This document shows, in pieces, positions 1 through 64,000 of a DNA stretch of 64,000 nucleotides. The DNA lies in NCBI GenBank assembly GCA_965237715.1, contig CBDEGM010000003.1:1746375-1810374 (forward strand). Direction: 5' to 3'. The notes under the pieces are model-generated. The model was not told the origin of the DNA and did not search any database. It saw nothing but the letters and a program-made list of their open reading frames with translations. How positions within the stretch are numbered: the first letter of the stretch is position 1; each line of letters opens with the position of its first letter. A program made the position numbers and the translations under genes. This stretch comes from Acidobacteriota bacterium (GTDB lineage: Bacteria; Acidobacteriota; UBA6911; RPQK01; CBDEGM01).

Positions 1-40
1 ACGATTGCCTTCCTCAACTGGAAAAGGAGGAGGTAAGCCT

Positions 41-101
41 CTTTGTGTCTTGGTGTCTTTGTGGTAAAAAATTCTCACCACAAAGACACAAACACACAAA
101 G
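41..101. promoter_or_regulatory. Long imperfect hairpin (24-bp arms CTTTGTGTCTTGGTGTCTTTGTGG / CCACAAAGACACAAACACACAAAG, 13-nt loop) just upstream of holA. A related half-site CCACAAGGCACAAAGACAC lies upstream of murJ (12270-12295)
   Basis: Read directly; 22 of 24 arm positions pair; RBS-like CTCTTCCTCAT follows. Confidence 0.35.
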
Positions 102-115
102 ACTCTCTTCCTCAT

Positions 116-1063
116 ATGAACTTTTCCAAGTTTCAGAAGTCGGCCCAGTCTCCACAACCGATTTACCTGCTTGCGAGTGAGCAGGAGTATCTGAAGAAGC
201 AAGTGCGCGATCACTGCGCAGCCCAGGTAGATGAAGAGACTCGAGTTTTCAACTGGTCCGCCTTTGATCTGCAGAAAGATTCTGTGGCGGAGCTCCTGGA
301 TACGGCGCGAACCCTCCCCTGGATGGCTCCCCGGCGCTGGATCTATGCCAAGAATGCGGATCTCAGCTGGGAGGCATTCTCAGAATACTTGAAGAATCCC
401 TGCCTCCACACGGTACTGATTCTTGAGGTTAAGAGAATCCCCTCGAAGTGGCCTGCACTTCCCGTCATCCAAGTGAGCGAGAGGCTTGACTGCTTACGCT
501 GGGTCAGACAGAGAGCAGCAAGTGAGGGTTATCAGATCGAGCCGGATGCGGCGCAGGCTCTGGTCGACCTGGTGGGAGAGGATCTCCAATCCCTGGATTC
601 GGAATTAGAAAAACAGTTTCTGTGGCAGCTGGAGGGCCGGGAGATCACGCTTGATTCGGTGATGGAAATGACCTTCCTGGTGCGGGGAGAGGAGATCTTT
701 GCTCTGATCGATGCGATCGCATCGAGGCAAGCGGGGGCGGCGCTGCATATTCTGAACCGACTTTGCAACACCGGCATGTCTTCTGCCCAGATTCTTTCCA
801 TGCTCTATTTGAATTTTCGGCGGCTGCTCGTTGCCCGGGAAATGCTGGATCGAGGAGTGTCTTTTCAGAGGGCCCTTTCGGAGCTCAAGATTTGGAGCTA
901 CAAGGGAAAAGAAAGTCAGGTCAGACAATACTCGACGCGCTTGCTCATCGAAACTCTCATTCGTCTGTGCGAAGCCGATCGCCTCTTGAAAACGACCCAA
1001 TCGGACTCTAGAGCTCATTTGGAACGGGTGGTCGTTGACACCTGTCGTGCCGGCTCTCTATAA
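116..1063 (+). CDS. holA: DNA polymerase III delta subunit
   Basis: 315-aa ORF with a typical HolA N-terminus and length; classic holA-rpsT neighbourhood. Confidence 0.75.
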   Translation: MNFSKFQKSAQSPQPIYLLASEQEYLKKQVRDHCAAQVDEETRVFNWSAFDLQKDSVAELLDTARTLPWMAPRRWIYAKNADLSWEAFSEYLKNPCLHTVLILEVKRIPSKWPALPVIQVSERLDCLRWVRQRAASEGYQIEPDAAQALVDLVGEDLQSLDSELEKQFLWQLEGREITLDSVMEMTFLVRGEEIFALIDAIASRQAGAALHILNRLCNTGMSSAQILSMLYLNFRRLLVAREMLDRGVSFQRALSELKIWSYKGKESQVRQYSTRLLIETLIRLCEADRLLKTTQSDSRAHLERVVVDTCRAGSL

Positions 1064-1100
1064 TAGCGTCTGTTTTGGCGCGGGAGGGCGCGAGACGAAC

Positions 1101-1382
1101 ATGGCCAATAGCAAGTCGGCAGAAAAGCGAGTGCGGCAGAATGAGAGACGGAGGATGATCAACCGGCGCAATCTGAGCCGGCTCAAGACCGAGATCAAGA
1201 AATTTCGGCGCCTCCTGCAGCAGGAAAATCTTGCCGGCGCTCAGAAAATGCTCTCCCAAGTCTACCGCGTAATTGACCGTTCCTCCCAGAAGGGTGTGAT
1301 TCATTCCAACACGGCGGACCGGTATAAGTCTAGACTGACCCGGCGTTTGAGCGTGCTTGCCGGGGGCGCCGTGCCCTCGTAA
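1101..1382 (+). CDS. rpsT: 30S ribosomal protein S20
   Basis: MANSKSAEKRVRQNERRR... is a canonical S20; ATG at 1101 (the ORF-track start at 1035 is an upstream extension). Confidence 0.9.
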   Translation: MANSKSAEKRVRQNERRRMINRRNLSRLKTEIKKFRRLLQQENLAGAQKMLSQVYRVIDRSSQKGVIHSNTADRYKSRLTRRLSVLAGGAVPS

Positions 1383-1403
1383 AGGAGCCAGCGAACCAGC
1401 CAT

Positions 1404-1740
1404 TTGAAGAAAATCGTCTTACCCGACCGGGGTGCGGAGATTCTTTTTTCCGGCCAGGATCAGAATATCCGCTTTTTGGAATCTCTGTTTCACATCAACA
1501 TCAGTGTCCGAGGCCCTCAGCTCTCTGGTTTTTGCCATCGGGCCCGCAGGTACGGGAAAAACCTATCTTGCCGTAGCCATGGGTATTTCTTTTCTGATGG
1601 CCAAAGTGGTGCAGCGAATCATTTTGGCAAATCTCCGGCCTCACTCAGGCTCGTCAACTTCTGGGTAACGTCGAGGGAATCGCCTTCTGCGAATTTGACC
1701 AGAGGGATGTGGTGCGCCACAGGCTGGTCAAGCTGATTAT
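1404..1740 (+). pseudogene. PhoH-like ATPase remnant split over two frames
   Basis: Frame 1 gives LESLFHINISVRGPQLSG; frame 2 gives FAIGPAGTGKTYLAVAMG (PhoH Walker A); no full-length ORF. Confidence 0.5.
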
Positions 1741-1830
1741 CCAGGCTTACCAAAAAGAAAGCTGACCGGCTCACCGGCTGAGAGAAAAAGCTGACCTGCT
1801 GACCTCCTGACCAGCTGACCGCTTTCATCG
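1741..1830. repeat. Cluster of short GCTGACC/GGTCAGC repeats; the same motif clusters at 11131-11185
   Basis: agctgacc x4 within 90 bp; REP-like. Confidence 0.35.
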
Positions 1831-1938
1831 TAAGGTCAGCTGTCTACGGTCACGACGCCTTCTCAGGCCGGCCCTTTTGCGTCCATAGATAAGAATGTAA
1901 GCTGGCTCTATGATCTGGAGCCTGAACAGGTCGAGGCC

Positions 1939-2853
1939 GTGAAACAAGACAGTGTTCAGATCATCGGGGTTCCGATGGATTTGGGAGCTGGACGCAGAGG
2001 CGTGGATATGGGACCCTCCGCTATACGCATTGGCGGGCTGCATCAAGAACTTCGCGAAATCGGCTTTCGGGTCAAGGACAGTGGGAACATTGAGGTCAAG
2101 ATTCAGGAAGAAGCTCACTTCGGCGAGAAGAGACAGATGTACCTTCGAGAAATCTCCCAGGTGTGCAGGCAGTTGGCCCACTATCTCATTCAGGCTCTGG
2201 AGGAAGAGAAGCTTCCCGTGATCCTGGGCGGTGATCACTCCCTTGCCGCCGGAAGTATTGCCGGAACTGCTTCATTTCATCGGAGACAAAAAAAGAAGAT
2301 CGGCTTGATCTGGATGGACGCTCACACGGACATGAACGTCCCGGAAACCAGCCCTTCCGGGAATGTTCATGGGATGCCTCTGGCGGCAGTCATGGGACTC
2401 GGTCCCGGCGAGCTGAGTGAAATCGAGGGCTTTTCGCCCAAAATAGAAGTGGAAAACGTCACGCTCATTGGGACCCGAAATATTGATCCCCGGGAAAGGC
2501 AGAGACTCAAGGAGAAACAGATGCGGGTCATCACCATGAAAGAGCTGGATATGCGAGGCATGAAATCGGTCATGGAAGAGGCCCTGCAGCAGGCGACGCA
2601 GGGAACGGAGGGATTTCACTGCAGCTTTGATCTGGATGCTGTTGATCCCCAGGTGGCACCGGGCGTGGGAACACCCGTTCGGGGGGGAATGACCTATCGA
2701 GAAGCCCACCTTGCCATGGAAATGGTCTGGGATAGCCGCAAACTCCTGTCCCTCGACTTTGTGGAGGTAAACCCCGTGCTGGACCGAGGTAACATTACGG
2801 GTTTATTGGCGGTCGAGCTGATCTGCTCGGCACTGGGAAAGAAGATCCTGTGA
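1939..2853 (+). CDS. Arginase-family ureohydrolase (arginase-like)
   Basis: GGDHSLA, DAHTDMN and SFDLDAVDP motifs for the binuclear Mn site; 304 aa; GTG start. Confidence 0.8.
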   Translation: MKQDSVQIIGVPMDLGAGRRGVDMGPSAIRIGGLHQELREIGFRVKDSGNIEVKIQEEAHFGEKRQMYLREISQVCRQLAHYLIQALEEEKLPVILGGDHSLAAGSIAGTASFHRRQKKKIGLIWMDAHTDMNVPETSPSGNVHGMPLAAVMGLGPGELSEIEGFSPKIEVENVTLIGTRNIDPRERQRLKEKQMRVITMKELDMRGMKSVMEEALQQATQGTEGFHCSFDLDAVDPQVAPGVGTPVRGGMTYREAHLAMEMVWDSRKLLSLDFVEVNPVLDRGNITGLLAVELICSALGKKIL

Positions 2854-2854
2854 A

Positions 2855-3913
2855 ATGATGCAACATGTCCTCACCCTTTGCGGGGGTCGATCGGCTGAGC
2901 ATGAGGTGTCTCTGCTCTCCGCATCTTCGATCATAAACAGACTCGATCGAACAAAGTATCGCACTTCGGTTGTCGGAATAAAAAGGGACGGATCTCTCTA
3001 CCCCCCACAAGCGATACGAGACAAGCTGGAGATTGATCCGGGCAGGGAAATCCAGTTTCCTTCGGGTGATCACTGGATGGGTTTGTTGATCCAACTGCAT
3101 CCGCCCGTCGATATCGTTTTCCCGGTTCTGCACGGCCCTTTCGGCGAAGATGGGACCGTGCAAGGAGCACTTGAGCTCTTGGATCTCCCCTACGTGGGAG
3201 CGGGAGTTTGGGGTTCCGCCGTGGGGATGGATAAGATCCACAGCAAGCGACTACTGGCAGGTTCCGGCCTGCCTGTGCTTCCACACCTGGCAGTAGCCAC
3301 GACACAGTGGCAGGAGGGAGCAGAGGGCATGCTGGCGCTCGCGGAGAGGAAATTGGATTATCCGATGTTTGTCAAGCCGGCCAACATGGGTTCCTCCGTG
3401 GGGATCAACAAGAGCAAGAACCGTCAGCAGCTGGCGGAGCATGTCCAGATTGCGTTTCAATACGACGGGTTTATCGTTATCGAACAGGGAATCGAGGCGC
3501 GTGAAATTGAAGTTGCTGTTTTGGGAAATCTAGAGGCGAGGGCTTCTGTTGCGGGTGAGATCATCCCCTCGCGAGAGTTTTACTCCTACGAGTCCAAGTA
3601 TGTGGATACAACGACCCAGTTGTTGATTCCAGCCCCGGTATCTGAAATGGAGATGGAGGAGGTTCGGGACCTTGCCTTGAAAGCTTACAAGGCCCTTCAG
3701 CTGGAAGGGATGGCGAGGGTAGACTTTCTGATGGACAGGAAGAATGGCCGGTTTTGGATCAGCGAGCCAAACACCATTCCAGGTTTTACTCAGATCAGTA
3801 TGTATCCGAAACTCTGGGAGGCCTCCGGGTTGCCCTATCAGAAGCTGTTGGATGAACTCATTGAGCTGGGCCTGGAGCGGTACCGGCGGCGGCGGTTTTC
3901 GACGGAGCGATGA
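2855..3913 (+). CDS. ddl: D-alanine--D-alanine ligase
   Basis: ATP-grasp Ddl pattern (GPFGEDGTVQG..LLD.PYVG; C-terminal EPNTIPGFT). Confidence 0.85.
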   Translation: MMQHVLTLCGGRSAEHEVSLLSASSIINRLDRTKYRTSVVGIKRDGSLYPPQAIRDKLEIDPGREIQFPSGDHWMGLLIQLHPPVDIVFPVLHGPFGEDGTVQGALELLDLPYVGAGVWGSAVGMDKIHSKRLLAGSGLPVLPHLAVATTQWQEGAEGMLALAERKLDYPMFVKPANMGSSVGINKSKNRQQLAEHVQIAFQYDGFIVIEQGIEAREIEVAVLGNLEARASVAGEIIPSREFYSYESKYVDTTTQLLIPAPVSEMEMEEVRDLALKAYKALQLEGMARVDFLMDRKNGRFWISEPNTIPGFTQISMYPKLWEASGLPYQKLLDELIELGLERYRRRRFSTER

Positions 3914-3922
3914 TGGGAACTA

Positions 3923-4138
3923 GCCTGCATTTTTCATCACCCCTCTACTGCATCGGTGTCGCCTTCACCTGAGCGAAGTGAAGAAATCATCCGTCCTAAC
4001 TGCGTTGCGCTCGTTCGGCCTTCTCGACGTACTGCAAGAGTACGTCTCCGGGGGCCTCGGTCGCGCGCCTTGTCAGGCCGGCCCTTCCGCCGCTTGACAC
4101 GAGTGTCTTCGTAACGAGCAGTGATGAGAAATGCAGGC
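3923..4138. repeat. 216-bp element bounded by 18-bp perfect inverted repeats GCCTGCATTTTTCATCAC, with internal hairpins (one with a GCAA tetraloop). Candidate small MITE or structured RNA
   Basis: IRs at 3923-3940 and 4121-4138; internal stems cttcac..gtgaag and gacgtact-gcaa-gagtacgtc. Confidence 0.35.
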
Positions 4139-4185
4139 CAGTACTCCCTGCCATAAATACGATGACGTATGCTTACGCGGGTAAT

Positions 4186-4257
4186 CCCGCGGATCACACA
4201 GATTATCCGCGGCTATCCGTGTCCATCCGTGAGATCCGCGTGCTGATCCGCGGGATC
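4186..4257 (+). promoter_or_regulatory. Four spaced copies of a GATCCGCGG / CCGCGGAT motif upstream of the DUF465 gene; candidate operator array
   Basis: Motifs at 4186, 4205, 4233 and 4245. Confidence 0.3.
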
Positions 4258-4355
4258 TTCTTGATTGGACGAACTCGATCTGCTAGATTGAGCGCCAGGA
4301 AATGCTTCCAGGCAAGCCAGCCAAGCTGAAGACCCAACTCAGAGGGGGGATCAAT

Positions 4356-4586
4356 ATGGAAGGTACGAGTGTCAAAGAGCGCTTGATTAGAAGCGATCAT
4401 GATTTCCGAAAGCTGGCGGAACAACACCGGGAATATGAACGCCAGTTGGACGAATTAGTTCATAGGCCCTACCTCAACGAACAGGACCGGCTGCAAGAGA
4501 CGATGATCAAGAAGAAAAAGCTGGCCATTAAGGATCAAATGCAGATCCTCATTGATCGGTATCAATCAGAGCAGTCGCTGCGCTGA
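4356..4586 (+). CDS. DUF465 (YdcH-like) small protein
   Basis: 76-aa coiled-coil protein; strong GAGGGGGG RBS before the ATG at 4356. Confidence 0.55.
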   Translation: MEGTSVKERLIRSDHDFRKLAEQHREYERQLDELVHRPYLNEQDRLQETMIKKKKLAIKDQMQILIDRYQSEQSLR

Positions 4587-4657
4587 ACCCGCTTTTGGAA
4601 GTTCGTTAGCTGGCCCGTTGGAGGGCGCGAGCTGCGTCTTTCAGCGGGTTTTTTTGT
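4587..4657 (+). terminator. Stem (aacccgct / agcgggtt) followed by TTTTTTT
   Basis: Hairpin and poly-T immediately downstream of the DUF465 gene. Confidence 0.4.
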
Positions 4658-4666
4658 TGCTGCACC

Positions 4667-5269
4667 ATGGTCAAAGATGCCTACTACTTTCTCATTCCAG
4701 CTATGGCCCTGGCGATCGGTGCATTCTACGCAGGAATGGAAGCACTCACCTGGCTCGGGTTTGCGTTAGCTGCTTTTCTCGCTCTTTTCTTCAGGGATCC
4801 GAACCGTGAGGTTCCCGCCGATCCCAATGTGGTGGTGAGTCCCGCTGATGGAAAGATCATCCGGTTGACCGCGGACGAAACCGGAACAACCTTGAGCATT
4901 TTTCTTTCCGTTTTTGATGTGCACGTGAATCGCGCGCCCGTCGGAGGTGTGATACTCAGGCAGGAGTATCAACCGGGCAGGTTCCTGCCCGCTTTTGACC
5001 AGCGGGCTTCGCTGGAAAATGAGCGAATGATTGTGACTATCGAAGGGAATCGTAAACTCACTTTTTCTCTGATCGCTGGAGTCGTGGCACGTCGTATCGT
5101 GGCCTGGAAAAGGGAAGGGGACCGAGTCTGCAAAGGTGATAGAATAGCTTTCATCCGATTCGGCAGTCGGGTCGACCTTTTCCTGCCTCCCGATTGTGAA
5201 GTAACTGTCAGGAAGGGCGATCGGGTTCGAGGGGGAAGCAGCGTGATCGGTTACTGGAGGGCTTCGTGA
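4667..5269 (+). CDS. psd: Phosphatidylserine decarboxylase proenzyme (short archaeal-type)
   Basis: 200 aa; FDVHVNRAPVGGVI and FGSRVDL motifs. Confidence 0.85.
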   Translation: MVKDAYYFLIPAMALAIGAFYAGMEALTWLGFALAAFLALFFRDPNREVPADPNVVVSPADGKIIRLTADETGTTLSIFLSVFDVHVNRAPVGGVILRQEYQPGRFLPAFDQRASLENERMIVTIEGNRKLTFSLIAGVVARRIVAWKREGDRVCKGDRIAFIRFGSRVDLFLPPDCEVTVRKGDRVRGGSSVIGYWRAS

Positions 5270-5289
5270 AGACGAGGAAAAGGCGAATC

Positions 5290-6069
5290 ATGGTCAAGGA
5301 GGCCGAACAGGTCTTCAGTCCTCGCAAAAAGCTGCGTCGGAGCATCTATCTGCTTCCGACCGTTTTTACGGTAGGAAACCTATTCGCCGGATTCTTTGCC
5401 CTGATCTCCACCTTGAACGAGGAATACCAGAGTGCGGCTGTGGCGATAGGGATTGCCGTTCTTTTGGATGGTCTGGATGGCCGCGTGGCGCGGCTGGCAA
5501 ACGCTACCAGCGACTTTGGCCTTCAACTGGATTCACTGGCGGATGTCGTCAGCTTCGGGATTGCCCCTTCAATCCTGATCTACTCTTGGGGCCTCGCGGA
5601 TCTTGGGGACTTTGCCCGCCTCTCCTCTTTTGTTTTTCTCATCTGCGGTGTCATGCGACTGGCGCGCTTTAACGCGCAGGTGCAGGAACTCAGGCAGTTT
5701 ATGGGGTTGCCAATTCCTGCCGGTGCCGGTTTTGTGGCCGCCACCGTACACTTCTTCGGGCAGCCTCCCGCGACTGGACTTTTCAAGTTCTATCTGGTGA
5801 TCATCACTTTTCTGATCGCGTTCCTGATGATTAGCACCATTCGTTATCCTTCTTTGAAGCAGCTCGACCTGGGGCGGGGAAAATCCCATCTGAACGTGCT
5901 GTTTCTCGCTCTGCTGATGGCAAGCTTGATCTGGTATTCCCAGACCGTTCTGATGGCGGTTGCCGCGGTTTACATTTCTACCGGCATTTTCATCCGCCTC
6001 TATCAATTTGTGAGATACCGCATTCGCAAGGCTGAAGAATTTCCCGCCCAGGAACCCTACCCAGAGTAG
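5290..6069 (+). CDS. pssA: CDP-diacylglycerol--serine O-phosphatidyltransferase
   Basis: CDP-alcohol phosphatidyltransferase motif DGLDGRVAR...DSLADVVSFG; start could alternatively be the GTG at 5266. Confidence 0.8.
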   Translation: MVKEAEQVFSPRKKLRRSIYLLPTVFTVGNLFAGFFALISTLNEEYQSAAVAIGIAVLLDGLDGRVARLANATSDFGLQLDSLADVVSFGIAPSILIYSWGLADLGDFARLSSFVFLICGVMRLARFNAQVQELRQFMGLPIPAGAGFVAATVHFFGQPPATGLFKFYLVIITFLIAFLMISTIRYPSLKQLDLGRGKSHLNVLFLALLMASLIWYSQTVLMAVAAVYISTGIFIRLYQFVRYRIRKAEEFPAQEPYPE

Positions 6070-6077
6070 ACCGACAG

Positions 6078-7436
6078 ATGCAGAAGCCCCATGTTTTAGC
6101 AGGATCGGTCCGGAAACTCCTCAGACGCCAGGCCCACGGCCACGTTGCAAAGGTTCTCGACAAGCTACGCCCTGGAGACGTCTCTTCCATCATGATGGAG
6201 CTCAATGAACGCGACCAGTCCTCTCTCTTTACCGTGCTGATGAAGCACAGTCGGCAACACGCCGCGGAAACCCTAAAGGACCTGGACCTGGAAGTGGGGC
6301 TGGAGCTGTTGAAGCGATTTCCCAGTCAGGAAATCACGCAGGTGCTCCGAGAACTGAAAACTGATGACGTGGTCGGCTTTATCTCTGCCTTGCCGGAGGA
6401 ACTGGCGCAAGAAGTCATGGAAGGAATGAGGGTTGAGGAATCGAACGAGATCCAGGAGCTGCTCCAACACGAGGAAGAGACGGCGGGTCGAATCATGACG
6501 CCGAACGTTTTTGCATTGCGGGAAGATCTTTCGGTGAGCGAAGCCGTACACACGATTCAGACGACCGAAGAACTGGAGATGGTTTTTTACCTGTATGTCG
6601 TGGATGAGCGGAATCACCTCGTGGGTGTCGTCTCACTCCGGCAACTGCTGATGACTCCTCCCGTAGCGCTTTTGAAAGAGGTCATGTCTACAGATTTGAT
6701 CTCTGTAGGAACCGATACCGATCAGGAAGAAGTGGCCCGCCAGATCGCTCTCTACGATCTGTTGGCGATCCCGGTTGTGAATCATGAGAACAAGCTGATG
6801 GGTGTAGTCACGGTGGATGACATTATCGACGTCATTAAGGAGGAGGCCACCGAGGATATTTTCTATCTGGCGGGTGTCGTGGACGATCACATTTACACAT
6901 CGCCCAGAGCCTCGATTGGAAAAAGGCTTCCCTGGCTGGTGATGAATCTGGCAACGGCTTTGATCGCTGCTACCGTGGTAGCCTTCTACGAACCCACCAT
7001 AGCGAGTTTCGCTTTCCTGGCAGTTTTTCTCCCCGTAGTAGCCGGGATGGGAGGAAACTGCGGCACATAAACTCTCACCGTCATGGTCCGAGGATTGGCG
7101 CTGGGCGAGATCAGTTGGGGAACGAGCCGTTCAACTATTTTCAAAGAGGTCGTCGTGGGGACCGCCAATGGCTTGGCCACGGGAGTTCTGGCGGGAGCGG
7201 TCGCATATCTGTGGAAAGGGAATTTCATTCTTGGATTGGTCCTTGGGGCCGCAATGATCATCAACATGTTTGTCGCCGGGATCGTGGGCACTCTGATACC
7301 TCTCTTCTTGAAGAGGATTAATGTCGACCCTGCCATCGCCTCGAGTATCTTTCTCACTACCTTCACAGACGTCATTGGTTTTCTTTCCTTTCTGGGATTG
7401 GCCACGCTGCTGCAGCAACACCTTCCGACAACATGA
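6078..7436 (+). pseudogene. mgtE: Magnesium transporter MgtE interrupted by an in-frame TAA (7068-7070) at the conserved GNxGTQ position
   Basis: ORFs 6078-7070 and 7083-7436 are in the same frame; the stop sits where MgtE has the conserved Gln (GNAGTQSLTV). Confidence 0.7.
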
Positions 7437-8077
7437 ATCTGCACCAGTCTGAGGCGCTGACCCTCAGGACGTACTCGTACGCAGAATCCGACAAGATTGT
7501 GGTTTTCCTGTCTCGACAATTTGGGAAAGTCCGGGGGATCGCCTACGGCGCTAAGAAACCGAAGAGCCGTTTTGGCGGCAGCTTGGAGCCGCTGACTCAA
7601 GTCCAGCTCACCTTCTCCCGAAAAGAAGGACAGGAGCTGGCCGTTATCCGCAATTGTGAAATCCTGCATGCCGTTCCGATCCATAGGCTCAAGTGGGAAG
7701 TCAACCTGCATCTGAGCTATTTTGCCGAGCTGTTAGTGGAGTTCGGAAAGGAGGGAGAGGAGAGCGAGCGGCTCTTTCGATTGACCAGAGCCGTCCTGGA
7801 AGCTGTTCGGGAGGTCAGTATTCAATGCGTGGCTCGCTATTTCGAATTGTGGCTCCTGAGGCTGGAAGGGGTTTTGCCCAGTCTGGAGGATCACCTTCCC
7901 CCGGATCTGGTCGCCAAGATCGAAGCCATGCTGAAGCTTCACCCAGCACGACTTGGGGATTTCGATTTCACAGCAGATGAGGCGAAAACGTTAGAAACCC
8001 TGTCAGGGGACTTGATAGAATACCACCTGGAAAAGCGGTTGAAAGCGCGGAAGTTGTTGAGGGAGCTGTTGCGTTGA
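7433..8077 (+). CDS. recO: DNA repair protein RecO
   Basis: N-terminal OB-fold pattern and length. Confidence 0.8.
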   Translation: MNLHQSEALTLRTYSYAESDKIVVFLSRQFGKVRGIAYGAKKPKSRFGGSLEPLTQVQLTFSRKEGQELAVIRNCEILHAVPIHRLKWEVNLHLSYFAELLVEFGKEGEESERLFRLTRAVLEAVREVSIQCVARYFELWLLRLEGVLPSLEDHLPPDLVAKIEAMLKLHPARLGDFDFTADEAKTLETLSGDLIEYHLEKRLKARKLLRELLR

Positions 8078-8150
8078 GGGTTATTAGATTTGGATTTCTA
8101 CACCCATCCTATTTGGGAGCGAAACACATAGCCATTTAACTTTTTTCGCC

Positions 8151-9032
8151 ATGAAGAGTGCGGAAAACACGCCACTCCCATTCCAGGAGGTCGTCCACCA
8201 GTTATTGGGCTACTGGATGGAGTGCGGCTGCGCTGTGCAACAGCCCTATGATGTGGAGATGGGCGCCGGGACCATGCATCCAGAAACCTTCTTTCGAGTT
8301 CTGGGGCCCGAGCCCTACCGAGTCACCTATGTGCAGCCCTCACGCCGTCCGACCGATGGACGTTACGGGGAAAACCCCAATCGCGTCTATCGTCATCACC
8401 AACTTCAGGTAATCTTGAAGCCCGCTCCCGATCTGATACAGGAGATGTATCTGGAGAGTCTTCTCAGGCTGGGCATTCCACTAAAAAAGCATGATTTGCG
8501 TTTCGAAGAAGACAACTGGGAGAGCCCCACCCTGGGTGCTTGGGGCATCGGTTGGCAAGTCTTGCTCGATGGCTTGGAGATTACTCAGTTTACCTACTTC
8601 CAGCAGGCGGGTGGGCGGGATCTGATGCCGATTTCGGGGGAGATTACTTATGGTCTCGAGCGCATCGCCGCCTTCATCAATGGGGTCGACAGCGTCTTCG
8701 ATCTGAAGTGGAACGCGGACCTTACCTACGGAGACGTGAGAAGGCGCGAAGAGGCCGAGTTTTCAAAGTACAACTTCGAGCTCGCTGACAAGGAAATGCT
8801 TTTCCAGCTCTTCCATCTTTACGAACAAGAGTGTCTTCGATGTCTGGAGAGTACCTGCCTGCTGCCGGCATATGACTATTGCCTGAAGTGCTCTCACACC
8901 TTTAATCTGCTCGAAAGTCGAGGGGCGATCAGTGTCACCGAGCGAGTGGGCCTTATTACCCGGATTCGGAGCCTCGCTGTCAGAATCGCCGACCAGTACC
9001 TGGAGCATGAAGAAGAACAAGTTCCTCTTTGA
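8151..9032 (+). CDS. glyQ: Glycine--tRNA ligase alpha subunit
   Basis: Highly conserved GlyQ motifs ([19 protein letters not shown]). Confidence 0.9.
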
Positions 9033-11067
9033 ACTGGGAACGGAAGAGATTCCTGCGAACATGATTTCTCCGGCCCTGGACGAAATGCGCCAGAGCTTCG
9101 AGGAGTTGTTCAAGGGGCATCAAATCCACTGCGATTCGATGAAATCCTACTGTACTGCGCGTCGGCTCGCGATCATTCTGGAGGGACTTCCCGAGCGTGA
9201 GCCGGAACGGGAAGAGGTCGTTTTGGGACCTCCTAAATCGAAGGCCCTGGACGCCCAGGGCCAACCCGCCAGGGCGGGCCAGGGTTTTGCCCGTAAGATG
9301 GGCGTCTCCTTTCAGGATCTGGTCATCGTGCCCACCGAGCGTGGTGAATATATGGCCTGTCGAAGGCGGCAGAAAAGCAGGCTCCTGTCGGACATCCTGC
9401 GGGAGGCTTTGCCTCAGATCATCTCTTCCATTTCCTGGTCCAAGAACATGTTCTGGAGGCAGAGCCGGTTCCGATTTGTTCGGCCCTTGCGATGGTATGT
9501 GACCCTCTGGAACGGGAAGACACTTCCTTTTGAGTTTGAAGGAGTACGAGCAGCTCAGTTCACGGTTGGGCATCGGTTCCTGGGAAAGAAAAAGATTCGA
9601 ATGGCCAGCGTGGATGGATACCTGAAGAAGTTAAGGGAGAACTACGTGCTGGCGGACGTGGAGGAGAGGCGGGCCAAGATCCTTGAAGAAATAAGAGAAC
9701 AGACCCCCAATGATCTGCACATCCTCCCGGACCCTGATCTACTGGAGGTCGTGGTTCATCTCAACGAGTATCCCACCGTTTTGCGCGGCTCGTTTGATGA
9801 AAAATTTCTGGAAATCCCCCAAGAAGTACTGGTAACGGTGATGCGGCATCACCAGAAATACTTCTCTATCCTGAACGAAAATAGGGAAATTCAGCCTTAT
9901 TTTCTGACGGTGGTCAACACCAGTCGAGATTCGGAGGGGATCATCCGGCGAGGTCATGAGAAAGTCCTTAAGGCGCGACTGGAGGATGCCGCCTTTTTTT
10001 GGGGCACGGATCAGAAAATAACCCTGAAGGATCGTGTGCAGCAGTTAGATCACATCGTGTTTCAAGAGAAGCTGGGAAGTTATCGAGATAAGACGGAGCG
10101 AGTTCGTGCCCTGTGCCGGCAGTTGGGAGGTGACCAGGATCTGGAGACGGCTGCGCAGCTCTCGAAGGCCGATCTCAACACAAAAATGGTTCGTGAGCTG
10201 CCCGAACTGCAAGGGGTCATGGGTGGCCTGTATGCGCGCGAAGAAGGCTATTCGGAACCGGTATGGAAGGCCATTTATGAGCATTACCGGCCGGTCTCTT
10301 TGGAGGATGACTCTCCTTCGACTCGAAATGGAGCTCTCCTGTCGATCAGCGACAAACTGGACACAGTGGGAGGTTGTTTGAGCGTTGGAATCGTCCCCAC
10401 GGGTTCCAGTGATCCGTTTGCCTTGCGCCGGCAGGCACAGGGCATAGTGAAAATTCTGTTTGATTGTCAGCTCGACTATCCGTTGCCTCGGCTGGTAGAG
10501 ATGGTTCAGTACGACTTCTCTTCCGAGAGGTCCGAGCAGGATCTGCGTCAGGAGATTTTGCAGTTTTTGCAGCGACGAGTGCGTTTCCTTCTCCAGGACA
10601 AAGGAATTCCTTACGATGTGCTCAACGCAGTACTGGCGGTCGGGATCGAAGCGGTGTATCCGGCCTATCAGAAAGCGCAGGCACTGGTCAATCTGAAGGG
10701 TGAGGCTGACTTTGAGGCAGTGGCCTCTGCCTACAAGAGAATCAAGAATATCCTTGCTCATCAGAACATCGAGGCCTCGTCTGTGGCGGAGTCCGACCTG
10801 GTAGAGCCTGCGGAGGTGAACCTCTATCAGGCATTTCGCGACCTGGAAACCAAAGTGGAAGCCGACTTGAAAGGGTCTGATTACTCCCGCGCGCTCAGGC
10901 GGATTGCAGGCCTGAGAGATCCTGTGGACCGATTCTTTGACGAGGTGCTAGTGCTCACCGACGATGAGAGACTGCGCAGAAATCGATTGCGGCTGCTGCA
11001 CGACCTGTCGCAGCTTTTCCTTGGCATCGCGGACATTTCAGAAATGGTGGGAAGTTCCGGCAATTGA
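9007..11067 (+). CDS. glyS: Glycine--tRNA ligase beta subunit
   Basis: [16 protein letters not shown] start overlapping the glyQ stop; 686 aa. Confidence 0.85.
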
Positions 11068-11130
11068 GCCTGGCCGACCGAGAAATTCGCGAATTTCGTG
11101 GTTCGAATGATGAATGACACCGCCCCCTGT

Positions 11131-11163
11131 GCTGATAGCTGACCAGCCTGGTCAGCTATCAGC
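11131..11163. terminator. 33-bp near-perfect palindrome GCTGATAGCTGACCAG-C-CTGGTCAGCTATCAGC between convergent glyS and lpxD (bidirectional terminator), followed by GGTCAGC repeats
   Basis: Read directly. Confidence 0.55.
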
Positions 11164-12199
11164 AGGTCAGCAGGTCAGCCAGTTTCTTGCGCAGCTCGCC
11201 GATTTCCTTCTCCATTCGCTTTATTTTTCTCACTAAATCAGGAAAATCCCGCATTAGAAGGTAGTTCTTTTTCCAAAGAGATACATCCATTTCCGGGCTT
11301 CCTGAAATCATCTTGCCTGCTTTTACCGAACGGGCAATTCCTGTCTGAGGGACGGCCACGACGTGATCTCCGATGGTCAGATTCTGAGATACGCCGACCT
11401 GCCCTCCCAGCATGACCTGATTGCCAATTCGCGTCGTGCCTGCGAGTCCGACCTGAGCTGCCAGTACCGTGTCTTCCCCCACCTGGCAGCCATGGCCGAT
11501 CTGCACCAGATTATCAATTTTTGTGCCTCGCCTCACACGTGTTTCTCCTACCGTGGCTCGATCCACACAGGCATGAGCCCCAATTTCTACGTCATCCTCC
11601 AGGACTGCAATTCCCGACTGGATGATCTTGTAGTAGCTTCCGTCGGCCTGGGGTGCAAATCCAAAACCGTCTGCGCCTACGACGGCTCCATTTTGCAGGA
11701 TGACCCGGTCGCCAATTCTGCAGTATTCCCTCACCACGCTGTTGGAATGGGCGGTGAAGTGGTCACCGATTACTGCATGGGGATAGATGGTGACGTTAGC
11801 GTACAGCGCAGCGTGGTTGCCGATTCGGACCTCTTCACCGATGACCACGTTGGCTCCAATGGAGTAGTGCTCACCGAGCACGGCGCTCTCCGCGAGGGTG
11901 GCCGTAGGGTGGATCCCCGCTATGGGTTCTGGACTCGAATAGAAGAGTTCGACTGCCCGGGCGAAGGCGAGATAAGGATTCTCGGACACCAGTGTGGGGA
12001 TCGAGCTTGCGGGAGCGTCTGGCCCCAGGATAATGGCGCCGGCCCCAGTTCTCTTGATCTTCGACAGGTACCTGGGATCGGAAACGAAGGTGAGCTCGTT
12101 TTGCCCCGCTTCTTCGATGCCGGAGACGCCGGTGATCTCCAGATCCTCCGCTCCTCGAAGCTTGCAGTTGAGTTTTCTGGCGACCTCTCCCAATTTCAT
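11159..12199 (-). CDS. lpxD: UDP-3-O-(3-hydroxyacyl)glucosamine N-acyltransferase
   Basis: LpxD N-terminus and hexapeptide repeats. Confidence 0.85.
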   Translation of the reverse strand: MKLGEVARKLNCKLRGAEDLEITGVSGIEEAGQNELTFVSDPRYLSKIKRTGAGAIILGPDAPASSIPTLVSENPYLAFARAVELFYSSPEPIAGIHPTATLAESAVLGEHYSIGANVVIGEEVRIGNHAALYANVTIYPHAVIGDHFTAHSNSVVREYCRIGDRVILQNGAVVGADGFGFAPQADGSYYKIIQSGIAVLEDDVEIGAHACVDRATVGETRVRRGTKIDNLVQIGHGCQVGEDTVLAAQVGLAGTTRIGNQVMLGGQVGVSQNLTIGDHVVAVPQTGIARSVKAGKMISGSPEMDVSLWKKNYLLMRDFPDLVRKIKRMEKEIGELRKKLADLLTC

Positions 12200-12306
12200 G
12201 AGTTCTCTGGCTCCCGAGTCAGGTAAAGATGATAACGTAACTTAATACTAACTTTCATAAATATGTGGAAGGCTCTTACCACAAGGCACAAAGACACGAA
12301 GAATCC

Positions 12307-13890
12307 ATGATTCGACGTGCTCAGTCAGCTCGTGCAGCGGGAGCGGTGAGTCTTGCCGTTTTCCTCAGCCGCATCCTGGGTGTGGTCCGGGAACAGGTTT
12401 TTGCCCGATTCTTCGGCGCAGGTATTTATAACGACGCCTGGCTGGTCGCTTTTCGCATCCCCAACCTCTTGAGAGACCTTTTCGCCGAAGGGGCCCTGAG
12501 CTCGGCCTTTGTTCCGACCTTTACCGGACATCTGCGTCAGAAAGGACTTTCGGAAGCATGGCTCCTGGCGAACCTGGTGTTCAGTGGACTCCTCATGGTC
12601 CTGGGCACCATTACCCTTATTCTCGTGACTTTCCCCACTTTCTTTGTGCTGCTCCTGGGAGCGGGTTTTGCAGAGGTTCCGGGAAAGATTGAAATCACGG
12701 CCAGCCTGACCCGCATTCTCTCGCCTTTCTTGATGTTGGTGGCGATGGCCTCCGTCGCCATGGGTGTCTTGAATGCGCTCAACCACTTTTTCATTCCGGC
12801 ACTGGCTCCGGCGCTGTTCAACGCCGCGCTGATCCTATCTGGTTTTTTTCTGGCGCCGCAGTTCAAAGAGTGGGGTATCGAACCTATTTTTGCCATGGCG
12901 GTGGGGGCATTGATAGGAGGTTTCTTGCAGTACGGAGTGCAGGTGCCCCTGTTGCGCCGGCACGGCTACCGCTTTCGTTTTCTGATCGACTTTCATCACG
13001 AAGGAGTGCGCAGAATGGCACGACTGATGGCACCCGCGGTGGTGGGAATCAGTGCTCTGCAGATCAACATTGTGGTTACCACGTTCATTGCTTCTTTTTT
13101 GCGAGACAACGGTCCCATCTCGTGGCTGAACTACGCCTTTCGCATTGTTTACCTTCCTATTGGCCTTTTTGGGGTTGCGGTGGGTACTGTCAACCTTCGC
13201 GAAGTGTCTATCTCTGCGGCAGAGCAGGAGTGGGAGGATTTGAAGGAAACTGTGGCTCATTCGGTCAAGCTGGTCTCCCTTTTGGCGGTACCGTCGATGG
13301 TTGGGCTGATCCTTCTGTCCAGGCCCATCGTGAAGGTGCTCTTTGAGCGGGGAGAGTTTACCCATGGGGACACCCTATCAACCGCAAATGCGCTGACTTT
13401 CTACTCTCTCGGACTTCTTGCCTACTGCCTGGTCAAGATCTACGGACCCACCTTCTATGCTCTGGATGACACCCGCACACCGGTCCGTATCAGCGTGACG
13501 GCGGTGGTCACCAACATCATCACGAACCTCATTCTTGTCTGGACGCTGCCCTCGGGTTACCAATACCTTGGCCTCGCATGCGGGACCGCCTTTTCAGTGA
13601 GCCTTAATGCCATCCTCCTGGCGCGGGGTTTTCGAAAAAAGGTCGGTTCTCTGGGGCACTACCACGTGTCCATGACGATTGTAAAGATGGTCACGTCGGC
13701 TGCCGTTATGGGGCTCCTGGTCTTTTTTCTCCACCACCTGTTGGAAGGCCGCTGGGAGGAGATGGGTTTTCCTGGGGAAGTCTCGGCTCTTTTGGTCTCG
13801 GTATGCGTCGGCATAGGAGTGTATTTTTGGTGCTGTCGGCTTTTTAGGATACAGGAAGTGAACTATCTGTTCGATCGTCTTCATCTCTAG
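12307..13890 (+). CDS. murJ: Lipid II flippase MurJ
   Basis: MurJ/MviN signature NDAWLVAFRIPNLLRDLFAEGALSSAFVP; ATG at 12307. Confidence 0.85.
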   Translation: MIRRAQSARAAGAVSLAVFLSRILGVVREQVFARFFGAGIYNDAWLVAFRIPNLLRDLFAEGALSSAFVPTFTGHLRQKGLSEAWLLANLVFSGLLMVLGTITLILVTFPTFFVLLLGAGFAEVPGKIEITASLTRILSPFLMLVAMASVAMGVLNALNHFFIPALAPALFNAALILSGFFLAPQFKEWGIEPIFAMAVGALIGGFLQYGVQVPLLRRHGYRFRFLIDFHHEGVRRMARLMAPAVVGISALQINIVVTTFIASFLRDNGPISWLNYAFRIVYLPIGLFGVAVGTVNLREVSISAAEQEWEDLKETVAHSVKLVSLLAVPSMVGLILLSRPIVKVLFERGEFTHGDTLSTANALTFYSLGLLAYCLVKIYGPTFYALDDTRTPVRISVTAVVTNIITNLILVWTLPSGYQYLGLACGTAFSVSLNAILLARGFRKKVGSLGHYHVSMTIVKMVTSAAVMGLLVFFLHHLLEGRWEEMGFPGEVSALLVSVCVGIGVYFWCCRLFRIQEVNYLFDRLHL

Positions 13891-13913
13891 TGGGTGGGAC
13901 AGGATACGAGTAG

Positions 13914-14810
13914 ATGCAAGAGCGTGCCTTTGGGAACTACCTGAGCTATCTTCGCGTTGAAAAGGGCTTGGCTGCCAATACAGTCGACGCGTATGAACGG
14001 GATACGCGGAGGTTTCTGTCATTCCTGCAACGCGAAGGCTGGATTCTGGAGAAGGTAGGCAAGGACGAACTACTGCATTATCTGCAACATCTTTACGAAG
14101 ACCTTTCCCCGCGGACGATTGTCCGAACCCTCGCCAGCTTGCGCTCATTCTACCGATTTCTTCTTCTGGACGGGTATTTGACAAAAGACCCATCGGAGAC
14201 CCTGGACTCTCCCAGGACCTGGCGGACCTTGCCTCAGTTTTTGACCCAGGAGGAAGTCGAGCAGCTGCTCGAGCAGCCGGATCCAAAAACCCCTCATGGC
14301 CTTCGGAATCGAGCCATGCTTGAGACCCTTTACGCGACGGGTCTGCGCGTGAGCGAACTGGTGCACCTCAGAAGTGATGAGGTCAGTCTGGAGGCCGGTT
14401 TCCTGAGAACGCTTGGCAAGGGAAACAGGGAACGGATTGTTCCCATCGGAGATTCCGCTGTAGGTCGGATCCGGCGCTACCTTGCGGAGGCCAGGTCGTG
14501 CTTCCTGCGCAGGCGCCCCCCAAGCCCTTTCCTCTTCCTCACCCAGAGAGGGGGAGCCATGAGCCGTCAGTATTTCTGGACGATCGTGAGTCAGTACGGC
14601 GAGAGGGCCGGGATTGAAAAGAAACTCAGCCCCCACGTCCTTCGACACAGCTTCGCCACACATCTGCTGGATCATGGAGCGGACCTGCGCGCAGTCCAGA
14701 TGATGCTTGGCCATGCCGACATATCGACTACTCAGATCTACACTCATGTGAGCCGAGAACGTCTCAAGAAGATCTATGACAAATACCACCCAAGGGCACT
14801 TGGGGAATGA
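13914..14810 (+). CDS. xerD: Tyrosine recombinase XerD-like (XerC/D family)
   Basis: Phage-integrase fold with the catalytic C-terminus HxLRHSFATHLL...Y. Confidence 0.75.
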   Translation: MQERAFGNYLSYLRVEKGLAANTVDAYERDTRRFLSFLQREGWILEKVGKDELLHYLQHLYEDLSPRTIVRTLASLRSFYRFLLLDGYLTKDPSETLDSPRTWRTLPQFLTQEEVEQLLEQPDPKTPHGLRNRAMLETLYATGLRVSELVHLRSDEVSLEAGFLRTLGKGNRERIVPIGDSAVGRIRRYLAEARSCFLRRRPPSPFLFLTQRGGAMSRQYFWTIVSQYGERAGIEKKLSPHVLRHSFATHLLDHGADLRAVQMMLGHADISTTQIYTHVSRERLKKIYDKYHPRALGE

Positions 14811-14868
14811 CGGGGACCGGCTGACCGGCCGAGAACGAACAACTGACAATGAGGCTTGCTCGAAAGGG

Positions 14869-15696
14869 GGTTCTGGTGCAGATAGGATTGTCGGAGCGAT
14901 AAGGCCAGGAGTGCGCCCCGGCGATGCGGCCTATGTTGCCATGACGTGACGCCAGATCACCACGGGATTCGGCTGCCATGGGATCGGAATTGAGAACTGG
15001 CGTTTGTGAATCTTCTGCGCCAGCTCGATGCCGATAATGACACGTCGCGCATTGTAGAACGTCTTGAATCCCAACATGGGGCGCAATCGCCCCTTCACCC
15101 GGCGGTGGTCCTGCTCCACAACGTTGTTCAGGTATTGACAGCAACGAATCTTCACCGGGTTCCGCCCCCGGAAGTTGAACTCCCCGTTCATTCCCATGTG
15201 CCGCAGGGCGCTATGGCTCGGCCGGTGGCCATCCAGAGTGATGCTGTGTGGCTCCCGATGATGCTTCAGCGCCTTGCGAAAGAAGGCCTTCGCCGCTGCG
15301 ATGCCACGTGCCCGACTGAGAAAGAACTCCACAGTGTTGCCCTGTCCGTCCACGGCGCGGTACAGATACATCAACTGGCCCCGAATCTTGATAAACGTTT
15401 CATCAACCCGCCAGCTCCCACCCACCGGTCGTTCGAATCGGCTCCAACGCCTTTCGCAGGTTTCGGCATAGCGAACGACCCACCGCAAGATCGTGGTATG
15501 CGAAATCGGTAAACCCCGCTCACCTAAAATCTCGACCAGGTCCCGGTAACTCAGTTTGAAGCGGAAATACCAGCGAAGGCAGAGAAGAATGATGTCGTCT
15601 TCGAACCAACGTCCGGCAAATAGAGGATTCCGTTCCGTTTTACGATGCGCCATATCTCATTATCGCCAATCCCCGTTGGCTGTCTGCACCAGAACC
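14869..15696 (-). mobile_element. IS6-family IS (828 bp), terminal IRs GGTTCTGGTGCAGA, no TSD
   Basis: IRs at 14869-14882 and 15683-15696 flank the transposase. Confidence 0.8.
14931..15653 (-). CDS. IS6-family (IS26-like) transposase
   Basis: 240 aa; RWYFRFKLSYRDLVEILGERG...WRVDETFIKIRG...YLYRAVD. Confidence 0.85.
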   Translation of the reverse strand: MAHRKTERNPLFAGRWFEDDIILLCLRWYFRFKLSYRDLVEILGERGLPISHTTILRWVVRYAETCERRWSRFERPVGGSWRVDETFIKIRGQLMYLYRAVDGQGNTVEFFLSRARGIAAAKAFFRKALKHHREPHSITLDGHRPSHSALRHMGMNGEFNFRGRNPVKIRCCQYLNNVVEQDHRRVKGRLRPMLGFKTFYNARRVIIGIELAQKIHKRQFSIPIPWQPNPVVIWRHVMAT

Positions 15697-16190
15697 GGCG
15701 GTTTGTTGGATCAGGCGTTAATCCACACCGGAACCGCCCCCACAGTCGTCGGCATCCCGTTGGAGATCAACGTCAGATAAAAGCTGCTTATCGTTTCTTT
15801 GGAAGTGGCGCCTCTGTCTTGTCTGAGGCGCATGGGAGAATAAAGCTATGGTGCGTAAACGAGACGGGTTGGTTCCCATTGGTGAAGTCATCGCCGATCT
15901 GCCCGAACCCGTCCAGGCGCTCCGCGAAGCACCCCGACCGGCGCAACACCACTTCACCCAAGCCGATCAGGTGCACCAGCTTGTTTCGGCCAGCGAAGCG
16001 GACCCCGACCGGGGCTTCATGGCGCGGCTGATGGCGCTGTGCAGTCTGCCCCGCACCAACCGGCAACCGACTTCTTTACAGGCGCGTCAACGGCCCCTAC
16101 CGCCCCTGCATGCAGGCCGGGCCGGAGACCAGACGATTAACTGGATCGCCTGGACTACTTTGACGGCAGCAGCCATACGACTGTAGTGTT

Positions 16191-18359
16191 ATGAGTACAG
16201 CTTCGCCGACCCCTTCTCCCGAAAGTGTGCTCCTGGTTCAATGCTGTCATCTTCCCCAGTTTTTCTACCTTGCTGAGAAGCTGCGACAGCGCAACCCTGA
16301 ATGGATCCTCTCAGCTCTCGTTACCGACCGGCCACAAGTCCGTTTCTACCTGGAACTGTTCCCACCCTTCGACCATCTTTTCTTCTTCGATAAGAAGTTG
16401 CCCGAGATGCCGGGTGCGTTCGATCAGATCCTGTTCCCACTTTTGAACCGCGGCTATTTGCGTATCAAGAGAGCCGCCCGCCAGCTTCCGGGGACCGCGT
16501 ATGAAATCGATTACCAAGGAGAACATCGAGCCTTGAAGCTGGGGACCTTGGTTCGGTCGTTTGCCGCGCCCCTTCACAGGCCTTCTGAAGAATTTGTCCA
16601 GTACCTGGAAGATTTTCCGCATAGACCTCTGGGAGAAAAAGTCCTCGTTGTCGAAACCTGTCATCGGTCGCTGGCCGACTCGAGTGAAGAGAAATGGGGC
16701 CGCCTGATTCCTGATCAGGCCGAGGTCACCAGGATCTCTGTTTCGACAGAAGGGCGAGGCTGGAGAGCTTTACGCCGACAGAGTTTCGACAGCGGAGTGG
16801 TCTTTTTCTCAGGTGAGAAAGGATTCGCTAATCTGAAGCTGCTTCCCTTCCTCCTAGGGATTCCCAAGATCCTAGTAGTTAACGAGCATGGCGACCACTT
16901 CTATGCCACCTCCCGCAGTCTTCTGCGATTTCTATGGGGGCGCGTCTGGCAGGGAGCCCCATTGCCCAAACCATCCCCTCGCATTCTGGTGATACAGACC
17001 GAAAGTCCGACCTACGTCAGGCGGGCGATCGAAGTTTTGAGAAAGCCGGAAATGTTCCCTCGTTCACGGATCTGCCTTCTGTGCCGGAAGGAAGACGCCG
17101 ACAGATTCCGGAATGTATCGGGCCTGGAAAGTGTTTTGACCTACTCCCGTCGGAAGGTTGGGAGCAACGTGGGATTGTGGAGGGATCTGAAGGGGTTCGA
17201 CGCGGTTGCGGCTGTCTTTTCGGGAAGGGGTGTTTTTCGGAAGCAGAAGCTGCTGTATTTTCTGCTCCCCATTCGCCATCATTTAGCTTTCAATGCCCGA
17301 TCGGATTGCTATCGCCTGACACCCCGGACCCTTTTCTGGACGCTTCGCAAGGATCCCTCCTTTTTCGCAGCCGAGAAGCAACCTGTCTCTCCCATTCTAT
17401 TTCTTCTCACGGACAAGGACTCCAGAGCCCGCAAGGCCATCGAGAGGCTGCAGGATCCCAAGGTGGTCTCGCCTCAACCCATCTGGGTCTTCTGCCGCGA
17501 GGACAAGCGCCCTTTGTACGAAGCCCTGCCCGGGGTAGAGGAGGTTCGGACCTATGCTCCGGGACGGACCCGGGAGAACCTGAAGGCGGTTCTGGCCCTG
17601 GCCCGCTCCCGAGTGGAAGTCGTCTCCTCGATCTTCTCTCCCCAGCCCGCTTTCCGGCTGCAGAAGCTGCTCTTTGTGCTCCTGCCGGCGAGACATCGGC
17701 TGGCCTTCAACCAGGAGGATCTCAACTGCTACTATCTGAAAGGCCGCCACGGTCGTCGAGGCCAACCTTCGGTCTGGGGAACGTTGTTCCGCGTGCTGCT
17801 CACGCGAAGTCGGCGGGCCTCCCGCCCCACGTTGTTTTTCCCCACTGCGGAAGATTCCAAAGCTGTAGAGGCCATCGAGAGGCTGCAGGATCCCAAGGTT
17901 GCCGCTAAATCGATTGTGGTCTTCTGCAGAGAGGACAAGCGACCTTTATACGAGGATCTTCCCACCGTCGAAGCAGTCTGGACATACGCTTCAGGTAGCA
18001 GTTTAAGGCATCTGAGGACGTGGGTGAGGCTGCTGCGAACCAGAGTGGATCTGGTTTGTGCCATCTTCACCGGTCGGCCGATCTTCCGCTTGCAGAAGTT
18101 CCTGTTTCTCACCTTACGTGCCCGGAATCGGCTGGTCTTCAACGAGGACCTCAACTGCTACATGCTAAGAGGCAACCTGGGCCGGTTCCTGCAACCCAAG
18201 GGAGGACATCGGGAGCTGGATCATTTGGCTCTGAAACTCGTTGTGCGGAAGGTCCTCAAAGGGTTTCTGTTTGTCCCCAGATTTTTGTACCTGATCCTCT
18301 GGGCAGCTGTTGTCACCATGAGAGCGAGGCACCGTATTTCCCAAGAAAGGAGACGCTAA
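16191..18359 (+). CDS. Hypothetical 722-aa protein built from four tandem 120-150-aa modules resembling the N-terminal Rossmann segment of GT9 heptosyltransferases (modules 2-4 end in the motif LQK(L/F)L..L..R.RL.FN..(L)NCY.L)
   Basis: Internal repeats read directly (e.g. KAIERLQDPKV..VFCREDKRPLYE..P.VE.V.TYA); the GT9 likeness is from the pattern ILVI..S..D....AIE.LR...P..RI..L. Confidence 0.45.
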   Translation: MSTASPTPSPESVLLVQCCHLPQFFYLAEKLRQRNPEWILSALVTDRPQVRFYLELFPPFDHLFFFDKKLPEMPGAFDQILFPLLNRGYLRIKRAARQLPGTAYEIDYQGEHRALKLGTLVRSFAAPLHRPSEEFVQYLEDFPHRPLGEKVLVVETCHRSLADSSEEKWGRLIPDQAEVTRISVSTEGRGWRALRRQSFDSGVVFFSGEKGFANLKLLPFLLGIPKILVVNEHGDHFYATSRSLLRFLWGRVWQGAPLPKPSPRILVIQTESPTYVRRAIEVLRKPEMFPRSRICLLCRKEDADRFRNVSGLESVLTYSRRKVGSNVGLWRDLKGFDAVAAVFSGRGVFRKQKLLYFLLPIRHHLAFNARSDCYRLTPRTLFWTLRKDPSFFAAEKQPVSPILFLLTDKDSRARKAIERLQDPKVVSPQPIWVFCREDKRPLYEALPGVEEVRTYAPGRTRENLKAVLALARSRVEVVSSIFSPQPAFRLQKLLFVLLPARHRLAFNQEDLNCYYLKGRHGRRGQPSVWGTLFRVLLTRSRRASRPTLFFPTAEDSKAVEAIERLQDPKVAAKSIVVFCREDKRPLYEDLPTVEAVWTYASGSSLRHLRTWVRLLRTRVDLVCAIFTGRPIFRLQKFLFLTLRARNRLVFNEDLNCYMLRGNLGRFLQPKGGHRELDHLALKLVVRKVLKGFLFVPRFLYLILWAAVVTMRARHRISQERRR

Positions 18360-18698
18360 CATCCTTCGCCAGATTGCTGATTGACGCTGGACCGAAATGG
18401 CTCCGGGGGCCGATGCGGGAGTCGAAGACTGGATCTCGGCGCATTCGTCCCGGGGCCTCTGTGGTAGAACTGCAGACCCCGGGGGCTAGTTGTCCGCCCG
18501 GGTGACTCCCGCCGCCGATCCATTTCTTGCGGATCATTGGTTGTCCTTTTTAGAAATCGAATTAGAATGGCCCGCCGAGATGGAAAATCGAATCCGCTAT
18601 CGGGTGTGGCGATGATATGCGGCACCCCTAACATTTTGCCCGAGCCCCCGGTATCGGTGCCACGCGGGGCCTTCACCATGGGCTACGAGCTGGCGGAT

Positions 18699-19058
18699 TC
18701 AGGGTCTCGGTCGGGGCCGAAAGTGCCAGTTCGCCGTGTCCTGGGGCCGGGGATAGTTTGACTCCGAAGCCCTCCCATCGTGGGAGATGATGAAGACTCG
18801 GATCTCGGTACCCTTGGAATCATCGAAATCGTCGATTGAGAATTCGAACAGATAGCCGCTGTTTTCGATCTCGGTGCTTCCGTACTGTGTTACGACGTCA
18901 CTTCTGTGTCGTCCGGTGCGACCCGCGTAGAAGAACTCGCCGTCTCGAAACACCACGATGGCCCGAGGCAGGACGAAGTTTTCCACATCGGCTCCCCAAC
19001 CTCCGATGAACATCCGGCTCTGGTCCGGACTCTGCCGAGAGACGACCCATCCGGTCAC
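18699..19058 (-). CDS. Hypothetical protein (119 aa) abutting an IS481-like end
   Basis: ORF only. Confidence 0.2.
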   Translation of the reverse strand: MTGWVVSRQSPDQSRMFIGGWGADVENFVLPRAIVVFRDGEFFYAGRTGRHRSDVVTQYGSTEIENSGYLFEFSIDDFDDSKGTEIRVFIISHDGRASESNYPRPQDTANWHFRPRPRP

Positions 19059-19261
19059 CCCCGGGTCCCGTAAGGTAAAAATATTCGGTCGGGCAGCGGA
19101 TCCTTAGGATAGAAGGGCTCATGGGCGTGCGAGCATCGGAATCTCAGGCGATTTCCGTTGAGAAACCAGCTTTTGGAAACGGGCTCCCGGTGTGAGGTCG
19201 TCGCTCCGGCACAGCGGTGCTGACTCGACCTTCTCCCCAGTCTTATGGAGTGTATCCGAAT

Positions 19262-19603
19262 TCAAGCAGCGTCTCGATAGTAGTATCGAAGCAAGCCAAC
19301 GAGCCTGGGACGGCAACTTAATTCGCCGTCCTTGCGACCCACTTCATCTCCCGCATCAATGATTCGGTTCGCGAGTCCCTGATGATTCCGTTCGTGGTGA
19401 AAGTGCTCTCCGAACTCTCTCAAGGCCCGACGCAATGACGCTTCACCAAAGAAGATCATACGGTTGAGACATTCAGATTTCAGGGAGCGCATGAAGCGTT
19501 CCAGATGAGCATTGAGATTAGGACTCTTGGGAGGTAAGACTACCGCCTCGATGGAGGCTGCCCCAAACTCAGTTGAAAGTGAAGGGCGGTTCAGGTTGAG
19601 CAC
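19262..19603 (-). pseudogene. C-terminal part of the IS481-like transposase (separated from its N-terminus by the IS256-like insertion)
   Basis: Identical to the last 113 aa of the 359-aa transposase. Confidence 0.7.
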
Positions 19604-20987
19604 GATCTTAAGCCACCTTTCGTTTGGCGTCCATAGAAACCTCGTCTCTGAGTTTGGCTTTCAGCATCCAGAGGTCCTGGTAGCCCTGGATGCGCCGGAA
19701 GTTCTTCTCCGTCTCCAGGAAGGCTGAGGCGGCCCAGCGCAGCACCATCTGGCTATCTTTCCAGCGGCTCACTCGGCGGGTCCGCATCCTCACGCCAGAG
19801 TGAGGGCTTTCAATCAGGTTGGTGCTGGCCAGACACAAGCGCAGGGAGGAAGACAACTCGAGTCGATTGATGGTGAAGGTCTCTTCCAGACCTTCTCGCA
19901 GGCTAGCTGCCGCATCGGGATGCAGCCCTTCGAGCCACTCCGCCTGCTTTCTGAGCCGAACCCTCCCTTCTTCCCAGGGCAGCCGATAAGCAGCCTGCAT
20001 CACTGACTTGACTTGCTCGGCCAGATCGTCCGGCAATCGATCGCACACGTTGCGAATCTTATGACGACGACATCTCTGCACCGGACTGCCCTTGCCAAAG
20101 ACCTTGTCAATGGCACATCGCAGGGCCCTGGAGCCGTCAATCACAAACAGATAGCGTCGCCCGGAATCCAGGCCTCGCTCCACCAGGTCTTCCAGCAAGG
20201 AGGTAGCGGTGGCGGCGTTTTCACTGGCCCCTTCCCGCAGCCCCAGCACGTGCTTTTGGCCCTCCGAGTCCACGCCGGCGGCACAGATCACGTGGTGCTC
20301 GCCAAAGACCAGGCCGTCGATGTAGATGATCAGAAACTCAACGTCATCAAAGTGTCGCTCGGCCAGCTGCTCCAGCTGCTGGCCGCTCTGCTCAATGAAC
20401 TGACGGCTCACGGACGATTTGCTGACTCCCACCGTGTCGGCCATCTGGGGGATCACGCGGCTGTAGTGGCGCGTGGAAACGTTGCACGTCAAGATCTCCA
20501 GCATGCGGCTGCCCAGCTCCCCGTTACGGTTGATCGCCTCATAGGCGGGGATCTCCACCTCCCCGCCTCGACCTTGGCCTTTCTTGCGCAGCCGTGGCTT
20601 TCGAACCCGCACTTGCCGCTCCGAAAGTCTGACTCGCCCTGGCTGAGTGCCGTACCAAACGACCTGCTTGCCTGGGCGCCCTTGTTGCTTTTCGCCGGCG
20701 ACACTTCGGGCAGAAAGCTGCAAGACCGCTTCCATGCTCGCTCGCCCCAGGATGTCGATCAACTCGTCAATGGCCATCCGGGGGGCTTCGATCAGCTCCA
20801 CCATCGGGAGCAACAGTTGCCCGTTCTGGGCCAGATAATCAGCCAGCCCCTGACTGTTCTTCCGGGTGACAATTCGATATGATTTCTTCATGGCTGTTCC
20901 TCCTTAAAAGGTTGTTGACCAACCCGATTCTAACGAGTCGGTCGGACGAACCGCCTCTCAACTTTCAACTAAACCCGGGACAGTCTC
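19554..20987 (-). mobile_element. IS256/ISLre2-like IS (1434 bp), roughly 38-bp IRs, 8-bp TSD CCTCGATG
   Basis: TSD at 19546-19553 and 20988-20995; the uninterrupted IS481-like sequence carries a single CCTCGATG. Confidence 0.8.
19608..20891 (-). CDS. Mutator-type (IS256/ISLre2 family) transposase
   Basis: 427 aa; DGSRALRCAIDKVFG...VQRCRRHKIRNV motif. Confidence 0.8.
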   Translation of the reverse strand: MKKSYRIVTRKNSQGLADYLAQNGQLLLPMVELIEAPRMAIDELIDILGRASMEAVLQLSARSVAGEKQQGRPGKQVVWYGTQPGRVRLSERQVRVRKPRLRKKGQGRGGEVEIPAYEAINRNGELGSRMLEILTCNVSTRHYSRVIPQMADTVGVSKSSVSRQFIEQSGQQLEQLAERHFDDVEFLIIYIDGLVFGEHHVICAAGVDSEGQKHVLGLREGASENAATATSLLEDLVERGLDSGRRYLFVIDGSRALRCAIDKVFGKGSPVQRCRRHKIRNVCDRLPDDLAEQVKSVMQAAYRLPWEEGRVRLRKQAEWLEGLHPDAAASLREGLEETFTINRLELSSSLRLCLASTNLIESPHSGVRMRTRRVSRWKDSQMVLRWAASAFLETEKNFRRIQGYQDLWMLKAKLRDEVSMDAKRKVA

Positions 20988-21782
20988 CCTCGATGTCGCT
21001 GGACTTCAAGATCTGACGCAACGGCAAGTGCTTCGTGTCACGGTCAAGGATGACGTGGGCCGAGCTGCGGAAAAAACCGTCGACACAGCCGGTCAGGTTC
21101 CTTCCGAGTTGCTGCATCCATTCGGAGTTGGGGTGAGGCGTCGCACCCGCGATTTCAATGCGCCGCGTCTTTAGATGCATCACCACAAGGACGTAGAACG
21201 TGACCAGTCCTGACCGAGTCCAGACCTCAACGGTCGTAAAGTCGGCGGCTGCGATCGAATCCCAGTGAGCAGCAAGGAAGGTACGCCAGGCCGTGCGGCT
21301 CTCGCGCTCTGGAGCTGGCTCGATGCCGTGGGCTTTGAGAATGTTGCCAACCGTGGTGTCAGAGATGTGGAAGCCCAGGTTGGCTAAAGCACCCTGGATA
21401 CGGTCATAGCCCCAGCTAGGATTCTCCTGAGCCATGCGCAGAGCCAAGTCCACAATCTGTGTCGAATGCGTGGCCGGCCAACGGATTGCCTCTTGTCTGA
21501 GTGATCCCACTTGCGAGCGATAAGCTCTCGATGCCAGCGCAGAAGCGTGTCGGGCCTGACGATCTTGGCCAGTTTGCCGAGGCTTTTTCGGCCCAGCACC
21601 TTGCCCTTGACGGCCAAGCGTCGACGCTGGCCGTCGTTGAGCAGAATGCGGCGCTTGCCGAGCTTTTCTCTGAGTACCTGATTCTCAGTCAAAAGATACT
21701 CGATCGCGTCCTGCTGGTCTCTGTTGATCCAACCGGCCAAGATCAGGAGCAGCAGCTGCCAGGGCCTGAGCACGAAGTTCAT
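20965..21782 (-). pseudogene. N-terminal two-thirds of the IS481-like transposase, with two frameshifts
   Basis: ORFs 20965-21510 and 21384-21782; the [22 protein letters not shown] segment marks the shifted frame. Confidence 0.6.
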
Positions 21783-21927
21783 GGTTGATTAGATGCTCAC
21801 GTCAAGTGCTCAGACGCAAAGGGGGAAAACATTGGGGCTCAACCAAGGCTGACTTCTGTTTGCCGTGACGGTTACAACTTGTTGCACAATAGAGACTTGT
21901 GGGTCGGCTGAATATTTTGACCTTACG

Positions 21928-22151
21928 CCCTCGCTGGATTGGCCTCTACACGAGCCAGGGGCAGGAAGGGAGGGCGCCCTCACGCGCTGAGCAAAGCGCA
22001 GGTGCGGCTAGCTCAGGCAGCGATGGCGCAGCGCGACACGAAGGTCAGCGAGCTATGCCTAGAGCTAGGCGTAACCAAGGCGACGATCTACCGCTACGTA
22101 GCGCCAGATGGTTCCTTGAGAAACCGAGGGCGACAGGTCCTGGCTCGCTAG
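21928..22151 (+). pseudogene. Serine recombinase (resolvase) C-terminal HTH fragment, 5'-truncated by the IS481-like copy
   Basis: GRKGGRPHALSKAQVRLAQAAMA...VTKATIYRYV. Confidence 0.55.
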
Positions 22152-22169
22152 GCGGTCCCAAGAGCGGCC

Positions 22170-22207
22170 CTTAACGTGTGATTTTGCTCCGTTACTGTCG
22201 GAACCCC
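22170..22207. repeat. Tn3-family 38-bp terminal inverted repeat (reverse complement GGGGTTCCGACAGTAACGGAGCAAAATCACACGTTAAG)
   Basis: Matches the Tn3-family IR consensus GGGG.......ACG.A..AAA.TCACGTTAAG; lies directly downstream of the resolvase fragment. Confidence 0.6.
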
Positions 22208-22208
22208 T

Positions 22209-23227
22209 ATGCGCCAAACTCGGTTTCTTCGTTGGATCCGGTGGACGACCGGAGCGCTGCTACTCCCTATCATCGCCATGCCGATCATGGCAGCAGCGCA
22301 GGGTCGGTAACTGCAGCTCGTGTCGACGGTGTGGCCGCCGTTCACCAACGCGCCAGAACAGCCGCGGTTTGCCCTCGATCTAGTCGGCGTGGCTCTCGAA
22401 CGCGTGGGGATCATCGCCGAAACGGTCATCGTGGACGAGTCCAGGCTGACGCCCTCACTGCTGAGCGGCGAGTTCGACGGAAGCGCGGCCTCTGGAAGGA
22501 CACGGAGCGCGAACGCGCGCTAATTTACTCGCAGCCGTATCTAGAGAACCGGTTGATCCTCGTCGGGCGGCAGGGCAGCGACGTGTCCGCGACCTCGCTG
22601 GCCGGCCTCGCCGGCAAGCGGATTGCCCTGGTCGCCGGATACGCGTATGGCGAGGCAGTCGAGACGACGGACGGGCCGATCTTCGTTGGTTCGAACAGCG
22701 AAGAGGACAGCGTCGCAAAACTCCTCGACGGTGAGGCGGACTATACGCTGATGGATGACCTAGTCATCCAGTACCTCATCAGCAACCACGGAGAAGAAGC
22801 TCGAACGCGGTTGGCGTTCGGCTCGACGCTGCTGCTCACACGCTCGCTGCACCTCGCCGACCGCCGGTCGCTTCCGGACGCCGAGTCGATCATCTCGCGG
22901 TTCAACGCCGAACTGCGCGGCATGATCGCCGACCGCAGCTACCATCGCCTGCTCCATCTTGACTGGCTTAGAGCGGACGGCGACGGCGACGGTCGCACGG
23001 AGCACGTGCCTCATGACGATCAAACCGGACCGCACCCGCCGGAGCATTCCTACGAGCTCTTCGCGATGGGCAGTCCGACCACGGAGCCAGGCAGGACGCG
23101 GCGCTTCTACTTTGGCGGCAACATCTATGAAGGCTGGTCCACCGTGCCCGACCAGTACAAGGCCCTGGACTTCCCCGGGCCCGACCCGAGACAACGTACG
23201 ATCAGAATCTTCACGTTCAGGTTTTAG
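22209..23227 (+). pseudogene. Family-3 solute-binding protein (amino-acid ABC transporter, periplasmic) with an in-frame stop after the signal peptide plus a frameshift
   Basis: Signal peptide MRQTRFLRWIRWTTGALLLPIIAMPIMAAAQGR then TAA; the SBP3 core is split between ORFs 22320-22523 and 22178-23227; GC about 67%. Confidence 0.5.
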
Positions 23228-23999
23228 CGGGAGCGAGTCCACCGCGCTCGTGTTACATGATCCCGTAGGGAATCTGCCCAGATCGCCGTCATGAGGCGAC
23301 GGCTGGCAGGAGCATTCGGGGTGGAGGCGCCGTCGAGGGCGGTGCAAGGCGGCTCGTGCTGAGGGCAGTGATGGTTCGGCGCGGTGGGAAACGCACGGGC
23401 GCGGATGGCGTGACGGCGTTAGCGGTCTCTGAACTGGGAGGCACCGTTGGACACCCGCATCGGACCACCAAAGGGGGTTCATATCACGAAATTGACCGGC
23501 GCCTACGAGGCTCTGAACAACTCCTACAACACGCTCGTGAAGGATTTGGAAGAGCTCATTCGTTAATCCATGCCGAGGCCGAGCAGAAGCGGAAGGCCGG
23601 GCACCGGTGGGACCGCGTTGAGAGCAGAATTGAGAGCCTTATCCAAGGCCGGGTGCGTAGCCGTAGCCATGACTTCGACCGGTAGTTCTCACGGCTGCAC
23701 ATCGAATGTTTTCACCGTTCATCTCCAGGATGTGGACGTGATGGGTCAAGCGATCCAGTAGGGCGCCGGTCAGGCGCTCGGAGCCGAGCACCTAGGTCCA
23801 TTCGTTGAAGGGCAGGTTGCTGGTAAGCATCGTTGCGCCGCGTTCATAGCAGGTAGGCGTCTTCCATGTTTTTCCACCAATTTCTTCCTTTCGTTGCGCT
23901 TACACGGCTTGTGGGCATCTGTTTTCGCTTGCAACGCCTACGGCTAGCTTGCTTAATGGGCAAGTTTTCTGAGCTGCCGACCAGGCCGAAACGGGCGAG

Positions 24000-25898
24000 C
24001 TACTCCTGGAGGCCCTCCGTGTCCGGCGGCAGACCGACGGCGTGTAGCGCTTGGTCAAGCGCTCGTTCCGCCTCGCTGCCCGGAGCGAGATCAAGTGCTG
24101 CCTGGCGGAGGACCGCTGCGGCGATCGGCAACGACGCAGCAGCAGGCATCAGATCCCTCATCGCATGGAAAAAGATCCGCTCCATCTCTTCCCGGTTGGC
24201 TCCCCCAATGCCTTCGACCGTCATGCCGTTAGTGCGATGCGTGCCGCCCTCGACGGCCAGATAGTACGCATGGCTTAGTATCAGCGAATTCCAATGGTGG
24301 CCGCCATATCCAAAATCATCGGTAGAGTCGATGTACTGGCCATCGACGAATACGAACCCGGAGTAGTCCCAGTTCTCGTCTTCGTCCAGAGTGAGGGCGA
24401 ACTCGTAGCGGTCGCGGTAGACATCCGGATAAAAGCCGTCACGGAGCGACTTGGGGTCGCTCAGGGAGCGAATGGGTCCGCGCTTCGTTTCGCCGCCCAC
24501 GAGATAGTCGGCTGTGGCGCCTTGATTTTCATAGAAGAATTCGAGGGATTCTCCGAAGATGTCGGAGTAAGCTTCGTGGATGGCGCCGTCTCCCGAGTAA
24601 GCGAGGAGGAACCGCCCGTCGACACACCAGGCCGGGACCAGGCCTTCTTCCGGCCCCTCCATTGCCGCCCCCAAGCCGGGGAACCGTGCGGTGGCGCACG
24701 TGTAGATTTCACCGTCGACGTCGGTGAAGCTTTCCGGACCGAGTCTCGTGTCCAGAGGGAAGGGGTTGGCAAGACCAAAGGGGCTTCCGGTGCGATTGCT
24801 CACGGAGAAGTGCGTCACACCGTGCATTAACTCGTGGCCAACGATATCGAGCACCATCAACGGGTCCTCGCTCGTTTCGTCGATAGCCCGGCCGAAAACG
24901 AATATGCCTCTGCCTTCCGGGCCAAACGGCGGGGGAGCAAAAAAGGCATTATCCGCGTCAATATTGACCATGGTGATCGTGCGTCCGTTCGCGCCGTCGA
25001 TGCCTTCCCAACCGTGTCTGCCGAAGAAATAATCGTACGTCCAGCCGCTGTAGACATGGGCGCCCACCACAGCCGGGTCATCCCATTCGTTATCCGCGTC
25101 GGCGGAGACGTCGTCCATTGTCCAGAGCGGTTCTCCGGGCGACATCTGATTGAAGAGATGACCGAAGAGTAGACGACTAGCACGCAGGAGGTTGAACCGG
25201 GCGTCCAGAGTGACGATTTCCCCCGGCCGCATCCGGTCGTATGCTCCGAAGCCGGCCCCCCCCTGCGTCGTACTCAGCTTCCTCCGCATACCCGTGGAGT
25301 CTGCGCCGGCCCCGACCGCCGACTGCGACTTGAGCGCATGGACGCGGTGCAGAAGTTTGCCGTTGGCGGCACCGACGAAATAGAAGTGTCCGTTACTCAT
25401 GGCGACTTGATAGGCCAGGACGTATGAGCCGTCAGGCCGCGGCAGTATACTCAGCGGCGGTTGCCGGTCGGCGACGAACTCTCCGCCGCGCATCACTTCG
25501 AGAAGCGCGGCGACCTCGGCCCCGGACAGCGCCGGCGTCGTATCCGCGGCGATCCCCTGGTGCAAGGTGCCGAACAGCGACACGGTGACGCCGCTACCGT
25601 CGAGCTGCCGGGATACGCCGCCGCCGTGCACGGGAATGCCTGCATGGTACTGCGCGAGATACTCGTGGGTGCGGCTTTCCAGGGAGGCGTCGCTCCGGCG
25701 CGACATGACGACGAGTTCACTGGTGCGCTCCATGCCGTAGACCGTCGCGTCCCACCGTTGCAACGTGTCGAGGCCTAGAGCTTGTCCGGCTGCGATGGAA
25801 ACGACATCGAGTTCCTGGGCCGTAGCGTCGTGCCCCGTTGCCATGAGTGCGAAACCGATGAGGCCCAGAGCGATAAAGATTCGTGGAGCGACTCTCAT
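24000..25898 (-). CDS. M4 (thermolysin-like) zinc metalloprotease with signal peptide
   Basis: HELMHGVTH zinc motif plus the downstream HEAYSDIFGE third-ligand motif; 632 aa. Confidence 0.7.
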   Translation of the reverse strand: MRVAPRIFIALGLIGFALMATGHDATAQELDVVSIAAGQALGLDTLQRWDATVYGMERTSELVVMSRRSDASLESRTHEYLAQYHAGIPVHGGGVSRQLDGSGVTVSLFGTLHQGIAADTTPALSGAEVAALLEVMRGGEFVADRQPPLSILPRPDGSYVLAYQVAMSNGHFYFVGAANGKLLHRVHALKSQSAVGAGADSTGMRRKLSTTQGGAGFGAYDRMRPGEIVTLDARFNLLRASRLLFGHLFNQMSPGEPLWTMDDVSADADNEWDDPAVVGAHVYSGWTYDYFFGRHGWEGIDGANGRTITMVNIDADNAFFAPPPFGPEGRGIFVFGRAIDETSEDPLMVLDIVGHELMHGVTHFSVSNRTGSPFGLANPFPLDTRLGPESFTDVDGEIYTCATARFPGLGAAMEGPEEGLVPAWCVDGRFLLAYSGDGAIHEAYSDIFGESLEFFYENQGATADYLVGGETKRGPIRSLSDPKSLRDGFYPDVYRDRYEFALTLDEDENWDYSGFVFVDGQYIDSTDDFGYGGHHWNSLILSHAYYLAVEGGTHRTNGMTVEGIGGANREEMERIFFHAMRDLMPAAASLPIAAAVLRQAALDLAPGSEAERALDQALHAVGLPPDTEGLQE

Positions 25899-25960
25899 TA
25901 TGTGTCGATCTCCTTTGGGTCAAGCGAACGAGTTTGCCGGTTCGCTATGTGGAGGCGCAT

Positions 25961-26797
25961 TCAGAACCGCAAGCGCAGGCCCCCGGCCGTATGCAGCCCA
26001 CCGGGCTTGATGTCCAGTGTTCCGTTGCCCGCGGACGGAAGTTCCAACGCCGCCCGGCTGTAACGGGTGAACCAGCCGATACCGACGTGGTCAGTGAAGT
26101 AATAGGTGACGTCGGCTCCCACGTTGAATCCGATAGTCGAGGCGGATTCCGTGCTGGCGGCCGCACTGGAGAACGTAGCCGTGTCGAAGGGGTATGCGTG
26201 GACGAAATTCACGTCGGTGACAAGTTGCTGCTTCACGTTGAAGAACGTGGGTCCGGCAAAGCCCATTACCGTGAGCGAGTTCGTGGCCGGCACCACCACG
26301 TACGCTTGCAGGTGGACGGCCATCTCGCTGCGGGTGAGAGGCGACGAAACGCCCGAGATTGAGCGGTTGCGGTTGAAGTAGAGCGGGTGCGGCAACTGCG
26401 CCGATACGCTGGCCGTTTTCTCGGTGTTGAACCACGATATACCGGCACCGAGCGCGAAGTACGGCGCGATGCGCACGCCGCCGCTCACATCAAAGAGCGC
26501 CCCGGTCCTGTAGCGGCAGTCGCTCTCAAAGCGGGCCTGCTCCTGGGCTGCAGCCGCTGACAGGACCTCGCGATACACACCTCCCGATTCCGGAAAGTCG
26601 ACGCTTTCGGAGAAGCTGCCGGTCAGTGCTTGCAGTCCTCCGTTGATGCTAATGAACGTCCGCGCGTTCCCTGCGGCCTGCTGTGCGTGGGAGGGCGCGA
26701 CGCCAGTTAGTGTCAGGACTGCGGCGGACAGCCAGAGGGCCAGTGCCGACGACGATCGCGTGTTCGAATGTGTGGTTATGAGGTTTCCTATGGTCAA
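25961..26797 (-). CDS. Outer-membrane beta-barrel protein (OmpA-like/porin family)
   Basis: Signal peptide, alternating amphipathic strands, C-terminal ...GLRLRF. Confidence 0.5.
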   Translation of the reverse strand: MTIGNLITTHSNTRSSSALALWLSAAVLTLTGVAPSHAQQAAGNARTFISINGGLQALTGSFSESVDFPESGGVYREVLSAAAAQEQARFESDCRYRTGALFDVSGGVRIAPYFALGAGISWFNTEKTASVSAQLPHPLYFNRNRSISGVSSPLTRSEMAVHLQAYVVVPATNSLTVMGFAGPTFFNVKQQLVTDVNFVHAYPFDTATFSSAAASTESASTIGFNVGADVTYYFTDHVGIGWFTRYSRAALELPSAGNGTLDIKPGGLHTAGGLRLRF

Positions 26798-26866
26798 GGA
26801 GACATATTACATCATCAAATTGGGATGTGTTGCAACTTTCAAAAAGCGGCAGGAGAGCGATGGGTT

Positions 26867-26903
26867 GGGGTCGACCAATCTCCGTCTCATGCAGCCACCT
26901 CGA
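26867..26903. repeat. About 35-bp sequence GGTCGACC...CTCCGTCTCATGCAGCCACCTCGA, also present at 35553-35590
   Basis: 24 consecutive identical bases plus a conserved GTCGACC. Confidence 0.4.
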
Positions 26904-27549
26904 ACAGCTGGTTACGGCAACGAGCTTCACCTTTTGACCTGCCCCCACCAACGAGACCACCCTCTAAGTTAGCCCCGGGACCATTTAAAGTCCACTCCAG
27001 GGAGCAGAGCCAGGGTCTGGGATCTCGGGAAGCTTACGCCCGGACCTAGCCAAGGCGGTGACCGTGCATCCAATCTGTCAGGAATAACTCTAGAACCCTG
27101 GACGGGATGTGTCCATCAATCCAAATGAGAACTCTATTCTGACGCCTTAGCGTCCCGGTCGATCGGCTTTTTACCGACTCGACTTCAGGTATGGACACGC
27201 AGCGTCCTCAACCTAGTGGTCGCCGCCATCGTGCTATGGAACACGGTTTACCTAGTGGGTAGTGCACGCTCGCTTTGTGGGACGCTGAAAACGCGGACGA
27301 CAGCCTGTTTGCCTCCACCTGTCGCCACTGGGCTCGGAGCCCATCAACCTGACTGGAGACTACAACTGGCGGCAGAACAAGCAAGTCAAACAGGGTGACT
27401 TCCGCCCCTTACCGCCGCTCAATTGGCCTTAGAGTACGATTCCGTTTCGTGAGGTGACGCCTACACGCTGGGGTCAGCGTTCCTGCGCAATGACGTACTA
27501 CCCGTCATGCCTCCATACGTTGGCGTTGATTGGTTTCTCTCGGTTTTTC

Positions 27550-27793
27550 TTAGCTTGGTTCCCGTGCATGTCGCTCTATCGCGATGTCGATTGTTCTGTT
27601 GATCGTCTGCGCCGGGATGACTACCCCGATTCCAGCGGGTATCCCTTCCCATTGTGCCGTTCCGCTGACCATTCCAAGTAAGGAGCTTTTGGTATATTTC
27701 TGGGTTCCGTCGAGTGCCGTTGGCGCTGGTTTCGTTACCACCGGACCTCCGCTATTGCCAAACCATGTTGCTCCGTCGATTAGGATTATTTCG
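27550..27793 (-). pseudogene. Trypsin-like (S1) serine protease C-terminal fragment, truncated by IS6 element 2
   Basis: GNSGGP active-site serine motif. Confidence 0.45.
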
Positions 27794-28605
27794 GGCACTG
27801 TCAGAGGAAAGTCGCAAGGACTGAGTTCTCCACCGACGACAGGGAATTAGGCCGCCCCGAGCTGACGCCACTCGGCGAGTGCGGCGGCGCGGTTGAGCTT
27901 GAAATTGTCTCGTGAGCAGAGGTGTCGTGCCTGGTTGAAGTGATTGTAAACGGAAGAATGAACGGTGGCGAATTTCTGGAGGCTTTGCATCCGCCTGAAA
28001 CGGAGCATGGCGTGTTCTCGTCGCCGGAACGGCAGGTGTGAATTCTCCGCACGATTGTTCAGCCAGCGGCCGGCTTGTTGCAGACCGGATCCGCCCAGTT
28101 CGCGCAACGCCGCTCGGTAAGACCTCAGCCGATCAGTGATGATCGCATCCGGCCTGCCGTAGCGCTTCATTAGTTTCCTGAGGAATTTCAAAGCGGCTTC
28201 GCGGTCTCTCTTCTTCGAGACAAAGGCCTCAAGCACCTCGCCTTCCTGGTCGACGGCTCGCCAAAGGTAATGGCCTTCGCCGTTGATCTTCACGAACATC
28301 TCATCGAGGTGCCACCGCCAACCCGAAAACGCGCGCATTCGATCCATCCGCTTCTTGCGGATCTCGGCGGCGAAGATCGGGCCGAACCGGTTCCACCAGA
28401 ACCGGATCGTCTCGTGGCTCACCTCGATCCCACGCTCGTGAAGAAGGTCCTCGACATTGCGTAGCGACAGTGGGAAGCGAACATACATCATCACTGCCAG
28501 GCGGATGATCTCGGGCGAGGTCTTGAAATAGCGAAAGGGGTTCTTCATCCGAAGACACTACAAGGCGCATCTCGCCGACTCAAGCCAGTTTCCTCTGACA
28601 ATGCC
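27794..28605 (-). mobile_element. IS6-family element 2 (812 bp), IRs GGCACTGTCAGAGGAAA / GGCATTGTCAGAGGAAA
   Basis: IRs read directly at both ends. Confidence 0.75.
27847..28548 (-). CDS. IS6-family transposase (distinct from 14931-15653)
   Basis: 233 aa; IS6 pattern SLRNVEDLLHERG...HLDEMFVKING. Confidence 0.85.
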   Translation of the reverse strand: MKNPFRYFKTSPEIIRLAVMMYVRFPLSLRNVEDLLHERGIEVSHETIRFWWNRFGPIFAAEIRKKRMDRMRAFSGWRWHLDEMFVKINGEGHYLWRAVDQEGEVLEAFVSKKRDREAALKFLRKLMKRYGRPDAIITDRLRSYRAALRELGGSGLQQAGRWLNNRAENSHLPFRRREHAMLRFRRMQSLQKFATVHSSVYNHFNQARHLCSRDNFKLNRAAALAEWRQLGAA

Positions 28606-28687
28606 GAGTTTGGCGAATGCATATGGTCCGAGGCGATCGTCGTGAGCATAAAGCCCCCTAAGCCTGCTGGATGCTTCGCGAAACGAT

Positions 28688-28813
28688 ACTGTCAAGTTAA
28701 CCGAAATGCACTCTTTTTCGATGCGAAATCAATTCTAGCCAGCATGGAAAATCAACGACTTAGCTAGTACGTCAATCAGGGTTAACCTCCAGAAAATCAG
28801 TTAACTTGACAGT
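28688..28813. mobile_element. MITE copy a (126 bp; TIR ACTGTCAAGTTAAC, variant-1 interior)
   Basis: Perfect 14-bp TIRs. Confidence 0.6.
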
Positions 28814-29337
28814 GCCGTATCGAGCAATACCTGGATTGCCGGCCGGTCCCCCGGCCGGTCGCCGACATGGTGTAGCCGAACGACTCCCTCCGGGTCGACG
28901 AGCACGTCGCCTCCCAGTTGGCTGACATCGCCACTCGGCATCCGGAGACGCCGCCCCCGTAACAGCAGCTTCATATAGGCCCACCAAGACGGCGGTCCGA
29001 AAATACTCCACCAGTGCCCCCGGTTCATGCCATAGGCCTGATACACCTCCAGCGCACTGTCGATCAGTATCGGCCACTCCAGACGCGTGTCCCGCACATA
29101 GGCCTCGGCGACCGGGCCGCTCTGGAAGGTGACGACGACGACCTGGACATCGAGTTTCTTCAACTCCTTCTTGTGCTGTCGCAACTGCGACAGGTGTTCC
29201 CGGCACGGCAGTCAGGCTAGGTGCCGGTGAAACACCAGCAGTAGCCAGTGTCCGGAGTAGTCCGCGAGCTGGTGCCAGCGGCCTGTGAACTCGGGTAAAC
29301 GGAACCCGACGGCAGGTTGTCCGCGTTTAGTTTCCAT
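28801..29337 (-). CDS. Thioredoxin-fold TlpA/ResA-like redoxin with an in-frame TGA (29212-29214) at the CxxC first-Cys position (U-L-P-C). Candidate selenoprotein, copy A; the last codons and stop lie inside the MITE TIR
   Basis: ORFs 29212-29412 and 28801-29184 are in the same frame, separated only by TGA; alignment to TlpA (F.LP...G..L.D..G..LLV.F....U.PCR.E.P.L; WPILID; YQAYGM; VLVDPEGVV..HVG); hairpin CUGUCGC-AGUU-GCGACAG 21 nt after the UGA. Confidence 0.6.
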
Positions 29338-29474
29338 CGCCTGTGAGGGTGTGGGCAAGGCGCGCAGCAGCTTCGGGACGGTCTGCTCGGCCGTAAACCG
29401 ATTCCGTGACATTCCTAGGACTCTCCCTGGGGCACAGAACCTGCACGATTCTACACCTTATTGACAGGTCCAGT

Positions 29475-30336
29475 CGCGTTGTTGCACAATTCCGGCCGGG
29501 TCACGGACCGATCCCAGTCCTGTTTGAATGCTATCGAATTCGCACTGACTCAGGCATGCCCCGGCTTGACATACGATTCAGCACCTCACATTTGATGATG
29601 GCCTCGACCCGTTGATTGTCGAATCGTCGGGCCGACAGCTTAGGCCCAAACAACGTCTTGAACCTCGACATCGCATTCTCTGCAAGGCTTTGCCTGGCGC
29701 AACCACTGGAGATGCGCCATTCATATCGACCGAGTCTCCTTATTTCTCGTAGATGGGCATCCCGCATTGCCCGCCAGGCAGGCGGGTCCACACTTTCACT
29801 CAGCCGCGCACTGCGTCGCGGAGGGATGGTGGCGACAGCCTCCCGCTCGAGTATCGATTGATAACAGGCCCTCGTGTCATAGGCCCCGTCGCCCGAGACT
29901 TGAACGATGCGACCCGGAATCTGATCCAGCAGGGCCGGCAACAGACGACAGTCGTGGACCCGGCTCGGTGTAACCTCCACCGCCACAATCTCTTTCGTCC
30001 TCTCATCGACACCCAGGTGCAGCTTGCGCCAGGCTCTGCGCCGACCATGTCGATGCTTTCGGACGTGCCATTCACCCGAGCCGTACACTCTCAGGCCCGT
30101 CGCATCCACAACCACGTGCCGAGGCCGACTGCTTGGGCTAACAGTCAAGAACGTCGCCAAGGAACTCTGTCGTCTACTGAGAGTGCTGTAGTCTGGAACT
30201 GGCAGATCGAGTCTGAGCAACTCCAGGAGCGAAGAAACGAAGCCCTGCGTCGACCGAAGGCTAAGATGAAACACCGACTTCAATATCAGCGCACACTGAA
30301 TGGCCGTGTCGGAGTAAACCTTCGGAGCGCCGGGGC
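29475..30336 (-). mobile_element. IS903-group (IS5 family) element, truncated at its transposase-N-terminal end by IS481-like copy 7
   Basis: IR CGCGTTGTTGCACAATTCCGG at 29475; sequence near-identical to the full copy 39048-40111. Confidence 0.75.
29531..30283 (-). pseudogene. IS903-group transposase lacking about 65 N-terminal aa
   Basis: 250 aa aligning to residues 66-315 of the 315-aa transposase. Confidence 0.7.
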
Positions 30337-31555
30337 CGTAAGGTAAAAATATTCGGTCGGGCAGCGGATCCTTAGGATAGAAGGGCTCATGGGCGTGCGA
30401 GCATCGGAATCTCAGGCGATTTCCGTTGAGAAACCAGCTTTTGGAAACGGGCTCCCGGTGTGAGGTCGTCGCTCCGGCACAGCGGTGCTGACTCGACCTT
30501 CTCCCCAGTCTTATGGAGTGTATCCGAATTCAAGCAGCGTCTCGATAGTAGTATCGAAGCAAGCCACCGAGCCTGGGACGGCAACTTAATTCGCCGTCCT
30601 TGCGACCAACTTCATCTCCCGCATCAATGATTCGGTTCGCGAGTCCCTGATGATTCCGTTCGTGGTGAAAGTGCTCTCCGAACTCTCTCAAGGCCCGACG
30701 CAATGACGCTTCACCAAAGAAGATCATACGGTTGAGACATTCAGATTTCAGGGAGCGCATGAAGCGTTCCAGATGAGCATTGAGATTAGGACTCTTGGGA
30801 GGTAAGACTACCGCCTCGATGTCGCTGGACTTCAAGATCTGACGCAACGGCAAGTGCTTCGTGTCACGGTCAAGGATGACGTGGGCCGAGCTGCGGAAAA
30901 AGCCGTCGACACAGCCGGTCAGGTTCCTTCCGAGTTGCTGCATCCATTCGGAGTTGGGGTGAGGCGTCGCACCCGCGATTTCAATGCGCCGCGTCTTTAG
31001 ATGCATCACCACAAGGACGTAGAACGTGACCAGTCCTGACCGAGTCCAGACCTCAACGGTCGTAAAGTCGGCGGCTGCGATCGAATCCCAGTGAGCAGCA
31101 AGGAAGGTACGCCAGGCCGTGCGGCTCTCGCGCTCTGGAGCTGGCTCGATGCCGTGGGCTTTGAGAATGTTGCCAACCGTGGTGTCAGAAATGTGGAAGC
31201 CCAGGTTGGCTAAAGCACCCTGGATACGGTCATAGCCCCAGCTAGGATTCTCCTGAGCCATGCGCAGAGCCAAGTCCACAATCTGTTGTCGAATGCGTGG
31301 CCGGCCAACGGATTGCCTCTTGTCTGAGTGATCCCACTTGCGAGCGATAAGCTCTCGATGCCAGCGCAGAAGCGTGTCGGGCCTGACGATCTTGGCCAGT
31401 TTGCCGAGGCTTTTTCGGCCCAGCACCTTGCCCTTGACGGCCAAGCGTCGACGCTGGCCGTCGTTGAGCAGAATGCGGCGCTTGCCGAGCTTTTCTCTGA
31501 GTACCTGATTCTCAGTCAAAAGATACTCGATCGCGTCCTGCTGGTCTCTGTTGAT
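30337..31555 (-). mobile_element. IS481-like copy 7 (minus), 5' end removed by MITE copy c
   Basis: Right-end IR at 30337; homology stops at 31555, where the MITE TIR begins. Confidence 0.75.
30530..31519 (-). CDS. IS481-like transposase (ORF starts about 25 aa into the protein)
   Basis: 329 aa identical to the 359-aa family. Confidence 0.7.
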   Translation of the reverse strand: MTENQVLREKLGKRRILLNDGQRRRLAVKGKVLGRKSLGKLAKIVRPDTLLRWHRELIARKWDHSDKRQSVGRPRIRQQIVDLALRMAQENPSWGYDRIQGALANLGFHISDTTVGNILKAHGIEPAPERESRTAWRTFLAAHWDSIAAADFTTVEVWTRSGLVTFYVLVVMHLKTRRIEIAGATPHPNSEWMQQLGRNLTGCVDGFFRSSAHVILDRDTKHLPLRQILKSSDIEAVVLPPKSPNLNAHLERFMRSLKSECLNRMIFFGEASLRRALREFGEHFHHERNHQGLANRIIDAGDEVGRKDGELSCRPRLGGLLRYYYRDAA

Positions 31556-31556
31556 G

Positions 31557-31684
31557 GTACTGTCAAGTTAAGTGGAATTCTCGGGTTTTGGAGGCGAAAT
31601 CGGTCGTCGGTCGAACGTAGAATCAACAATTTAGGGACTTGCCAAGGCGCTGATTAGGCACCAAACCGGTTAACTTGACAGTAC
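31557..31684. mobile_element. MITE copy c (128 bp, TA-flanked, variant-2 interior)
   Basis: TIRs GTACTGTCAAGTTAAG / GTTAACTTGACAGTAC. Confidence 0.6.
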
Positions 31685-31898
31685 CCTAAAAAGGGCTTGA
31701 GAGACGGGCGTGTGAAAACGGTACGCCAACGCCACGCAGAAGCGTCTCTGCCAACCGAAGCCCCTCACCAGAGCATCGGCAAGCGCCCGGGATTTGGGCG
31801 GAAAACGGGGACGAGATCCACAAAAAACGTAGCAATATCAGAGATATAAGGGCGTGGCGGTGGGCGCAGTCTGGAGCGAACCCGTCTCTGGCCCGATT

Positions 31899-32095
31899 TC
31901 CCTGTTTAACAGGGAAAAAACAGGGAATTTCGTGGATTCGGCCTCGAATAGGCGGGATCGAAGCCTCCTAACCCACTGATATCATGGGGTTTCAGTTTCG
32001 AATTCCCTACGCCACGGAACAGGGAATTTGTTTGGTCGAACAGGGAATTTTCTGGGGGGAACAGGGAAAACCAGTTCGTGGAACAGGGAAGACCA
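31899..32095. repeat. Iteron-like array: four GAACAGGGAA(t/a)TT direct repeats at 21/21/22-bp spacing (32018, 32039, 32060, 32082), plus two more copies and inverted copies (31899-31927, 32001-32009)
   Basis: Read directly; the array ends 5 bp before the group II intron 5' GTGCG. Confidence 0.6.
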
Positions 32096-32100
32096 GTGCT

Positions 32101-34165
32101 GTGCGCGCGCACCGGATGCGCTGCGAATCGCAGCATCGATCCGGACAACGGGGTTCCTGCCGGCGGATGGGGTTCGCGCCGAACTACGGTGTCTTTCGCG
32201 GGTCGAGCAGCCCTATCTCAGTGGATGTCGATGAGGTAGTGATATCGGCGCACGAGACAGCGGCTGTCGTCAAGGCTCATCAGGTTGCGGAGGAATGCGT
32301 TGCAACACTTAGCTCGAAGGGTCGCCAACATCAGTGTGCCGCAGCAAGCGGCGTGAGAGATGGGAGTAGGCCTCCCGCAACCGGCTTGCAGGAGCAGGTT
32401 GCAAACCACCGTAAGTGGCTGTGGTTAAAAGCCGCGGTCGTGAGCGTTACGGAAAAGGTGCTCTAGAAGCATCAGGTGTGGATCAGGAAGACGAACACAA
32501 GTGAACCACCGTTCAAGTGCCGAAAGGACGAGATGGTGTCGAAACCGGGGAGTTGGTGTTGCCCCGGGACGAATCTGGCGGAAACCTGTCTACTGGTCAG
32601 GTGGCACCCGGCATAGAGGTGGCGTGAGCTTGATCTGGGCTCTCATGTTGAACTGCGGGAACCTGGAGCAACGATGCTAAGAGAAAGGCACAAGCAGAGA
32701 ACCTGCGAGGCCGACAGTATCGAAGCGTTGCCCAGGGGCGGACAAGCTCGTAGTAGCGATGAGGCTGCCGTAATGGCAGCGGAGCGAAGGGGCTTGGTCA
32801 CTCGGCTACAGACAAGCGGCCAACTGCTAGGCAGGAGGAGCCCTTGAAAGTAGCAAAGCCATTTGAGGTTTCTAAGAAGCTGGCAGGGCAAGCATACTTG
32901 GAGGTGAAGTCCAAAGGAGGTGCCGCAGGAGTCGATGGCGAGTCGCTTGAACTCTTCGAGCACAACTTGAAGAACAACCTCTATCGAATCTGGAACCGGC
33001 TGTGCTCCGGGAGCTATTTTCCACCACCCGTGAAAGCCGTGCCAATCCCGAAGAAATCGGGGGGCACGCGTGTTCTCGGAGTGCCTGCGGTCTCTGATCG
33101 AATCGCACAGACAGTGGTGAAGCAAGCCCTGGAGCCGATACTGGAACCGGTGTTCGATGAGGATTCTTTCGGCTATCGACCGGGAAAGTCTGCCCATGAC
33201 GCGATTGCCATCACCCGGAAACGGTGTTGGCGATACGACTGGGTGGTGGAGTTCGATATCCGCGCCCTGTTCGACAACATTGACCACGAACTGCTCATGA
33301 AGGCGTTACGCCACCATTGTCAGTGTCGTTGGGTGTTGTTGTACGTGGAGCGCTGGTTGCAGGCTCCACTTGAGCAGCCCGGCGGCAGTCTACAGGCGCG
33401 CGACAAAGGCACACCGCAAGGTGGAGTTGTGAGCCCTATTCTGGCAAATCTGTTCTTGCACTACGCGTTTGACGCGTGGGTGAGACGCCAACTGCCGGGG
33501 GTTCCATTTTGTCGATACGCCGACGATGGGCTGCTGCACTGCAAGAGCCAGTCTCAGGCGGAATACGTGATGAGCCTTATCTCGGAACGCTTCCGTGAGT
33601 GTGGGTTGGAGATCCATCCCGACAAATCGTCGATCGTCTATTGCAAGGATGTGAATCGCCTGGAAGAGCATTCGCGAATCAGCTTTGATTTCCTTGGTTA
33701 CACTTTCCGTCCGCGACGGTGTGTGAACAAGAAAGGGCAGGTTCACCCGAACTTTCTTCCTGCGATCAGTATCTCCTCGAAGAAGGAGATCAATCGATGC
33801 ATGCGTAGCTGGCATGTCCAGCTCAAGAACGAGAAGACGTTGTTGGATCTGTCTCAGATGTTCAATCCGAAACTCCGTGGTTGGCAAGCCTGCTATGGTT
33901 GCTTCCACGCGTCGGCACTGCGTCAACTGTGGCGGAACTTCAACCGGTATCTTGTGCAGTGGGTGCGAAGGAAACTCAAAAGATTTTCTGGGCATCGGCA
34001 ACGGGCGAGGCGTTACCTCGACCAGATTGCCCGTGCCAATCCGCATCTATTTATTCATTGGCGTCTTGGAGTCTTTCCTTGTGGCTTGAGTGATAGGAGC
34101 CGGATGAGCTGAGAGGTTCACGTCCGGTTCTTGGAGGGGCTGGGGGTGAGACTCCCCCGGCCTAC
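32101..34165 (+). mobile_element. Group II intron (5' GUGCG; domain V at 34097-34130; ORF in domain IV)
   Basis: Domain V GAGCCGGAUGAGCUGAGAGGUUCACGUCCGGUUC with the AGC triad; the 3' boundary is approximate. Confidence 0.7.
32844..34112 (+). CDS. Group II intron reverse transcriptase/maturase
   Basis: RT domains 0-7 with YADD; maturase X domain; 422 aa. Confidence 0.9.
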   Translation: MKVAKPFEVSKKLAGQAYLEVKSKGGAAGVDGESLELFEHNLKNNLYRIWNRLCSGSYFPPPVKAVPIPKKSGGTRVLGVPAVSDRIAQTVVKQALEPILEPVFDEDSFGYRPGKSAHDAIAITRKRCWRYDWVVEFDIRALFDNIDHELLMKALRHHCQCRWVLLYVERWLQAPLEQPGGSLQARDKGTPQGGVVSPILANLFLHYAFDAWVRRQLPGVPFCRYADDGLLHCKSQSQAEYVMSLISERFRECGLEIHPDKSSIVYCKDVNRLEEHSRISFDFLGYTFRPRRCVNKKGQVHPNFLPAISISSKKEINRCMRSWHVQLKNEKTLLDLSQMFNPKLRGWQACYGCFHASALRQLWRNFNRYLVQWVRRKLKRFSGHRQRARRYLDQIARANPHLFIHWRLGVFPCGLSDRSRMS

Positions 34166-34736
34166 TCAACCATCTTCTTCAACCACAACAAGGAAACTAG
34201 TTCGCCACCTCTTCGGTACATTTGCCCCCTTGATCTCTATGATGGACCGGAACTCCCCGCCGATGCTAGCGTGCCCGCTTACGCCGATTCATGCACCAAT
34301 GCCCTTCAACTAGTGTAGCGATCGGGACCCTCATTTCACTTGCGAAAAGTTTCCCCATTTTTCAAAAAGTTCACCCGTTCCACTTGTTAATCTTCCTAAC
34401 TCAACCATGTCAATTGGTTAGCAGAATCTCACCTGAATTTTTGGGGAAACTCCTGCAAGTGGCATGTACTAAAAAATCGGGGGAAAAAAAGGGAGGAAGG
34501 GCAGAGAAATTTAGGCGGACAAGCGGCCCTGAAAATGCATTATGCCGCGCGGGAGCGCAATGTCCGGAGCGACAGCATTTTACAACAGAGCATGAGCTGG
34601 CTACAATAACGGTCCGCTGAGATGGAGGCGTAAGCTTCCCCAGAAAAGACCCCATCCAAAAGTAGAATTTTCTGGCCCAAGGACAGAAGATGGGACAGGT
34701 TTCGCAGCAGATCGGGGTGACCGAGCAGACCTACTT

Positions 34737-34788
34737 GGGGTCACCTCTGTCCAGTTGAGGCATGCCTCAACTGGACAGAGGTGACCCC
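34737..34788. repeat. 52-bp perfect palindrome (24-bp arms GGGGTCACCTCTGTCCAGTTGAGG around CATG)
   Basis: Read directly. Confidence 0.5.
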
Positions 34789-35075
34789 TTCATAGCCAAG
34801 GCAGCGGTTGGATTTCTCGCGCTGATGGTGTAGTCCGCGCCCGCTGGCGGATGAATGGTAAAATAGACCCATGGGGAAGAAGATGACAGAAACGACAACG
34901 ATCCGGGGCGCACTGAAAGAGGCCGGATGCGAGCCCACTTTTCGCAAGACAGCGTCAGGACGAATCTCAGGGAAGTCATCCCCGTCTCAAAGGGTCTCAA
35001 AAGGGTATTGATGCCCAGGCCGGGTTACAGTACATTGGCCCCGTGGCATTGGCCCCGTGCTGAAGGGAGTACTCT

Positions 35076-35519
35076 ATGACTGGAACCATCCGTCGCGTCG
35101 ACTATTTTTATCTGACAGTACCCAACAAATCGGGCGAAGAGGTCCGGATATTAAGCACCCTAAAAGAAGCGGGTATTAACCTGCTGGCATTTTCAGGATT
35201 TCCAAGCGGCCGTCGAAGTCAGATTGACTTCGTACCTGAAGACCCCGTTGCGTTTCGAAAAGTAGCCAGAAAATCTGGCTGGAAACTAAGTCCCCGCAAG
35301 TCGTGTTTTCTAATTGAAGGAAAAGACCAGGCCGGAGCGTTTTTCGATGTGGTGTCGCGCCTCGCTGACGCGAAGATCAATGTCACAGCGTCGGCCGCCG
35401 TTTGCACGGGAGAGGGACACTATGGGGCGCTTCTATGGGTCAAACCCCCGGATGTAGGAAAAGCTGTAAGAAAACTCGGCATCAAGAAGCAGGTTGCGGC
35501 TCCTGTGTCCAGTAAATGA
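35076..35519 (+). CDS. Hypothetical protein, possible tandem ACT-like domain protein
   Basis: 147 aa; two beta-alpha-beta-beta-alpha-beta-like halves; weak. Confidence 0.3.
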   Translation: MTGTIRRVDYFYLTVPNKSGEEVRILSTLKEAGINLLAFSGFPSGRRSQIDFVPEDPVAFRKVARKSGWKLSPRKSCFLIEGKDQAGAFFDVVSRLADAKINVTASAAVCTGEGHYGALLWVKPPDVGKAVRKLGIKKQVAAPVSSK

Positions 35520-35552
35520 ATGGGGGCAAGTCGGCCGCCGGGGAATTGTTGG

Positions 35553-35590
35553 TCGAGTCGACCGGGCTCCGTCTCATGCAGCCACCTCGA
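35553..35590. repeat. Second copy of the roughly 35-bp GTCGACC...CTCCGTCTCATGCAGCCACCTCGA repeat
   Basis: See 26867-26903. Confidence 0.4.
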
Positions 35591-35709
35591 TCTGTCTCAG
35601 CACTGTTACGATCTGCTCTGGCTTGTACCTCCGTATCGGCATCTGTCTTGTCCTCCTCCGTAAGATTCTCTCTCACTTCAGTTGGTACAAATCCCCCAGG
35701 CCGGGTCAC

Positions 35710-35760
35710 CATCGAAGACAAGCCCCCCCCGAAGCGATTCATGCAACAAGCCGTCTTGGA
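35710..35760. repeat. Degenerate IS903-group-like terminal IR remnant (CGAAGCGATTCATGCAACAAGCCG)
   Basis: Compare CGAAGCGATTTATGCAACAACGCG at 40091-40111. Confidence 0.4.
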
Positions 35761-35825
35761 ACCCCAAAGCATTGTGCCGAAGACGACCCCGAGCAAGATG
35801 GGGGGCAGGAAGCTGCCGCCGACAA

Positions 35826-36362
35826 ATGGAAACTAAACGCGGACAACCTGCCGTCGGGTTCCGTTTACCCGAGTTCACAGGCCGCTGGCACCAGCTCGCG
35901 GACTACTCCGGACACTGGCTACTGCTGGTGTTTCACCGGCACCTAGCCTGACTGCCGTGCCGGGAACACCTGTCGCAGTTGCGACAGCACAAGAAGGAGT
36001 TGAAGAAACTCGATGTCCAGGTCGTCGTCGTCACCTTCCAGAGCGGCCCGGTCGCCGAGGCCTATGTGCGGGACACGCGTCTGGAGTGGCCGATACTGAT
36101 CGACAGTGCGCTGGAGGTGTATCAGGCCTATGGCATGAACCGGGGGCACTGGTGGAGTATTTTCGGACCGCCGTCTTGGTGGGCCTATATGAAGCTGCTG
36201 TTACGGGGGCGGCGTCTCCGGATGCCGAGTGGCGATGTCAGCCAACTGGGAGGCGACGTGCTCGTCGACCCGGAGGGAGTCGTTCGGCTACACCATGTCG
36301 GCGACCGGCCAGGGGACCGGCCGGCAATCCAGGTATTGCTCGATACGGCACTGTCAAGTTAA
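35826..36362 (+). CDS. TlpA-like redoxin candidate selenoprotein, copy B (TGA at 35949-35951, UxxC)
   Basis: Identical architecture to copy A; ORFs 35682-35951 and 35979-36362 in the same frame; the stop codon sits inside the MITE TIR. Confidence 0.6.
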
Positions 36363-36443
36363 CTGATTTTCTGGAGGTTACCCTGATTGACGTACTAGCT
36401 AAGTCGTTGATTTTCCATGCTGGCTAGAATTGATTTCGCATCG
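36349..36443. mobile_element. MITE copy b (variant 1), truncated by an IS903-group insertion
   Basis: One TIR plus about 80 bp of interior; the reverse complement matches copy a. Confidence 0.5.
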
Positions 36444-36825
36444 ACGCGTTGTTGCACAATTCCGGTCGGGGTCACGGACCGATCCCAGTCCTGTTTGAAT
36501 GCTATCGAATTCGCACTGACTCAGGCATGCCCCGGCTTGACATACGATTCAGCACCTCACATTTGATGATGGCCTCGACCCGTTGATTGTCGAATCGTCG
36601 GGCCGACAGCTTAGGCCCAAACAACGTCTTGAACCTCGACATCGCATTCTCTGCAAGGCTTTGCCTGGTGCAACCACTGGAGATGCGCCATTCATATCGA
36701 CCGAGTCTCCTTATTTCTCGTAGATGGGCATCCCGCATTGCCCGCCAGGCAGGCGGGTCCACACTTTCACTCAGCCGTGCACTGCGTCGCGGAGGGATGG
36801 TGGCGACAGCCTCCCGCTCGAGTTC
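36444..36825 (-). mobile_element. IS903-group fragment (IR plus the transposase C-terminal 86 codons)
   Basis: Homology to 39048-39430 stops at 36825. Confidence 0.65.
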
Positions 36826-37017
36826 CCCTTTACCCCTCTTTTCAACCTGACGGGCAACCCGGCTGCGAGTGTTCCCTGCGGCTTCAGCGAGGACGGCTTG
36901 CCGATCGGTCTACAGATCGTGGGTCGACTGAGGGACGAAGAGACGATCATAGCGGCTTCGGCCGTCTTCGAAGAGGGAAGACCCTGGGCAGAGAAGCAGC
37001 CGGGACGGTTTCCTTGA
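36826..37017 (+). pseudogene. Amidase-signature family (GatA/amidase) C-terminal fragment
   Basis: PLFNLTGNPAASVPCGF..GLPIGLQIVG.. Confidence 0.5.
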
Positions 37018-37082
37018 TGGTGGCGATAGCACTCTGAGGGGTCCAATTCAGCGTTGGTGACCGTCTCCTGGTGAGCTGAGCA

Positions 37083-38843
37083 ATGGAACATCTAGGCAAG
37101 AAGAAGGCAAAGCCGTCCTGGCAGACGGCCAAGTACGCCTTCCACCATATCATCTGGCCTCGTCGCCGGCTCCTTTTTCTAGGTCTATTCCTGATCGTCA
37201 TCAATCGAGCAGCGGGCCTGGTCTTGCCAGGTGCCAGCAAGATCCTGTTGGACAACGTTATCCCCGAGAACGACGAACAGCTGCTGTACCTGCTCTTGTC
37301 GGGTGTGACCCTGGCCATCCTGGTTCAGTCTTCCACGGCATTCTTCCTGACTCGGTTGCTGAGCGTGGAGGCCCAGCATCTGATTTCTCTCCTCCGAGCA
37401 GAGGTACAACGCCATATCCTCTACCTCCCCGTTCGGTTCTTCGACAACACCAAGTCAGGAGAGCTGGTTTCCCGCATCATGATCGACGTCGAGGGGGTCC
37501 GAAACCTGGTGGGCACAGGTTTTGTGCAAATGTTCGGGGGCGTCCTGACGGCCATCGCATCACTGGTACTTTTGTTGAAGATCAACGCCATGATGACGCT
37601 TTACACCCTGCTGCCTCTCAGCCTTTTTGGCTTGGTCTCACTGAAGGCGTTTGGTTACATTCGTCCGATTTTTGGGGAGCGGGGGAAGATCAACGCGGAG
37701 GTCACCGGGCGCCTCACAGAGTCACTGGGCGGTATTCGGGTCATCAAAGGGTTCAACGCCGAGAAGCAGGAGGTCCGGGTCTTCGAGAGGGGAGTCGATC
37801 GGATTTTCAACAACGTCAAGAAGTCCCTGACCGCTACCAGCCTGGTTACCAGCTCCTCCACCTTGCTGCTGGGTCTAGCCAGTGTCGGCATCATGGGGCT
37901 TGGGGCGTCGATGATCATGAGCGGCGACTTGAGCGTGGGCGACCTGTTTGCCTTCACCCTCTATCTGGGATTCCTGATCGCTCCTATCGTCCAGATGGGC
38001 AACATCGGGAGTCAGATCACGGAAGCCTTTGCCGGCCTCGATCGCACTGAAGAGATTCTGAGCCTGAAGCCCGAGCACGCTGAGCCGTCAAGGACTATTA
38101 CGCTGGACGAGGTGCAAGGAGATATCCGCTTCGAGGACGTCGATTTCTCCTATGAAGAGGGGAATCCGGTCCTCACGGGTATCAGCTTCGAAGCCCCAGC
38201 CGGCAGCGTCACGGCCCTGGTGGGGAGTTCCGGATCGGGGAAGACCACGATTGCCGGCCTGGCGGCTTCCTTCCTGAAACCCAACGGGGGGAAGATTCTG
38301 ATTGACGGACAAGACCTTTCCAGGGTGACGCTTGACTCTTATCGATCCAGGCTAGGCGTCGTCCTTCAGGACGATTTTCTCTACGAGGGGACGATCCGGG
38401 AAAACATCCTGTTTGCCAGGTCGGAAGCAAGCACGACGGAGCTGAGTGAATCGGTGGCCGCTGCCCATGTCAGCGAGTTCACCGATCGCTTCGACGAAGG
38501 CCTGGACACCCTCATTGGCGAACGCGGTGTGAAGCTTTCGGGCGGACAGAAGCAGCGGGTGACCATCGCTCGCGCCCTGTTAGCCGATCCACGGATCTTG
38601 ATTCTGGATGAGGCCACCTCGAACCTGGACACCGAAAGCGAGCTCTATATCCAGCAGAGTCTGGATCAGCTCCTGAAAGGCCGAACCACTTTTGTCATCG
38701 CCCACAGGCTCAGCACGATTCGGCGCGCGGACCAGATCCTGGTGGTGGAGGACGGTGAAATCGTCGAACGAGGGCGCCATGACGAGCTGATCGAAGCGAA
38801 GGGTCGATACTACCAACTCTATACCTACCAGGCCCGCATCTAA
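37083..38843 (+). CDS. ABC exporter, fused permease and ATP-binding protein (MsbA-like)
   Basis: Six-TM N-terminal half; Walker A GSSGSGKTT, LSGGQKQR, Walker B ILILDEATS. Confidence 0.8.
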   Translation: MEHLGKKKAKPSWQTAKYAFHHIIWPRRRLLFLGLFLIVINRAAGLVLPGASKILLDNVIPENDEQLLYLLLSGVTLAILVQSSTAFFLTRLLSVEAQHLISLLRAEVQRHILYLPVRFFDNTKSGELVSRIMIDVEGVRNLVGTGFVQMFGGVLTAIASLVLLLKINAMMTLYTLLPLSLFGLVSLKAFGYIRPIFGERGKINAEVTGRLTESLGGIRVIKGFNAEKQEVRVFERGVDRIFNNVKKSLTATSLVTSSSTLLLGLASVGIMGLGASMIMSGDLSVGDLFAFTLYLGFLIAPIVQMGNIGSQITEAFAGLDRTEEILSLKPEHAEPSRTITLDEVQGDIRFEDVDFSYEEGNPVLTGISFEAPAGSVTALVGSSGSGKTTIAGLAASFLKPNGGKILIDGQDLSRVTLDSYRSRLGVVLQDDFLYEGTIRENILFARSEASTTELSESVAAAHVSEFTDRFDEGLDTLIGERGVKLSGGQKQRVTIARALLADPRILILDEATSNLDTESELYIQQSLDQLLKGRTTFVIAHRLSTIRRADQILVVEDGEIVERGRHDELIEAKGRYYQLYTYQARI

Positions 38844-38866
38844 GCCGAAACTTCATTCGCAGAAGT

Positions 38867-38938
38867 AGCTTTGGCCTCCAGGCCGAAGTCTTATTCTTCT
38901 GAGTCTTTGGCTCGGACGGAGGCCTGGAGGCCAAAGCT
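38867..38938. terminator. Long inverted repeat (18-bp arms AGCTTTGGCCTCCAGGCC / GGCCTGGAGGCCAAAGCT) downstream of the ABC exporter gene
   Basis: Read directly. Confidence 0.4.
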
Positions 38939-39047
38939 AGTGCGCCTGCGAAGGCGTTTGATCAGAAGGGTGCAAGTTCCCTTCCAGGCCAACGTTACCG
39001 GCCTGAAGTCGACAGTGGTAACTGCGTTTCCGTGAGGAAAGGTGGAG

Positions 39048-40111
39048 ACGCGTTGTTGCACAATTCCGGTCGGGTCACGGACCGATCCCAGTCCTGTTTG
39101 AATGCTATCGAATTCGCACTGACTCAGGCATGCCCCGGCTTGACATACGATTCAGCACCTCACATTTGATGATGGCCTCGACCCGTTGATTGTCGAATCG
39201 TCGGGCCGACAGCTTAGGCCCAAACAACGTCTTGAACCTCGACATCGCATTCTCTGCAAGGCTTTGCCTGGTGCAACCACTGGAGATGCGCCATTCATAT
39301 CGACCGAGTCTCCTTATTTCTCGTAGATGGGCATCCCGCATTGCCCGCCAGGCAGGCGGGTCCACACTTTCACTCAGCCGCGCACTGCGTCGCGGAGGGA
39401 TGGTGGCGACAGCCTCCCGCTCGAGTATCGATTGATAACAGGCCCTCGTGTCATAGGCCCCGTCGCCCGAGACTTGAACGATGCGGCCCGGAATCTGATC
39501 CAGCAGGGCCGGCAACAGACGACAGTCGTGGACCCGTCTCGGTGGAACCTCCACCGCCACAATCTCTTTCGTCCTCTCATCGACACCCAGGTGCAGCTTG
39601 CGCCAGGCTCTGCGCCGGCCATGTCGATGCTTTCGGACGTGCCCTTCACCCGAGCCGTACACTCTCAGGCCCGTCGCATCCACAACCACGTGCCGAGGCC
39701 GACTGCTTGGGCTAACAGTCAAGAACGTCGCCAAGGAACTCTGTCGTCTACTGAGAGTGCTGTAGTCTGGAACTGGCAGATCGAGTCTGAGCAACTCCAG
39801 GAGCGAAGAAACGAAGCCCTGCGTCGACCGAAGGCTAAGATGCAACACCGACTTCAATATCAGCGCACACTGAATGGCCGTGTCGGAGTAAACCTTCGGA
39901 GCGCTGGGGCCCTTGGGCGGGTCGGCGTTCCGCCAGGCGGCAACGGCGTCCTCATCGAACCAAAAGGTCAGACGCCCCCTGGCGATCAGCGCCCGATTGT
40001 AGTCTGACCAGTTGCGTACTCGGTACCGGAACGTGTATTGATTCGGCGTCATTCCTCATGCTGGCACCCTGGCCCATCGGAGACAAGCGGACGTGCCGAA
40101 GCGATTTATGC
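39048..40111 (-). mobile_element. IS903-group (IS5 family) IS, full copy of about 1064 bp, IRs CGCGTTGTTGCA(C/T)AA
   Basis: IRs at both ends. Confidence 0.8.
39105..40052 (-). CDS. IS903-group transposase (315 aa)
   Basis: IS903-like core (VVDATGLRVYGSGEGHVRKHRHGRRRAWRKLHL), DDE, C-terminal MPESVRIR. Confidence 0.85.
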   Translation of the reverse strand: MTPNQYTFRYRVRNWSDYNRALIARGRLTFWFDEDAVAAWRNADPPKGPSAPKVYSDTAIQCALILKSVLHLSLRSTQGFVSSLLELLRLDLPVPDYSTLSRRQSSLATFLTVSPSSRPRHVVVDATGLRVYGSGEGHVRKHRHGRRRAWRKLHLGVDERTKEIVAVEVPPRRVHDCRLLPALLDQIPGRIVQVSGDGAYDTRACYQSILEREAVATIPPRRSARLSESVDPPAWRAMRDAHLREIRRLGRYEWRISSGCTRQSLAENAMSRFKTLFGPKLSARRFDNQRVEAIIKCEVLNRMSSRGMPESVRIR

Positions 40112-40202
40112 AACAACGCGTTTCGTTGTAACAAAAGCCAGCTCCGCTGATGGTCAAGCCTCCGGAGCCTTAGTCCTAGTAACAATTCCAAAAGGTACGG
40201 GG

Positions 40203-43200
40203 TCAATCTCCGGAAAATGCTTCAAGCTGGCTTGAGTTCGGATGTATCCGATCCGTGTAGAGGTGCCGTTTAAAACGATTGTCGTCAAGGCGATAGATCG
40301 CAGTGTGACGCAAGCGGCCACCAAACCCAGAGCCCACTTGAATCCCGCCGTAGGCACTCTTCTCACCAGCGATCACCCAGATTGCTGAGAGATCTTGCCG
40401 GTTGAGCATCTGCAAAAATGCGTCGCGATCGACAAGAGCCCCTGCGGGGCCAGATTCAACGACGGACGGATCATAGAATGTGCCTTGTCCATCTGAGCCG
40501 ACAAAAATCAGCGATCTCCCACTCGACAGCCGAAGTCCCATTTTCTCGGCTAGCCAGGGAGCAGGTATTTTGAATATAATCGTCTGATCGATTGAGTAGT
40601 CATAGTCGCCGCTCTCGCATGCGTAGGAGGCGATCGTTGGGCGTGTTGGCACGGCGAAGGCCTGCTGATCGTCGTGCGAACTCCACCGTCCGAATTCGCT
40701 CATTTCTGGGTGCCAAGGATATTCTCCGAGGTGAAAATACCCAGAATAAAGTTCGATCTTTGGGAATGAGCTGGGATCTGTCAGAATTTTGTCCTGGAGA
40801 CTTTTGACCATCTTAGCTTGGTCTTTGCGGCGTACGACGATGCAGGTAAGCCGAAACCACGTTTCCCGCTGAATCTCCCTCTTCCCGGCCCGCACGCCAG
40901 CACCTTTCCATGTTGAAAATCCCGAGAGGGCAAGCCATCTTCGGCCCGTCTTTGGATTACACAAATCAATCAGAGCTTTATTGTTGATGATGTCGCTGTC
41001 ACTGTCCAGCCAAGCAAGACGCTCGTGGGGATCCACCGCGCGAAGCGTAGGATTGAAAGGCACCCACCACGTTTTGCGCCACTCGGCCCAACCCTTGTAA
41101 TAGGTCTGAGTAGTCAAGAAGGACGGATCGATATCGCATAGTCCGACTTCACGGGCTCCTCGATATAGGGGTGGTTCGTCATCGTCTTGTTTCCATGGAT
41201 TGTCTAAGAAGGCAAGATTGTCCGCCATGCGGGCTACAAGTTCTTGGAGTGCAAGCCATTGGTACTTCTTGCCGATGCGTTCGATCCTGTGGCCGTTTCG
41301 GTCGTAGCCGCAGAAGTGATTGTCGAAATCACCGAAGCGTTTCGATGTCCAACCCAGTTCATGGGCTCGCTTGCAGATCCATCGACGGCCCCAATGAACG
41401 TCGAAGTGTGCGGCTCGATCCGCAAAGAGTTTGTGCCGGAAAAAGTCCTTTGCTCGAACTCGGAAGTCTTCCCATTGGTCCGACGCCATCGTCTGCTGAA
41501 GAGCCCCCTCGGCGGCGGCCAACCGCTCCGCCTCCGGACTGGACTGATGGCCGTGAACATCCTTAATTCCCTCGGTGGTGCTAACATATTCCTTAAAGGC
41601 CACAAGTTGGTCTGCGGTTGCACTGGCGACAAATTCCTGTATCCAGGTTCTGCAAATGTCGAGCGAAGTCGGTAGCGGCATTGCTCCGATTTTTGCAGGA
41701 CTCCATTTGTTCACCTTGTGATCAACTACATATCGCGCAAAGTCGCCCTCATGGACGGTGGAGAATACAATCGCGTCGCCAACGGACCCGCGCCCATGAT
41801 CCTCGGTATAGCCCTTAATCAATTCGTCCGGTACCGGTTCGATAGGCCAAGGACTTTGATATGGCGGCCGTGCAAGCGCAAGGTCGATTGAGCTATCCAG
41901 TACGCCGCAGTACGCTGCGTACTCTACAATACATCGGGCATGGTCGCGCAGAAGCGCATTCGCCGGTGGTTTCCCGTTGGCAAAGACCGTGTCGAAAACC
42001 ACCTGGGCAAGTTTGCCGAGTCCCGCTTCCCGCGTTCCTTGAAGAGCGGCGCCATAGCAAGCAGCCAACAGACGCTCAAGAACATACGGATCATTCACAC
42101 TCACAAAGTCGCCCAGTAAACGAGCGGCGAGCAAAAGCCGCCGACTCAGCACGCTAGCAAGGGCCTTGGTAGCCTTATCCCTGACCTCCCGGTGCGATGT
42201 GGCAAGGAACCAAGTGAGCATTGTCGAAGCCAAGTACGCACGATCCCCGTCTATATGCTCAAGATCACTTTGAAGCGCCCAGGAAATCAGTGTCTTGACA
42301 GGCTCATCGAAGCCACGCTCTGCCAAATAGACCGACCAGCGCGCATCGCGCTCCGGCATCGTCATTCCCATGAGCCGCTTATGGACAAAGAGTGCATTGA
42401 ATTTGTTAGACGTCTCTGTGCTGATTGCGACAAGCAGGTCGGTCAACTCGTCCGCTTGAACCAAGCCTCGAACTAGTTCGAACGTGTGACTAGTAAAGTG
42501 AGACTGCTCACGCCAAAGGAGGCTATTCAGAAAAGCGTCCCGCACTGTATACGAAGCGTCAGATCCAACATCCAATATCTCAACGCGGGTCCGTTCCGGG
42601 AGTTGAATGGTCATCGCCTCGATGATTCCGGCGCGTTCATAATTCTCCGTCCCGAAAACACACTTATGGAGAGGCTGGTCGGCTTGAAAGGAACTAGCCA
42701 CATTGTGGGTATTGAGATGGTCATCGAGCAAGTGCGACGCTATAGCATGATCGCTGAAACGCTCGAACGTGAAGCGAACCATTTCAGCAAGCGATCCATC
42801 ATCTTGCCGCAAGGGTTCGACGGTGAGAAGACCTCCGTTTTCCAGCTGCGCTAGCAGACTCTTCTCAAGGCTTCCTCTCGAGTCGAGAACCGATTCAAAC
42901 AGAGTAACTACGTCGCTTTTCGCGGCATATCCTTTGCCGGCGCCCACGAGTAATTGCGCAAAGCTGGCGATAGCCTTTGATACGATTTCCAGATGAGGGT
43001 CGAGCCTCATTCCCCGGTTCAGCGACTGAGATACAGCCTCGTTGTAGAATTTAAAGATCGATGTGACGCCGCGCAAACCTCTAGGAAATTCGGTTTTTCC
43101 CTCCTTTTCCAAGGAGTCGCAGCACATTTTCAAGAAAAGCGGATTTTCAAACTCGGGAACGAGATTAGGTGCCCCAGGTCGGACCATTCCTCGTTTGTCG

Positions 43201-44702
43201 AGGTACACCTTCGCAGCTTCGCCCCCGTTCGCCGCAAAGCCTCTGTGATCGACACGGAGGAGCCGATCTTCATCTATGTCATCCGGGATCACATGCCGAA
43301 CATAGGTCGAGCGGCATGACACGATCACGCTGACTCGCGGGAAAGCCTCGAAAGTATTGAGAAAGGCTGCGAGACGCTGCGGCCAGACATTAACGCCGTT
43401 GCGTTCGTTCAAAGCATCGATGCACACAATTGCTCTCAAGCTCGCGGCCTGCGCTGCTGCGTCCAGACTCGCGAGGAAGTATTTGAACTGCACCGTTGGT
43501 GGATGATCGAGTTGATCGCGAATCTGCGGCCACAGTTCAGCGTCGATAAACGCTTCGCCGAGAAAGAGCAGCGCTGGCCCACCTTCGTGAAGTTGATGCT
43601 CCACGATGTCGGCAAGCAAATGGGACTTACCGATGCCGGCCGGGCCCTGAAGCAGAACTGCCTGCGCGTTGGTCAGCCGCCAACGGTTCGAAGCGAGGTC
43701 GCTCTTGATTTCATGCAGTACCTCCATCAGTTCATAGAGGGTATGTTGCACCAAGCGTTCGGACTTGATGCCCATACTGCCGGGCTTGGAAGGCGGAAGG
43801 TCGTAGGACCAACGAAGGGCCTTTCTAGCGAGGTCGAGACCGTCTGCAGCTGCGGCACTCCAATCGGTTACAGGATAGGGTTGGTCGGGGCCGATTGGAT
43901 CCCCGTCAAGCAAAGACGTCAGAGCACAAATTGCCTCATCCAGAGGATCGATATGGGTTTCGGCTTCCTCCGCACCTGTTCCGCGTATGGCTTTTACGGC
44001 GCCGCTTCCTTTTTCGTTGACGCGTATAAACCACCCATCGATCTGCCTCTGAAGCTCAGGATGGCGTGCGAAGGCGAGGAAGTCCTGTCTGATTGGGAGT
44101 TCAACGTTTGTTTCGGGAGTGTATCGGCTGCCCAGAGACGCCCTTGCCTTCCCAAATTGCTCCTTGAACCAAGTCGTTGTTAGGGCCGCGTGGCCGAACC
44201 AGTACAGGACTCGACCTGAGTGGGCGGGGTCTTCTCTGACCAGACGAAGGCTGAGTTCGCTCTTGCCCCACAACCTGATAGTCAGGTCACGCTTCTGCAA
44301 TGCGGCAAACTCTTCCCATTTCGTGCACCAAGCGTCCCACTTCTCTTGTGCGGTCTTGCCCTTGCCGGTTCGGGAATCGGGAAGATCGAACGGAAGGCAG
44401 ACGATGTAATTAACGAGATTCGGGTGCCTATTCAACGCCGTGCATATTGAAACGTCAAGCTGTGCTGTCAGGCTTGCATTCCAGCTAAAGAGGTACTTGG
44501 CTTGCCATCCGACTTCCGTCCCGTCTGCACGGCGGCGGTAGCATTCGACACCAGCGTCGCCGCCCCGGCCTTTCCGATAGAATTTTCCTTCCGTGGATGT
44601 TGGCTCCAAAGAGGCGAGTTGGCAACACATTTCCTCAAACCCGGCGTGACGGCTTCCGTCAACCGGGCGAATCTTCTCGAAATTGATGTCTGGTAGGCTC
44701 AT
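40203..44702 (-). CDS. Avs4-like antiviral STAND NTPase: N-terminal Mrr-type PD-(D/E)xK nuclease, P-loop STAND ATPase and a long helical C-terminal sensor (1499 aa)
   Basis: Mrr-cat-like GGDAGVEC..(13)..GWQAKY; Walker A GPAGIGKSHLL; Walker B IVCIDALNE; sensor-1 VSVIVSCRST; about 900 aa of C-terminal helical region. Confidence 0.55.
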   Translation of the reverse strand: MSLPDINFEKIRPVDGSRHAGFEEMCCQLASLEPTSTEGKFYRKGRGGDAGVECYRRRADGTEVGWQAKYLFSWNASLTAQLDVSICTALNRHPNLVNYIVCLPFDLPDSRTGKGKTAQEKWDAWCTKWEEFAALQKRDLTIRLWGKSELSLRLVREDPAHSGRVLYWFGHAALTTTWFKEQFGKARASLGSRYTPETNVELPIRQDFLAFARHPELQRQIDGWFIRVNEKGSGAVKAIRGTGAEEAETHIDPLDEAICALTSLLDGDPIGPDQPYPVTDWSAAAADGLDLARKALRWSYDLPPSKPGSMGIKSERLVQHTLYELMEVLHEIKSDLASNRWRLTNAQAVLLQGPAGIGKSHLLADIVEHQLHEGGPALLFLGEAFIDAELWPQIRDQLDHPPTVQFKYFLASLDAAAQAASLRAIVCIDALNERNGVNVWPQRLAAFLNTFEAFPRVSVIVSCRSTYVRHVIPDDIDEDRLLRVDHRGFAANGGEAAKVYLDKRGMVRPGAPNLVPEFENPLFLKMCCDSLEKEGKTEFPRGLRGVTSIFKFYNEAVSQSLNRGMRLDPHLEIVSKAIASFAQLLVGAGKGYAAKSDVVTLFESVLDSRGSLEKSLLAQLENGGLLTVEPLRQDDGSLAEMVRFTFERFSDHAIASHLLDDHLNTHNVASSFQADQPLHKCVFGTENYERAGIIEAMTIQLPERTRVEILDVGSDASYTVRDAFLNSLLWREQSHFTSHTFELVRGLVQADELTDLLVAISTETSNKFNALFVHKRLMGMTMPERDARWSVYLAERGFDEPVKTLISWALQSDLEHIDGDRAYLASTMLTWFLATSHREVRDKATKALASVLSRRLLLAARLLGDFVSVNDPYVLERLLAACYGAALQGTREAGLGKLAQVVFDTVFANGKPPANALLRDHARCIVEYAAYCGVLDSSIDLALARPPYQSPWPIEPVPDELIKGYTEDHGRGSVGDAIVFSTVHEGDFARYVVDHKVNKWSPAKIGAMPLPTSLDICRTWIQEFVASATADQLVAFKEYVSTTEGIKDVHGHQSSPEAERLAAAEGALQQTMASDQWEDFRVRAKDFFRHKLFADRAAHFDVHWGRRWICKRAHELGWTSKRFGDFDNHFCGYDRNGHRIERIGKKYQWLALQELVARMADNLAFLDNPWKQDDDEPPLYRGAREVGLCDIDPSFLTTQTYYKGWAEWRKTWWVPFNPTLRAVDPHERLAWLDSDSDIINNKALIDLCNPKTGRRWLALSGFSTWKGAGVRAGKREIQRETWFRLTCIVVRRKDQAKMVKSLQDKILTDPSSFPKIELYSGYFHLGEYPWHPEMSEFGRWSSHDDQQAFAVPTRPTIASYACESGDYDYSIDQTIIFKIPAPWLAEKMGLRLSSGRSLIFVGSDGQGTFYDPSVVESGPAGALVDRDAFLQMLNRQDLSAIWVIAGEKSAYGGIQVGSGFGGRLRHTAIYRLDDNRFKRHLYTDRIHPNSSQLEAFSGD

Positions 44703-45115
44703 TCAGGTGACGCCGCAGCCAGCGTTGGCTCGCTCAGTACTTTGGGTGACTCGGGTGGTTTGTCCGACATTTTTTGAGCGATCGTGGGGATATCCTGCTG
44801 GATTTTCTCCGTGCTCGGTGTCAACGCTTCCTGCAGCAGTGCATCAAGCAGGCGGCGGCGGGTGTCGTCGCCGCTGGCGAGGCTTGCCTCCAGCCGGTCG
44901 CATAGGATCATTAGCTCATCGACCTTGACGACGATGCGGTGCTGCTCCGGGAGGGGTGGGAGGGGGAATGGCGAGTTCGCAAAATATTCGATTGGCACCC
45001 GCTTCTGTCCAGCGGTGCCGGTCATTCTAGAAATGCCCGTCTCAATGAAGTGTGGGCACTTGAGGAAGACGATGATGTAATCCGGATTGACGATGAGCGG
45101 TCGAACAATGTGCAA
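44699..45115 (-). pseudogene. Type I restriction-modification HsdS C-terminal fragment; its stop overlaps the ATG of the Avs-like gene
   Basis: SPFPLPPLPEQHRIVVKVDELMILCDRLEASL; upstream part replaced by MITE copy d. Confidence 0.55.
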
Positions 45116-45123
45116 TTCGGTAC

Positions 45124-45245
45124 TGTCAAGTTAACCGATTTGGTGTCTAATCAGCGCCTCGGCCACTCCCTAAGTTGTTGATTCTACATTCGACCGCCGA
45201 CCGTTTCCGCCTCCAAAACCCGAGAACTCCACTTAACTTGACAGT
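45124..45245. mobile_element. MITE copy d (122 bp, variant 2)
   Basis: TA-CTGTCAAGTTAAC...GTTAACTTGACAG-TA. Confidence 0.6.
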
Positions 45246-45499
45246 ACCAGTTACCGGGTTCATCCTTGAAATTCGCTCCGATCGGATGAATCCAATAGTC
45301 GTACGTCTTACCCGAAGCGCCTTCCCACTTAATGATGTCAGCCATCGATTTTTCCCTCTGAACTCAACTACTACTAGTTGTCATTTTCCACCGAAGCTCC
45401 CGGCGCTCGGGGGCGAGGTGTCGCGGATCACCTTCACCGGCCCGCTCAGGCCGGAGCGGGCTTCGGCGATGGGAACCAAGCCGTCTTGTTGTTTACGCT

Positions 45500-45991
45500 T
45501 CATGCGACCCCCGCAATCCGTTGGAGCAGTCGATTCCCAATTTCCCGCAAGTAGGTCAGATACCTTTCGCGTAAGTCGTCAGAATCTTGGACGGCCTTCG
45601 TATCGAGCTTCCGACACTCAGCAGCTACCTGGTTGTGGTTGAATTCCATCGGTTCGGATGAGTGGGCAAATTTGTTTCGTATTCGCCGGACAGTATGCAG
45701 ATCTTTTCTAATTTTGCGATCATATAGGCCGAGCGCGAACGCAATATCGACCTTTGCCTTGAAAGTCGAAAGCGGTCCATAAGTCTTGAATATTTCGTCT
45801 ATTTCGTCCCGGCGATTCAACGCAACAAATCTTGTCATGATCGCATCACGTAGCCTGTCTTCGAAATACGCTGCGGCAAGAATAGCGGCAGCCCTGTCGC
45901 TCTCTTCGGCAAGTGCGATCTGGTAGTCATAGGCACGCTCGATGATTTGTCTGCGCGTTTTTTCTTCCTTACTCATTTTCCAGCGGCACAC
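45500..45991 (-). CDS. DUF4145-like (HEPN-superfamily) protein
   Basis: HTVRRIRNKFAH (Rx4-6H) in an all-helical 163-aa protein. Confidence 0.45.
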   Translation of the reverse strand: MCRWKMSKEEKTRRQIIERAYDYQIALAEESDRAAAILAAAYFEDRLRDAIMTRFVALNRRDEIDEIFKTYGPLSTFKAKVDIAFALGLYDRKIRKDLHTVRRIRNKFAHSSEPMEFNHNQVAAECRKLDTKAVQDSDDLRERYLTYLREIGNRLLQRIAGVA

Positions 45992-46230
45992 ACTCCATGT
46001 GGTGCAACGCCTGGAGGCGTGGCTTCGCGGAGCGCCTGGGCCGGGCCGCCCAAGCCGAACACGACTTCCCCGATCGGAACTAACTCGCCGTGTTGACGCT
46101 GCATGGCTTTATTCTCCCATGCGGCTCAGACAAGACAGGCGGCGGGAGAAGGGTTACAGGCCCAGGTGGCCGTCCTGGGAGCGCCCGCCCCCGTTTTAAC
46201 GGGTCTGGGACGGTCGTGCTGATAATGGCG

Positions 46231-47058
46231 TTAGATACCAGCATGCACGACTCCTTCCAATTGTTGCGCCATTAGGATCATCTTCGCGGGCGGGCCTTGG
46301 AAGACGATGCCCGCTTTCTCAAGTTTCATCTCGTCCAGGTAGCGCCATCCTTCAAACACGAGTTTGGTTCCCTCCCTTTTGAGAAATGCCTCGACGAAGC
46401 CCAGTGACTCGCCTTGCCGGGTGGCCTGAGCGAAGCGGCCCCACTCTGTGGACAGCAATTCTTCTGGATACCAGACCTCCGGGTTGCATGGAAATCCATT
46501 GATCATCTCCGCATGCGTCGGTTTGCAGATCCGAGTGATGTTCCTGGGACCCAACGCGGCATCCAATTTGACCACGACATCCCGCACCGTGGGGGATCCC
46601 TCGTGCAGCAGCTTAATTTGATACTGGTGGAAGGCTTCGTTATATTCCGCCTTCCGTTCGCTGTAATCGGGCGGCAGTTCCCGATGCCGACCGAGGTTTA
46701 GCGTCGCCTGCCCCGCCGCCTTACCGATGCGGTTTGCCGTCAAATCCCCCAACACTCCGTCCTGATAGGCGAGTTCGGCCTTGGTGCGGCTCTGATCATC
46801 CCACTTCATGAACAGCTCGCCGAGGTCGTGGCCCCAGGCCTCTTTTCGCGGAATGGCTCTCGGCCCCTTTTTGAGGTACACTTTCAGCAGCAGTTCCATG
46901 GTTTCATGCGCGGCGGTGTAGGCGGCGCTGATGAATCCCAGGTTGTACGGTGGGTACATATCCTGGAGATGTGATGCGGACAGTACTGCCGCCGCGTCTA
47001 GTTTGCTAGTGGCGTAAGCAAATGCTGCCGTATTACTAACTCCACCCGGATCACTCAT
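46231..47058 (-). CDS. Hypothetical 275-aa protein with a possible N-terminal HEPN-like motif (RKEAWGH)
   Basis: Rx5H motif in a helical N-terminal region; otherwise no recognisable family. Confidence 0.3.
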   Translation of the reverse strand: MSDPGGVSNTAAFAYATSKLDAAAVLSASHLQDMYPPYNLGFISAAYTAAHETMELLLKVYLKKGPRAIPRKEAWGHDLGELFMKWDDQSRTKAELAYQDGVLGDLTANRIGKAAGQATLNLGRHRELPPDYSERKAEYNEAFHQYQIKLLHEGSPTVRDVVVKLDAALGPRNITRICKPTHAEMINGFPCNPEVWYPEELLSTEWGRFAQATRQGESLGFVEAFLKREGTKLVFEGWRYLDEMKLEKAGIVFQGPPAKMILMAQQLEGVVHAGI

Positions 47059-47185
47059 TTCTCTGGCGACTCTCCCTCCATCGGTAGAATCTGCTGCTTC
47101 TCCGATGGATTGGATCTCACCCGCTGCGCCTTCTCGAAAGTCACGTCTTCGGCCAGGGGGTTGTCTACGCGCTTCCCGCCCAAGG

Positions 47186-47274
47186 GTACTGTCAAGTTAA
47201 CCGATTTGGTGTCTAATCAGCGCCTCGGCCACTCCCTAAGTTGTTGATTCTACATTCGACCGCCGACCGTTTCC
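47186..47274. mobile_element. MITE copy e (variant 2), 3'-truncated by insertion of IS481-like copy 1
   Basis: Identical to copy d up to ...CCGACCGTTTCC, then the IS IRL. Confidence 0.55.
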
Positions 47275-48691
47275 CGTAAGGTCAAAATATTCAGCCGACC
47301 CACAAGTCTCTATTGTGCAAAAAGTTGTAACCGTCACGGCAAACAGAAGTCAGCCTTGGTTGAGCCCCAATGTTTTCCCCCTTTGCGTCTGAGCACTTGA
47401 CGTGAGCATCTAATCAACCATGAACTTCGTGCTCAGGCCCTGGCAGCAGCTGCTCCTGATCTTGGCCGGTTGGATCAACAGAGACCAGCAGGACGCGATC
47501 GAGTATCTTTTGACTGAGAATCAGGTACTCAGAGAAAAGCTCGGCAAGGGCCGCATTCTGCTCAACGACGGCCAGCGTCGACGCTTGGCCGTCAAGGGCA
47601 AGGTGCTGGGCCGAAAAAGCCTCGGCAAACTGGCCAAGATCGTCAGGCCCGACACGCTTCTGCGCTGGCATCGAGAGCTTATCGCTCGCAAGTGGGATCA
47701 CTCAGACAAGAGGCAATCCGTTGGCCGGCCACGCATTCGACAACAGATTGTGGACTTGGCTCTGCGCATGGCTCAGGAGAATCCTAGCTGGGGCTATGAC
47801 CGTATCCAGGGTGCTTTAGCCAACCTGGGCTTCCACATTTCTGACACCACGGTTGGCAACATTCTCAAAGCCCACGGCATCGAGCCAGCTCCAGAGCGCG
47901 AGAGCCGCACGGCCTGGCGTACCTTCCTTGCTGCTCACTGGGATTCGATCGCAGCCGCCGACTTTACGACCGTTGAGGTCTGGACTCGGTCAGGACTGGT
48001 CACGTTCTACGTCCTTGTGGTGATGCATCTAAAGACGCGGCGCATTGAAATCGCGGGTGCGACGCCTCACCCCAACTCCGAATGGATGCAGCAAGCCGGA
48101 AGGAACCTGACCGGCTGTGTCGACGGCTTTTTCCGCAGCTCGGCCCACGTCATCCTTGACCGTGACACGAAGCACTTGCCGTTGCGTCAGATCTTGAAGT
48201 CCAGCGACATCGAGGCGGTAGTCTTACCTCCCAAGAGTCCTAATCTCAATGCTCATCTGGAACGCTTCATGCGCTCCCTGAAATCTGAATGTCTCAACCG
48301 TATGATCTTCTTTGGTGAAGCGTCATTGCGTCGGGCCTTGAGAGAGTTCGGAGAGCACTTTCACCACGAACGGAATCATCAGGGACTCGCGAACCGAATC
48401 ATTGATGCGGGAGATGAAGTTGGTCGCAAGGACGGCGAATTAAGTTGCCGTCCCAGGCTCGGTGGCTTGCTTCGATACTACTATCGAGACGCTGCTTGAA
48501 TTCGGATACACTCCATAAGACTGGGGAGAAGGTCGAGTCAGCACCGCTGTGCCGGAGCGACGACCTCACACCGGGAGCCCGTTTCCAAAAGCTGGTTTCT
48601 CAACGGAAATCGCCTGAGATTCCGATGCTCGCACCCCATGAGCCCTTCTATTCTAAGGATCCGCTGCCCGACCGAATATTTTTACCTTACG
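47275..48691 (+). mobile_element. IS481-like IS copy 1 (1417 bp), imperfect 25-bp IRs CGTAAGGT(C/A)AAAATATTC(A/G)G(C/T)CG
   Basis: Ends defined by comparing five full copies. Confidence 0.85.
47420..48499 (+). CDS. IS481-like rve-type DDE transposase (359 aa)
   Basis: HTH N-terminus, integrase core with ...SPNLNAHLERFMRSLKSE. Confidence 0.85.
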   Translation: MNFVLRPWQQLLLILAGWINRDQQDAIEYLLTENQVLREKLGKGRILLNDGQRRRLAVKGKVLGRKSLGKLAKIVRPDTLLRWHRELIARKWDHSDKRQSVGRPRIRQQIVDLALRMAQENPSWGYDRIQGALANLGFHISDTTVGNILKAHGIEPAPERESRTAWRTFLAAHWDSIAAADFTTVEVWTRSGLVTFYVLVVMHLKTRRIEIAGATPHPNSEWMQQAGRNLTGCVDGFFRSSAHVILDRDTKHLPLRQILKSSDIEAVVLPPKSPNLNAHLERFMRSLKSECLNRMIFFGEASLRRALREFGEHFHHERNHQGLANRIIDAGDEVGRKDGELSCRPRLGGLLRYYYRDAA

Positions 48692-48806
48692 ATGAGTGTT
48701 GAACTCATCAGCATCTTGACCGAAGTGTGGTCACGCTGTAGTGTCTGATGGGGTGTGCGTTGGCGCATGGTAGTAGAAACGATCTGAGTCCCAGGAGGAC
48801 TTAATC

Positions 48807-49040
48807 ATGGAACTTGCTTTGCGTGAGGCGAAAGCACGTCTTTCCGAGCTCGTCGTCGCCGCTCCGAACGGCGAACCGGCCGTCGAGTTCGTGCGCTGCC
48901 ATGGACGCGGTGGAATCGACTTCGGCAAGCTGGAGGCAATGCGTCGGCGCCTCGGGATCGAGGGAGACGGAGAGAGGTGGCCGAAGGAACTTAACGATCC
49001 TGCCCTCAGCCGCCGCGTGCTCGGACTCGACGACGAGTAG
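48807..49040 (+). CDS. Phd/YefM-type antitoxin
   Basis: MELALREAKARLSELV..GEP N-terminus typical of Phd/VapB antitoxins. Confidence 0.45.
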   Translation: MELALREAKARLSELVVAAPNGEPAVEFVRCHGRGGIDFGKLEAMRRRLGIEGDGERWPKELNDPALSRRVLGLDDE

Positions 49041-49061
49041 GTGGGCAAACCATGCGCATTC

Positions 49062-49088
49062 TTCTCGATACGTCCTATCTCTATGACC
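49062..49088 (+). pseudogene. vapC-like PIN toxin start (MRILLDTSYL) destroyed by IS6 element 3
   Basis: PIN N-terminal motif M.ILLDTS, then the IS6 IR. Confidence 0.4.
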
Positions 49089-49893
49089 GGCATTGTCACG
49101 TTAAGTGATCTAACCGCGACCTGGATTCTAGTGTAGCCTTTTGGGATGGACACCATCTCCTTCAAACGTCACCGCTTTCCACCGGAAATCATTCGACGCG
49201 CCGTTTGGCTCTATGCCAGGTTCACTCTGAGCTATCGGGATGTGGAGGATCTTCTTGCGGAGCGAGGTCTGGATATTTCCCACGAGAGCGTACGGCGCTG
49301 GTTCCTCAAGTTTGGTGCGCCGATTGCCCGAAACCTGCGCCACACGCGACCCATTCCCAACGGCTATTGGCATCTTGATGAGAGGGTCATCGTGATTCGC
49401 GGACAGCGTTATTGGTTATGGCGCGCGGTCGACAATGAAGGCGAGGTCCTGGATTTCCTCGTGCAATCGAAGCGGAACGCCCAAGCAGCGTTGAAGTTGA
49501 TGCGCAAGCTGCTGAAGAAACAAGGCTGGCCACCCACCCGGATTACAACCGATAAACTCAGGTCCTATCACGTCGCCATTCGAACCCTCGGCCTGACGGC
49601 TCAACACATCGACGATAGGCGTGCGAATCATCGTGCCGAGAATTCGCATCAGCCCGTCCGGCGTCGAGAACGAAAACAGCAGCGTTTCAAATCACCGGGT
49701 TCGGCCCAACGCTTTCTGAACATTCAATCCGCCGTTTACAACACCTTTTATGTCCAGCGGCATTTACGCAACAGATTCACGTTCAAACGATTTCGAAAAG
49801 ACGCATTCAATGTATGGGAAAGTGCGAGTGCGGCCGCCTGAAAGGGAATCCATGCGGGCCTTTGCGGCCCAACACGATTAACGTGACAATGCC
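49089..49893 (+). mobile_element. IS6-family element 3 (805 bp), IRs GGCATTGTCACGTTAA
   Basis: IRs at 49089 and 49878-49893. Confidence 0.75.
49146..49841 (+). CDS. IS6-family transposase (third distinct type)
   Basis: 231 aa; IS6 pattern. Confidence 0.85.
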   Translation: MDTISFKRHRFPPEIIRRAVWLYARFTLSYRDVEDLLAERGLDISHESVRRWFLKFGAPIARNLRHTRPIPNGYWHLDERVIVIRGQRYWLWRAVDNEGEVLDFLVQSKRNAQAALKLMRKLLKKQGWPPTRITTDKLRSYHVAIRTLGLTAQHIDDRRANHRAENSHQPVRRRERKQQRFKSPGSAQRFLNIQSAVYNTFYVQRHLRNRFTFKRFRKDAFNVWESASAAA

Positions 49894-49911
49894 CTCCCAG
49901 GTCCACCTAGA

Positions 49912-50667
49912 ATGCTCACGATTGTAGTCTCAGAAGAATGGGGCGTAGCGCGGGCCGCCGATATCGAAAAATTATTATCGGACGTCGCTTCACACATAAA
50001 TGGCCTGCTGAGAACGCCATGGGCCGGAGAGGTTCATGTAAGATCCGCGCCGCCTCGGGATCCAACTCCCAGGACTCTACTCCGTTCTTCGAAAACCGGC
50101 CCAATCGTTATTCAACTTAACTGCAAGGACCGTCGTTGGGCTCAGTATGCATACCAGTTTGCACATGAATTCTGTCATGTTCTATCCGGTTATGAGGTCT
50201 TAGAAGGCAATCCGAATAATTGGTTTCATGAGACGATCTGCGAACTTGCGTCGGTGTTCACACTTCGTCGAATGGCATCGCAGTGGCCCACGCATCCCCC
50301 CTACCCGGATGGGGCAGATTACTCGAAGCATTTGCTGGAATACGCTACGGAGCGGCAGAAGCGTGAAGAGGTCCAGTTGCCTATAGGCACCACTCCTCCC
50401 GATTGGCTATTGTCTCACGAATCTGGGTTACGTAAAGACCGATATCAAAGAGATAAGAACGATTTGGCGGCATACGCTCTTTTGCCAATTTTCGAGGAGT
50501 TGCCTGCTGGATGGAACGCCATCCGCAAATTCCCGAGTTCCTCGGGAGAACTCAAATATTACCTGTCTGACTGGGCATCGGCTGCCGCCCCGGATGACGT
50601 GCCGTTCGTGGTCCGTTTGGCAGATATGCTCGGACCTGCCATTGGCTCTGATACAGAATCCCGGTGA
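49912..50667 (+). CDS. Hypothetical HExxH-motif protein (possible small zinc metallopeptidase, ImmA/IrrE-like)
   Basis: YQFAHEFCHVL. Confidence 0.35.
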   Translation: MLTIVVSEEWGVARAADIEKLLSDVASHINGLLRTPWAGEVHVRSAPPRDPTPRTLLRSSKTGPIVIQLNCKDRRWAQYAYQFAHEFCHVLSGYEVLEGNPNNWFHETICELASVFTLRRMASQWPTHPPYPDGADYSKHLLEYATERQKREEVQLPIGTTPPDWLLSHESGLRKDRYQRDKNDLAAYALLPIFEELPAGWNAIRKFPSSSGELKYYLSDWASAAAPDDVPFVVRLADMLGPAIGSDTESR

Positions 50668-50705
50668 TCAGCGCCCAACACCTGGGCCGCCTTCTGATCA
50701 ACGCC

Positions 50706-51950
50706 GTCTGCTCCTGATCTTGGCCGGTTGGATCAACAGAGACCAGCAGGACGCGATCGAGTATCTTTTGACTGAGAATCAGGTACTCAGAGAAAAGCTC
50801 GGCAAGCGCCGCATTCTGCTCAACGGCGACCAGCGTCGACGCTTGGCCGTCAAGGGCAAGGTGCTGGGCCGAAAAAGCCTCGGCAAACTGGCCAAGATCG
50901 TCAGGCCCGACACGCTTCTGCGCTGGCATCGAGAGCTTATCGCTCGCAAGTGGGATCACTCAGACAAGAGGCAATCCGTTGGCCGGCCACGCATTCGACA
51001 CAGATTGTGGACTTGGCTCTGCGCATGGCTCAGGAGAATCCTAGCTGGGGCTTATGACCGTATCCAGGGTGCTTTAGCCAACCTGGGCTTCCACATCTCT
51101 GACACCACGGTTGGCAACATTCTCAAAGCCCACGGCATCGAGCCAGCTCCAGAGCGCGAGAGCCGCACGGCCTGGCGTACCTTCCTTGCTGCTCACTGGG
51201 ATTCGATCGCAGCCGCCGACTTTACGACCGTTGAGGTCTGGACTCGGTCAGGACTGGTCACGTTCTACGTCCTTGTGGTGATGCATCTAAAGACGCGGCG
51301 CATTGAAATCGCGGGTGCGACGCCTCACCCCAACTCCGAATGGATGCAGCAAGCCGGAAGGAACCTGACCGGCTGTGTCGACGGCTTTTTCCGCAGCTCG
51401 ACCCACGTCATCCTTGACCGTGACACGAAGCACTTGCCGTTGCGTCAGATCTTGAAGTCCAGCGACATCGGGGCGGTAGTCTTACCTCCCAAGAGTCCTA
51501 ATCTCAATGCTCATCTGGAACGCTTCATGCGCTCCCTGAAATCTGAATGTCTCAACCGTATGATCTTCTTTGGTGAAGCGTCATTGCGTCGGGCCTTGAG
51601 AGAGTTCGGAGAGCACTTTCACCACGAACGGAATCATCAGGGACTCGCGAACCGAATCATTGATGCGGGAGATGAAGTTGGTCGCAAGGACGGCGAATTA
51701 AGTTGCCGTCCCAGGCTCGGTGGCTTGCTTCGATACTACTATCGAGACGCTGCTTGAATTCGGATACACTCCATAAGACCGAGGAGAAGGTCGAGTCAGC
51801 ACCGCTGTGCCGGAGCGACGACCTCACACCGGGAGCCCGTTTCCAAAAGCTGGTTTCTCAACGGAACTCGCCTGAGATTCCGATGCTCGCACGCCCATGA
51901 GCCCTTCTATCCTAAGGATCCGCTGCCCGACCGAATATTTTTACCTTACG
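50706..51950 (+). mobile_element. IS481-like copy 2, lacking about 195 bp of its 5' end, with frameshifts in the transposase
   Basis: Homology starts inside the ORF; same [18 protein letters not shown] frame-shift signature as copy 6. Confidence 0.7.
50708..51757 (+). pseudogene. Degenerate IS481-like transposase
   Basis: Two compensating indels and E-to-G changes. Confidence 0.6.
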
Positions 51951-51951
51951 C

Positions 51952-53369
51952 CGTAAGGTCAAAATATTCAGCCGACCCACAAGTCTCTATTGTGCAACAA
52001 GTTGTAACCGTCACGGCAAACAGAAGTCAGCCTTGGTTGAGCCCCAATGTTTTCCCCCTTTGCGTCTGAGCACTTGACGTGAGCATCTAATCAACCATGA
52101 ACTTCGTGCTCAGGCCCTGGCAGCTGCTGCTCCTGATCTTGGCCGGTTGGATCAACAGAGACCAGCAGGACGCGATCGAGTATCTTTTGACTGAGAATCA
52201 GGTACTCAGAGAAAAGCTCGGCAAGGGCCGCATTCTGCTCAACGGCGACCAGCGTCGACGCTTGGCCGTCAAGGGCAAGGTGCTGGGCCGAAAAAGCCTC
52301 GGCAAACTGGCCAAGATCGTCAGGCCCGACACGCTTCTGCGCTGGCATCGAGAGCTTATCGCTCGCAAGTGGGATCACTCAGACAAGAGGCAATCCGTTG
52401 GCCGGCCACGCATTCGACAACAGATTGTGGACTTGGCTCTGCGCATGGCTCAGGAGAATCCTAGCTGGGGCTATGACCGTATCCAGGGTGCTTTAGCCAA
52501 CCTGGGCTTCCACATTTCTGACACCACGGTTGGCAACATTCTCAAAGCCCACGGCATCGAGCCAGCTCCAGAGCGCGAGAGCCGCACGGCCTGGCGTACC
52601 TTCCTTGCTGCTCACTGGGATTCGATCGCAGCCGCCGACTTTACGACCGTTGAGGTCTGGACTCGGTCAGGACTGGTCACGTTCTACGTCCTTGTGGTGA
52701 TGCGTCTAAAGACGCGGCGCATTGAAATCGCGGGTGCGACGCCTCACTCCAACTCCGAATGGATGCAGCAAGCCGGAAGGAACCTGACCGGCTGTGTCGA
52801 CGGCTTTTTCCGCAGCTCGGCCCACGTCATCCTTGACCGTGACACGAAGCACTTGCCGTTGCGTCAGATCTTGAAGTCCAGCGACATCGAGGCGGTAGTC
52901 TTACCTCCCAAGAGTCCTAATCTCAATGCTCATCTGGAACGCTTCATGCGCTCCCTGAAATCTGAATGTCTCAACCGTATGATCTTCTTTGGTGAAGCGT
53001 CATTGCGTCGGGCCTTGAGAGAGTCCGGAGAGCACTTTCACCACGAACGGAATCATCAGGGACTCGCGAACCGAATCATTGATGCGGGAGATGAAGTTGG
53101 TCGCAAGGACGGCGAATTAAGTTGCCGTCCCAGGCTCGGTGGCTTGCTTCGATACTACTATCGAGACGCTGCTTGAATTCGGATACACTCCATAAGACTG
53201 GGGAGAAGGTCGAGTCAGCACCGCTGTGCCGGAGCGACGACCTCACACCGGGAGCCCGTTTCCAAAAGCTGGTTTCTCAACGGAAATCGCCTGAGATTCC
53301 GATGCTCGCACGCCCATGAGCCCTTCTATCCTAAGGATCCGCTGCCCGACCGAATATTTTTACCTTACG
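51952..53369 (+). mobile_element. IS481-like copy 3, separated from copy 2 by a single base (head-to-tail tandem)
   Basis: ...ttaccttacg-c-cgtaaggtcaaaat... Confidence 0.85.
52097..53176 (+). CDS. IS481-like transposase
   Basis: 359 aa. Confidence 0.85.
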   Translation: MNFVLRPWQLLLLILAGWINRDQQDAIEYLLTENQVLREKLGKGRILLNGDQRRRLAVKGKVLGRKSLGKLAKIVRPDTLLRWHRELIARKWDHSDKRQSVGRPRIRQQIVDLALRMAQENPSWGYDRIQGALANLGFHISDTTVGNILKAHGIEPAPERESRTAWRTFLAAHWDSIAAADFTTVEVWTRSGLVTFYVLVVMRLKTRRIEIAGATPHSNSEWMQQAGRNLTGCVDGFFRSSAHVILDRDTKHLPLRQILKSSDIEAVVLPPKSPNLNAHLERFMRSLKSECLNRMIFFGEASLRRALRESGEHFHHERNHQGLANRIIDAGDEVGRKDGELSCRPRLGGLLRYYYRDAA

Positions 53370-53492
53370 GCGAGCGCGACGCGGTGTTCTCCCATGCCGA
53401 TCTGCAGCCGGCGGCGCTAGGGCGCGATCTGGGGTTGTGGGACGGTGTGACGCCGCCGGTCGCGCCGTGTACGCAATCCAGCAGATACAAAA

Positions 53493-55778
53493 CTAGGTCA
53501 GGTTCCCGACAATTTTGAGGGTTCGCTTGACGTAGTTCGAGAGTTCGATGTCATCGATCGACTCAGTCGCTGCGTTGGGATTCTCGCCATGGTGGTAGCG
53601 TTTAGTATATTCGTTCAAATCCTCAAGGTCCTCCGCGAGGGCCGAGAGCTGGTGCACCTTTCCTTCCGTCCTGATCCTGCCGATCATAGTGCCGAGGGTG
53701 TCACCGTCGGGGAACTGGCTCGGGTATAGATTTCGGCAGTAGCTTTCGAGCACGGGGCGAATTTTCTGAACGACATCGCGCGCATTGCCCCCCCTGTCGC
53801 TATAGTACCGCTGGAGCTTTTCCACGTCGAATCGGTAACGAGCCTTGACTGTCTCCTCTATATCCCATTCGGCAATCGTCGTATTAATTTCGCCGACGCG
53901 AACAAGCTGGACCGTCTTGCGGTCCGCCAGGGGGAGTTGATCCCAAACGAGTTTTAGGAAATACGGATCATGGGACAGAAGGACGACCTGCGCGCAGCGA
54001 TCGCCGCAGCGCTTAATCTCAATGGCAGTCTGTGTTCGGCGGAAGGCATCCTGACTGGTGAAAGGATCGTCCAGGACGACGGTCTTCTGGGCGCGGGATG
54101 GGTCCTGCTCAAGCTGTGCAAAGAAAAAGGCCAGTGCGAGCGTGCTGCGGTCGCCCGCACTGAGCGTGTTCTTGAAGCTAGGCTCAGATAGCAGTGTGTC
54201 CGGTTTGCCGAGGGCGACAGGCATTTCGTTAATCAGGATTTCATAGCTCGAACTTGGGATTCTACCTTTGTAGTCATGAGTCAGCCCTGAGATGCGGAAG
54301 CCCGTGTTGAACCGGTCGAGATAGCGATTGATGCTCCGCCCATACTGCGTGATAACGCTTTCGGTGTGCCCATCCAACTCTGCCTTGGCATCGGCCTTTT
54401 GGCCTTCGAGACCCCTTTTCTCGGCAAGTAAGTCTCGATAACTCTGGCAGGCCGCCCCAACAGCCTGAGTGTGGCGCGTCTTCTGCGCGTTGAGCCGGGT
54501 CAGTTCTGCCGCGACGGCCGCTACATCCGCAGCAGCAGCCTGTTCCTTCTTGGTCGCGATGAGTCCGTTTATCGTGGCGATGGATTGGTTGTAGGCTACG
54601 ATATTTCGCGTCAATATGGTAAAGGCTGATTCTGCCGTCACAAAATTATCGTCCGCGGCTAGCGTTTCGAGAGGAGCAGCTTTCTTGCGGTTCAGCAACG
54701 ATAGTGCGGCTGACCGCATATTCGCGAGGATGGCGGACAAATCAGTTTGCGAAGGAAGCCCCAGCGCTTCAAACGTGCAGTAGTCGTTCCAAAACGTGGC
54801 GACTTGGCCATTTTTTTCAAACGTGTTCCGGATTGTGGCAATGCCGGCATCGCCAAATACGTTATCGACCTGTTCGGCCAGCTTGGCAACCTCGTCTTTC
54901 AGGCTGTGGTAAGCCTCGCTGAAATAAGCCTTGTAGCTATCGATCAAGACAAGTCCGGTAAGATCCTGCCCGCAGAAAGGGCAGTCGTCATCGACGACAT
55001 AAGATAGGCCTTCCGAAAGCCACATCTCTCCGCGATCTTGCATATGGTGCGTGCGCATATGATCCGCGATCTGCCGTTCGGCATCGGCGGCGATGTCTTC
55101 GACCGTTTTGGCCAGTCCTTGTGAGAAATCGCGGGGCAGTTCTGGTAAAGAAACAGTGCTCAGGCCCTCGTGCCGGGCTATCTGGTCAGCTTTCTTTACG
55201 GCGTCTAAGTCGCCCTGCTTGGCGTTAATCCTGGCGTCAATATTGTTATCTGCTGCGAGTGTGAGAAATTCCTCGCTGGTCATGCCTTGTGGGATGTGGT
55301 TCTGGACAACTGCACGAGCCGCTTTGATCGCTCGGGATTTCTCACGGATCTGGGCATCAAGATCCTGAACACGTCGTGCAAGGACCACGCCACGGCTGCC
55401 GATTATCACCTGGTAGAGATTGCGCCGCTGCTGTGTATCGACAGCATTCCCAACATGGACGTTCTCGGCAATGTAAGTCTCATCAAAAACGGCAAGGGCG
55501 GCCATGGGCGCACTCCATGCGCCATTCTGAAAATTGGCCGGGCCGGTCTCAAGCAGGAACTCGACTTCAGGTTCATCGGGATAGCCTAAGGTCTTTCGCC
55601 CTAGGATGTAGGCGGGTTCACCCCACTGTAGGGAACGCAGGATCGCGCAGAGCGTCGTCTTGCCGCGGCCGTTCTCGGCAAAAACAAGAGTTCCCGCTTT
55701 AAACGTGACATCGTCGGCCGCAAAGCACTTTTGAAAGCGCCCTATATTCTTGATCGAGATGATCTTTTTCAGGGTCAT
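53493..55778 (-). CDS. RloC/PrrC-like AAA_13 ABC ATPase with a zinc-hook (CPFC) coiled-coil insert and a C-terminal HEPN-like region; candidate anticodon nuclease
   Basis: Walker A FAENGRGKTTL; CxxC hook DDDCPFCGQD in the coiled coil; signature LSAGDRS; Walker B VVLDDPFTSQD; H-loop LSHD; C-terminal GRIRTEGKVH; the true start is MTLKKIISIKNIGRF at 55778 (the ORF track extends it to 56111). Confidence 0.5.
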   Translation of the reverse strand: MTLKKIISIKNIGRFQKCFAADDVTFKAGTLVFAENGRGKTTLCAILRSLQWGEPAYILGRKTLGYPDEPEVEFLLETGPANFQNGAWSAPMAALAVFDETYIAENVHVGNAVDTQQRRNLYQVIIGSRGVVLARRVQDLDAQIREKSRAIKAARAVVQNHIPQGMTSEEFLTLAADNNIDARINAKQGDLDAVKKADQIARHEGLSTVSLPELPRDFSQGLAKTVEDIAADAERQIADHMRTHHMQDRGEMWLSEGLSYVVDDDCPFCGQDLTGLVLIDSYKAYFSEAYHSLKDEVAKLAEQVDNVFGDAGIATIRNTFEKNGQVATFWNDYCTFEALGLPSQTDLSAILANMRSAALSLLNRKKAAPLETLAADDNFVTAESAFTILTRNIVAYNQSIATINGLIATKKEQAAAADVAAVAAELTRLNAQKTRHTQAVGAACQSYRDLLAEKRGLEGQKADAKAELDGHTESVITQYGRSINRYLDRFNTGFRISGLTHDYKGRIPSSSYEILINEMPVALGKPDTLLSEPSFKNTLSAGDRSTLALAFFFAQLEQDPSRAQKTVVLDDPFTSQDAFRRTQTAIEIKRCGDRCAQVVLLSHDPYFLKLVWDQLPLADRKTVQLVRVGEINTTIAEWDIEETVKARYRFDVEKLQRYYSDRGGNARDVVQKIRPVLESYCRNLYPSQFPDGDTLGTMIGRIRTEGKVHQLSALAEDLEDLNEYTKRYHHGENPNAATESIDDIELSNYVKRTLKIVGNLT

Positions 55779-56048
55779 CCGCCTGCTTCCGTATACAGGG
55801 TAGCACGCAGAAACGTATAACCGTATACGGTAGAGTTCAGGCGCTTCCCGTCTCGACCAGCTCTGGTCGGAGCTTGTATTCCCCGTAGAGCACAACGTTG
55901 TCCCACTGCTGGAGTCTCCGCTTTGAGTACGGACTCCTCGAGGTGACGGAAAGACGAATCCGGTCCGGCGATAAACGAGGTGGACCCGCAGCTCGTAGGC
56001 GAGGCTCTGGAGGCTTCTGCCACTCTCGTTGCCCGACCTCGCGAATCC

Positions 56049-57466
56049 CGTAAGGTCAAAATATTCAGCCGACCCACAAGTCTCTATTGTGCAACAAGTT
56101 GTAACCGTCACGGAAAACAGAAGTCAGCCTTGGTTGAGCCCCAATGTTTTCCCCCTTTGCGTCTGAGCACTTGACGTGAGCATTTAATCAACCATGAACT
56201 TCGTGCTCAGGCCCTGGCAGCAGCAGCTCCTGATCTTGGCCGGTTGGATCAACAGAGACCAGCAGGACGCGATCGAGTATCTTTTGACTGAGAATCAGGT
56301 ACTCAGAGAAAAGCTCGGCAAGGGCCGCATTCTGCTCAACGACGGCCAGCGTCGACGCTTGGCCGTCAAGGGCAAGGTGCTGGGCCGAAAAAGCCTCGGC
56401 AAACTGGCCAAGATCGTCAGGCCCGACACGCTTCTGCGCTGGCATCGAGAGCTTATCGCTCGCAAGTGGGATCACTCAGACAAGAGGCAATCCGTTGGCC
56501 GGCCACGCATTCGACAACAGATTGTGGACTTGGCTCTGCGCATGGCTCAGGAGAATCCTAGCTTGGGCTATGACCGTATCCAGGGTGCTTTAGCCAACCT
56601 GGGCTTCCACATCTCTGACACCACGGTTGGCAACATTCTCAAAGCCCACGGCATCGAGCCAGCTCCAGAGCGCGAGAGCCGCACGGCCTGGCGCACCTTC
56701 CTTGCTGCTCACTGGGATTCGATCGCAGCCGCCGACTTTACGACCGTTGAGGTCTGGACTCGGTCAGGACTGGTCACGTTCTACGTCCTTGTGGTGATGC
56801 ATCTAAAGACGCGGCGCATTGAAATCGCGGGTGCGACGCCTCACCCCAACTCCGAATGGATGCAGCAAGCCGGAAGGAACCTGACCGGCTGTGTCGACGG
56901 CTTTTTCCGCAGCTCGGCCCACGTCATCCTTGACCGTGACACGAAGCACTTGCCGTTGCGTCAGATCTTGAAGTCCAGCGACATCGAGGCGGTAGTCTTA
57001 CCTCCCAAGAGTCCTAATCTCAATGCTCATCTGGAACGCTTCATGCGCTCCCTGAAATCTGAATGTCTCAACCGTATGATCTTCTTTGGTGAAGCGTCAT
57101 TGCGTCGGGCCTTGAGAGAGTTCGGAGAGCACTTTCACCACGAACGGAATCATCAGGGACTCGCGAACCGAATCATTGATGCGGGAGATGAAGTTGGTCG
57201 CAAGGACGGCGAATTAAGTTGCCGTCCCAGGCTCGGTGGCTTGCTTCGATACTACTATCGAGACGCTGCTTGAATTCGGATACACTCCATAAGACTGGGG
57301 AGAAGGTCGAGTCAGCACCGCTGTGCCGGAGCGACGACCTCACACCGGGAGCCCGTTTCCAAAAGCTGGTTTCTCAACGGAAATCGCCTGAGATTCCGAT
57401 GCTCGCACGCCCATGAGCCCTTCTATCCTAAGGATCCGCTGCCCGACCGAATATTTTTACCTTACG
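56049..57466 (+). mobile_element. IS481-like copy 4, inserted into an IS903-group copy
   Basis: Flanked on the right by the IS903-group transposase 3' region. Confidence 0.85.
56194..57273 (+). CDS. IS481-like transposase
   Basis: 359 aa. Confidence 0.85.
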   Translation: MNFVLRPWQQQLLILAGWINRDQQDAIEYLLTENQVLREKLGKGRILLNDGQRRRLAVKGKVLGRKSLGKLAKIVRPDTLLRWHRELIARKWDHSDKRQSVGRPRIRQQIVDLALRMAQENPSLGYDRIQGALANLGFHISDTTVGNILKAHGIEPAPERESRTAWRTFLAAHWDSIAAADFTTVEVWTRSGLVTFYVLVVMHLKTRRIEIAGATPHPNSEWMQQAGRNLTGCVDGFFRSSAHVILDRDTKHLPLRQILKSSDIEAVVLPPKSPNLNAHLERFMRSLKSECLNRMIFFGEASLRRALREFGEHFHHERNHQGLANRIIDAGDEVGRKDGELSCRPRLGGLLRYYYRDAA

Positions 57467-58074
57467 GCATCCCGCATTGCCCGCCAGGCAGGCGGGTCCA
57501 CACTTTCACTCAGCCGCGCACTGCGTCGCGGAGGGATGGTGGCGACAGCCTCCCGCTCGAGTATCGATTGATAACAGGCCCTCGTGTCATAGGCCCCGTC
57601 GCCCGAGACTTGAACGATGCGACCCGGAATCTGATCCAGCAGGGCCGGCAACAGACGACAGTCGTGGACCCGTCTCGGTGGAACCTCCACCGCCACAATC
57701 TCTTTCGTCCTCTCATCGACACCCAGGTGCAGCTTGCGCCAGGCTCTGCGCCGGCCATGTCGATGCTTTCGGACGTGCCATTCACCCGAGCCGTACACTC
57801 TCAGGCCCGTCGCATCCACAACCACGTGCCGAGGCCGACTGCTTGGGCTAACAGTCAAGAACGTCGCCAAGGAACTCTGTCGTCTACTGAGAGTGCTGTA
57901 GTCTGGAACTGGCAGATCGAGTCTGAGCAACTCCAGGAGCGAAGAAACGAAGCCCTGCGTCGACCGAAGGCTAAGATGAAACACCGACTTCAATATCAGC
58001 GCACACTGAATGGCCGTGTCGGAGTAAACCTTCGGAGCGCCGGGGCCCTTGGGCGGGTCGGCGTTCCGCCAGGC
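57467..58074 (-). mobile_element. IS903-group fragment (internal about 600 bp; both ends missing)
   Basis: Homology to 39480-39950. Confidence 0.65.
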
Positions 58075-58876
58075 ATCTCGCGGCAGGCGGACCTGGTGCG
58101 ATTGGTGCTGTCGCTCGCCGAACTCGGGTGAGGGCGGCGCGATCTGCTGCGACCCGCGCCAAGTGAGCGTGGCCGGCCGAGACGGCCGAGTTTCCAGACC
58201 ACGAGCCCGTCGCCCTTCCTCAGGGCGCGCACGCAGCTGTCGAGTCCTGGCCGATCGTCGCGTCCGCCGGACGCGAAGTCAGGGTACAGGTTGGCTGGGT
58301 CGTCGCTGCCAGCGGCCCCCACGCTACCCCTTCCCTCGCCGGGTCGGGCGGGAAGACGAAAGCGCGAGCCGCCCCGGGCACCGGTGTAACTTCGGAGACG
58401 GAGATATAGATCGGGCCGCTTCTCCAACGCGCATCCTCGTTGAAGGCCCTCGAGCCTCCTCAAAGCCCACTTCCTGGACGAACTCGTAGGCGCATTGAAC
58501 GAAGGCCTGGACATCCTCCGGTGTGCGCACGGCGCTGGCGACGATGGACTTATCCGCACAAGACAAGAATGTATCGGAGCCGAAAGTCGGCGCGGCCAGG
58601 AAGGTGAAGGGAATCAGGAAATAAGGCAGTCGATGCTTCATTGATGGGGGAAACTAACAAAATTGGAGGCCGTGTGGCAAGAGGCGCAGCTTCGAGGCTG
58701 AGACGAGTGGAGCTAACCTTGCCTCCTTCCGAAACCGAAAATCCTAACATTCACACTGGACTCGTTTCAGAGGGCAAGGGCAGATTGCTAGCTTGCCGGA
58801 TTGTCGGAACAATCCGGCTCCAGACATGTTCTCCTCCACCCAGTCACACGTGGGGTTCTCATACCCAGGGTGTAAT

Positions 58877-59788
58877 ATGGGAACCCTCATGCGTCTTGCA
58901 TCGTTCATTGCATCCGCCGTTGGTGGGATCCTGATGCTCTGTCCCATCTCCGACGTGGCGGCCCAGAGCGGGTCCGGAGGTCCACCGCGCTCCGGGTGGT
59001 ACGTCGGCGGTGGCATCGGAGCAAATTGGGCATCCGACTTGGACCAGGAGGGCTGGAACCGGGAGACGACCTGCTATCCGACAGCCGCTTGTTTCGATGC
59101 GAACCCTGTTCCCGAAATCTCCGGATACCGCTGGCGTTACGATATCGACGCTGCCTCCGGAGCCGTATTCGAGATCTCAGCCGGCCTTATTTTTGATCGC
59201 ATCCGCTTGGAGCTATCGCTCGCGCAGCGGAGGAATGGCCTTAACCAGATGTTCCGCAGCATCACCGATTACGATGGAATGCCCATGGAGGCACGGCGCG
59301 GCGGTTCGGTCGTATCCAATGGCCGGGCCTCGATCGACCATCTGATCGTGCGTACCCTTGCGTTCAATGCGTACTACGATTTTCCGGATGCGTCGTACCG
59401 CGGAATTTCTCCCTACCTGGGAGCTGGGCTGGGTCCCGCGTTCGTCGAGGTGTCCGGGGTGCATTTCTCCACCGATTACCAGGACACGTCGGGCAGCGCT
59501 CAGGCTTACGATCCTCCCCTGTCGTTCTACAACAGCCGCCAGGACGCGGACCTCTCCGATACGGTCTTGGCCGGACACCTCCACGCCGGGGCCGACTACG
59601 GCCTGAACGACAAGACATTGTTGGGACTGAAGCTGACCTACTCGATGATAAGCGACATCGAAGCCAGCGGCGGATACTCGCTTCACCCGTTTCACGAGCG
59701 GGACCCCGACTTACCCAACCACAACGCGTTCACCGGTTCGCGTTACTGGACCCTGACGCTTACCGTCAAACGCCTGTTCGGCAACTGA
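58877..59788 (+). CDS. Outer-membrane beta-barrel protein
   Basis: Signal peptide MGTLMRLASFIASAVGGILMLCPISDVAAQ; beta-strand pattern. Confidence 0.45.
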   Translation: MGTLMRLASFIASAVGGILMLCPISDVAAQSGSGGPPRSGWYVGGGIGANWASDLDQEGWNRETTCYPTAACFDANPVPEISGYRWRYDIDAASGAVFEISAGLIFDRIRLELSLAQRRNGLNQMFRSITDYDGMPMEARRGGSVVSNGRASIDHLIVRTLAFNAYYDFPDASYRGISPYLGAGLGPAFVEVSGVHFSTDYQDTSGSAQAYDPPLSFYNSRQDADLSDTVLAGHLHAGADYGLNDKTLLGLKLTYSMISDIEASGGYSLHPFHERDPDLPNHNAFTGSRYWTLTLTVKRLFGN

Positions 59789-59798
59789 GCCGGTCCAT

Positions 59799-60176
59799 TT
59801 GAGGATAGTCTTCGTGAGCACCGACTACGATGCGGTCGCAGAAGAGTATAAGCGTTCGAAGCTTGCCCCGTGGCGGACCTACCTAGAGCGGTATTCGCTG
59901 CTGAATCTGTTGGGTGAAGTGAGAGGAAAGTCGGTTCTAGACCTCGCCTGCGGGGAAGGCTTCTACTCGCGTCTCATCAGAGAGCGTGGCGCTGGCCGAG
60001 TAGTCGGTGTTGATTGGTCCAGCGGGATGATCGGCTTGGCTATTGCTGCCGAGAAAGAATCGCCTCTCGGCATCAAGTACCGGGTTGGCGATGCCATGGC
60101 ATACCAGACGGACGAACGGTTCGATATCGTTGCCGCAGCCTACCTTCTCGGTGCTTCATCAGGGAACTGTTGTTGA
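59799..60176 (+). pseudogene. Class I SAM-dependent methyltransferase, N-terminal part only
   Basis: Motif I VLDLACGEGFYS; ORF ends prematurely before the IS481-like copy. Confidence 0.4.
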
Positions 60177-60288
60177 TTGTCTCCCAGTGTCTCCTCAACT
60201 CATGATCCTACCTGGACTTCCTGGCGGTTGTCTGTCATCAAGACATGTATGAAGCGGAGCAAGGAGTCCAATCGCACTTGTCCCAACC

Positions 60289-61707
60289 CGTAAGGTCAAA
60301 ATATTCAGCCGACCCACAAGTCTCTATTGTGCAACAAGTTGTAACCGTCACGGCAAACAGAAGTCAGGCCTTGGTTGAGCCCCAATGTTTTCCCCCTTTG
60401 CGTCTGAGCACTTGACGTGAGCATCTAATCAACCATGAACTTCGTGCTCAGGCCCTGGCAGCTGCTGCTCCTGATCTTGGCCGGTTGGATCAACAGAGAC
60501 CAGCAGGACGCGATCGAGTATCTTTTGACTGAGAATCAGGTACTCAGAGAAAAGCTCGGCAAGGGCCGCATTCTGCTCAACGACGGCCAGCGTCGACGCT
60601 TGGCCGTCAAGGGCAAGGTGCTGGGCCGAAAAAGCCTCGGCAAACTGGCCAAGATCGTCAGGCCCGACACGCTTCTGCGCTGGCATCGAGAGCTTATCGC
60701 TCGCAAGTGGGATCACTCAGACAAGAGGCAATCCGTTGGCCGGCCACGCATTCGACAACAGATTGTGGACTTGGCTCTGCGCATGGCTCAGGAGAATCCT
60801 AGCTGGGGCTATGACCGTATCCAGGGTGCTTTAGCCAACCTGGGCTTCCACATCTCTGACACCACGGTTGGCAACATTCTCAAAGCCCACGGCATCGAGC
60901 CAGCTCCAGAGCGCGAGAGCCGCACGGCCTGGCGTACCTTCCTTGCTGCTCACTGGGATTCGATCGCAGCCGCCGACTTTACGACCGTTGAGGTCTGGAC
61001 TCGGTCAGGACTGGTCACGTTCTACGTCCTTGTGGTGATGCATCTAAAGACGCGGCGCATTGAAATCGCGGGTGCGACGCCTCACCCCAACTCCGAATGG
61101 ATGCAGCAAGGCGGAAGGAACCTGACCGGCTGTGTCGACGGCTTTTTCCGCAGCTCGGCCCACGTCATCCTTGACCGTGACACGAAGCACTTGCCGTTGC
61201 GTCAGATCTTGAAGTCCAGCGACATCGAGGCGGTAGTCTTACCTCCCAAGAGTCCTAATCTCAATGCTCATCTGGAACGCTTCATGCGCTCCCTGAAATC
61301 TGAATGTCTCAACCGTATGATCTTCTTTGGTGAAGCGTCATTGCGTCGGGCCTTGAGAGAGTTCGGAGAGCACTTTCACCACGAACGGAATCATCAGGGA
61401 CTCGCGAACCGAATCATTGATGCGGGAGATGAAGTTGGTCGCAAGGACGGCGAATTAAGTTGCCGTCCCAGGCTCGGTGGCTTGCTTCGATACTACTATC
61501 GAGACGCTGCTTGAATTCGGATACACTCCATAAGACTGGGGAGAAGGTCGAGTCAGCACCGCTGTGCCGGAGCGACGACCTCACACCGGGAGCCCGTTTC
61601 CAAAAGCTGGTTTCTCAACGGAAATCGCCTGAGATTCCGATGCTCGCACGCCCATGAGCCCTTCTATCCTAAGGATCCGCTGCCCGACCGAATATTTTTA
61701 CCTTACG
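60289..61707 (+). mobile_element. IS481-like copy 5 (1419 bp; 1-bp insertion in the leader)
   Basis: aagtcaggccttgg versus aagtcagccttgg. Confidence 0.85.
60435..61514 (+). CDS. IS481-like transposase
   Basis: 359 aa. Confidence 0.85.
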   Translation: MNFVLRPWQLLLLILAGWINRDQQDAIEYLLTENQVLREKLGKGRILLNDGQRRRLAVKGKVLGRKSLGKLAKIVRPDTLLRWHRELIARKWDHSDKRQSVGRPRIRQQIVDLALRMAQENPSWGYDRIQGALANLGFHISDTTVGNILKAHGIEPAPERESRTAWRTFLAAHWDSIAAADFTTVEVWTRSGLVTFYVLVVMHLKTRRIEIAGATPHPNSEWMQQGGRNLTGCVDGFFRSSAHVILDRDTKHLPLRQILKSSDIEAVVLPPKSPNLNAHLERFMRSLKSECLNRMIFFGEASLRRALREFGEHFHHERNHQGLANRIIDAGDEVGRKDGELSCRPRLGGLLRYYYRDAA

Positions 61708-62057
61708 CCGTCCTCCACAATCGAGTTCCGAATCTATGGCGAAGACGGGATCAACCCTTTGGGGGAGGGGCTTGCAAGAGTGGGAAACTTCAACCAGGTC
61801 GCTCGAACCATCCCAGAGTGGTTCGATGCGGATGGAATCAATACGGAGTTCCTCCAGGACTTTCGGGGAATCTTGCTGTTGCGATCCGAGGATGGCTCTT
61901 TGTTCGCTCCGATTGGGATACGATTTGGGAAGCGGGGAGAATCGCTCTCATCGGTTCCTGTGATCCGGGTCACAGCGGTTCCGGAGTAGCCCCGCAGTCC
62001 TGACGTCGGGAGTGGGCTCGTTTGCGGGGTAGATCAGGTGGAAAGCGAGGACTTAAA

Positions 62058-62087
62058 ATAGCACGATAACATACTTTATCGTGCTAT
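62058..62087. terminator. AT-rich palindrome ATAGCACGATAA-N6-TTATCGTGCTAT downstream of hicA
   Basis: 12-bp perfect arms. Confidence 0.35.
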
Positions 62088-62144
62088 ATATGAGGCGCTC
62101 AAATCTGTTTACATCTGGAAATCTCAGTTGAGGCCCGGAAGTCC

Positions 62145-62369
62145 TTATCGATATTCGAGAAACTTATCGACGGTAAGACCGATGTCCTTTGCGATCCGAC
62201 GCAACAGGAGTGGCGAAATGTCTCGGCCCGAGTGGAAGGGGACGGTTGTGCCTCTTCCATCAGGATGACGGAACTGTCTATGAGAACCACGCTGCCGGAC
62301 CTCGGCAAAGCCGAGATGCTTCAAAATCGCAGCCACCTCGCGCGGCTTGAGTACCGGCACCTTTGTCAT
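62145..62369 (-). CDS. hicA: HicA-family mRNA interferase toxin
   Basis: LGFAEVRQRGSHRQFRHPDGRGTTVPFH. Confidence 0.75.
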   Translation of the reverse strand: MTKVPVLKPREVAAILKHLGFAEVRQRGSHRQFRHPDGRGTTVPFHSGRDISPLLLRRIAKDIGLTVDKFLEYR

Positions 62370-62371
62370 AG

Positions 62372-62581
62372 TCAGGGGAGAGAGACTCGTTGAGTTCCGA
62401 CAAACTCTCCTTCAAGTGTCGGCTCGCCATCTTCCAAAAGCATGCCCATCACTTCGCGAAGGTTCTTATTGAGTTCATCGAGCGTGTCGGCTTGGGAGTG
62501 AGCTCCGGGGAATCCGGGAACGTAGCCTACATAGAGACCAGTCTCAGGATCTTGTTCGACAACCGCCGTATATTCTTTCAT
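62372..62581 (-). CDS. hicB: HicB-family antitoxin (UPF0150)
   Basis: YTAVVEQDPETGLYVGYVPGFPGAHSQADTLDE. Confidence 0.7.
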   Translation of the reverse strand: MKEYTAVVEQDPETGLYVGYVPGFPGAHSQADTLDELNKNLREVMGMLLEDGEPTLEGEFVGTQRVSLP

Positions 62582-62717
62582 AACTGATATATACCCTTTC
62601 TCTTTTGATCTGGTCCGACTGAGAGGCTAACACGGCCGATCCTCAGAGTGAAGCACGCGACCAGGGACTGGATCAAGCGGTGACCCAAGCTGTGGAGAAG
62701 CCGGGCTTGCCACTACT

Positions 62718-63788
62718 CGCATTGTTGCATAAATCGCTTCGGCACGTCCGCTTGTCTCCGATGGGCCAGGGTGCCAGCATGAGGAATGACGCCGAATCAA
62801 TACGCGTTCCGGTACCGAGTACGCAACTGGTCAGACTACAATCGGGCGCTGATCGCCAGGGGGCGTCTGACCTTTTGGTTCGATGAGGACGCCGTTGCCG
62901 CCTGGCGGAACGCCGACCCGCCCAAGGGCCCCGGCGCTCCGAAGGTTTACTCCGACACGGCCATTCAGTGTGCGCTGATATTGAAGTCGGTGTTGCATCT
63001 TAGCCTTCGGTCGACGCAGGGCTTCGTTTCTTCGCTCCTGGAGTTGCTCAGACTCGATCTGCCAGTTCCAGACTACAGCACTCTCAGTAGACGACAGAGT
63101 TCCTTGGCGACGTTCTTGACTGTTAGCCCAAGCAGTCGGCCTCGGCACGTGGTTGTGGATGCGACGGGCCTGAGAGTGTACGGCTCGGGTGAATGGCACG
63201 TCCGAAAGCATCGACATGGCCGGCGCAGAGCCTGGCGTAAGCCGCGCCTGGGTGTCGATGAGAGGACGAAAGAGATTGTGGCGGTGGAGGTTACACCGAG
63301 CCGGGTCCACGACTGTCGTCTGTTGCCGGCCCTGCTGGATCAGATTCCGGGTCGCATCGTTCAAGTCTCGGGCGACGGGGCCTATGACACGAGGGCCTGT
63401 TATCAATCGATACTCGAGCGGGAGGCTGTCGCCACCATCCCTCCGCGACGCAGTGCGCGGCTGAGTGAAAGTGTGGACCCGCCTGCCTGGCGGGCAATGC
63501 GGGATGCCCATCTACGAGAGATAAGGAGACTCGGTCGATATGAATGGCGCATCTCCAGTGGTTGCGCCAGGCAAAGCCTTGCAGAGAATGCGATGTCGAG
63601 GTTCAAGACGTTGTTTGGGCCTAAGCTGTCGGCCCGACGATTCGACAATCAACGGGTCGAGGCCATCATCAAATGTGAGGTGCTGAATCGTATGTCAAGC
63701 CGGGGCATGCCTGAGTCAGTGCGAATTCGATAGCATTCAAACAGGACTGGGATCGGTCCGTGACCCGACCGGAATTGTGCAACAACGC
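62718..63788 (+). mobile_element. IS903-group IS, full copy (plus orientation)
   Basis: IRs cattgttgcataaatcgcttcg / ggaattgtgcaacaacgc. Confidence 0.8.
62786..63733 (+). CDS. IS903-group transposase
   Basis: 315 aa. Confidence 0.85.
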   Translation: MTPNQYAFRYRVRNWSDYNRALIARGRLTFWFDEDAVAAWRNADPPKGPGAPKVYSDTAIQCALILKSVLHLSLRSTQGFVSSLLELLRLDLPVPDYSTLSRRQSSLATFLTVSPSSRPRHVVVDATGLRVYGSGEWHVRKHRHGRRRAWRKPRLGVDERTKEIVAVEVTPSRVHDCRLLPALLDQIPGRIVQVSGDGAYDTRACYQSILEREAVATIPPRRSARLSESVDPPAWRAMRDAHLREIRRLGRYEWRISSGCARQSLAENAMSRFKTLFGPKLSARRFDNQRVEAIIKCEVLNRMSSRGMPESVRIR

Positions 63789-64000
63789 TTTCCCCAGGAC
63801 TCTGGAACCACGACTTAGAGATCGTGGAAGGGGTGCTGGAAGCTCCTTGCGGTCAGATCCTATCCCAATTCTTTGCCGGCAGGCGAGGGAAGTAGTTATC
63901 CGGGCTCTGGCCTGCGTCGGTCTCAGTCGCGCGCCAGTCGGGTCCGCAGGCGTTAGCCTGCGGACCCGTGGGCTAAAGCCCACGGCTCTGTTAGCCGGCC

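Follow-up and report, generated by a model that had tools for sequence, protein, structure and literature searches.

A phased repeat array in an Acidobacteriota genome is a relic of a terminase-bearing integrative element and may be a terminase recognition site

Introduction

A cluster of short, regularly spaced repeats lies upstream of a group II intron in the genome of an Acidobacteriota bacterium. To what kind of genetic unit does it belong, and which protein would bind it? The stretch of DNA analyzed here, 64 kb in length, is called the window. The original prediction took the array for phased candidate sites of a multimeric DNA-binding protein, and proposed plasmid iterons, a par centromere, an operator or the homing target of the intron. 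Here, we describe the anatomy of the array, its relatives and the genes that accompany it, and weigh its possible functions.

Results

The repeat array

The window contains nine exact copies of AACAGGGAA, whereas 0.56 are expected and none of 100 shuffled sequences gave nine. Seven of the nine fall in 31898–32090; the remaining two are inside genes at 3483 and 14424. The plus-strand copies of the cluster are located at 31908, 31919, 32018, 32039, 32060, and 32082, and the minus-strand copy at 31898–31906. The last four direct copies follow each other in steps of 21, 21, and 22 bp, and TRF calls a 21-bp period at 32017–32068. Counting, shuffling and TRF thus confirm the four phased repeats that had been described. 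The two extra direct copies about 11 bp apart and the inverted copy were also recovered, at 31896–31930, with the palindrome TTTCCCTGTT-T-AACAGGGAAA spanning 31897–31917. Judging from the sequence, the array was rightly regarded as a set of phased candidate sites for a multimeric protein.

A generic REP or BIME repeat was considered and rejected. In the genome parts retrieved, which comprise the window and the loci found via the ACT-domain and intron proteins, three copies of the module were seen, all inside one duplicated segment. Beyond the intron, a AACAAGGAAACTAGTTCG at 34187 is similar to repeat 3. Without the intron, about 270 nt would separate it from repeat 4, and it would be out of phase; it is therefore treated as unexplained.

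Boundaries of the group II intron

The array had been placed directly against the 5′ end of the intron. Alignment of intron copies at six different insertion sites shows similarity from 32334 (..TCA/GTGTGCCGCAGC, the slash marking the boundary) to 34170. The 5′ end is the GTGTG at 32334, not the GTGCG at 32101; at the latter position, two sister copies have GTACG and GTAGG. The limits of similarity and the variable pentamer define an intron of 1837 nt, separated by 233 nt from the fourth repeat. Rfam matches D1-D4-2 at 32362–32477 and domain V/VI at 34095–34170, and the intron-encoded protein has at least ten exact copies in the genome. The 5′ exons at the six other insertion sites are unrelated to the array, having only ..(C/T)(G/A)TCA/ in common. 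The intron targets ..CGTCA/C sites, which do not resemble the array.

Anatomy of the window copy

Table 1. Features of the window copy and its surroundings
Feature	Position	Strand	Remarks
rve-type IS end or MITE-like terminal repeat (..TTAACTTGACAGTACC)	31555–31687		truncates the left flank of the relic; outside the module
52-bp imperfect palindrome GAGAGACGGG..N..GCGTCTCTG	31699–31750		from sequence and L002 alignment
Block A, junction/hairpin box GTGGCGGTGGGCGCAGTCTGGAGCGAACCCGTCTCTGG	31854–31891	+	left arm missing in the window
Block B, one inverted and two direct sites (ATTTCCCTGTT T AACAGGGAAAA AACAGGGAATTT)	31896–31930	+	centers ~11 bp apart
IHF-like site TATCATGGGGTTT	31980–31992	+	2 mismatches to WATCARNNNNTTR; putative binding site
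Inverted half-site GAATTCCCTA	32000–32009	−	16 nt upstream of repeat 1
Block C, four direct GAACAGGGAA(t/a)(t/a) repeats	32017–32100	+	starts at 32017, 32038, 32059, 32081
Non-intron stretch, 233 nt, array to intron	32101–32333	+	common only to three copies in the genome
Group II intron	32334–34170	+	boundaries from multi-copy comparison; neighbor, outside the module
Intron reverse transcriptase/maturase	32844–34112	+	RVT_1 and GIIM

In each repeat unit of Block C, about 10 variable nucleotides come after a conserved core of 12 nt. The IHF-like site, 39 nt upstream of the first phased repeat, is a weaker match than in the relatives described below but has the same offset. The consensus of Block A in other loci is GACTGCG-TGGYGGYG-CGCAGTC-N4-GCGAAC-N3-TCTC. 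A scan of 31500–32200 for promoters and terminators found none, and 31890–32100 contains no obvious AT-rich stretch. Rfam returned nothing relevant, either at gathering thresholds (window and 16 loci) or in E-value mode (31600–32130); the covarying arms around Block A are thus not a known RNA.

A sister copy in the same genome, L002, still has a DUF2924 gene and a recombinase gene directly upstream of the module. The two copies are identical rightwards of 31854 and only about 60% identical leftwards. The 52-bp palindrome is found in L002 about 100 nt past the recombinase stop codon; its arms are kept between the two copies and its center has diverged. Palindromes of the form GAGACG..CGTCTC, about 50 bp long, occupy the equivalent place in L218, L305, L313, and L316. 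In size and symmetry the palindrome resembles the att site of a serine integrase, and it may function as one. The IS-end or MITE-like repeat is present in multiple copies in the window and in L002, and a transposase at 30530–31519 on the minus strand matches rve_3.

What is left in the window is the relic of a mobile element that had integrated and was cut by IS elements. An IS has removed the recombinase side, the packaging genes have been lost, leaving only the module, and a group II intron has inserted 233 nt downstream of the relic array. Of the proposal that the array is left from an integrated plasmid or ICE, the integrated mobile element stands; the plasmid origin is not supported, as the relatives contain no Rep, ParA, or ParR.

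A conserved module in about 100 loci

The window copy belongs to a module of about 250 bp that is also found in about 100 other loci, in Alphaproteobacteria, on one Methylocapsa plasmid and on IMG/VR contigs. The order of its parts is fixed: the Block A hairpin, Block B, the IHF-like site, the inverted half-site, and Block C. In the relatives, Block C consists of two to four copies of GAACAGGGAATT, the consensus of 50 modules, repeated every 21–22 bp. The Block B pattern TTCCCTGNTAACAGGGAA matches 41 IMG/VR contigs. About 25 loci have the two-repeat pattern; the scan for that pattern mostly returned trivial (GAACAGG)n heptamer microsatellites from cyanobacteria and other taxa, which were filtered out.

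The geometry of the module is regular. In 50 non-redundant modules, the steps between repeats measure 21 bp in 41 cases, 22 bp in 42, 20 bp in one, and 23 bp in three, so that 83 of 87 intervals are 21 or 22 bp. The distance from Block B to repeat 1 has a median of 120 nt (interquartile range 119–129) and is 121 nt in the window. Of the 50 modules, 18 have an IHF-like site with at most one mismatch, where 2.0 would be expected; the offset is 35–39 nt for 17 of 19 IHF-like matches. The half-site TTCCCT is located at offset 16 in 21 of the 50. Variants of the motif shift all copies of a module jointly, to CACGGAA in L261 and TTCAACA in L284, while the layout of Blocks B and C is kept. Such joint change is expected of binding sites.

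Each locus contains one module, with the array at one end only. Many solo modules are also found between host genes with no element genes nearby. Among cultured carriers is Shimia gijangensis DSM 100564 (L108), which has the module together with the recombinase. On IMG/VR contigs, Block A often lies 10–300 nt from the contig end. A blastn search of the module against INPHARED phages gave no match. The same search against plasmids gave a single match, Methylocapsa pRX1, in which the module is followed by hypothetical genes and a methylase gene and not by rep. L079 was considered as an empty site and rejected, since the comparison in fact involves a decayed second copy.

Genes and layouts of the host elements

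The module forms one end of compact integrative elements of 6–8 kb. According to Pfam and PHROGs assignments, their conserved genes encode a large serine recombinase, a DUF2924 protein, a DNA methylase (MTase) fused to a ParB_N domain, a DUF5681 protein, and a Terminase_6 large terminase (TerL). All of the Block B contigs with at least 3 kb of flank contain the five genes. The recombinase consists of Resolvase and Recombinase domains, is 550–600 residues long and distantly resembles CcrB and XisF. It is translationally coupled to DUF2924 in all loci. The ParB_N domain is the only ParB-related feature of the elements, which contain no Rep, Par, or capsid genes. Nor was any other conserved ORF found, including an extra DNA-binding ORF upstream of the methylase gene; the largest cluster of extra ORFs covers 7 of 59 loci. 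IMG/VR stretches that encode the recombinase number at least 576, and the searches recovered 2181 DUF5681 proteins.

The module is co-directional with the MTase-DUF5681-TerL operon in 34 of 36 cases, and two layouts are seen. In type 1, it lies 0.2–2 kb upstream of the operon in the same orientation. In type 2, the majority, the array abuts the 3′ end of a convergent recombinase gene, whose stop codon lies 0–25 nt past the last repeat, and is 3–4 kb from DUF5681. Across layouts, the distance from the module to DUF5681 is 1.5–4.5 kb. Directly behind the large terminase gene comes either DUF2924-recombinase or the terminus of the element. Where the elements are circular or in tandem, the 3′ end of the recombinase gene borders on the module.

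A search for attL/attR direct repeats and tRNA targets yielded only shared cores of 9–10 nt and fragments resembling tRNA 3′ ends (L203, L338, and L470); the att and junction comparisons gave no exact crossover point or attB. tRNA genes adjoin some relatives (L293, L072, L305, and L077). DUF2924 has no solved relative. No description of the element family came up in the searchable literature, in which only phage WO papers and marine VEIME satellites surfaced; the latter have no large terminase.

Evidence for a possible terminase recognition site

In phage lambda, cosB contains the gpNu1 sites R3-I1-R2-R1, and P1 pac and SPP1 pacL/pacR are likewise repeated elements for small terminases. The module is most likely a terminase recognition site of this cosB or pac kind, an assignment that we make tentatively. 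It starts from the anatomy, conservation and gene association of the module, which are directly observed and recur in the same architecture in other loci. The phased sites would be bound by an oligomer of a protein that the element encodes, most likely the DUF5681 small terminase, and an IHF-type bend would fold Blocks B and C onto each other. The nucleoprotein complex formed in this way would flag element DNA for the element's own terminase, in the manner of lambda cosB or a pac site.

Several observations point to this function. The array tracks the packaging genes and not the recombinase alone. Arrays of ACAGGGAA occur at 16 of 55 recombinase loci with a terminase cassette but at 0 of 25 without one, and tandem loci with only the recombinase keep the Block A core and have no arrays. 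Among Block A loci, 22 of the 29 with DUF5681/Terminase_6 contain arrays, and of the 29 with another TerS/TerL pair none does (p = 5.6e-10). Each class of terminase is, however, also a deep lineage, with MTases that are only about 35% identical between classes, and the association may simply reflect ancestry. The repeats and a putative site for a host bending protein lie near terS-terL, though farther away than in classical cases. The IHF-like site is fixed in position between Blocks B and C, like I1 in lambda cosB. In the cultured Leptospira phage LE3, DUF5681 is directly upstream of, and overlaps, the annotated large terminase, and the portal gene comes next; this order puts DUF5681 in the position of a small terminase. 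No other conserved gene is available to encode the binder.

An attempt to identify the binder by co-variation of site and protein failed. In L261, the N-terminal arm of DUF5681 is changed along with the motif; in L284, the motif is changed and the arm is canonical, and no L284 protein is unusually diverged. The association with terminase class is confounded by lineage. An AlphaFold2 model of DUF5681, with a mean pLDDT of 50.3, was too poor to confirm a small-terminase fold.

Other observations count against a role in packaging. The type 2 array sits at the recombinase end of the element and not beside DUF5681. The module adjoins the presumed att junction in all layouts, a position that a role in recombination would fit equally well. 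Solo modules stand without element genes, and the elements contain no replication genes, whereas packaging would require concatemers.

A broader proposal is possible but more speculative still: the module would be the pac site of undescribed, very abundant capsid-less elements with their own small and large terminase, ParB-methylase, and serine integrase. It would direct the element, or the host DNA adjacent to integrated and solo copies, into the capsids of a helper phage or GTA.

Alternative functions

As the main alternative, Blocks B and C could be accessory sites, of the arm or res type, for site-specific recombination, a function that we regard as rather unlikely. The C-terminal region of the recombinase, or DUF2924, would bind the two blocks and, with an IHF bend, form an intasome-like complex beside a Block A crossover that controls integration and excision. 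The constant place of the module next to the junction box agrees with this, as do the jump in identity between the window and L002 from about 60% to 100% exactly at Block A, the clustering of contig ends just outside Block A, the recombinase 3′ end that adjoins the module in circular, tandem and type 2 forms, and the translational coupling of DUF2924 to the recombinase. The IHF-like site also recalls the arms of lambda attP. However, att sites of about 50 bp suffice for known large serine recombinases, a class that is not known to use accessory sites. The recombinase of the elements is of this large serine type, and neither a tyrosine integrase with an arm-binding domain nor a small resolvase or invertase. 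In addition, arrays are missing from many Rec/DUF2924 homologs that share the Block A core, both at the recombinase-only loci and in the other terminase class, and the module has no fixed orientation with respect to the recombinase gene (Rec→A-B-C versus A-B-C←Rec).

It is improbable that the module is an operator region, with a promoter in the spacer of about 80 nt and a repressor or activator of the methylase-terminase operon bound to clusters B and C, in the manner of parC of R1. The type 1 module is suitably placed and oriented upstream of MTase-DUF5681-TerL, and the two clusters flanking a spacer are a conserved geometry. Against this, the type 2 module is directed into the 3′ end of a recombinase gene that converges on it, the window copy has no detectable sigma-70-like promoter, and no conserved regulator gene accompanies the module.

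It is very improbable that the array represents plasmid iterons (oriV) or a par centromere from a plasmid or ICE that once integrated. The four direct repeats in steps of 21, 21, and 22 bp conform to the iteron pattern of at least three direct repeats of 17–22 bp in helical phase; with the 12-nt core and the IHF-like site, they resemble origins of the RK2 or pSC101 type, and one copy of the module is on a plasmid. But no rep initiator gene adjoins the array in the window or in related elements, no partition operon (ParA/ParM with ParB, ParR, or ParG) and no ParA-type or ParR-type gene is present, and the Methylocapsa copy leads into hypothetical genes and a methylase gene. The absence of a cognate Rep or Par gene, predicted for the surroundings of the array, holds throughout the window, and about 100 homologous elements have no Rep, ParA, or ParR gene among their conserved genes, which speaks against both a plasmid oriV and a par centromere.

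There is next to no chance that the group II intron uses the array as its homing target or includes it: proximity speaks for this, but the multi-copy alignment starts the intron 233 nt downstream, where the true 5′ exon ends, the other insertion sites have unrelated 5′ exons, and about 100 homologous modules have no intron.

A Tn7-type or Mu-type transposon end was rejected, with no DDE transposase (TnsB or MuA) in the elements and one module per locus.

Comparison with known systems

Like lambda cosB and pac sites, the module comprises short repeats in mixed orientation, with an IHF-type bend site dividing them into two clusters. It is located near the element end and, in type 1, upstream of and co-oriented with terS-terL. 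Unlike them, it has eight sites over about 200 bp with strict 11-bp and 21–22-bp phasing, a methylase gene (in type 2, the recombinase cassette) separates it from terS, the elements have no capsid genes, and binding and cleavage at the module are putative.

The arms of lambda attP and the accessory sites of res and Sin share with the module direct and inverted sites and an IHF-like site immediately beside a recombination junction, presumed in the case of the module, but the elements use a large serine recombinase and many relatives with the same junction box have no arrays. Plasmid iterons (RK2 oriV, pSC101, P1, and F) have direct repeats with a conserved core, a spacing of 21–22 bp or two helical turns, and an IHF-like site; the module differs in having no Rep gene or evident AT-rich unwinding element and in its setting in chromosomal integrative elements. 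The termini of Tn7 and Mu, too, have three to four tandem sites of about 22 bp, whereas the array is present at one end only and no TnsB or MuA accompanies it.

Phage WO has the order recombinase, attP, attL-proximal ParB_N-methylase, and terminase, and in one wStri contig DUF2924 is immediately upstream of the recombinase (PMC10299305). The elements share this gene order around the junction with WO prophage ends. WO goes on into portal, head, and tail genes, whereas in the elements the large terminase leads directly into DUF2924-recombinase or the element end.

Discussion

By itself, the window copy, a dead relic, says little about its host genome; its study also led to the corrected boundary of a multi-copy group II intron. 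The array leads to a family of compact elements, common in metagenomes, that joins a serine integrase and a complete terminase, without capsid genes, to an unusually regular cis-site. If the array is an accessory site for recombination, this would be the first known case of a large serine recombinase that requires one. If it is a terminase recognition site, the elements would be hitchhikers of a new type, on phages or GTAs, and the array would give them a defined DNA handle. Should it be the pac site of these elements, they would constitute a terminase-bearing class of phage satellite or lateral-transduction element.

Repeat array and intron boundaries

The window contains nine exact copies of AACAGGGAA (0.56 expected; nine were reached in no shuffle), two of which lie outside the array, within ddl-like and xerD-like coding regions. 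The four downstream copies extend to a longer match, GAACAGGGAA, with the 21, 21 and 22 bp spacing of the original prediction, and inverted copies form the palindrome it described, TTTCCCTGTT-T-AACAGGGAAA. The array belongs to a ~250-bp module sequentially composed of a hairpin (Block A), three sites ~11 bp apart (Block B), an IHF-like site, an inverted half-site, and two to four direct repeats every 21–22 bp (Block C). The array is very probably the cis-acting end module of a family of integrative elements, present here as a relic. The window contains no homologues of the recombinase, DUF2924, methylase or terminase genes of that family.

Features of the window and of 50 non-redundant modules
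Feature	Position or value	Remark
AACAGGGAA, + strand	31908, 31919, 32018, 32039, 32060, 32082	
AACAGGGAA, - strand	31898-31906	
Palindrome	31897-31917	
Group II intron domains (Rfam)	32362-32477, 34095-34170	
Intron ORF	32844-34112	RVT_1 + GIIM protein
AACAAGGAAACTAGTTCG	34187-34204	just 3' of intron
IS6-type transposase	27847-28548	
rve-type IS	20988-21927, 30336-31687, 47183-48691, 50708-53370, 56046-57467, 60287-61707	copy next to module ends ~31687
IS5-type	29475-30337, 39047-40120, 57466-58074, 62718-63788	
558-bp inverted duplication	28780-29337, 35826-36383	perfect; AhpC/TSA-like ORF inside
90-nt element	45119-45208, 47185-47274	exact repeat; related 31555-31687
1499-aa ORF	40203-44702 (-)	beside IS copies
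Repeat consensus, 50 modules	GAACAGGGAATT	then ~10 variable nt
Repeat spacing, 50 modules	21 bp x41, 22 bp x42, 20 bp x1, 23 bp x3	
Block B start to repeat 1, 50 modules	median 120 nt, IQR 119-129	window 121
Inverted TTCCCT	16 nt upstream of repeat 1	21/50 modules
IHF-like WATCARNNNNTTR, <=1 mismatch	35-39 nt before repeat 1 (17/19 matches)	18/50 modules vs 2.0 expected

The array had been thought to abut a group II intron. Among intron copies at six different sites, similarity starts at 32334 (..TCA, then GTGTGCCGCAGC) and stops downstream at 34170, and the supposed GTGCG start at 32101 reads GTACG and GTAGG in sister copies. The intron therefore spans 32334–34170, placing the array outside it by 233 nt. 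The 5' exons share only a terminal ..(C/T)(G/A)TCA, so the array does not belong to the intron and is not, as had been suggested, its homing target.

The intron (loci L244–L253) encodes a 422-aa RT/maturase without an endonuclease domain, and the assembly holds at least ten exact copies of the protein. All insertion sites read ..(C/T)(G/A)TCA before and C after the insertion point, often with GGTY ~10 nt upstream. Several copies sit within IS transposase genes, and the intron looks to be actively retrohoming or retrotransposing. Just 3' of the intron, AACAAGGAAACTAGTTCG is similar to repeat 3 (AACAGGGAAAACCAGTTCG); without the intron it would lie ~270 nt from repeat 4, out of phase.

Copies and surroundings in this genome

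This genome has the module, with the 233 nt and the intron, in three places: the window, L002/L248 and L246. L002/L248 is >99% identical to the window from 31823 on, and repeat 1 of L246 is cut by an IS1-like element. In L002, the sister copy, a DUF2924 gene and the gene for a 569-aa large serine recombinase with Resolvase and Recombinase domains (PHROG 'integrase') come before the module. The window and L002 are identical rightwards of GTGGCGGTGGGCGCAGTC (31854) and ~60% identical, still homologous, leftwards, indicating a breakpoint where Block A begins on its left side.

The array neighbourhood is an IS graveyard. IS density in the window is very high, with many 98–100% identical copies in both orientations, pointing to recent expansion and IS-mediated rearrangement. 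The 558-bp duplication flanks the relic, the intron and an ACT-domain gene on both sides, like a composite transposon. The 90-nt element begins with the IS terminal repeat GGTACTGTCAAGTTAA and looks like a MITE or duplicated IS end. A stretch of 83 bp 3' of the intron (34222–34304) is 96% identical to L002 3778–3860, which directly precedes an IS5-family transposase start there, and is probably a leftover IS end. The 1499-aa ORF has no more than weak matches to AAA_16/NACHT P-loops; it may encode a STAND-type NTPase and could be a defence gene. The 1.4-Mb contig that includes the window (ENA ERZ26167216 ctg495427) also carries PSCyt1/2, PSD1 and DUF1501 genes, which are typical of Planctomycetota.

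The module in other genomes

A two-repeat pattern scan, whose matches were mostly heptamer microsatellites, yielded ~25 loci with the window's module architecture, mainly from Alphaproteobacteria (Rhodobacteraceae, Hyphomonadaceae, Bradyrhizobium, Brevundimonas, Reyranella and Shimia) and IMG/VR contigs. The module is also present on a Methylocapsa plasmid, and further scans of IMG/VR found Block B on 41 contigs and Block A on 107. Its geometry is nearly invariant across the 50 non-redundant modules; the IHF-like match of the window is weaker (2 mismatches) at an unchanged offset. Conservation is lost directly past the last repeat and, on the other side, just outside Block A on its left. Solo modules lie between ordinary host genes at ~11 loci (gcv genes, UDP-glucose enzymes, dnaG-rpoD and others). 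Long (GAACAGG)n microsatellites (L003, L009, L046 and many more) are frequent in cyanobacteria, with further cases in Gemmatimonadales, Acidobacteriaceae and some viral contigs.

ORF clustering around the module, followed by Pfam and PHROG searches, identified five conserved neighbours: a large serine recombinase (Rec), DUF2924, a ParB_N + N6_N4 methylase (MTase), DUF5681 and a Terminase_6 large terminase (TerL). DUF3489 is an occasional extra. All five conserved genes are present on each Block-B contig whose flank is long enough, and a recombinase-profile search returned 576 IMG/VR stretches, mostly 4–9 kb contigs with the same cassette. The genes have two main arrangements, A-B-C -> MTase -> DUF5681 -> TerL -> (DUF3489) -> DUF2924 -> Rec (type 1) and A-B-C <- Rec <- DUF2924 / -> MTase -> DUF5681 -> TerL (type 2); some elements are instead in tandem or permuted (Rec -> A-B-C -> MTase). 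TerL is directly followed by the recombinase cassette or the element end, and portal and capsid genes are absent from the module-bearing elements. A DUF5681 homologue of Leptospira phage LE3 lies directly upstream of, and overlaps, the annotated large terminase, which a portal gene follows; judged by this position, DUF5681 is a small terminase. Its structure model was of unusable quality.

A sister element class (L408, L433 and ~27 other IMG/VR contigs) has Block A in common with these elements, and its ParB-methylase is homologous to theirs. Its small terminase (HTH type, ..AAIIFWLKTRAHW..) and large terminase are different, and it carries the repeats GATTCYGG (containing GANTC) and AATTTACCGTCTATAAAAAG instead of ACAGGGAA arrays. 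A 6.3-kb IMG/VR contig (L273) carries a CRISPR-like array (4505–5155; repeat ..GTTTCAATCCACG..) directly 3' of a recombinase homologue.

Block A and the junction

Elsewhere, Block A is a hairpin or palindrome, GACTGCG-TGGYGGYG-CGCAGTC, followed by GCGAAC..TCTC, and its outer arms covary across loci. Recombinase-only tandem loci without arrays also have the Block A core 3' of the recombinase gene, contig ends gather 10–300 nt outside Block A, and some ends have tRNA genes or tRNA 3'-end-like fragments. Block A therefore most likely marks the recombination junction; the comparisons defined neither a crossover point nor an attB. Ten contigs with two tandem DUF2924-recombinase cassettes (L254, L255, L256, L258, L259, L263, L278, L301, L308 and L363) have the core between cassettes and no terminase genes, and may have arisen by nested or tandem integration at one site.

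Candidate functions of the repeats

In variant modules all the copies change in concert (CACGGAA in L261, TTCAACA in L284) and the Block B/C layout stays as it is, the signature expected of protein-binding sites. Rfam ruled out a known RNA or made it unlikely.

The binding protein could be the terminase, and we tentatively regard the array as a candidate cosB/pac-like recognition site. Among loci sharing Block A, arrays are confined to DUF5681/Terminase_6 elements (22/29, vs 0/29 with the other terminase pair; p = 5.6e-10), although these terminase classes are deep lineages too. Among recombinase loci, arrays occur in 16/55 terminase-bearing and 0/25 recombinase-only cases. On 34/36 Block-B contigs the module shares the orientation of the methylase-DUF5681-TerL packaging operon, its two clusters plus IHF-like site resemble cosB, and an element with its own terminase would need a recognition site somewhere. 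The replaced repeats of L284, however, point to no single protein.

The second reading that remains, and a less probable one, is that of recombination accessory sites, in favour of which are the constant place beside the junction and the adjoining recombinase 3' end.

A promoter-operator is improbable as the general role: ORFs around the module include no conserved regulator gene, and the module of the main layout points at a convergent gene, towards its 3' end. The oriV iterons or par centromere first proposed are most improbable, since Rep and Par genes are lacking.

Relation to known elements

Multi-site arrays at mobile-element ends and pac or cos sites are kinds already known. The searchable literature yielded no description of this module or of a capsid-less recombinase-plus-terminase family; the nearest matches, phage WO prophage ends (PMC10299305) and marine VEIME satellites (PMC9618062), are unlike the module-bearing elements in gene content. 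The window copy itself is of moderate interest, and the element family that it reveals is of higher interest.

Follow-up and report, generated by a model that had tools for sequence, protein, structure and literature searches.

A predicted SelL-related selenoprotein gene joined to a MITE and repeated among insertion sequences in an Acidobacteriota contig

The locus raises two questions: whether a reading frame that is crossed by an in-frame TGA and present in two inverted copies (A and B) among insertion sequences is a selenoprotein gene or a decaying remnant, and whether such a gene travels with the mobile elements around it. Both copies lie in a 64-kb window, the whole stretch of DNA analysed here, which comes from a long-read metagenome contig of 10.8x coverage. 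The explanation that we consider highly probable overall is that the gene is a paralogue of a selenocysteine (Sec) family whose 3′ end was joined to a MITE and whose spread was driven by insertion sequences (IS).

Copy B matches the profile of the SelL-related redox proteins (NF040769) with 173.8 bits (cut-off 120) over profile positions 4–172 of 173, and PF00578 with 70.4 bits (cut-off 26), PF13911 also being matched; a sequence search of the PDB returned distant DsbE/ResA-type CxxC oxidoreductases only (E about 5e-6). Its TGA opens a U-L-P-C motif whose position aligns with the HLGCLPC of three Cys forms (P0004, P0006 and P0017). Among GTDB genomes the homologous codon is TGA in 75 of the 77 loci, which belong to Acidobacteriota, Planctomycetota, Myxococcota and other taxa, and TGT (Cys) in the remaining two. 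The protein is conserved on both sides of the TGA, and tblastn matches cross it in one frame. Comparison with 12 relatives at ~90% identity, every one of them intact, gives dN/dS values of 0.27–0.50, and the alleles that carry the junction with the MITE keep the TGA, the open reading frame and the hairpin described below in all six contexts, their eight sequences containing neither a frameshift nor an extra stop. By its sequence, copy B belongs, as an intact paralogue, to a known selenoprotein family, the SelL-related or Prx-like thiol:disulfide oxidoreductases with a U-x-x-C motif.

The usual bacterial arrangement places the SECIS directly after the UGA, where it is bound by SelB. In copy B a 7-bp helix starts about 18–19 nt past the UGA and its apical loop begins at 25 nt, a distance that fits bacterial SECIS search models, in which the apical loop lies 16–37 nt past the UGA. 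Across 73 distinct sequences 94.5% of the helix cells are paired; 62 double-change cells were counted against 16.7 in shuffles, none of 500 shuffles reached the observed covariation score, compensatory changes occur in four of the seven helix pairs, and controls slid along the alignment collapse. The apex of the hairpin, GCAGUUGC, is invariant across the family sequences and the stem is broken in both Cys forms. The support for this putative SECIS is comparative in kind: a single-sequence fold after the UGA is not exceptional (z = −0.85), and an Rfam scan of 35700–36500 at E ≤ 10 yielded no SECIS family, its one match being a chance hit to isrG at 8.6 bits. With the fdhF-type SECIS of Escherichia coli the hairpin shares its place within the coding sequence right after the UGA and a G-U-containing apical loop; it differs in its family-specific sequence, in its invariant apex and in having no Rfam model, and its SelB site is putative. 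We infer that Sec is inserted at codon 42, where the UGA would be decoded with the aid of the in-ORF hairpin 18 nt downstream and where SelB, according to established knowledge, would bind the SECIS just past the UGA; one or both of copies A and B may be expressed.

Taken together, the conservation of the TGA, the covariation of the hairpin and the profile score point to a real selenoprotein gene of known family and not to a decaying pseudogene. The initial annotation had called it a selenoprotein gene, a view borne out by a TGA and a SECIS that are identical in A and B and kept across the family. That the TGA is a true stop, and both copies are decaying pseudogenes or fragments in an IS graveyard, appears very improbable. 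The MITE does truncate the 3′ end, copy A has lost its leader, scans for sigma-70-like promoters upstream of copies A and B found none, and neither selA, selB, selD nor a tRNA-Sec gene is present in the 64-kb window, where a tRNA scan finds no tRNA. Against decay stand the near-universal TGA within a protein conserved on both its sides, the covarying hairpin, dN/dS values below 1, the uninterrupted frame of all eight junction sequences examined, and a profile alignment that reaches almost from end to end in spite of the truncation.

The description of copy B as a second, inverted copy with a TGA at codon 42 agrees with the coordinates (Table 1) and with an ungapped inverted repeat of 558 nt (28780–29337 / 35826–36383). 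When one indel is allowed the alignment runs on to 28718 / 36444 and covers 620 bp at 99.7% DNA identity, from the ATG to the inside of the MITE. As had also been noted, homology begins precisely at the ATG, the bases directly 5′ of it being different (...caggcgATG in A, ...cgacaaATG in B). The two differences are a synonymous CCG/CCA (Pro) substitution at 28852/36311 and an extra A past the stop, in the MITE of copy A (GGTTAACCC against GGTT-ACCC in B); since the source is a metagenome contig at 10.8x, such small differences could be sequencing errors. The TGA and the downstream hairpin, where the initial annotation would have taken a difference as a sign of decay, do not differ between A and B, which further disfavours the pseudogene reading. 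Beyond the window, a third copy (C) is found about 200 kb away on the same 1.4-Mb contig (ERZ26167216:ctg495427), near contig position 106 kb, making three copies in total. Low coverage, a highly repetitive region and a difference that consists of a single-base indel might suggest that the inverted duplicate was created in assembly. We judge this extremely improbable: the junctions of A, B and C are distinct and internally consistent (an intact MITE or one cut by IS5, an IS3-like fusion or a native leader), and the junction types recur in independent assemblies, with copy A's MITE and 69 bp beyond it present in locus L096 and copy B's leader in L085 and L001.

Table 1. Positions in the window of the two gene copies and of the elements that adjoin them.
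Feature	Position	Strand	Remarks
Copy B	35826–36362	+	178 codons including predicted Sec; intact ORF; protein identical to that of copy A
Copy B landmarks	ATG 35826; TGA 35949–35951 (codon 42); stop TAA 36360–36362	+	C-terminus ...LLDTALSS, then stop
TGA codon 42	35949–35951	+	Predicted Sec in motif HLA-U-LPC-REH
Putative SECIS hairpin	35970–35987	+	Stem 35970–35976 / 35981–35987 (CUGUCGC / GCGACAG), loop AGUU
Native 5′ leader	35756–35825	+	70 nt in copy B; missing from copy A
IS5/IS903-like left-end remnant	35709–35755	+	Ends ...CCGAAGCGATTCATGCAACAAGCCG; diverged; abuts gene leader
Rest of segment shared by B and C	31686–35708	+	Recombinase-adjacent sequence, group II intron, ACT-domain gene, IS debris
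MITE at copy B	36347–36444	+	First 98 nt; cut by IS5; equals copy A MITE minus one indel
IS5/IS903-like right-end fragment	36445–36823	+	Starts CGCGTTGTTGCACAATTCC...; IR plus 379 nt; sits in MITE
Amidase-like gene, C-terminal fragment	36824–37017	+	Joined to truncated IS5; amidase by sequence inspection
Copy A	28801–29337	−	Reads 29337 to 28801; TGA codon and C-terminus as in copy B
Complete MITE, 3′ end of copy A	28685–28816	−	132 bp
Leader-replacing segment, copy A	29338–29475	−	138 bp; adds 25 in-frame codons (MSRNRFTAEQTVPKLLRALPTPSQA)
IS5/IS903-like element beside copy A	29476–30337	−	Truncated by IS481-like element 30335–31555
IS6-family element	27794–28605	−	PF13610 141.8 bits, NF033587 196.9 bits; IRs GGCACTGTCAGAGGAAAG / GGCATTGTCAGAGGAAAC
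MITE copies in window	28685–28816; 31556–31685; 36347–36444 (cut); 45119–45248; 47185– (cut)		128–132 bp; 17-bp TIR

The 3′ end of the gene is where cellular and mobile sequence meet. Close relatives end in ...LLDTVRRGRHRAF before their stop, and the window copies depart from them exactly at GATAC/GGCACTGTC, so that the proposed MITE-derived C-terminus (LDTALSS) is confirmed; the tail varies in length and sequence across the family. The MITE, which is non-coding, 128–132 bp long and bounded by a 17-bp TIR, begins in copy B with GGCACTGTCAAGTTAAC at 36347 and supplies the final codons, (A)LSS and the stop. Its TIR gives eight matches in the window, where chance would yield 0.02, and further copies occur in L001, L005 and L006; the flanks of four copies do not match as a target-site duplication (TSD) would. 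Its TIR matches the inverted repeats (IRs) of the IS6 family, the first 11 nt being identical (11/11) to those of the window's two IS6 elements (27794–28605 and 49089–49893, the former separated from copy A's MITE by the 79 bp of 28606–28684) and 15 of 17 nt matching the IS6 IRs (GGCATTGTCACGTTAA) in L096, L091 and L004; because of these matches we regard the MITE as IS6-type and not IS903-related. An integron cassette, with a single gene and a palindromic 3′ element, was considered, but by inspection the MITE ends AGTTAAC / GTTAACT do not fit attC RYYYAAC / GTTRRRY. The 3′ end of the gene would have been joined to the terminus of the IS6-type MITE before the present copies arose, a junction that would have cost the gene about 10 last codons (VRRGRHRAF) and given it ALSS and a stop.

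The IS5/IS903-like element that adjoins both copies is represented more fully at 39050–40131. Its transposase (NF033579, 257 bits) has the PF13737 plus PF01609 architecture, and its TIRs read CGCGTTGTTGCACAA... at 39049 and ...TTATGCAACAACGCG at 40120; the flanks AGGTGGAGA and TTTCGTTGT do not match as a 9-bp TSD. In tblastn the 315-aa transposase finds at least 5000 records at full length and below 60% identity; among the matches listed these are mostly Klebsiella and Escherichia plasmids, with one place in each that covers at least 80% of the query. From these matches, and from the similarity of its IRs, we take the element to belong to the IS903 subgroup. The copies beside A and B are both truncated. 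Overall the window holds at least six IS481-like copies, five IS5 copies or fragments, two IS6 elements and a number of MITEs, the copies being 98–100% identical throughout. No homologue of the gene was found in IMG/VR viral contigs or in the plasmid database, so that nothing here speaks for a phage or a plasmid; the region is a chromosomal IS-rich island.

Upstream of copy B, about 45–70 nt of an IS5-like element are left, of which 35709–35749 shares 81% identity over 43 nt with the left ends of full IS5 copies (40074–40116 and 62722–62764). Together with the start of homology to relatives at about 35754–35757, this match indicates that the degenerate IS903-like IR noted there is real. The leader that follows is conserved at about 90% in L002–L011 and at 96–99% in L001, L092, L093 and L096, where it reaches 130–290 nt. 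Relatives differ by indels in this leader and share no consistent ORF there, which speaks for a non-coding sequence; a conserved small antisense ORF within it (TM-like peptide GSFLPPILLGVVFG) was rejected, having no start codon and a frame broken by indels in several relatives. Downstream, the truncated MITE and IS903-group fragment previously reported are both present, the MITE being cut at 36444, after 98 nt, by an IS5 right end that is 99% identical to 39050–39428, 29476–29852 and 63412–63788; at copy C this IS5 extends over 1009 nt or more. IS5 probably inserted into the MITE of copy B and was truncated later, and the join between the amidase-like fragment and IS5 marks a deletion.

The surroundings of copy A are of another kind. 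The intact IS903-group IR recorded at 29475 corresponds to an IS5 end at 29476, and the 138-bp segment between this element and the gene has no other copy in the window or in the 96 loci. The start of the codons it adds resembles MAGKRFSAEQIIIKLREAEV of the IS3 OrfA (PF01527) in L095, and its IS3-like character is read from a likeness of 17 codons to that one OrfA. Copy A has lost its leader and is fused in frame to what resembles the start of an IS3-family OrfA. The IS5/IS903-like ends at A and B, which differ in position relative to the gene, are independent insertions and do not delimit a single unit.

The closest duplication partner of copy B is copy C, with which it shares a 5-kb segment containing a group II intron, the ACT gene, the selenoprotein gene, the cut MITE and IS5. 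Locus L085 (3785–8844) matches window 31823–36823 at 99.3–99.7%, with weaker identity over 31686–31822, and Rfam (RF01999, RF00029) and Pfam (RVT_1/GIIM, ACT) models match within 31686–35708. The relation of B to C is therefore a segmental duplication and not the hop of a small cassette. The search beyond the window also found the junction allele in at least six different contexts in five metagenome assemblies, two copies in another MAG, and the gene with IS-bounded surroundings in numerous contigs from soil metagenomes; related assemblies are ERZ25072076, ERZ25067264, ERZ25766727 and ERZ25074053. Relatives at ~90% identity, some of them in MAGs labelled Bryobacterales, Acidiferrales and Terriglobia, have only about 0.6–0.7 kb (leader and gene) in common, their flanks are non-syntenic and IS-laden, and nearly all homology boundaries coincide with IS or MITE termini. 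The gene could have been a passive bystander, and not cargo, when homologous recombination or segmental duplication took place among the near-identical IS copies of the island. The many 98–100% identical IS481-like, IS5, IS6 and MITE copies in the window, the frequent truncation of IS copies without TSDs and the 5-kb block common to B and C all fit this, yet the shrinkage to a shared unit of 0.6–0.7 kb and the recurrence of one junction allele across contexts and assemblies are hard to explain by it. We give passive copying somewhat less than an even chance; it overlaps with the IS-driven spread that we favour more than it excludes it.

The proposal that the gene moves as IS- or MITE-associated cargo finds support in a broad sense only, in which the sequences place it in at least six contexts with IS or MITE boundaries; a discrete transposable unit with paired ends and TSDs was not found. 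Such a unit would be the gene with its MITE, or the gene between IS5/IS903-like ends, and it would move either as a Tn903-like composite or, with the IS6-type MITE as its anchor, as a translocatable unit of the IS26 kind. The junction GATAC/GGCACTGTC is constant while the DNA past the distal MITE end differs (L092, L093, L096/copy A and L001), a pattern that suggests breakpoints at a transposase substrate; in L001 a different MITE body follows the same junction, copy B stands between two directly oriented IS5-type ends, and L004, L090 and L091 are likewise bracketed by IS5-type sequences. However, upstream truncations are nested (leaders of 0, 70, ~130, ~250 and ~290 nt and > 1 kb) and end at different IS families; paired functional ends with a TSD were found in no set of contexts, and across 21 contexts no second IS6 or MITE end occurs at a consistent position upstream of the gene. 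The left IS5-like end at B is a stub of only 81% similarity, and the 5-kb duplication of B and C ignores the IS5-type ends. A discrete mobilisable unit is on balance unlikely.

A Tn903-type composite transposon carries its cargo between two IS903 copies. Copy B resembles it in that an IS5/IS903-like end stands on either side of the gene, with IS903-like IRs and a PF13737 plus PF01609 transposase. Unlike in such a transposon, neither flanking element is complete, the left one being a stub of another element with 81% similarity, the orientation is direct and no TSD was found; comparison of flanks and relatives gave no evidence that this pair ever moved as a unit. With IS26/IS6 translocatable units the gene shares the IS6-family terminal motif of the MITE TIR (GGCACTGTCA...) and a constant junction at one IS6-type end with variable DNA at the other, as is expected from end-targeted recombination and adjacent deletions. 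It differs from them in being anchored on a non-autonomous element of 132 bp, and neither 8-bp TSDs nor directly repeated flanking IS6 copies were found. The MITE and IS5 copies examined have no TSDs, and thus no individual transposition event is documented. In the IS-driven spread that we favour, the allele would have passed within the genome and among related, probably acidobacterial, genomes, and its likely driver would be the insertion of IS5/IS903-like, IS3-like, IS6 and IS110 elements next to the allele and within it, with adjacent deletions and segmental duplication; the mechanism of each single move is one that we infer.

Eukaryotic SelL has a Prx-like fold, a UxxU diselenide motif and a SECIS in the 3′ UTR. 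The window gene has the same fold and position of the redox motif, but carries one Sec (U-L-P-C) instead of two and a bacterial in-ORF SECIS; the relation to SelL, a distant one, is taken from the NCBIfam name. SelL is mentioned in one of the surveys of bacterial selenoproteomes (PMC2398784), in which the ‘Prx-like thiol:disulfide oxidoreductase’ selenoprotein (PF00578, UxxC/UxxU) corresponds to the NF040769 type (PMC2398784; PMC13188914; PMC5029168). The gene shares with this family, whose function is predicted, the thioredoxin or AhpC-TSA fold, the Sec in first position of U-x-x-C and the in-ORF hairpin after the UGA; it differs in the exchange of about 10 last residues for four encoded by the MITE, in its three copies amid IS debris and in the foreign N-terminal extension of copy A. 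Neither the family nor its Sec codon nor the general layout of the SECIS is new, and no new biochemistry is implied. Horizontal transfer of the Sec trait is among the topics of such surveys, and in one 2026 review the words mobile, plasmid and duplicat- are absent. Most database homologues are gene calls cut at the TGA (about 125–138 aa), so that copy number and spread are easily missed in annotation.

The value of the finding is modest and evolutionary: a multi-copy Prx-like selenoprotein gene with a MITE-derived 3′ end persists with an intact reading frame in several lineages. It is a concrete example of how such a gene, which requires no more than its own hairpin and a host able to decode Sec, can come to be copied and moved. 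More speculatively, and with considerable doubt, it may be a portable module of ~0.65 kb with its own in-ORF decoding signal, welded to an IS6-type MITE end and repeatedly captured, amplified and passed among soil Acidobacteriota by transposase-mediated events. If so, the dosage of selenoproteins would be a trait both mobile and open to selection in hosts with an existing capacity to decode Sec.

The 178-residue product (Sec written as Cys) matches the NCBIfam profile NF040769, 'SelL-related redox protein', at 173.8 bits against a cut-off of 120 bits, as well as Pfam AhpC-TSA, AhpC-TSA_2 and Redoxin, and presents the redox motif HLA-U-LPC. A search of a 5.8-billion-protein collection gave 107 homologues, most of which are calls of 125-138 aa starting right after the TGA; a few full-length ones carry Cys (HLGCLPC). 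The homologous codon could be scored in 77 of 80 loci from GTDB species genomes, of which 75 have TGA and two TGT; the surrounding peptide LLVFHRHL-x-U-LPC-REH is kept across Acidobacteriota, Planctomycetota, Myxococcota, Rokubacteria and others. The hairpin that follows the codon matches no Rfam model; among 73 distinct sequences its apex GCAGUUGC is invariant, 94.5% of its cells are paired, and four of its seven pairs show compensatory changes (62 cells versus 16.7 in shuffles, 0/500), a pairing signal that is lost on sliding the partner by 1-3 columns. The stem is broken in both Cys forms. The dN/dS is 0.27-0.50 against 12 relatives of ~90% nucleotide identity, all of them intact. The initial annotation's reading of a selenoprotein is borne out by the codon, the covarying hairpin and the profile score. 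Judged from sequence, this is a genuine selenoprotein gene and a functional-looking member of a known family, which surveys of bacterial selenoproteomes enter under the name 'Prx-like thiol:disulfide oxidoreductase', UxxC (PMC2398784, PMC13188914, PMC5029168). Of the Sec machinery, neither selA, selB or selD nor a tRNA-Sec was found within the window. The only Cys homologues among the scored loci, from two Phycisphaerae MAGs (L019 and L021, 3124-3189), have lost the lower SECIS stem and retain the GCAGUUGC core, a pattern that resembles a switch from Sec to Cys accompanied by relaxation of the RNA structure.

The two copies in the window, A and B, lie 6.5 kb from each other as inverted repeats with 99.7% identity. 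A repeat search found an ungapped inverted repeat (28780-29337 and 35826-36383), which pairwise alignment extends to 28718 and 36444. Homology begins exactly at the ATG, and the copies differ only by a synonymous CCG/CCA change (28852/36311) and a 1-base indel in the adjoining MITE, past the stop. These results confirm in every detail what had been observed, namely the shared TGA at codon 42, the MITE-derived C-terminus and the start of homology. Neither difference lies in the TGA or the hairpin, and the readings of the gene as a pseudogene or as an assembly artefact are poorly supported. Such repeats could bring about inversion of the intervening segment, which holds IS5, an IS481-like element, a MITE, a group II intron and an ACT gene.

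Features of the selenoprotein gene copies and their surroundings (window positions)
Feature	Position	Strand	Details
Copy A	29337 to 28801	-	same gene as copy B
Copy B	ATG 35826, stop TAA 36360-36362	+	TGA 35949-35951 = codon 42; C-terminus ...LLDTALSS-stop
Hairpin	35970-35987	+	CUGUCGC-AGUU-GCGACAG; 7 bp, 18 nt after UGA
Native leader	35756-35825	+	conserved in all close relatives
IS5-like stub	35709-35755		meets leader at ~35755; 81% identical to left end of window's IS5
IS5, full copies	39050-40131; 62707-63788		IRs CGCGTTGTTGCAYAA
Amidase-like gene, C-terminal fragment	36824-37017		joined directly to truncated IS5
MITE, full copies	31556-31685; 45119-45248
Group II intron	32200-34172		RT/maturase ORF 32844-34112; Rfam RF01999 at 32362-32477, RF00029 at 34095-34170
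IS481/rve_3-type IS, copies	30335-31555; 47274-48691; 50708-51950; 51951-53371; 56047-57468; 60287-61707
IS481/rve_3-type IS, fragments	19067-19553; 20988-21927
ORF, 1499 aa	40203-44702	-	weak NACHT/AAA_16 matches; between IS copies
ORF, 872 aa	53493-56111	-	AAA_13 match; between IS copies

Close relatives end in ...LLDTVRRGRHRAF and a stop, and the window copies part from them between GATAC and GGCACTGTCAAGTTAAC, so that the terminal (A)LSS, together with the stop codon, derives from an element of 132 bp with 17-bp terminal inverted repeats (TIRs), which we class as a MITE. TIR matches occur eight times in the window (0.02 expected). The first 11 nt are shared with the IRs of both IS6-family elements in the window (27794-28605, 49089-49893), and IS6 elements in related contigs match at 15/17 nt; a relationship to IS903 was rejected, the TIR being of IS6 type. 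Ancestral tail codons were not found beyond the element, and the junction therefore reflects either insertion plus deletion or a recombination event at the end of the element; the MITE showed no target-site duplications. Among family members the tail past LLD varies both in length and in sequence, and the NF040769 alignment still extends to position 172/173 despite the altered tail. In other genomes (L005/L006) a related MITE (TIR GGCATTGTCAAGTTGAC, 3588-3720) adjoins a ~90%-identical allele at a different site, ~65 bp 3′ of the stop; members of this MITE family have come to lie beside the gene more than once.

The leader of copy B continues for 130-290 nt in close relatives. Its conservation of 90-99% (35756-35825; in L093/L096 up to ~290 nt before the ATG) roughly equals that of the coding region, and with indels and no consistent ORF among relatives it is read as non-coding; it may act as a promoter or a regulatory RNA. 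The adjoining stub is the degenerate IS903-like IR previously noted there. The IS5 transposase matches PF13737, PF01609 and NF033579 (257 bits), and the abundance of IS5 homologues in enterobacterial plasmids is consistent with assignment to the IS903 group. Downstream, the truncated MITE and IS903-group fragment are likewise as described, the MITE being cut after 98 nt by an IS5 right end at 36445 and that IS5 ending, truncated, at 36823, where its junction with the amidase-like fragment points to an IS-associated deletion. Copy A carries the complete MITE, followed after a 79-bp spacer (28606-28684) by an IS6 element. A unique 138-bp segment takes the place of its leader, and beyond this the reported intact IR was recovered at 29476, where a further IS5 copy has its right end. 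The segment adds 25 in-frame codons (29338-29412, minus strand), of which the first 17 (MSRNRFTAEQTVPKLLR) resemble an IS3 OrfA start in L095; copy A may yield a fusion protein, or an IS promoter may drive it. As the IS5 ends lie on opposite gene sides in A and B, they represent independent insertions.

The suggested check for further copies revealed copy C ~200 kb away on the same contig (ENA ERZ26167216, ctg495427, 1.40 Mb, 10.8x). B and C share ~5 kb at 99.3-99.7% (window 31823-36823), comprising the group II intron, ACT-domain gene, IS5-like stub, leader, gene, cut MITE and IS5. Since the cut MITE and IS5 are common to both, with IS5 running on for at least 1009 nt in C, the IS5 insertion predates the duplication, which is read as segmental. 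A second intron copy (99.8% identical) lies on the same contig (L085, the copy C locus, 12177-13427). To the left of the block, sequence with homology to window 31686-32182 lies directly next to a large serine recombinase and DUF2924 gene (L085 1349-3554; L001 18226-20393 and 7713-9509), and in L001 a terminase-like gene stands beside the selenoprotein gene; an integrative or prophage-like element may be the source of the block.

Eleven proteins make up the cluster around this allele and show five different lengths and C-termini; in their contigs the identical gene-MITE junction recurs in at least six settings: copy A together with L096, which have the MITE plus a further 69 bp in common; copies B and C; L001, with an IS110-family element inside the TIR and a different variant of the MITE body; L092; L093-L095, possibly the oldest, with a MacB-type transporter on one side and a TonB receptor on the other; and L096, its leader bounded upstream by an IS3 end. 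All retain the TGA, hairpin and open frame. The ~90%-identical alleles of other genomes have only ~0.6-0.7 kb in common with one another and the window, amid IS5-type, DUF772-type, IS3, IS256 and IS6 sequences, and one MAG holds two copies. The L001 insertion (10369-12176) splits the TIR between GGCACTGTC and TCAAGTTAACC, changing the C-terminus to ...ALSTIIF-stop, and suggests that the IS110-family element targets MITE ends.

Housekeeping genes in the first 14 kb (holA, ddl, psd, glyQS, murJ) identify the region as a chromosomal IS-rich island, and no homologue of the gene was found in the viral contigs or plasmids searched. An IS481/rve_3-type IS of ~1.42 kb has at least six near-identical window copies, several interrupting other IS elements, and is 98-99% identical in contigs of other samples (L001, L085, L090). 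The two large ORFs are possibly defence-related.

The unusual side of the gene is how it behaves in the genome: an allele truncated by a MITE has lasted and has been copied to many sites bounded by IS elements. To that extent the proposal of IS/MITE-associated cargo is supported in part, but no target-site duplications or consistent pair of ends were found in the contexts examined, and the shared DNA ends in nested truncations at different IS families. These observations speak for IS-driven rearrangement of a general kind and not for one defined transposon, by routes that would include insertions, adjacent deletions, segmental duplication and recombination at IS and MITE ends. The most interesting of the less favoured mechanisms would be a MITE-anchored, IS6-type mobilisation; in its favour are the junction, which stays constant as the distal flanks vary, and the fact that L001 carries another MITE body. 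Genes and decoding signals of this kind are known already, and the mobile context with several copies adds something of modest interest.

What the first reader, a model, noticed from the sequence alone, without database searches (positions are those of the whole stretch)
40203..45245. Avs4-like Mrr-nuclease/STAND defence gene translationally coupled to an hsdS remnant
The 1499-aa protein combines an N-terminal Mrr-like PD-(D/E)xK nuclease signature (GGDAGVEC...GWQAKY), a STAND-type P-loop NTPase (GPAGIGKSHLL; IVCIDALNE; sensor-1 Arg) and about 900 aa of helical C-terminal sensor-like region. That is the architecture of the nuclease-STAND antiviral class (Avs type 4). Its ATG overlaps (ATGA) the stop of a type I R-M specificity-subunit C-terminal fragment whose 5' part has been replaced by a MITE. 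This suggests the gene once sat downstream of an hsd operon. Its remaining C-terminal sensor region is unassigned, so it could be a divergent Avs sensor.
Basis: partly seen in the sequence, partly recalled or inferred. Interest (0 to 1): 0.7.

Follow-up and report, generated by a model that had tools for sequence, protein, structure and literature searches.

The report
Avs2 phage sensor, orphaned from restriction operon
This is an intact gene for a known kind of bacterial anti-phage sensor, Avs2 (not Avs4 as first proposed), which probably destroys DNA on detecting a phage packaging enzyme and which here has lost the restriction-modification operon it sits behind in close relatives.

Summary
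There is an intact 1499-aa ORF at 40203-44702 (-). Its ATG overlaps (ATGA) the stop of a 138-codon hsdS C-terminal fragment, and that fragment ends at a 130-bp MITE-like repeat.

The family assignment is wrong. The protein is Avs2 (AVAST type 2), not Avs4:
- PADLOC Avs2 scores 1705 bits over the full length.
- The solved EcAvs2 structure (9o4e) matches at E=1.6e-151 over residues 174-1476.
- The NCBIfam Avs4 model scores only 11 bits against a cut-off of 1500.

The likely mechanism is inferred by homology. The sensor binds the phage large terminase, the protein tetramerises with ATP, and the nuclease degrades DNA, causing abortive infection.

The operon inference is supported. In all 7 relatives of at least 74% identity, avs2 follows an hsdS 3' end with the same ATGA junction. 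Two of them keep an intact hsdR-hsdM-hsdS-avs2 cassette.

Verdict: an ordinary new member of a known family with a mildly interesting genomic history.

The parts
40203..44702 (-). avs2: an intact 1499-aa AVAST type 2 protein (coordinates include the stop codon)
   Evidence: ORF found. PADLOC Avs2 PDLC02164 scores 1705.5 bits, covering residues 4-1491 against model positions 2-1502 of 1504. NCBIfam Avs2 scores 940.6 bits against a cut-off of 1000. PDB 9o4e EcAvs2 matches at E=1.6e-151.
44178..44702 (-). N-terminal effector, residues 1-175: an Mrr-like PD-(D/E)xK nuclease with candidate active-site residues E23/E24, D49, E53, Q67 and K69
43701..44183 (-). Helical linker between the effector and the ATPase, about residues 174-334. 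Homology to EcAvs2 begins here.
   Evidence: The alignment to 9o4e starts at residue 174. The published EcAvs2 and KpAvs2 descriptions include a helical extension or bundle between effector and ATPase (PMC13601566, PMC11564622).
43302..43700 (-). STAND NTPase core motifs, about residues 335-467: Walker A GPAGIGKS (K359), Walker B IVCIDALNE (D429) and the conserved Arg in VSCRSTY (R464)
   Evidence: Motif positions. The motifs align to EcAvs2 GKAGIGKSHLL, LVFIDAINE and MSVRTTY. Pfam NACHT and AAA_16 give weak hits below their cut-offs.
40206..43301 (-). Rest of the STAND module plus the Avs2-type TPR and C-terminal sensor, about residues 468-1499
   Evidence: Continuous alignment to EcAvs2 residues up to 1473. 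[quoted passage not shown]
44699..45118 (-). hsdS remnant: the last ~134-138 codons of a type I R-M specificity subunit (end of TRD2, C-terminal conserved helix and tail). Its TGA overlaps the avs2 ATG.
   Evidence: It is 72% identical to residues 425-555 of the 562-aa HsdS in L003.
45119..45248 (.). 130-bp MITE-like repeat with perfect 16-nt terminal inverted repeats (GGTACTGTCAAGTTAA). It marks the deletion junction.
   Evidence: Other copies lie at 31556-31685 and 28685-28816, with partial copies at 36347 and 47185.
45249..45345 (-). 5' fragment of an unrelated small gene (MADIIKWEGASGKTYDYWIHPIGANFKDEPGN...), cut off at the other edge of the repeat
   Evidence: It has no family hit.
39050..40120 (-). 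IS element (315-aa DDE transposase) 82 bp downstream of the avs2 stop. It bounds the locus and does not interrupt avs2.
   Evidence: Pfam DDE_Tnp_1_5 and DDE_Tnp_1. Boundaries come from comparison with the copy at 62718-63788.

Best explanation
The gene encodes an Avs2 (AVAST type 2) antiviral STAND NTPase of the commonest architecture. It has an N-terminal Mrr-like PD-(D/E)xK nuclease, a helical linker, a STAND ATPase, and the Avs2-type TPR plus C-terminal sensor.

Proposed mechanism, by homology with EcAvs2 and KpAvs2:
1. The sensor pocket binds the ATPase domain of the phage large terminase. Other small phage proteins may also be bound, as with KpAvs2.
2. The ATP-bound STAND domains then assemble into a tetramer.
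3. Assembly brings the four N-terminal nuclease domains together.
4. The activated nucleases degrade double-stranded DNA indiscriminately, and the infection aborts.

Historically the gene was the fourth gene of an hsdR-hsdM-hsdS-avs2 cassette that is shared between phyla. In this genome a rearrangement at a MITE-like repeat removed hsdR, hsdM and three quarters of hsdS. That left avs2 with about 420 bp of hsdS 3' sequence in front of it.

What is shown: family membership, domain folds, motif conservation, and the ancestral operon with its truncation. What is inferred: the trigger, the DNase activity, the oligomeric state, and whether the orphaned gene is still expressed.
For: - Family: PADLOC Avs2 hits over the full length at 1705 bits, with all six Avs2 models matching and no other Avs model. 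NCBIfam Avs2 scores 940.6 bits over residues 189-1477. The solved EcAvs2 (9o4e) matches at E=1.6e-151 over residues 174-1476.
- ATPase: the Walker A, Walker B and Arg motifs align to EcAvs2.
[quoted passage not shown] KpAvs2 has the same three-part architecture, its K71A and K337A mutants lose defence, and it degrades DNA non-specifically (PMC11564622). Here K69 and K359 occupy the equivalent motifs.
- Sensor pocket: 5 of 9 published EcAvs2 contact residues are kept or conservatively replaced.
- Operon history: hsdR-hsdM-hsdS-avs2 is intact in L004 and L005. L003 has hsdM'-hsdS-avs2'. The window, L006 and L007 carry only remnants. The junction sequence GAATGAGCCT is conserved in all 7 loci. 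There is no hsdM or hsdR in the window.
Against: - No experiment bears on this particular protein.
- The NCBIfam Avs2 score is just under the equivalog cut-off (940.6 against 1000).
- Four of nine EcAvs2 contact residues differ: T1128 becomes C, R1130 becomes Y, E1462 becomes R, and W1266 falls in a gap. Target range may therefore differ, and KpAvs2 shows that Avs2 proteins can respond to non-terminase triggers.
- The hsd promoter is gone, no Shine-Dalgarno-like sequence precedes the ATG, and the promoter scan found no more sites than in shuffled sequence. Expression is therefore uncertain.
- KpAvs2 needs accessory genes (a radical SAM protein and Avap2). None is seen next to avs2 here or in the relatives examined.
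Confidence: 0.85

Rival explanations
1. One reading: it is an Avs4-type protein, a portal-sensing nuclease-STAND, or an Avs4 relative with a divergent new sensor.
For: The N-terminal nuclease domain is structurally closest to that of EcAvs4. A profile of this domain weakly hits EcAvs4 residues 13-96 at E=0.41. NCBIfam Avs4 matches residues 18-123 at E=0.041.
Against: The similarity is confined to the swappable effector domain. The Avs4 profile scores 11 bits against a cut-off of 1500, and no PADLOC Avs4 model hits at E<=1. The ATPase and the entire sensor align to Avs2 profiles and to the EcAvs2 structure. Close relatives swap the nuclease for a PNP_UDP_1 domain while keeping the same sensor, which shows that the effector does not define the family.
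Confidence: 0.02
2. The gene is a silent relic. It lost its operon promoter and the translation of its upstream partner, so avs2 is no longer expressed and is on its way to decay, like the disrupted copies in relatives.
For: hsdR, hsdM and 75% of hsdS are deleted. There is no SD-like sequence before the ATG, and promoter-like sites are no more frequent than in shuffles. The region is saturated with IS copies. Relatives show decay: avs2 is truncated to 528 aa in L003, its two ends lie about 6 kb too far apart in L002, and many fragmentary N-termini are in the database.
Against: The 1499-codon frame is fully intact, all catalytic and nucleotide-binding motifs are kept, and it matches the PADLOC profile end to end. 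A second assembly carries it with one substitution. Upstream genes lie on the same strand, so read-through transcription is possible. Stand-alone relatives also lack an SD, so its absence may be normal for these hosts.
Confidence: 0.25
3. Avs2 and the type I R-M system form one functionally integrated system in this clade. The retained hsdS 3' end is then kept because avs2 expression or function needs it, for example through an internal promoter, termination-reinitiation coupling, or an HsdS C-terminal peptide acting as an accessory factor.
For: All 7 loci of the >=74% clade keep at least the last ~55-135 codons of hsdS with the same ATGA junction, including three with different upstream breakpoints. 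HsdM (90-91% identity) and HsdR (86%) travel with avs2 across MAGs assigned to different phyla. KpAvs2 needs a small accessory protein that binds its helical linker (PMC11564622).
Against: More distant Avs2 homologues (50-61% identity) stand alone without hsd genes, so Avs2 does not need R-M. The hsdS tail frame is broken by indels in L002, L004 and L006, which argues against a conserved peptide. Adjacency of defence genes to hsdS is a known defence-island pattern, for example Avs type II next to hsdS in S. aureus vSa-beta (PMC12829572). Retention of ~300 bp next to a selected gene can be simple linkage.
Confidence: 0.12

Closest known systems
KpAvs2 (Klebsiella pneumoniae Avs2; Bechon et al. 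2024, PMC11564622)
   Same: It has the same three-part architecture: an Mrr-family N-terminal endonuclease, a STAND NTPase and an Avs2-type C-terminal sensor, with a helical bundle between nuclease and ATPase. The catalytic Lys of the QxK motif (K71 there, K69 here) and the Walker A Lys (K337 there, K359 here) occupy equivalent motifs.
   Different: KpAvs2 works in a three-gene operon with a radical-SAM protein and Avap2. No such genes flank this avs2 or its close relatives.
EcAvs2 (E. coli Avs2, PDB 9o4e; Evans et al. 2026, PMC13601566)
   Same: It is homologous from residue 174 to 1476 (E=1.6e-151), covering the helical extension, the STAND ATPase, the TPR domain and the C-terminal sensor. 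The bridging-ATP and terminase contact residues D981, R1132, E1362 and E1444 are identical here, and E1364 becomes Asp.
   Different: EcAvs2 carries a rare, uncharacterised N-terminal effector. This protein carries the common Mrr-like nuclease instead, and there is no sequence match over residues 1-173. The contacts T1128, R1130, W1266 and E1462 are not conserved.
EcAvs4 (PDB 8dgf; portal-sensing Avs4)
   Different: The ATPase and sensor are unrelated at the family level (NCBIfam Avs4 11 bits against a cut-off of 1500). Avs4 senses portal protein, whereas Avs2 senses terminase.
Defence genes attached to or embedded in type I R-M loci (for example Avs type II next to hsdS in S. aureus vSa-beta, PMC12829572; embedded genes in the V. 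cholerae VPI-2 type I R-M, PMC11411939)
   Same: An avs2 gene lies immediately next to hsdS, and in relatives it is co-oriented with a complete hsdRMS set.
   Different: In this clade avs2 overlaps the hsdS stop codon (ATGA) as the last gene of a compact four-gene cassette. In this window the R-M part has been deleted.

Membership tests
Avs2 (AVAST type 2) | Full-length match to Avs2 family profiles | tested here: met
   PADLOC PDLC02164 scores 1705.5 bits, covering residues 4-1491 against model positions 2-1502 of 1504, and all six Avs2 models hit. NCBIfam NF041813 scores 940.6 bits over model positions 3-1315 of 1317, slightly under its 1000-bit equivalog cut-off.
Avs2 (AVAST type 2) | Avs2-type sensor (TPR plus C-terminal domain) homologous to the terminase-binding domain of EcAvs2 | tested here: met
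   The alignment to 9o4e is continuous to residue 1476. Five of nine published contact residues are retained or conservatively replaced.
Avs2 (AVAST type 2) | STAND NTPase with Walker A, Walker B and a conserved Arg | tested here: met
   GPAGIGKS at 353-360, IVCIDALNE at 425-433 and VSCRSTY at 461-467 align to the EcAvs2 motifs. Pfam NACHT and AAA_16 hits are weak and below their cut-offs.
Avs2 (AVAST type 2) | N-terminal cell-killing effector (most often an Mrr-like nuclease) | tested here: met
Avs2 (AVAST type 2) | Activation by phage large terminase, tetramerisation and anti-phage defence | not testable with these tools
   This needs co-expression toxicity, plaque or biochemical assays.
Avs4 (AVAST type 4) | Avs4-type ATPase and portal-binding sensor (match to Avs4 profiles over the whole protein) | tested here: not met
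   NCBIfam NF041815 Avs4 scores 11 bits against a cut-off of 1500 and matches only residues 18-123. No PADLOC Avs4 model hits at E<=1. The PDB sequence search of the full protein finds only EcAvs2 and not 8dgf.
Avs4 (AVAST type 4) | Mrr-like N-terminal nuclease | tested here: met
   The domain is shared with Avs4, but it is a modular effector that is also typical of Avs2 (PMC13601566).
Type I R-M specificity subunit (HsdS), functional gene | Two target-recognition domains and two conserved regions, about 400-600 aa | tested here: not met
   Only the last ~134 residues are present, equivalent to residues 422-555 of a 562-aa HsdS. No ATG start or upstream coding sequence remains.
Type I R-M specificity subunit (HsdS), functional gene | Partner hsdM and hsdR genes in the locus | tested here: not met
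   tblastn with HsdM and HsdR from relatives finds nothing in the 64-kb window.
MITE (miniature inverted-repeat transposable element) | Short, non-coding, with terminal inverted repeats and multiple copies | tested here: met
   The element is 130 bp with perfect 16-nt TIRs. The TIR occurs 8 times against 0.01 expected, giving 3 complete and 2 partial copies.
MITE (miniature inverted-repeat transposable element) | Target-site duplication and a parent IS with the same ends | tested here: inconclusive
   No direct repeat flanks any of the three complete copies. All TIR matches in the window belong to the short elements and none lies at an IS end. A parent IS may lie elsewhere in the genome.

The most novel reading that the evidence does not exclude
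In this Avs2 clade, avs2 is a true fourth cistron of a horizontally mobile hsdR-hsdM-hsdS-avs2 operon. Its expression is tied to hsdS through the ATGA overlap, by termination-reinitiation or by an internal promoter in the hsdS 3' end. That would explain why every truncated locus still keeps that hsdS 3' end. It would amount to a built-in two-layer immune module: restriction first, and abortive infection if restriction fails.
Probability: 0.15. Interest if true: 0.4.

Novelty: new member of a known kind. Interest (0 to 1): 0.22.

Why it matters
For annotation, this is an unnamed MAG protein (no source gives it a name) that can be labelled Avs2 with an Mrr-like nuclease effector. The expected trigger is therefore the phage large terminase rather than the portal protein. 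Any cloning and phage-challenge experiment should be designed with that in mind.

The family, its architecture and its mechanism are already published, including a cryo-EM structure, so the gene itself adds little.

The modest added value is comparative. A compact hsdR-hsdM-hsdS-avs2 cassette with an overlapping stop and start is shared at 76-91% protein identity among MAGs assigned to different phyla. It decays repeatedly from the R-M end while keeping avs2 and the hsdS 3' end. That makes a concrete, testable case for studying co-regulation and co-mobilisation of first-line (R-M) and second-line (abortive) defences.

Tried and rejected
- Pfam on the N-terminal 190 aa and on the C-terminal 848 aa gave no family even at E<=10. 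phmmer of the N-terminal domain against PDB gave only noise. The nuclease assignment therefore had to come from a profile and a structure model.
- The exact-sequence look-up of the window protein first failed. It succeeded through the identical database entry P0001. The look-up for P0121 failed.
- Cluster look-ups gave no names or organism, so the host remains an unidentified Gram-negative-type bacterium (it carries MurJ, glyS and OMP genes) from ENA assembly ERZ26167216.
- The genome and metagenome scans each returned only 2 related loci. The operon survey therefore rests on 7 close and 5 distant loci.
- The N-terminal domain search returned only short fragments. These were useful for the alignment but not for seeing other architectures.
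- Gao et al. 2022 (PMC10028730) is not held, so statements about it are cited second-hand from PMC13601566 and PMC11564622.
- The promoter and terminator scan of 39900-47400 gave counts no higher than shuffled sequence. I do not claim a promoter.
- Considered and rejected: avs2 truncated by the downstream IS. The IS ends 82 bp after the stop, and the C-terminus ends where homologue P0048 ends.
- Considered and rejected: BrxC-like or other ATPase. No such hits were found.
- Considered and rejected: KpAvs2-type accessory genes. None is present.
Full report
**Observation**

The window holds an uninterrupted 1499-codon ORF at 40203..44702 on the minus strand.
- GGDAGVEC at residues 47-54
- GWQAKY at 65-70
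- GPAGIGKSHLL at 353-363
- IVCIDALNE at 425-433
- an Arg in VSCRSTY at 461-467

Directly upstream, the ORF 44699..45115 (-) ends in a TGA that lies inside the sequence gaATGAgc. Its stop and the avs2 start therefore overlap by 4 bp. This ORF matches type I specificity-subunit models: PADLOC Specificity_I at E=2.5e-21, Pfam Methylase_S at 20.3 bits, and NCBIfam PRK09737 positions 326-394 of 461.

Immediately 5' of the ORF lies a 130-bp element at 45119-45248 with perfect 16-nt terminal inverted repeats. The repeat sequence occurs 8 times in the window against 0.01 expected by chance.

A second assembly carries the same protein with a single substitution. This argues against an assembly artefact in the reading frame.

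**What the protein is**

Profile searches place it in Avs2, not Avs4.
- PADLOC's Avs2 model PDLC02164 aligns to residues 4-1491 over model positions 2-1502 of 1504 at 1705.5 bits. The other five Avs2 models also hit, and no other Avs model hits.
- NCBIfam Avs2 (NF041813) covers residues 189-1477 at 940.6 bits, just under its 1000-bit equivalog cut-off.
- NCBIfam Avs4 scores 11 bits against a cut-off of 1500 and touches only residues 18-123.
- The only solved structure found by sequence is EcAvs2 (9o4e), at E=1.6e-151, aligned over residues 174-1476.

I mapped the residues that Evans et al. [quoted passage not shown]
- Kept: D981 = D987, R1132 = R1135, E1362 = E1363, E1444 = E1447, and E1364 becomes D1366.
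- Not kept: T1128 becomes C1131, R1130 becomes Y1133, E1462 becomes R1465, and W1266 falls in a gap.

The pocket is thus recognisably the same but not identical.

**The N-terminal domain**

Sequence methods alone fail on this domain. Pfam finds nothing and phmmer against PDB gives only noise.

An alignment of 36 N-terminal sequences shows that Q28, L29, D49, G51, V52, E53, Q67 and C102 are invariant. F22, E23, E24 and K69 are at least 90% conserved.

A profile built from that alignment weakly hits EcAvs4 residues 13-96 (E=0.41). The match lines up FE..C, G-[VI]-E and GWQ-x-K.

The AlphaFold2 model is confident, with mean pLDDT 90.8 and pTM 0.87.
- By Foldseek, its best PDB match is the EcAvs4 chain 8dgf_A (probability 1.00, TMq 0.61).

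These are all PD-(D/E)xK restriction-type nucleases.

This domain is a modular effector and does not mark the family. Close relatives with 60-62% identity over the rest of the protein carry a PNP_UDP_1 domain in its place. [quoted passage not shown]

KpAvs2 has exactly this architecture. It loses defence with K71A (nuclease) or K337A (Walker A), and it degrades DNA non-specifically during infection (PMC11564622). The corresponding lysines here are K69 and K359.

**Mechanism (inferred by homology, not shown for this protein)**

1. The sensor pocket binds the ATPase domain of a phage large terminase. Alternative small phage proteins may also be bound, as for KpAvs2.
2. The ATP-bound STAND module tetramerises.
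3. The N-terminal nucleases are brought together and cleave dsDNA indiscriminately.
4. The infected cell dies or arrests before phage release.

**Genomic history**

The window is part of a 1.4-Mb metagenome contig (ENA ERZ26167216). I examined the context of avs2 in relatives.
- In the relatives with 80% (L004) and 76% (L005) identical Avs2, the gene is the last member of a co-oriented hsdR-hsdM-hsdS-avs2 cassette.
- In a Latescibacterota MAG (L003), a 562-aa hsdS ends with the same ATGA overlap, and avs2 is itself truncated.
- The window's remnant is 72% identical to residues 425-555 of that HsdS.
- Three loci (the window, L006 and L007) keep only an hsdS 3' remnant, each with different upstream sequence.
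- A seventh locus, L002, shows at least 55 codons of the hsdS tail before the held DNA ends.

All seven loci share the junction GAATGAGCCT.

HsdM is 90-91% identical and HsdR 86% identical between these cassettes, while the HsdS target-recognition domains are only about 40% identical.

More distant Avs2 homologues (50-61% identity) have no hsd genes nearby. They sit next to other defence genes such as McrBC, PLD/MZB and cas genes.

The window holds no hsdM or hsdR.

Homology to the intact hsdS stops at the edge of the 130-bp repeat. On the other side of the repeat is the 5' fragment of an unrelated small gene. Both genes are cut at the repeat and no target-site duplication is visible. The simplest reading is a deletion or rearrangement at or between repeat copies.

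**Is the orphaned gene still active?**

This is unknown.
- In favour of activity: the frame and all motifs are intact, and the upstream genes are on the same strand.
- Against: the operon promoter is gone, no SD-like sequence precedes the ATG (though stand-alone relatives also lack one), and promoter-like sites are no more frequent than in shuffled sequence.
- The IS downstream ends 82 bp after the stop and does not truncate the gene.

**Comparison with what is known, and novelty**

The protein is a new, unnamed member of a well-characterised family. Avs2 has been tested experimentally (EcAvs2, KpAvs2) and solved by cryo-EM (9o4e).

Adjacency of Avs type II to hsdS has a published precedent in S. 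aureus vSa-beta (PMC12829572). Defence genes embedded in type I R-M loci are a known pattern.

What I did not find described is the compact four-gene cassette with an overlapping hsdS stop and avs2 start, shared across phyla and decaying from the R-M end. This is a modest comparative observation based on 7 loci.

**Verdict**

Novelty is low, and interest is about 0.2.

Noticed in passing
window 53493-56111 (-), flanked by IS copies at 52097-53176 and 56194-57273 (+): An 872-aa AAA_13 ATPase matches the PADLOC candidate single-gene defence system PDC-S06 (244 bits, E=7e-73), with weaker LmuB-like hits. It sits between two direct copies of the same 359-aa-transposase IS, which looks like a composite transposon.
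   Followed up: partly
window 47420-48499, 52097-53176, 56194-57273, 60435-61514 (359-aa ORFs); 39050-40120 and 62718-63788, plus partial copies at 29463-30337, 36443-36823 and 57466-58074: The IS load is extreme. There are four copies of an rve_3-type IS and several full or partial copies of a DDE_Tnp_1 IS, plus IS240-type and Mutator-type transposases, all within about 35 kb around avs2. A 359-aa transposase with the same Pfam pattern also lies next to avs2 in relative L004.
   Followed up: partly
window 47185-47276: A second copy of the 130-bp repeat is identical to the first ~92 nt of the copy at 45119 and in the same orientation. It then breaks off next to the 359-aa-transposase IS, and its other end is not found anywhere in the window. 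The two direct copies bracket a 1.9-kb segment that holds an MtlR-like gene and a 275-aa unknown gene.
   Followed up: partly
window 28685-28816 and 36347-~36470: A second subfamily of the short repeat shares only the terminal inverted repeats with the 45119 and 31556 copies and has a different internal sequence. No copy shows a target-site duplication.
   Followed up: no
window 45500-45991 (-) and 46231-47058 (-): Upstream of the locus on the same strand are a 163-aa protein with a weak MtlR/MltR-family match (27 bits) and a 275-aa protein with no family in Pfam, NCBIfam or PADLOC. Both lie between the two repeat copies, and their function is unknown.
   Followed up: partly
window 32362-34170 (+): There is a group II intron. 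Rfam domains D1-D4 (112 bits) and the Intron_gpII domain (59.6 bits) flank a 422-aa reverse transcriptase/maturase ORF at 32844-34112.
   Followed up: partly
L002 (Acidobacteriota MAG OZ253580.1) 180 to 8001: The avs2 start lies at position 180, but residues 611-1499 begin at 8001. The two parts are about 6 kb further apart than expected, so the gene appears to be split by an insertion. I did not examine the intervening sequence.
   Followed up: no
L006 1800-5411 (-) and 14881-15797 (+): Next to the avs2 relative P0019 are a 1203-aa protein with a weak reverse-transcriptase hit, HigB/HigA-like genes, and a ThsB_TIR gene followed by an 8xMP gene. This is a dense defence island.
   Followed up: no
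proteins P0082, P0086, P0087, P0093: These are close Avs2 relatives (60-62% identity over 89% of the query) in which the Mrr-like nuclease is replaced by a ~270-aa purine/uridine phosphorylase-like (PF01048) N-terminal domain. It is a recent effector swap on the same sensor.
   Followed up: partly

Follow-up and report, generated by a model that had tools for sequence, protein, structure and literature searches.

Two HEPN-fold genes between direct repeat copies in a bacterial defence island: probably a decayed mosaic rather than a mobile cassette

The stretch of 64,000 nucleotides analysed here (the window) contains two direct copies of a short repeat, designated d and e, which enclose 1.94 kb holding two intact minus-strand genes for HEPN-fold proteins of 158 and 275 amino acids. 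We conclude that this interval is probably a decayed mosaic within an IS-rich defence island and not a mobile cassette. The first-pass annotation had proposed that a pair of MITE copies mobilised or reshuffled a two-gene cassette. Reshuffling of the region was borne out, but its visible joint is a common RepA_C 5' segment and not the repeat, and the two genes are no cassette, being unlinked elsewhere, with unrelated family profiles (hhalign probability, 6%). At other loci neither gene accompanied the other, and in most cases the repeat was absent too, an outcome that the annotation itself had named as speaking against its proposal; since repeat pairs also surround ordinary genes, mobilisation by the repeat pair is unsupported. 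On our reading the interval shows repeats and insertion sequences breaking up a defence island, with intact effector genes stranded among stumps; as stated, this is of little significance.

Assembly of the interval

The major data for the origin of the interval were matches to related loci, all of them metagenome assemblies in which chimeric joins are possible; the window region itself is also present on an independent record. Positions 46206-47184 match locus L009 at 94%, the match ending at the edge of copy e, while positions 45481-46133 match L010 at 90% and positions 45461-46054 match L008 at 95%. Homology to L009 at 46067-46139 and the L010 block (45481-46133) overlap only in a repA 5' segment.

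Three pieces are proposed. The first would be the 3' end of a methyltransferase gene together with the 275-aa gene that normally follows it, presumably an orphaned restriction-modification accessory. The second, putatively plasmid derived, would comprise a RepA_C 5' stump, the 158-aa HEPN gene and another RepA_C 5' stump, and the third a 5' stub left from a small gene of unknown kind. The first two pieces may have been joined by recombination in a RepA_C 5' segment carried by both ancestors, and the stump upstream of the 158-aa gene (small43) is likely to be the joint between the two modules. The methyltransferase gene would then have acquired one copy (e) of a dispersed repeat of about 130 bp, and the junction of stub and hsdS another (d), after which an IS481-like element would have cut copy e, with replacement of its far flank.

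Repeat copies and flanking genes

Copy d (45119-45248, plus strand; formerly placed at 45124-45245) is a complete palindromic element of 130 bp with terminal inverted repeats of 16-17 bp, GGTACTGTCAAGTTAA(C). An IHF-like box (minus strand, AATCAACAACTTA) lies at its centre, and as single-stranded DNA the element gave a more stable fold than 200 of 200 shuffles (z = -3.75). Copy e (47185-47274, plus strand) is identical to positions 45119-45208 of copy d over 90 of 90 bp and in the same orientation, with 0 matches in shuffles. The enclosure of the interval by two same-orientation copies was therefore upheld, with the correction that e is not whole and retains only its first 90 bp. Its truncation is due to an IS481-like insertion sequence of 1417 bp with a 359-aa transposase (47275-48691, plus strand), which begins at 47275 and cuts the repeat at its position 90. 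Including this one, the window has eight copies or fragments of the element, which was assigned from the copy map, an rve_3 match and a match to the NCBIfam IS481/IS3 transposase that falls short of the curated cut-off. A search after the insertion sequence for the 39 bp that copy e lacks found them absent, and the outer flank of e is lost.

Gene fragments had been reported on both flanks of copy d, and both were found. On the left lies the 3' part of hsdS (44699-45115, minus strand), a type I restriction specificity gene (PADLOC Specificity_I, 2.5e-21; Pfam Methylase_S, 6.8e-4) cut on its 5' side by the repeat. Neither the rest of hsdS nor hsdM/hsdR was seen among the large window ORFs scanned or beside repeat copy b. 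The hsdS stop is overlapped by ATGA by the start of Avs2 (40203-44702, minus strand), an antiviral STAND NTPase of 1499 aa (PADLOC Avs2, E = 0, 1705 bits; weak Pfam NACHT and AAA_16 matches), which is context outside the enclosed segment. On the inner side, copy d cuts a small, otherwise unknown gene of which a 5' stub is left (45247-45345, minus strand; about 33 native codons, MADIIKWEGASGKTYDYWIHPIGANFKDEPGNW). The corresponding ORF of 53 codons (45184-45345) ends inside the repeat, which itself encodes the codons beyond about 33. The only relative found was a 34-aa protein, 79% identical, and there was no Pfam, NCBIfam or PADLOC match. A promoter and terminator scan of 44600-47400 gave no more sites than shuffles, and an Rfam search of 45100-47300 (E < 1) gave one chance match only and no structured RNA in the small-ORF segments.

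The repeat family has five copies in the window, occurs at 47 metagenome loci and has further copies in L008, L022, L023 and L087. Its members are about 120-140 bp long, with terminal inverted repeats of 17 bp, and are short, non-coding and multi-copy, as MITEs are. In 40 of 57 copies a central box matching WATCAANNNNTTR, a candidate IHF site, occupies a constant position. No copies were found in viral contigs. The nearest named relatives, both of the repeat and of the module of MtlR-like gene and repA, are in Terriglobia and Bryobacterales MAGs. Identity with integron attC sites was rejected on inspection, the GTTAAC boxes lying 11 nt inside the ends, a misfit to the R''/R' consensus.

When 40 distinct repeat copies were scanned for target-site duplications (1-9 bp, many offsets), direct repeats of at least 3 bp were absent from all 36-38 copies with both flanks, whatever the offset tested. 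The sole signal was a palindromic GTAC, which lies inside the inverted repeat. No autonomous parent with the repeat's ends was found in the window or in the fetched loci, and the ends of the IS5-like and IS481-like elements differ from those of the repeat. These data bear directly on composite mobilisation, in which a transposase would have used the outer ends of the two repeats to move the 1.9 kb as a unit into the hsdS locus. We regard such a transfer as highly improbable. It could explain the identity and shared orientation of the copies, the intact inverted repeats of d and the truncated gene to the left of d, and the spread of the family argues that it was mobile at some time. The missing duplications and parent element count against it, as do the loss of the outer end of copy e and the failure to find the whole repeat-bounded unit at any other site, including all of the related loci. 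Furthermore, the inner flanks of both copies are truncated genes, and homologues run past the break in L009 and L086, which indicates that the repeats cut a pre-existing arrangement.

The 158-residue protein and the RepA_C stumps

The first of the two minus-strand genes (45500-45976) reads 163 aa from a GTG start. Initiation at the ATG at position 45976 is more likely and gives 158 aa; the gene call on the source contig also begins there. Its product has the four-helix up-down HEPN fold, and the HEPN fold anticipated for both proteins was supported. The protein had been described as DUF4145-like with an Rx4-6H motif. The motif was verified as R100-N-K-F-A-H105, with R100, N101 and H105 invariant in 56 aligned relatives, and it matches the Rx4-6H endoRNase pattern; the RNxxxH and N-terminal ESDR motifs are both invariant in the family and intact here. 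The DUF4145 assignment (PF13643) was abandoned, the score being 17.9 bits against a gathering threshold of 23.1. Some relatives carry a precomputed PF13643 match, from which DUF4145 was deduced to be a neighbouring family and not that of this protein. The best sequence and fold match was MtlR/YggD (PF05068; PDB 3brj, 6kcr, 3c8g), although Pfam MtlR was passed only marginally (27.4 bits; gathering threshold, 25.2) and the NCBIfam MltR subfamily scored 28 bits against a cut-off of 149.

The invariance of R100-N-x3-H105 suggests that the protein is probably a trigger-activated RNase. By analogy with HepS, the 'HEPN Solo' abortive-infection anticodon nuclease of the Gifsy-1 prophage (PDB 9oij/9oik), it would most likely be inactive until triggered and then cut tRNA or other RNA, leading to abortive infection or replicon stabilisation; both the activity and the trigger are predicted. 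Five distant relatives were present in viral contigs, and the plasmid collection also held only distant ones (27-37% identity), some of them annotated as MltR regulators. In L010, a plasmid-like contig that also bears ParA and RepA_C fragments, there is a close relative of the 158-aa module.

Small ORFs adjoin the gene on both sides. The one already annotated, small40 (45381-45503, minus strand; about 30 codons, MKRKQQDGLVPIAEA), was confirmed to overlap the stop of the 158-aa gene with its ATG (ATGA). The other, small43, was added in this analysis, as was the methyltransferase remnant described below; it spans 45973-46139 (minus strand), comprising an ORF at 45973-46104 whose stop overlaps the 158-aa ATG (ATGA) and a conserved 35-nt leader, and is paralogous to small40. 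Both ORFs matched by tblastn to the N-termini of full RepA_C replication-initiator ORFs in L020 and L022, the first of which matches Pfam RepA_C (PF04796) at 1.3e-14. Only about 30-35 N-terminal codons are left, without the RepA_C domain, and the ORFs are accordingly stumps and not members of that family. Being RepA_C N-termini, they represent neither a novel family of peptides nor an antitoxin of universal occurrence.

The small ORF upstream of the 158-aa gene could instead be a domesticated partner, an antitoxin or translational-coupling leader made from a RepA N-terminus, in a two-gene HEPN toxin-antitoxin-like module. The window and L010 both retain the ATGA overlap with the HEPN gene, and L008 retains it in part. 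When the codons of the window and L010 copies were compared by hand, 6 synonymous and 10 non-synonymous differences were counted, two Leu-to-Leu changes by double substitution among them, which hints at coding constraint. However, the three loci with the RepA-derived ORF are close relatives (HEPN proteins 88-93% identical), so that shared ancestry is enough to explain the conservation. It speaks for a partner that in another lineage (L020 and L022) the HEPN start is overlapped by ATGA by a different small ORF, which encodes a hydrophobic peptide. Against a partner role, no homologous upstream ORF appeared in the upstream translations read among 27 genome loci, tblastn found the RepA N-terminus in only 2 of the 27 (L020 and L022) and there downstream of the HEPN gene, and the same stump precedes unrelated genes (a 261-aa gene in L008; position 15848 of the window). 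HepS, moreover, works alone. A partner role was therefore judged distinctly unlikely.

The stumps also bear on a Campbell-type integration, in which a small RepA_C plasmid with a repeat copy, one or both HEPN genes and repA would have recombined with a chromosomal repeat in hsdS, the plasmid part then decaying. Copies d and e are 100% identical whereas copy b is only 91% identical to d, so that a single duplicating event fits better than two independent insertions; this counts against the mosaic and, with a duplication of exactly repeat length, for integration. The RepA_C stumps inside the interval and the relative on the plasmid-like contig L010 point the same way, as does a Terriglobia MAG (L022), where two direct copies identical at 131 of 131 positions surround higA, an MtlR-like gene and then repA_C in the same relative orientation. 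Identical direct pairs are, however, also found around ordinary chromosomal genes (L054), and direct pairs flank ordinary genes in two further metagenomes (L075 and L082). The fetched parts of the plasmid-like contig L010/L011 have no repeat copy, and the 5' half of hsdS, expected beyond copy e, was not seen among the large ORFs scanned in the window. As the interval also encloses the repeat-cut methyltransferase remnant and the stub gene, the supposed plasmid would already have been a mosaic. Integration of this kind is considered unlikely.

A broader proposal, which we hold to be very unlikely, is that the elements of about 130 bp are portable recombination sites by which RepA_C replicons with solo-HEPN genes enter and leave chromosomes, the direct pairs in the window and in the Terriglobia MAG being integration junctions. 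A repeat family without target-site duplications would fit recombination rather than cut-and-paste transposition.

The 275-residue protein and its methyltransferase remnant

In the decayed mosaic that we favour, the 275-aa gene (46231-47058, minus strand) belongs to the other module. Its product has a classical HEPN-fold core split by an insertion of about 140 residues. There was no Pfam match at E <= 1, PF05168 included, and the relation to that family is seen only in the fold and in a short common motif. The family is very rare (40 clusters among 1.84 billion representatives), with no relatives in the plasmid collection or in viral contigs. H51, E55, K59, H77 and R239 are invariant, and D78, L79 and Y240 are conserved in at least 90% of members. 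An N-terminal Rx5H motif had been noted; R71x5H77 is indeed present and H77 is invariant, but R71 is not conserved and the motif is thus not a family feature. The invariant R239 has no histidine 4-6 residues later (RYLDE). The protein keeps the HEPN core without a catalytic histidine at the canonical site. It is probably an RNA- or nucleotide-binding accessory of a methyltransferase or restriction partner, or else a non-canonical nuclease.

The partner is represented by the last 43 codons of a DNA methyltransferase gene (47055-47184, minus strand; ORF, 47055-47195), homologous to the C terminus of a 542-aa N6_N4_Mtase in L086 and to a 103-aa remnant in L009. The remnant overlaps the 275-aa start by ATGA and is cut exactly at the left end of copy e, its DNA homology to L009 and L086 ending at 47184/47183. 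The association was replicated in 4 of 10 other fetched loci, in which a 275-aa homologue lies directly downstream of a methyltransferase gene (L086, overlapping; L088; L089) or, in L009 as in the window, of its 3' remnant. The methyltransferases belong to two different classes. As its partner is missing, the protein may be inert here.

No support was obtained for treating the two HEPN genes as a toxin-antitoxin pair. In other loci the 275-aa gene was never beside an MtlR-like gene, nor the reverse. The suggested comparison with HEPN-MNT or HEPN-toxin pairs revealed no such pairing, and the genes adjoining the two HEPN genes carried no nucleotidyltransferase Pfam family, whether in the window or in the related loci.

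Comparison with known systems

Neisseria (Correia/NEMIS) and enterobacteria (ERIC/IRU) carry short palindromic repeats that are dispersed and have an IHF site at their centre; Correia elements duplicate TA at their target. The present repeat is like them in its size of about 130 bp, terminal inverted repeats, non-coding nature, high copy number and often intergenic position. It differs in sequence, in having no detectable target-site duplication and in that the window copies lie inside broken genes. As a by-product of this analysis, a widespread repeat family whose IHF-like box keeps a fixed central position and which shows no target-site duplication could be useful.

The 158-aa protein resembles HepS in being a single-domain HEPN protein of similar size, with R100, N101 and H105 at the HepS positions, encoded on mobile DNA beside other defence genes. 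It is shorter (158 aa versus 212 aa) and linked to plasmids or repA rather than to a prophage; the tetramer, activation by a phage protein and cleavage of tRNA anticodons are known for HepS only. A HepS-like solo HEPN clade that keeps these three residues and travels beside plasmid repA genes would extend, beyond prophages, a defence type described only in 2026. MtlR has been placed in the HEPN superfamily, some members looking like active RNases although the motif is lost in a large fraction of the family (Anantharaman et al. 2013, PMC3710099). At the aligned motif positions Vibrio MtlR (3brj) has neither residue and E. coli MtlR (6kcr) has the arginine without the histidine, whereas in the 158-aa family the motifs are invariant. 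Since, unlike MtlR/YggD, the gene also has no mannitol-utilisation Pfam family among the gene calls of the window region, L008 and L010, a repressor role is unlikely.

With classical HEPN proteins of the PF05168 type (TT1696, 1ufb; AF0298, 2hsb; TTHA0636, 1wwp; HI0074, 1jog; sacsin, 3o10) the 275-aa protein shares the late arginine R239, and with a PF05168-like neighbour protein in L002 the helix motif 'E..LK ... HDL..LF'. The 1wwp/2hsb group is sometimes clustered with restriction-modification operons, and some members have a D replacing the motif H and a conserved H elsewhere (Anantharaman et al. 2013, PMC3710099); R239-x2-D242 plus H51 and H77 fit this description. Differences from the classical proteins are the lack of a Pfam match, the insertion that splits the core, the lack of an MNT partner and the rarity of the family, which we propose as a candidate restriction-modification accessory. 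HEPN genes tied to restriction-modification systems are already known from at least 16 clades, the published logic being that the restriction-modification partner holds the HEPN effector in check (PMC3710099). Compared with PrrC and RloC, the 275-aa protein has no ABC ATPase domain and no canonical Rx4-6H, and its partner, destroyed in the window, is a methyltransferase or type IIG-like enzyme rather than a type I complex. The linkage itself is alike, with the gene immediately downstream of methyltransferases and, in the window, in a region that carries hsdS and Avs2.

Organization of the repeat-enclosed interval

The interval between repeat copies d and e was found to be an ordinary mosaic of gene stumps in a defence island, in which two genes were left intact, one of HepS/MtlR-type HEPN and the other an orphan of a rare, methyltransferase-linked HEPN-fold family. 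The first-pass annotation was largely correct in recognizing the repeat pair and both HEPN genes; its reading of these as a cassette mobilized by the repeats was not supported.

The same orientation of the two copies was borne out by an exact 90-bp direct repeat at 45119-45208 and 47185-47274, which had zero matches in shuffles. Copy d is complete, being a 130-bp element (45119-45248) with terminal inverted repeats GGTACTGTCAAGTTAA(C). Copy e comprises only the first 90 bp of the element because an IS481-like element starts at 47275. The missing 39 bp of copy e was not found beyond the IS end at 48691, and the far flank was therefore deduced to have been replaced.

All genes between the copies are on the minus strand. 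In the direction from e to d, the first feature is the 43-codon 3' end of a methyltransferase gene (47055-47184), with a stop overlapping the start of the 275-aa gene (46231-47058) by ATGA. After a 126-bp gap follows the 43-codon ORF small43 (45973-46104), whose stop overlaps the start of the 158-aa gene (45500-45976) by ATGA, and the stop of the latter is overlapped, again by ATGA, by the start of the 40-codon ORF small40 (45381-45503). Last is a 53-codon ORF (45184-45345) with only ~33 native codons, the rest lying inside repeat d. Immediately left of copy d is the 3' part of hsdS and then Avs2 (1499 aa, within 40203-45115), whose start overlaps the truncated hsdS stop by ATGA. Avs2 seems to have been lodged at the tail of a type I restriction-modification operon, the remainder of which is absent from the window.

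The 275-aa HEPN-fold protein

The HEPN call was right for both genes, which belong to different clades, one without the catalytic motif; no relation between the two families was detectable by profile comparison. The 275-aa protein adopts a HEPN fold with a ~140-residue insertion. It had no Pfam or NCBIfam match and only a chance-level PADLOC match (E 0.04); the family is not modelled in PADLOC. Relatives were rare, with only 66 among 5.8 billion clusters and only 40 representative clusters among 1.84 billion, many of them fragments. The invariant residues include H51, E55, K59, H77, and R239, while conservation of D78, L79, and Y240 is 90% or higher. The proposed N-terminal Rx5H motif did not hold up, as R71 is variable across the family, and the canonical Rx4-6H is missing, the residues after R239 being YLDE.

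The family is found directly 3' of two classes of DNA methyltransferase (N6_N4_Mtase and N6_Mtase + Type_ISP_C), overlapping or within 10 nt. Among the fetched loci, the upstream gene at L086 (5380-7828; 84% identity to the window protein) is an overlapping 542-aa N6_N4 DNA methyltransferase. At L088 (1661-5834; 68%) it is a 1109-aa N6_Mtase + Type_ISP_C protein, type IIG-like by PADLOC and 10 nt away, and at L089 (1681-5834; 62%) an overlapping enzyme of the L088 type split into 951 and 176 aa. At L009 (7693-8828; 93%) an overlapping 103-codon C-terminal methyltransferase remnant is present. The 43-codon remnant of the window is homologous to the methyltransferase remnants or C termini of L009 and L086. 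DNA homology of these two loci to the window stops at 47184 and 47183, respectively, the exact left end of copy e, while their methyltransferase sequence runs on past this breakpoint. Copy e thus interrupts a gene that was already in place. The 275-aa family is possibly an unrecognized accessory of restriction-modification systems.

Elsewhere, the homologues of L002-L004 lie beside a PF05168-like HEPN protein within a TIR-containing cluster, that of L006 is close to CBASS genes, and that of L005 is among housekeeping genes. The HEPN protein in L002 (5098-5844; 248 aa) has a zinc-ribbon-like N terminus and a PF05168-like HEPN motif (E 0.002) and is encoded immediately upstream of the 275-aa homologue, so that two HEPN-type genes stand in tandem; their cluster also encodes a CAP12-PCTIR TIR protein.

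The 158-aa MtlR/HepS-type protein

The 158-aa protein was narrowly above the Pfam MtlR threshold (27.4 versus 25.2 bits), with sub-threshold matches to DUF4145, RiboL-PSP HEPN, and Abi_2. Its family profile matched the MtlR structures 3brj (4.9e-7) and 6kcr and the HepS structure 9oij (4.2e-4). Among the 128 relatives found, an alignment of 56 had D27, R28, R100, N101, and H105 invariant. HepS acts in abortive infection as a stand-alone HEPN protein, and its own R100, N101, and H105 form the site cutting the tRNA anticodon loop, after opening of the tetramer by a phage tail-tip protein (PMC13043305). MtlR was placed within the HEPN superfamily by Anantharaman et al., with the RNase motif kept in some members and lost in repressor-type members (PMC3710099). 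Since the motif is kept and no mannitol genes are near the 158-aa gene, a HepS-like RNase role is the best inference.

Close relatives lie in L010/L011, a plasmid-like contig bearing ParA and RepA_C fragments, and in L008, another IS-rich island; the 275-aa gene is absent from both. Among species genomes, 27 from Acidobacteriota, Latescibacterota, and Proteobacteria have more distant relatives, as do five viral contigs and a small number of plasmids.

RepA_C stumps and the joining of the two genes

The small ORFs, 39% identical to each other, matched a third window copy at 15848 and copies in L008, L009, and L010. They also matched the N termini of two longer ORFs, of 215 and 283 aa, in L020 and L022; at these two loci the MtlR-like gene is followed directly by a full repA gene, and the L020 ORF matches Pfam RepA_C at 1.3e-14. 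Judged by these matches, small40 and small43 are 5' stumps of RepA_C replication-initiator genes. The stumps carry a conserved 35-nt leader with an abrupt start at TCTTGTCTG, and stump and leader precede various genes. Within 15848-18359, the third stump, which adjoins an IS6 copy, opens a 112-codon ORF with a frame shift relative to true RepA after ~71 codons; 5 nt after it is a 722-aa ORF with no Pfam match and internal repeats at 17391-17464 and 17826-17899. In L010 (8474-8630), only 7 codons are left of the RepA start that lies downstream of the HEPN gene, and these run straight into a second RepA 5' stump plus leader in inverted orientation. The repA 5' segment is therefore a recurring feature of rearrangement joints at several loci.

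The window shares 46206-47184 (94%) and 46067-46139 with L009, 45481-46133 (90%) with L010, and 45461-46054 (95%) with L008. The L009-like and L010-like blocks overlap solely in the repA 5' segment, 46067-46133. In the simplest reading, two repA-bearing ancestors would have recombined within this segment, joining the 275-aa and 158-aa modules. The notion of a two-gene HEPN cassette is not supported, as no 275-aa homologue was found beside an MtlR-like gene and close relatives of the 158-aa gene occur without the 275-aa gene.

Possible contribution of the direct repeat pair

Mobilization of the interval by the d/e pair would be consistent with the identity of d and e, whereas copy b (31557-31684), inverted and adjoining a truncated IS copy, shares 91% identity with d. 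A similar pair, 131/131 identical, lies in the Terriglobia MAG L022 (2381-2511 and 6018-6148), in the same relative orientation as in the window. Between its copies are higA, a small ORF for a hydrophobic peptide, an MtlR-like HEPN gene with a frameshift, and a RepA_C gene split by a 305-aa gene, an arrangement that parallels the window interval. However, all two-copy contigs among the metagenome controls have direct orientation, with pair identities of 100%, 95%, and 96%, and flank other genes: one that we take to be hspQ-like (L054), a 475-aa gene (L075), and a 983-aa ORF, presumably a peptidase gene (L082). Direct pairs a few kilobases apart are therefore normal, given the element density. 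As, in addition, genes are truncated at the inner flanks of the interval and the unit is absent from other loci, mobilization by the pair is not supported. Campbell-type integration of a repA plasmid via repeat homology, which the L022 arrangement would also fit, is an unlikely alternative.

The window is very rich in mobile elements (IS481-like, IS6, IS5-like, IS256-like of the Mutator family, and one group II intron). The 1417-bp IS481-like element has eight copies or fragments within 64 kb, 99-100% identical and in both orientations (19069-19553, 20988-21927, 30337-31555, 47275-48691, 50708-51950, 51952-53369, 56049-57466, and 60289-61707), two of them back to back at 50708-53369. These are ample substrate for inversions and deletions. 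The group II intron (32362-34170; Rfam D1-D4, 112 bits; domain V/VI, 60 bits) lies ~700 bp from copy b and carries a reverse-transcriptase/maturase ORF (32844-34112). Between two IS481-like copies is a large minus-strand AAA_13 ATPase gene (53493-56111; Pfam 3.4e-30); the AAA_13 domain is characteristic of defence ATPases, including those of the RloC/PrrC-like type.

The repeat family

Repeat elements are 120-140 bp with ends GGYACTGTCAAGTTAAC. Besides d and e, the window has three copies, namely b and the pair a and c, which belong to a second subfamily whose ends do not differ. A two-ended pattern search gave 47 loci in JGI metagenomes and zero in viral contigs, and further copies were present in L008, L022 (two), L023, and L087. 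No autonomous parent element was seen in the window or the fetched loci, and no target-site duplication of at least 3 bp was found at any offset for copies with both flanks among 40 distinct copies. A match to WATCAANNNNTTR, which we take to be the IHF consensus, was observed in 40 of 57 copies (window 45119-45248, L008, L022, L023, and L039-L087), at position 66 in 39 and position 65 in 1, against a shuffle mean of 0.37. The IHF-consensus match and the lack of target-site duplication are unusual for a MITE, and the WATCAANNNNTTR match is reminiscent of Correia-type elements.
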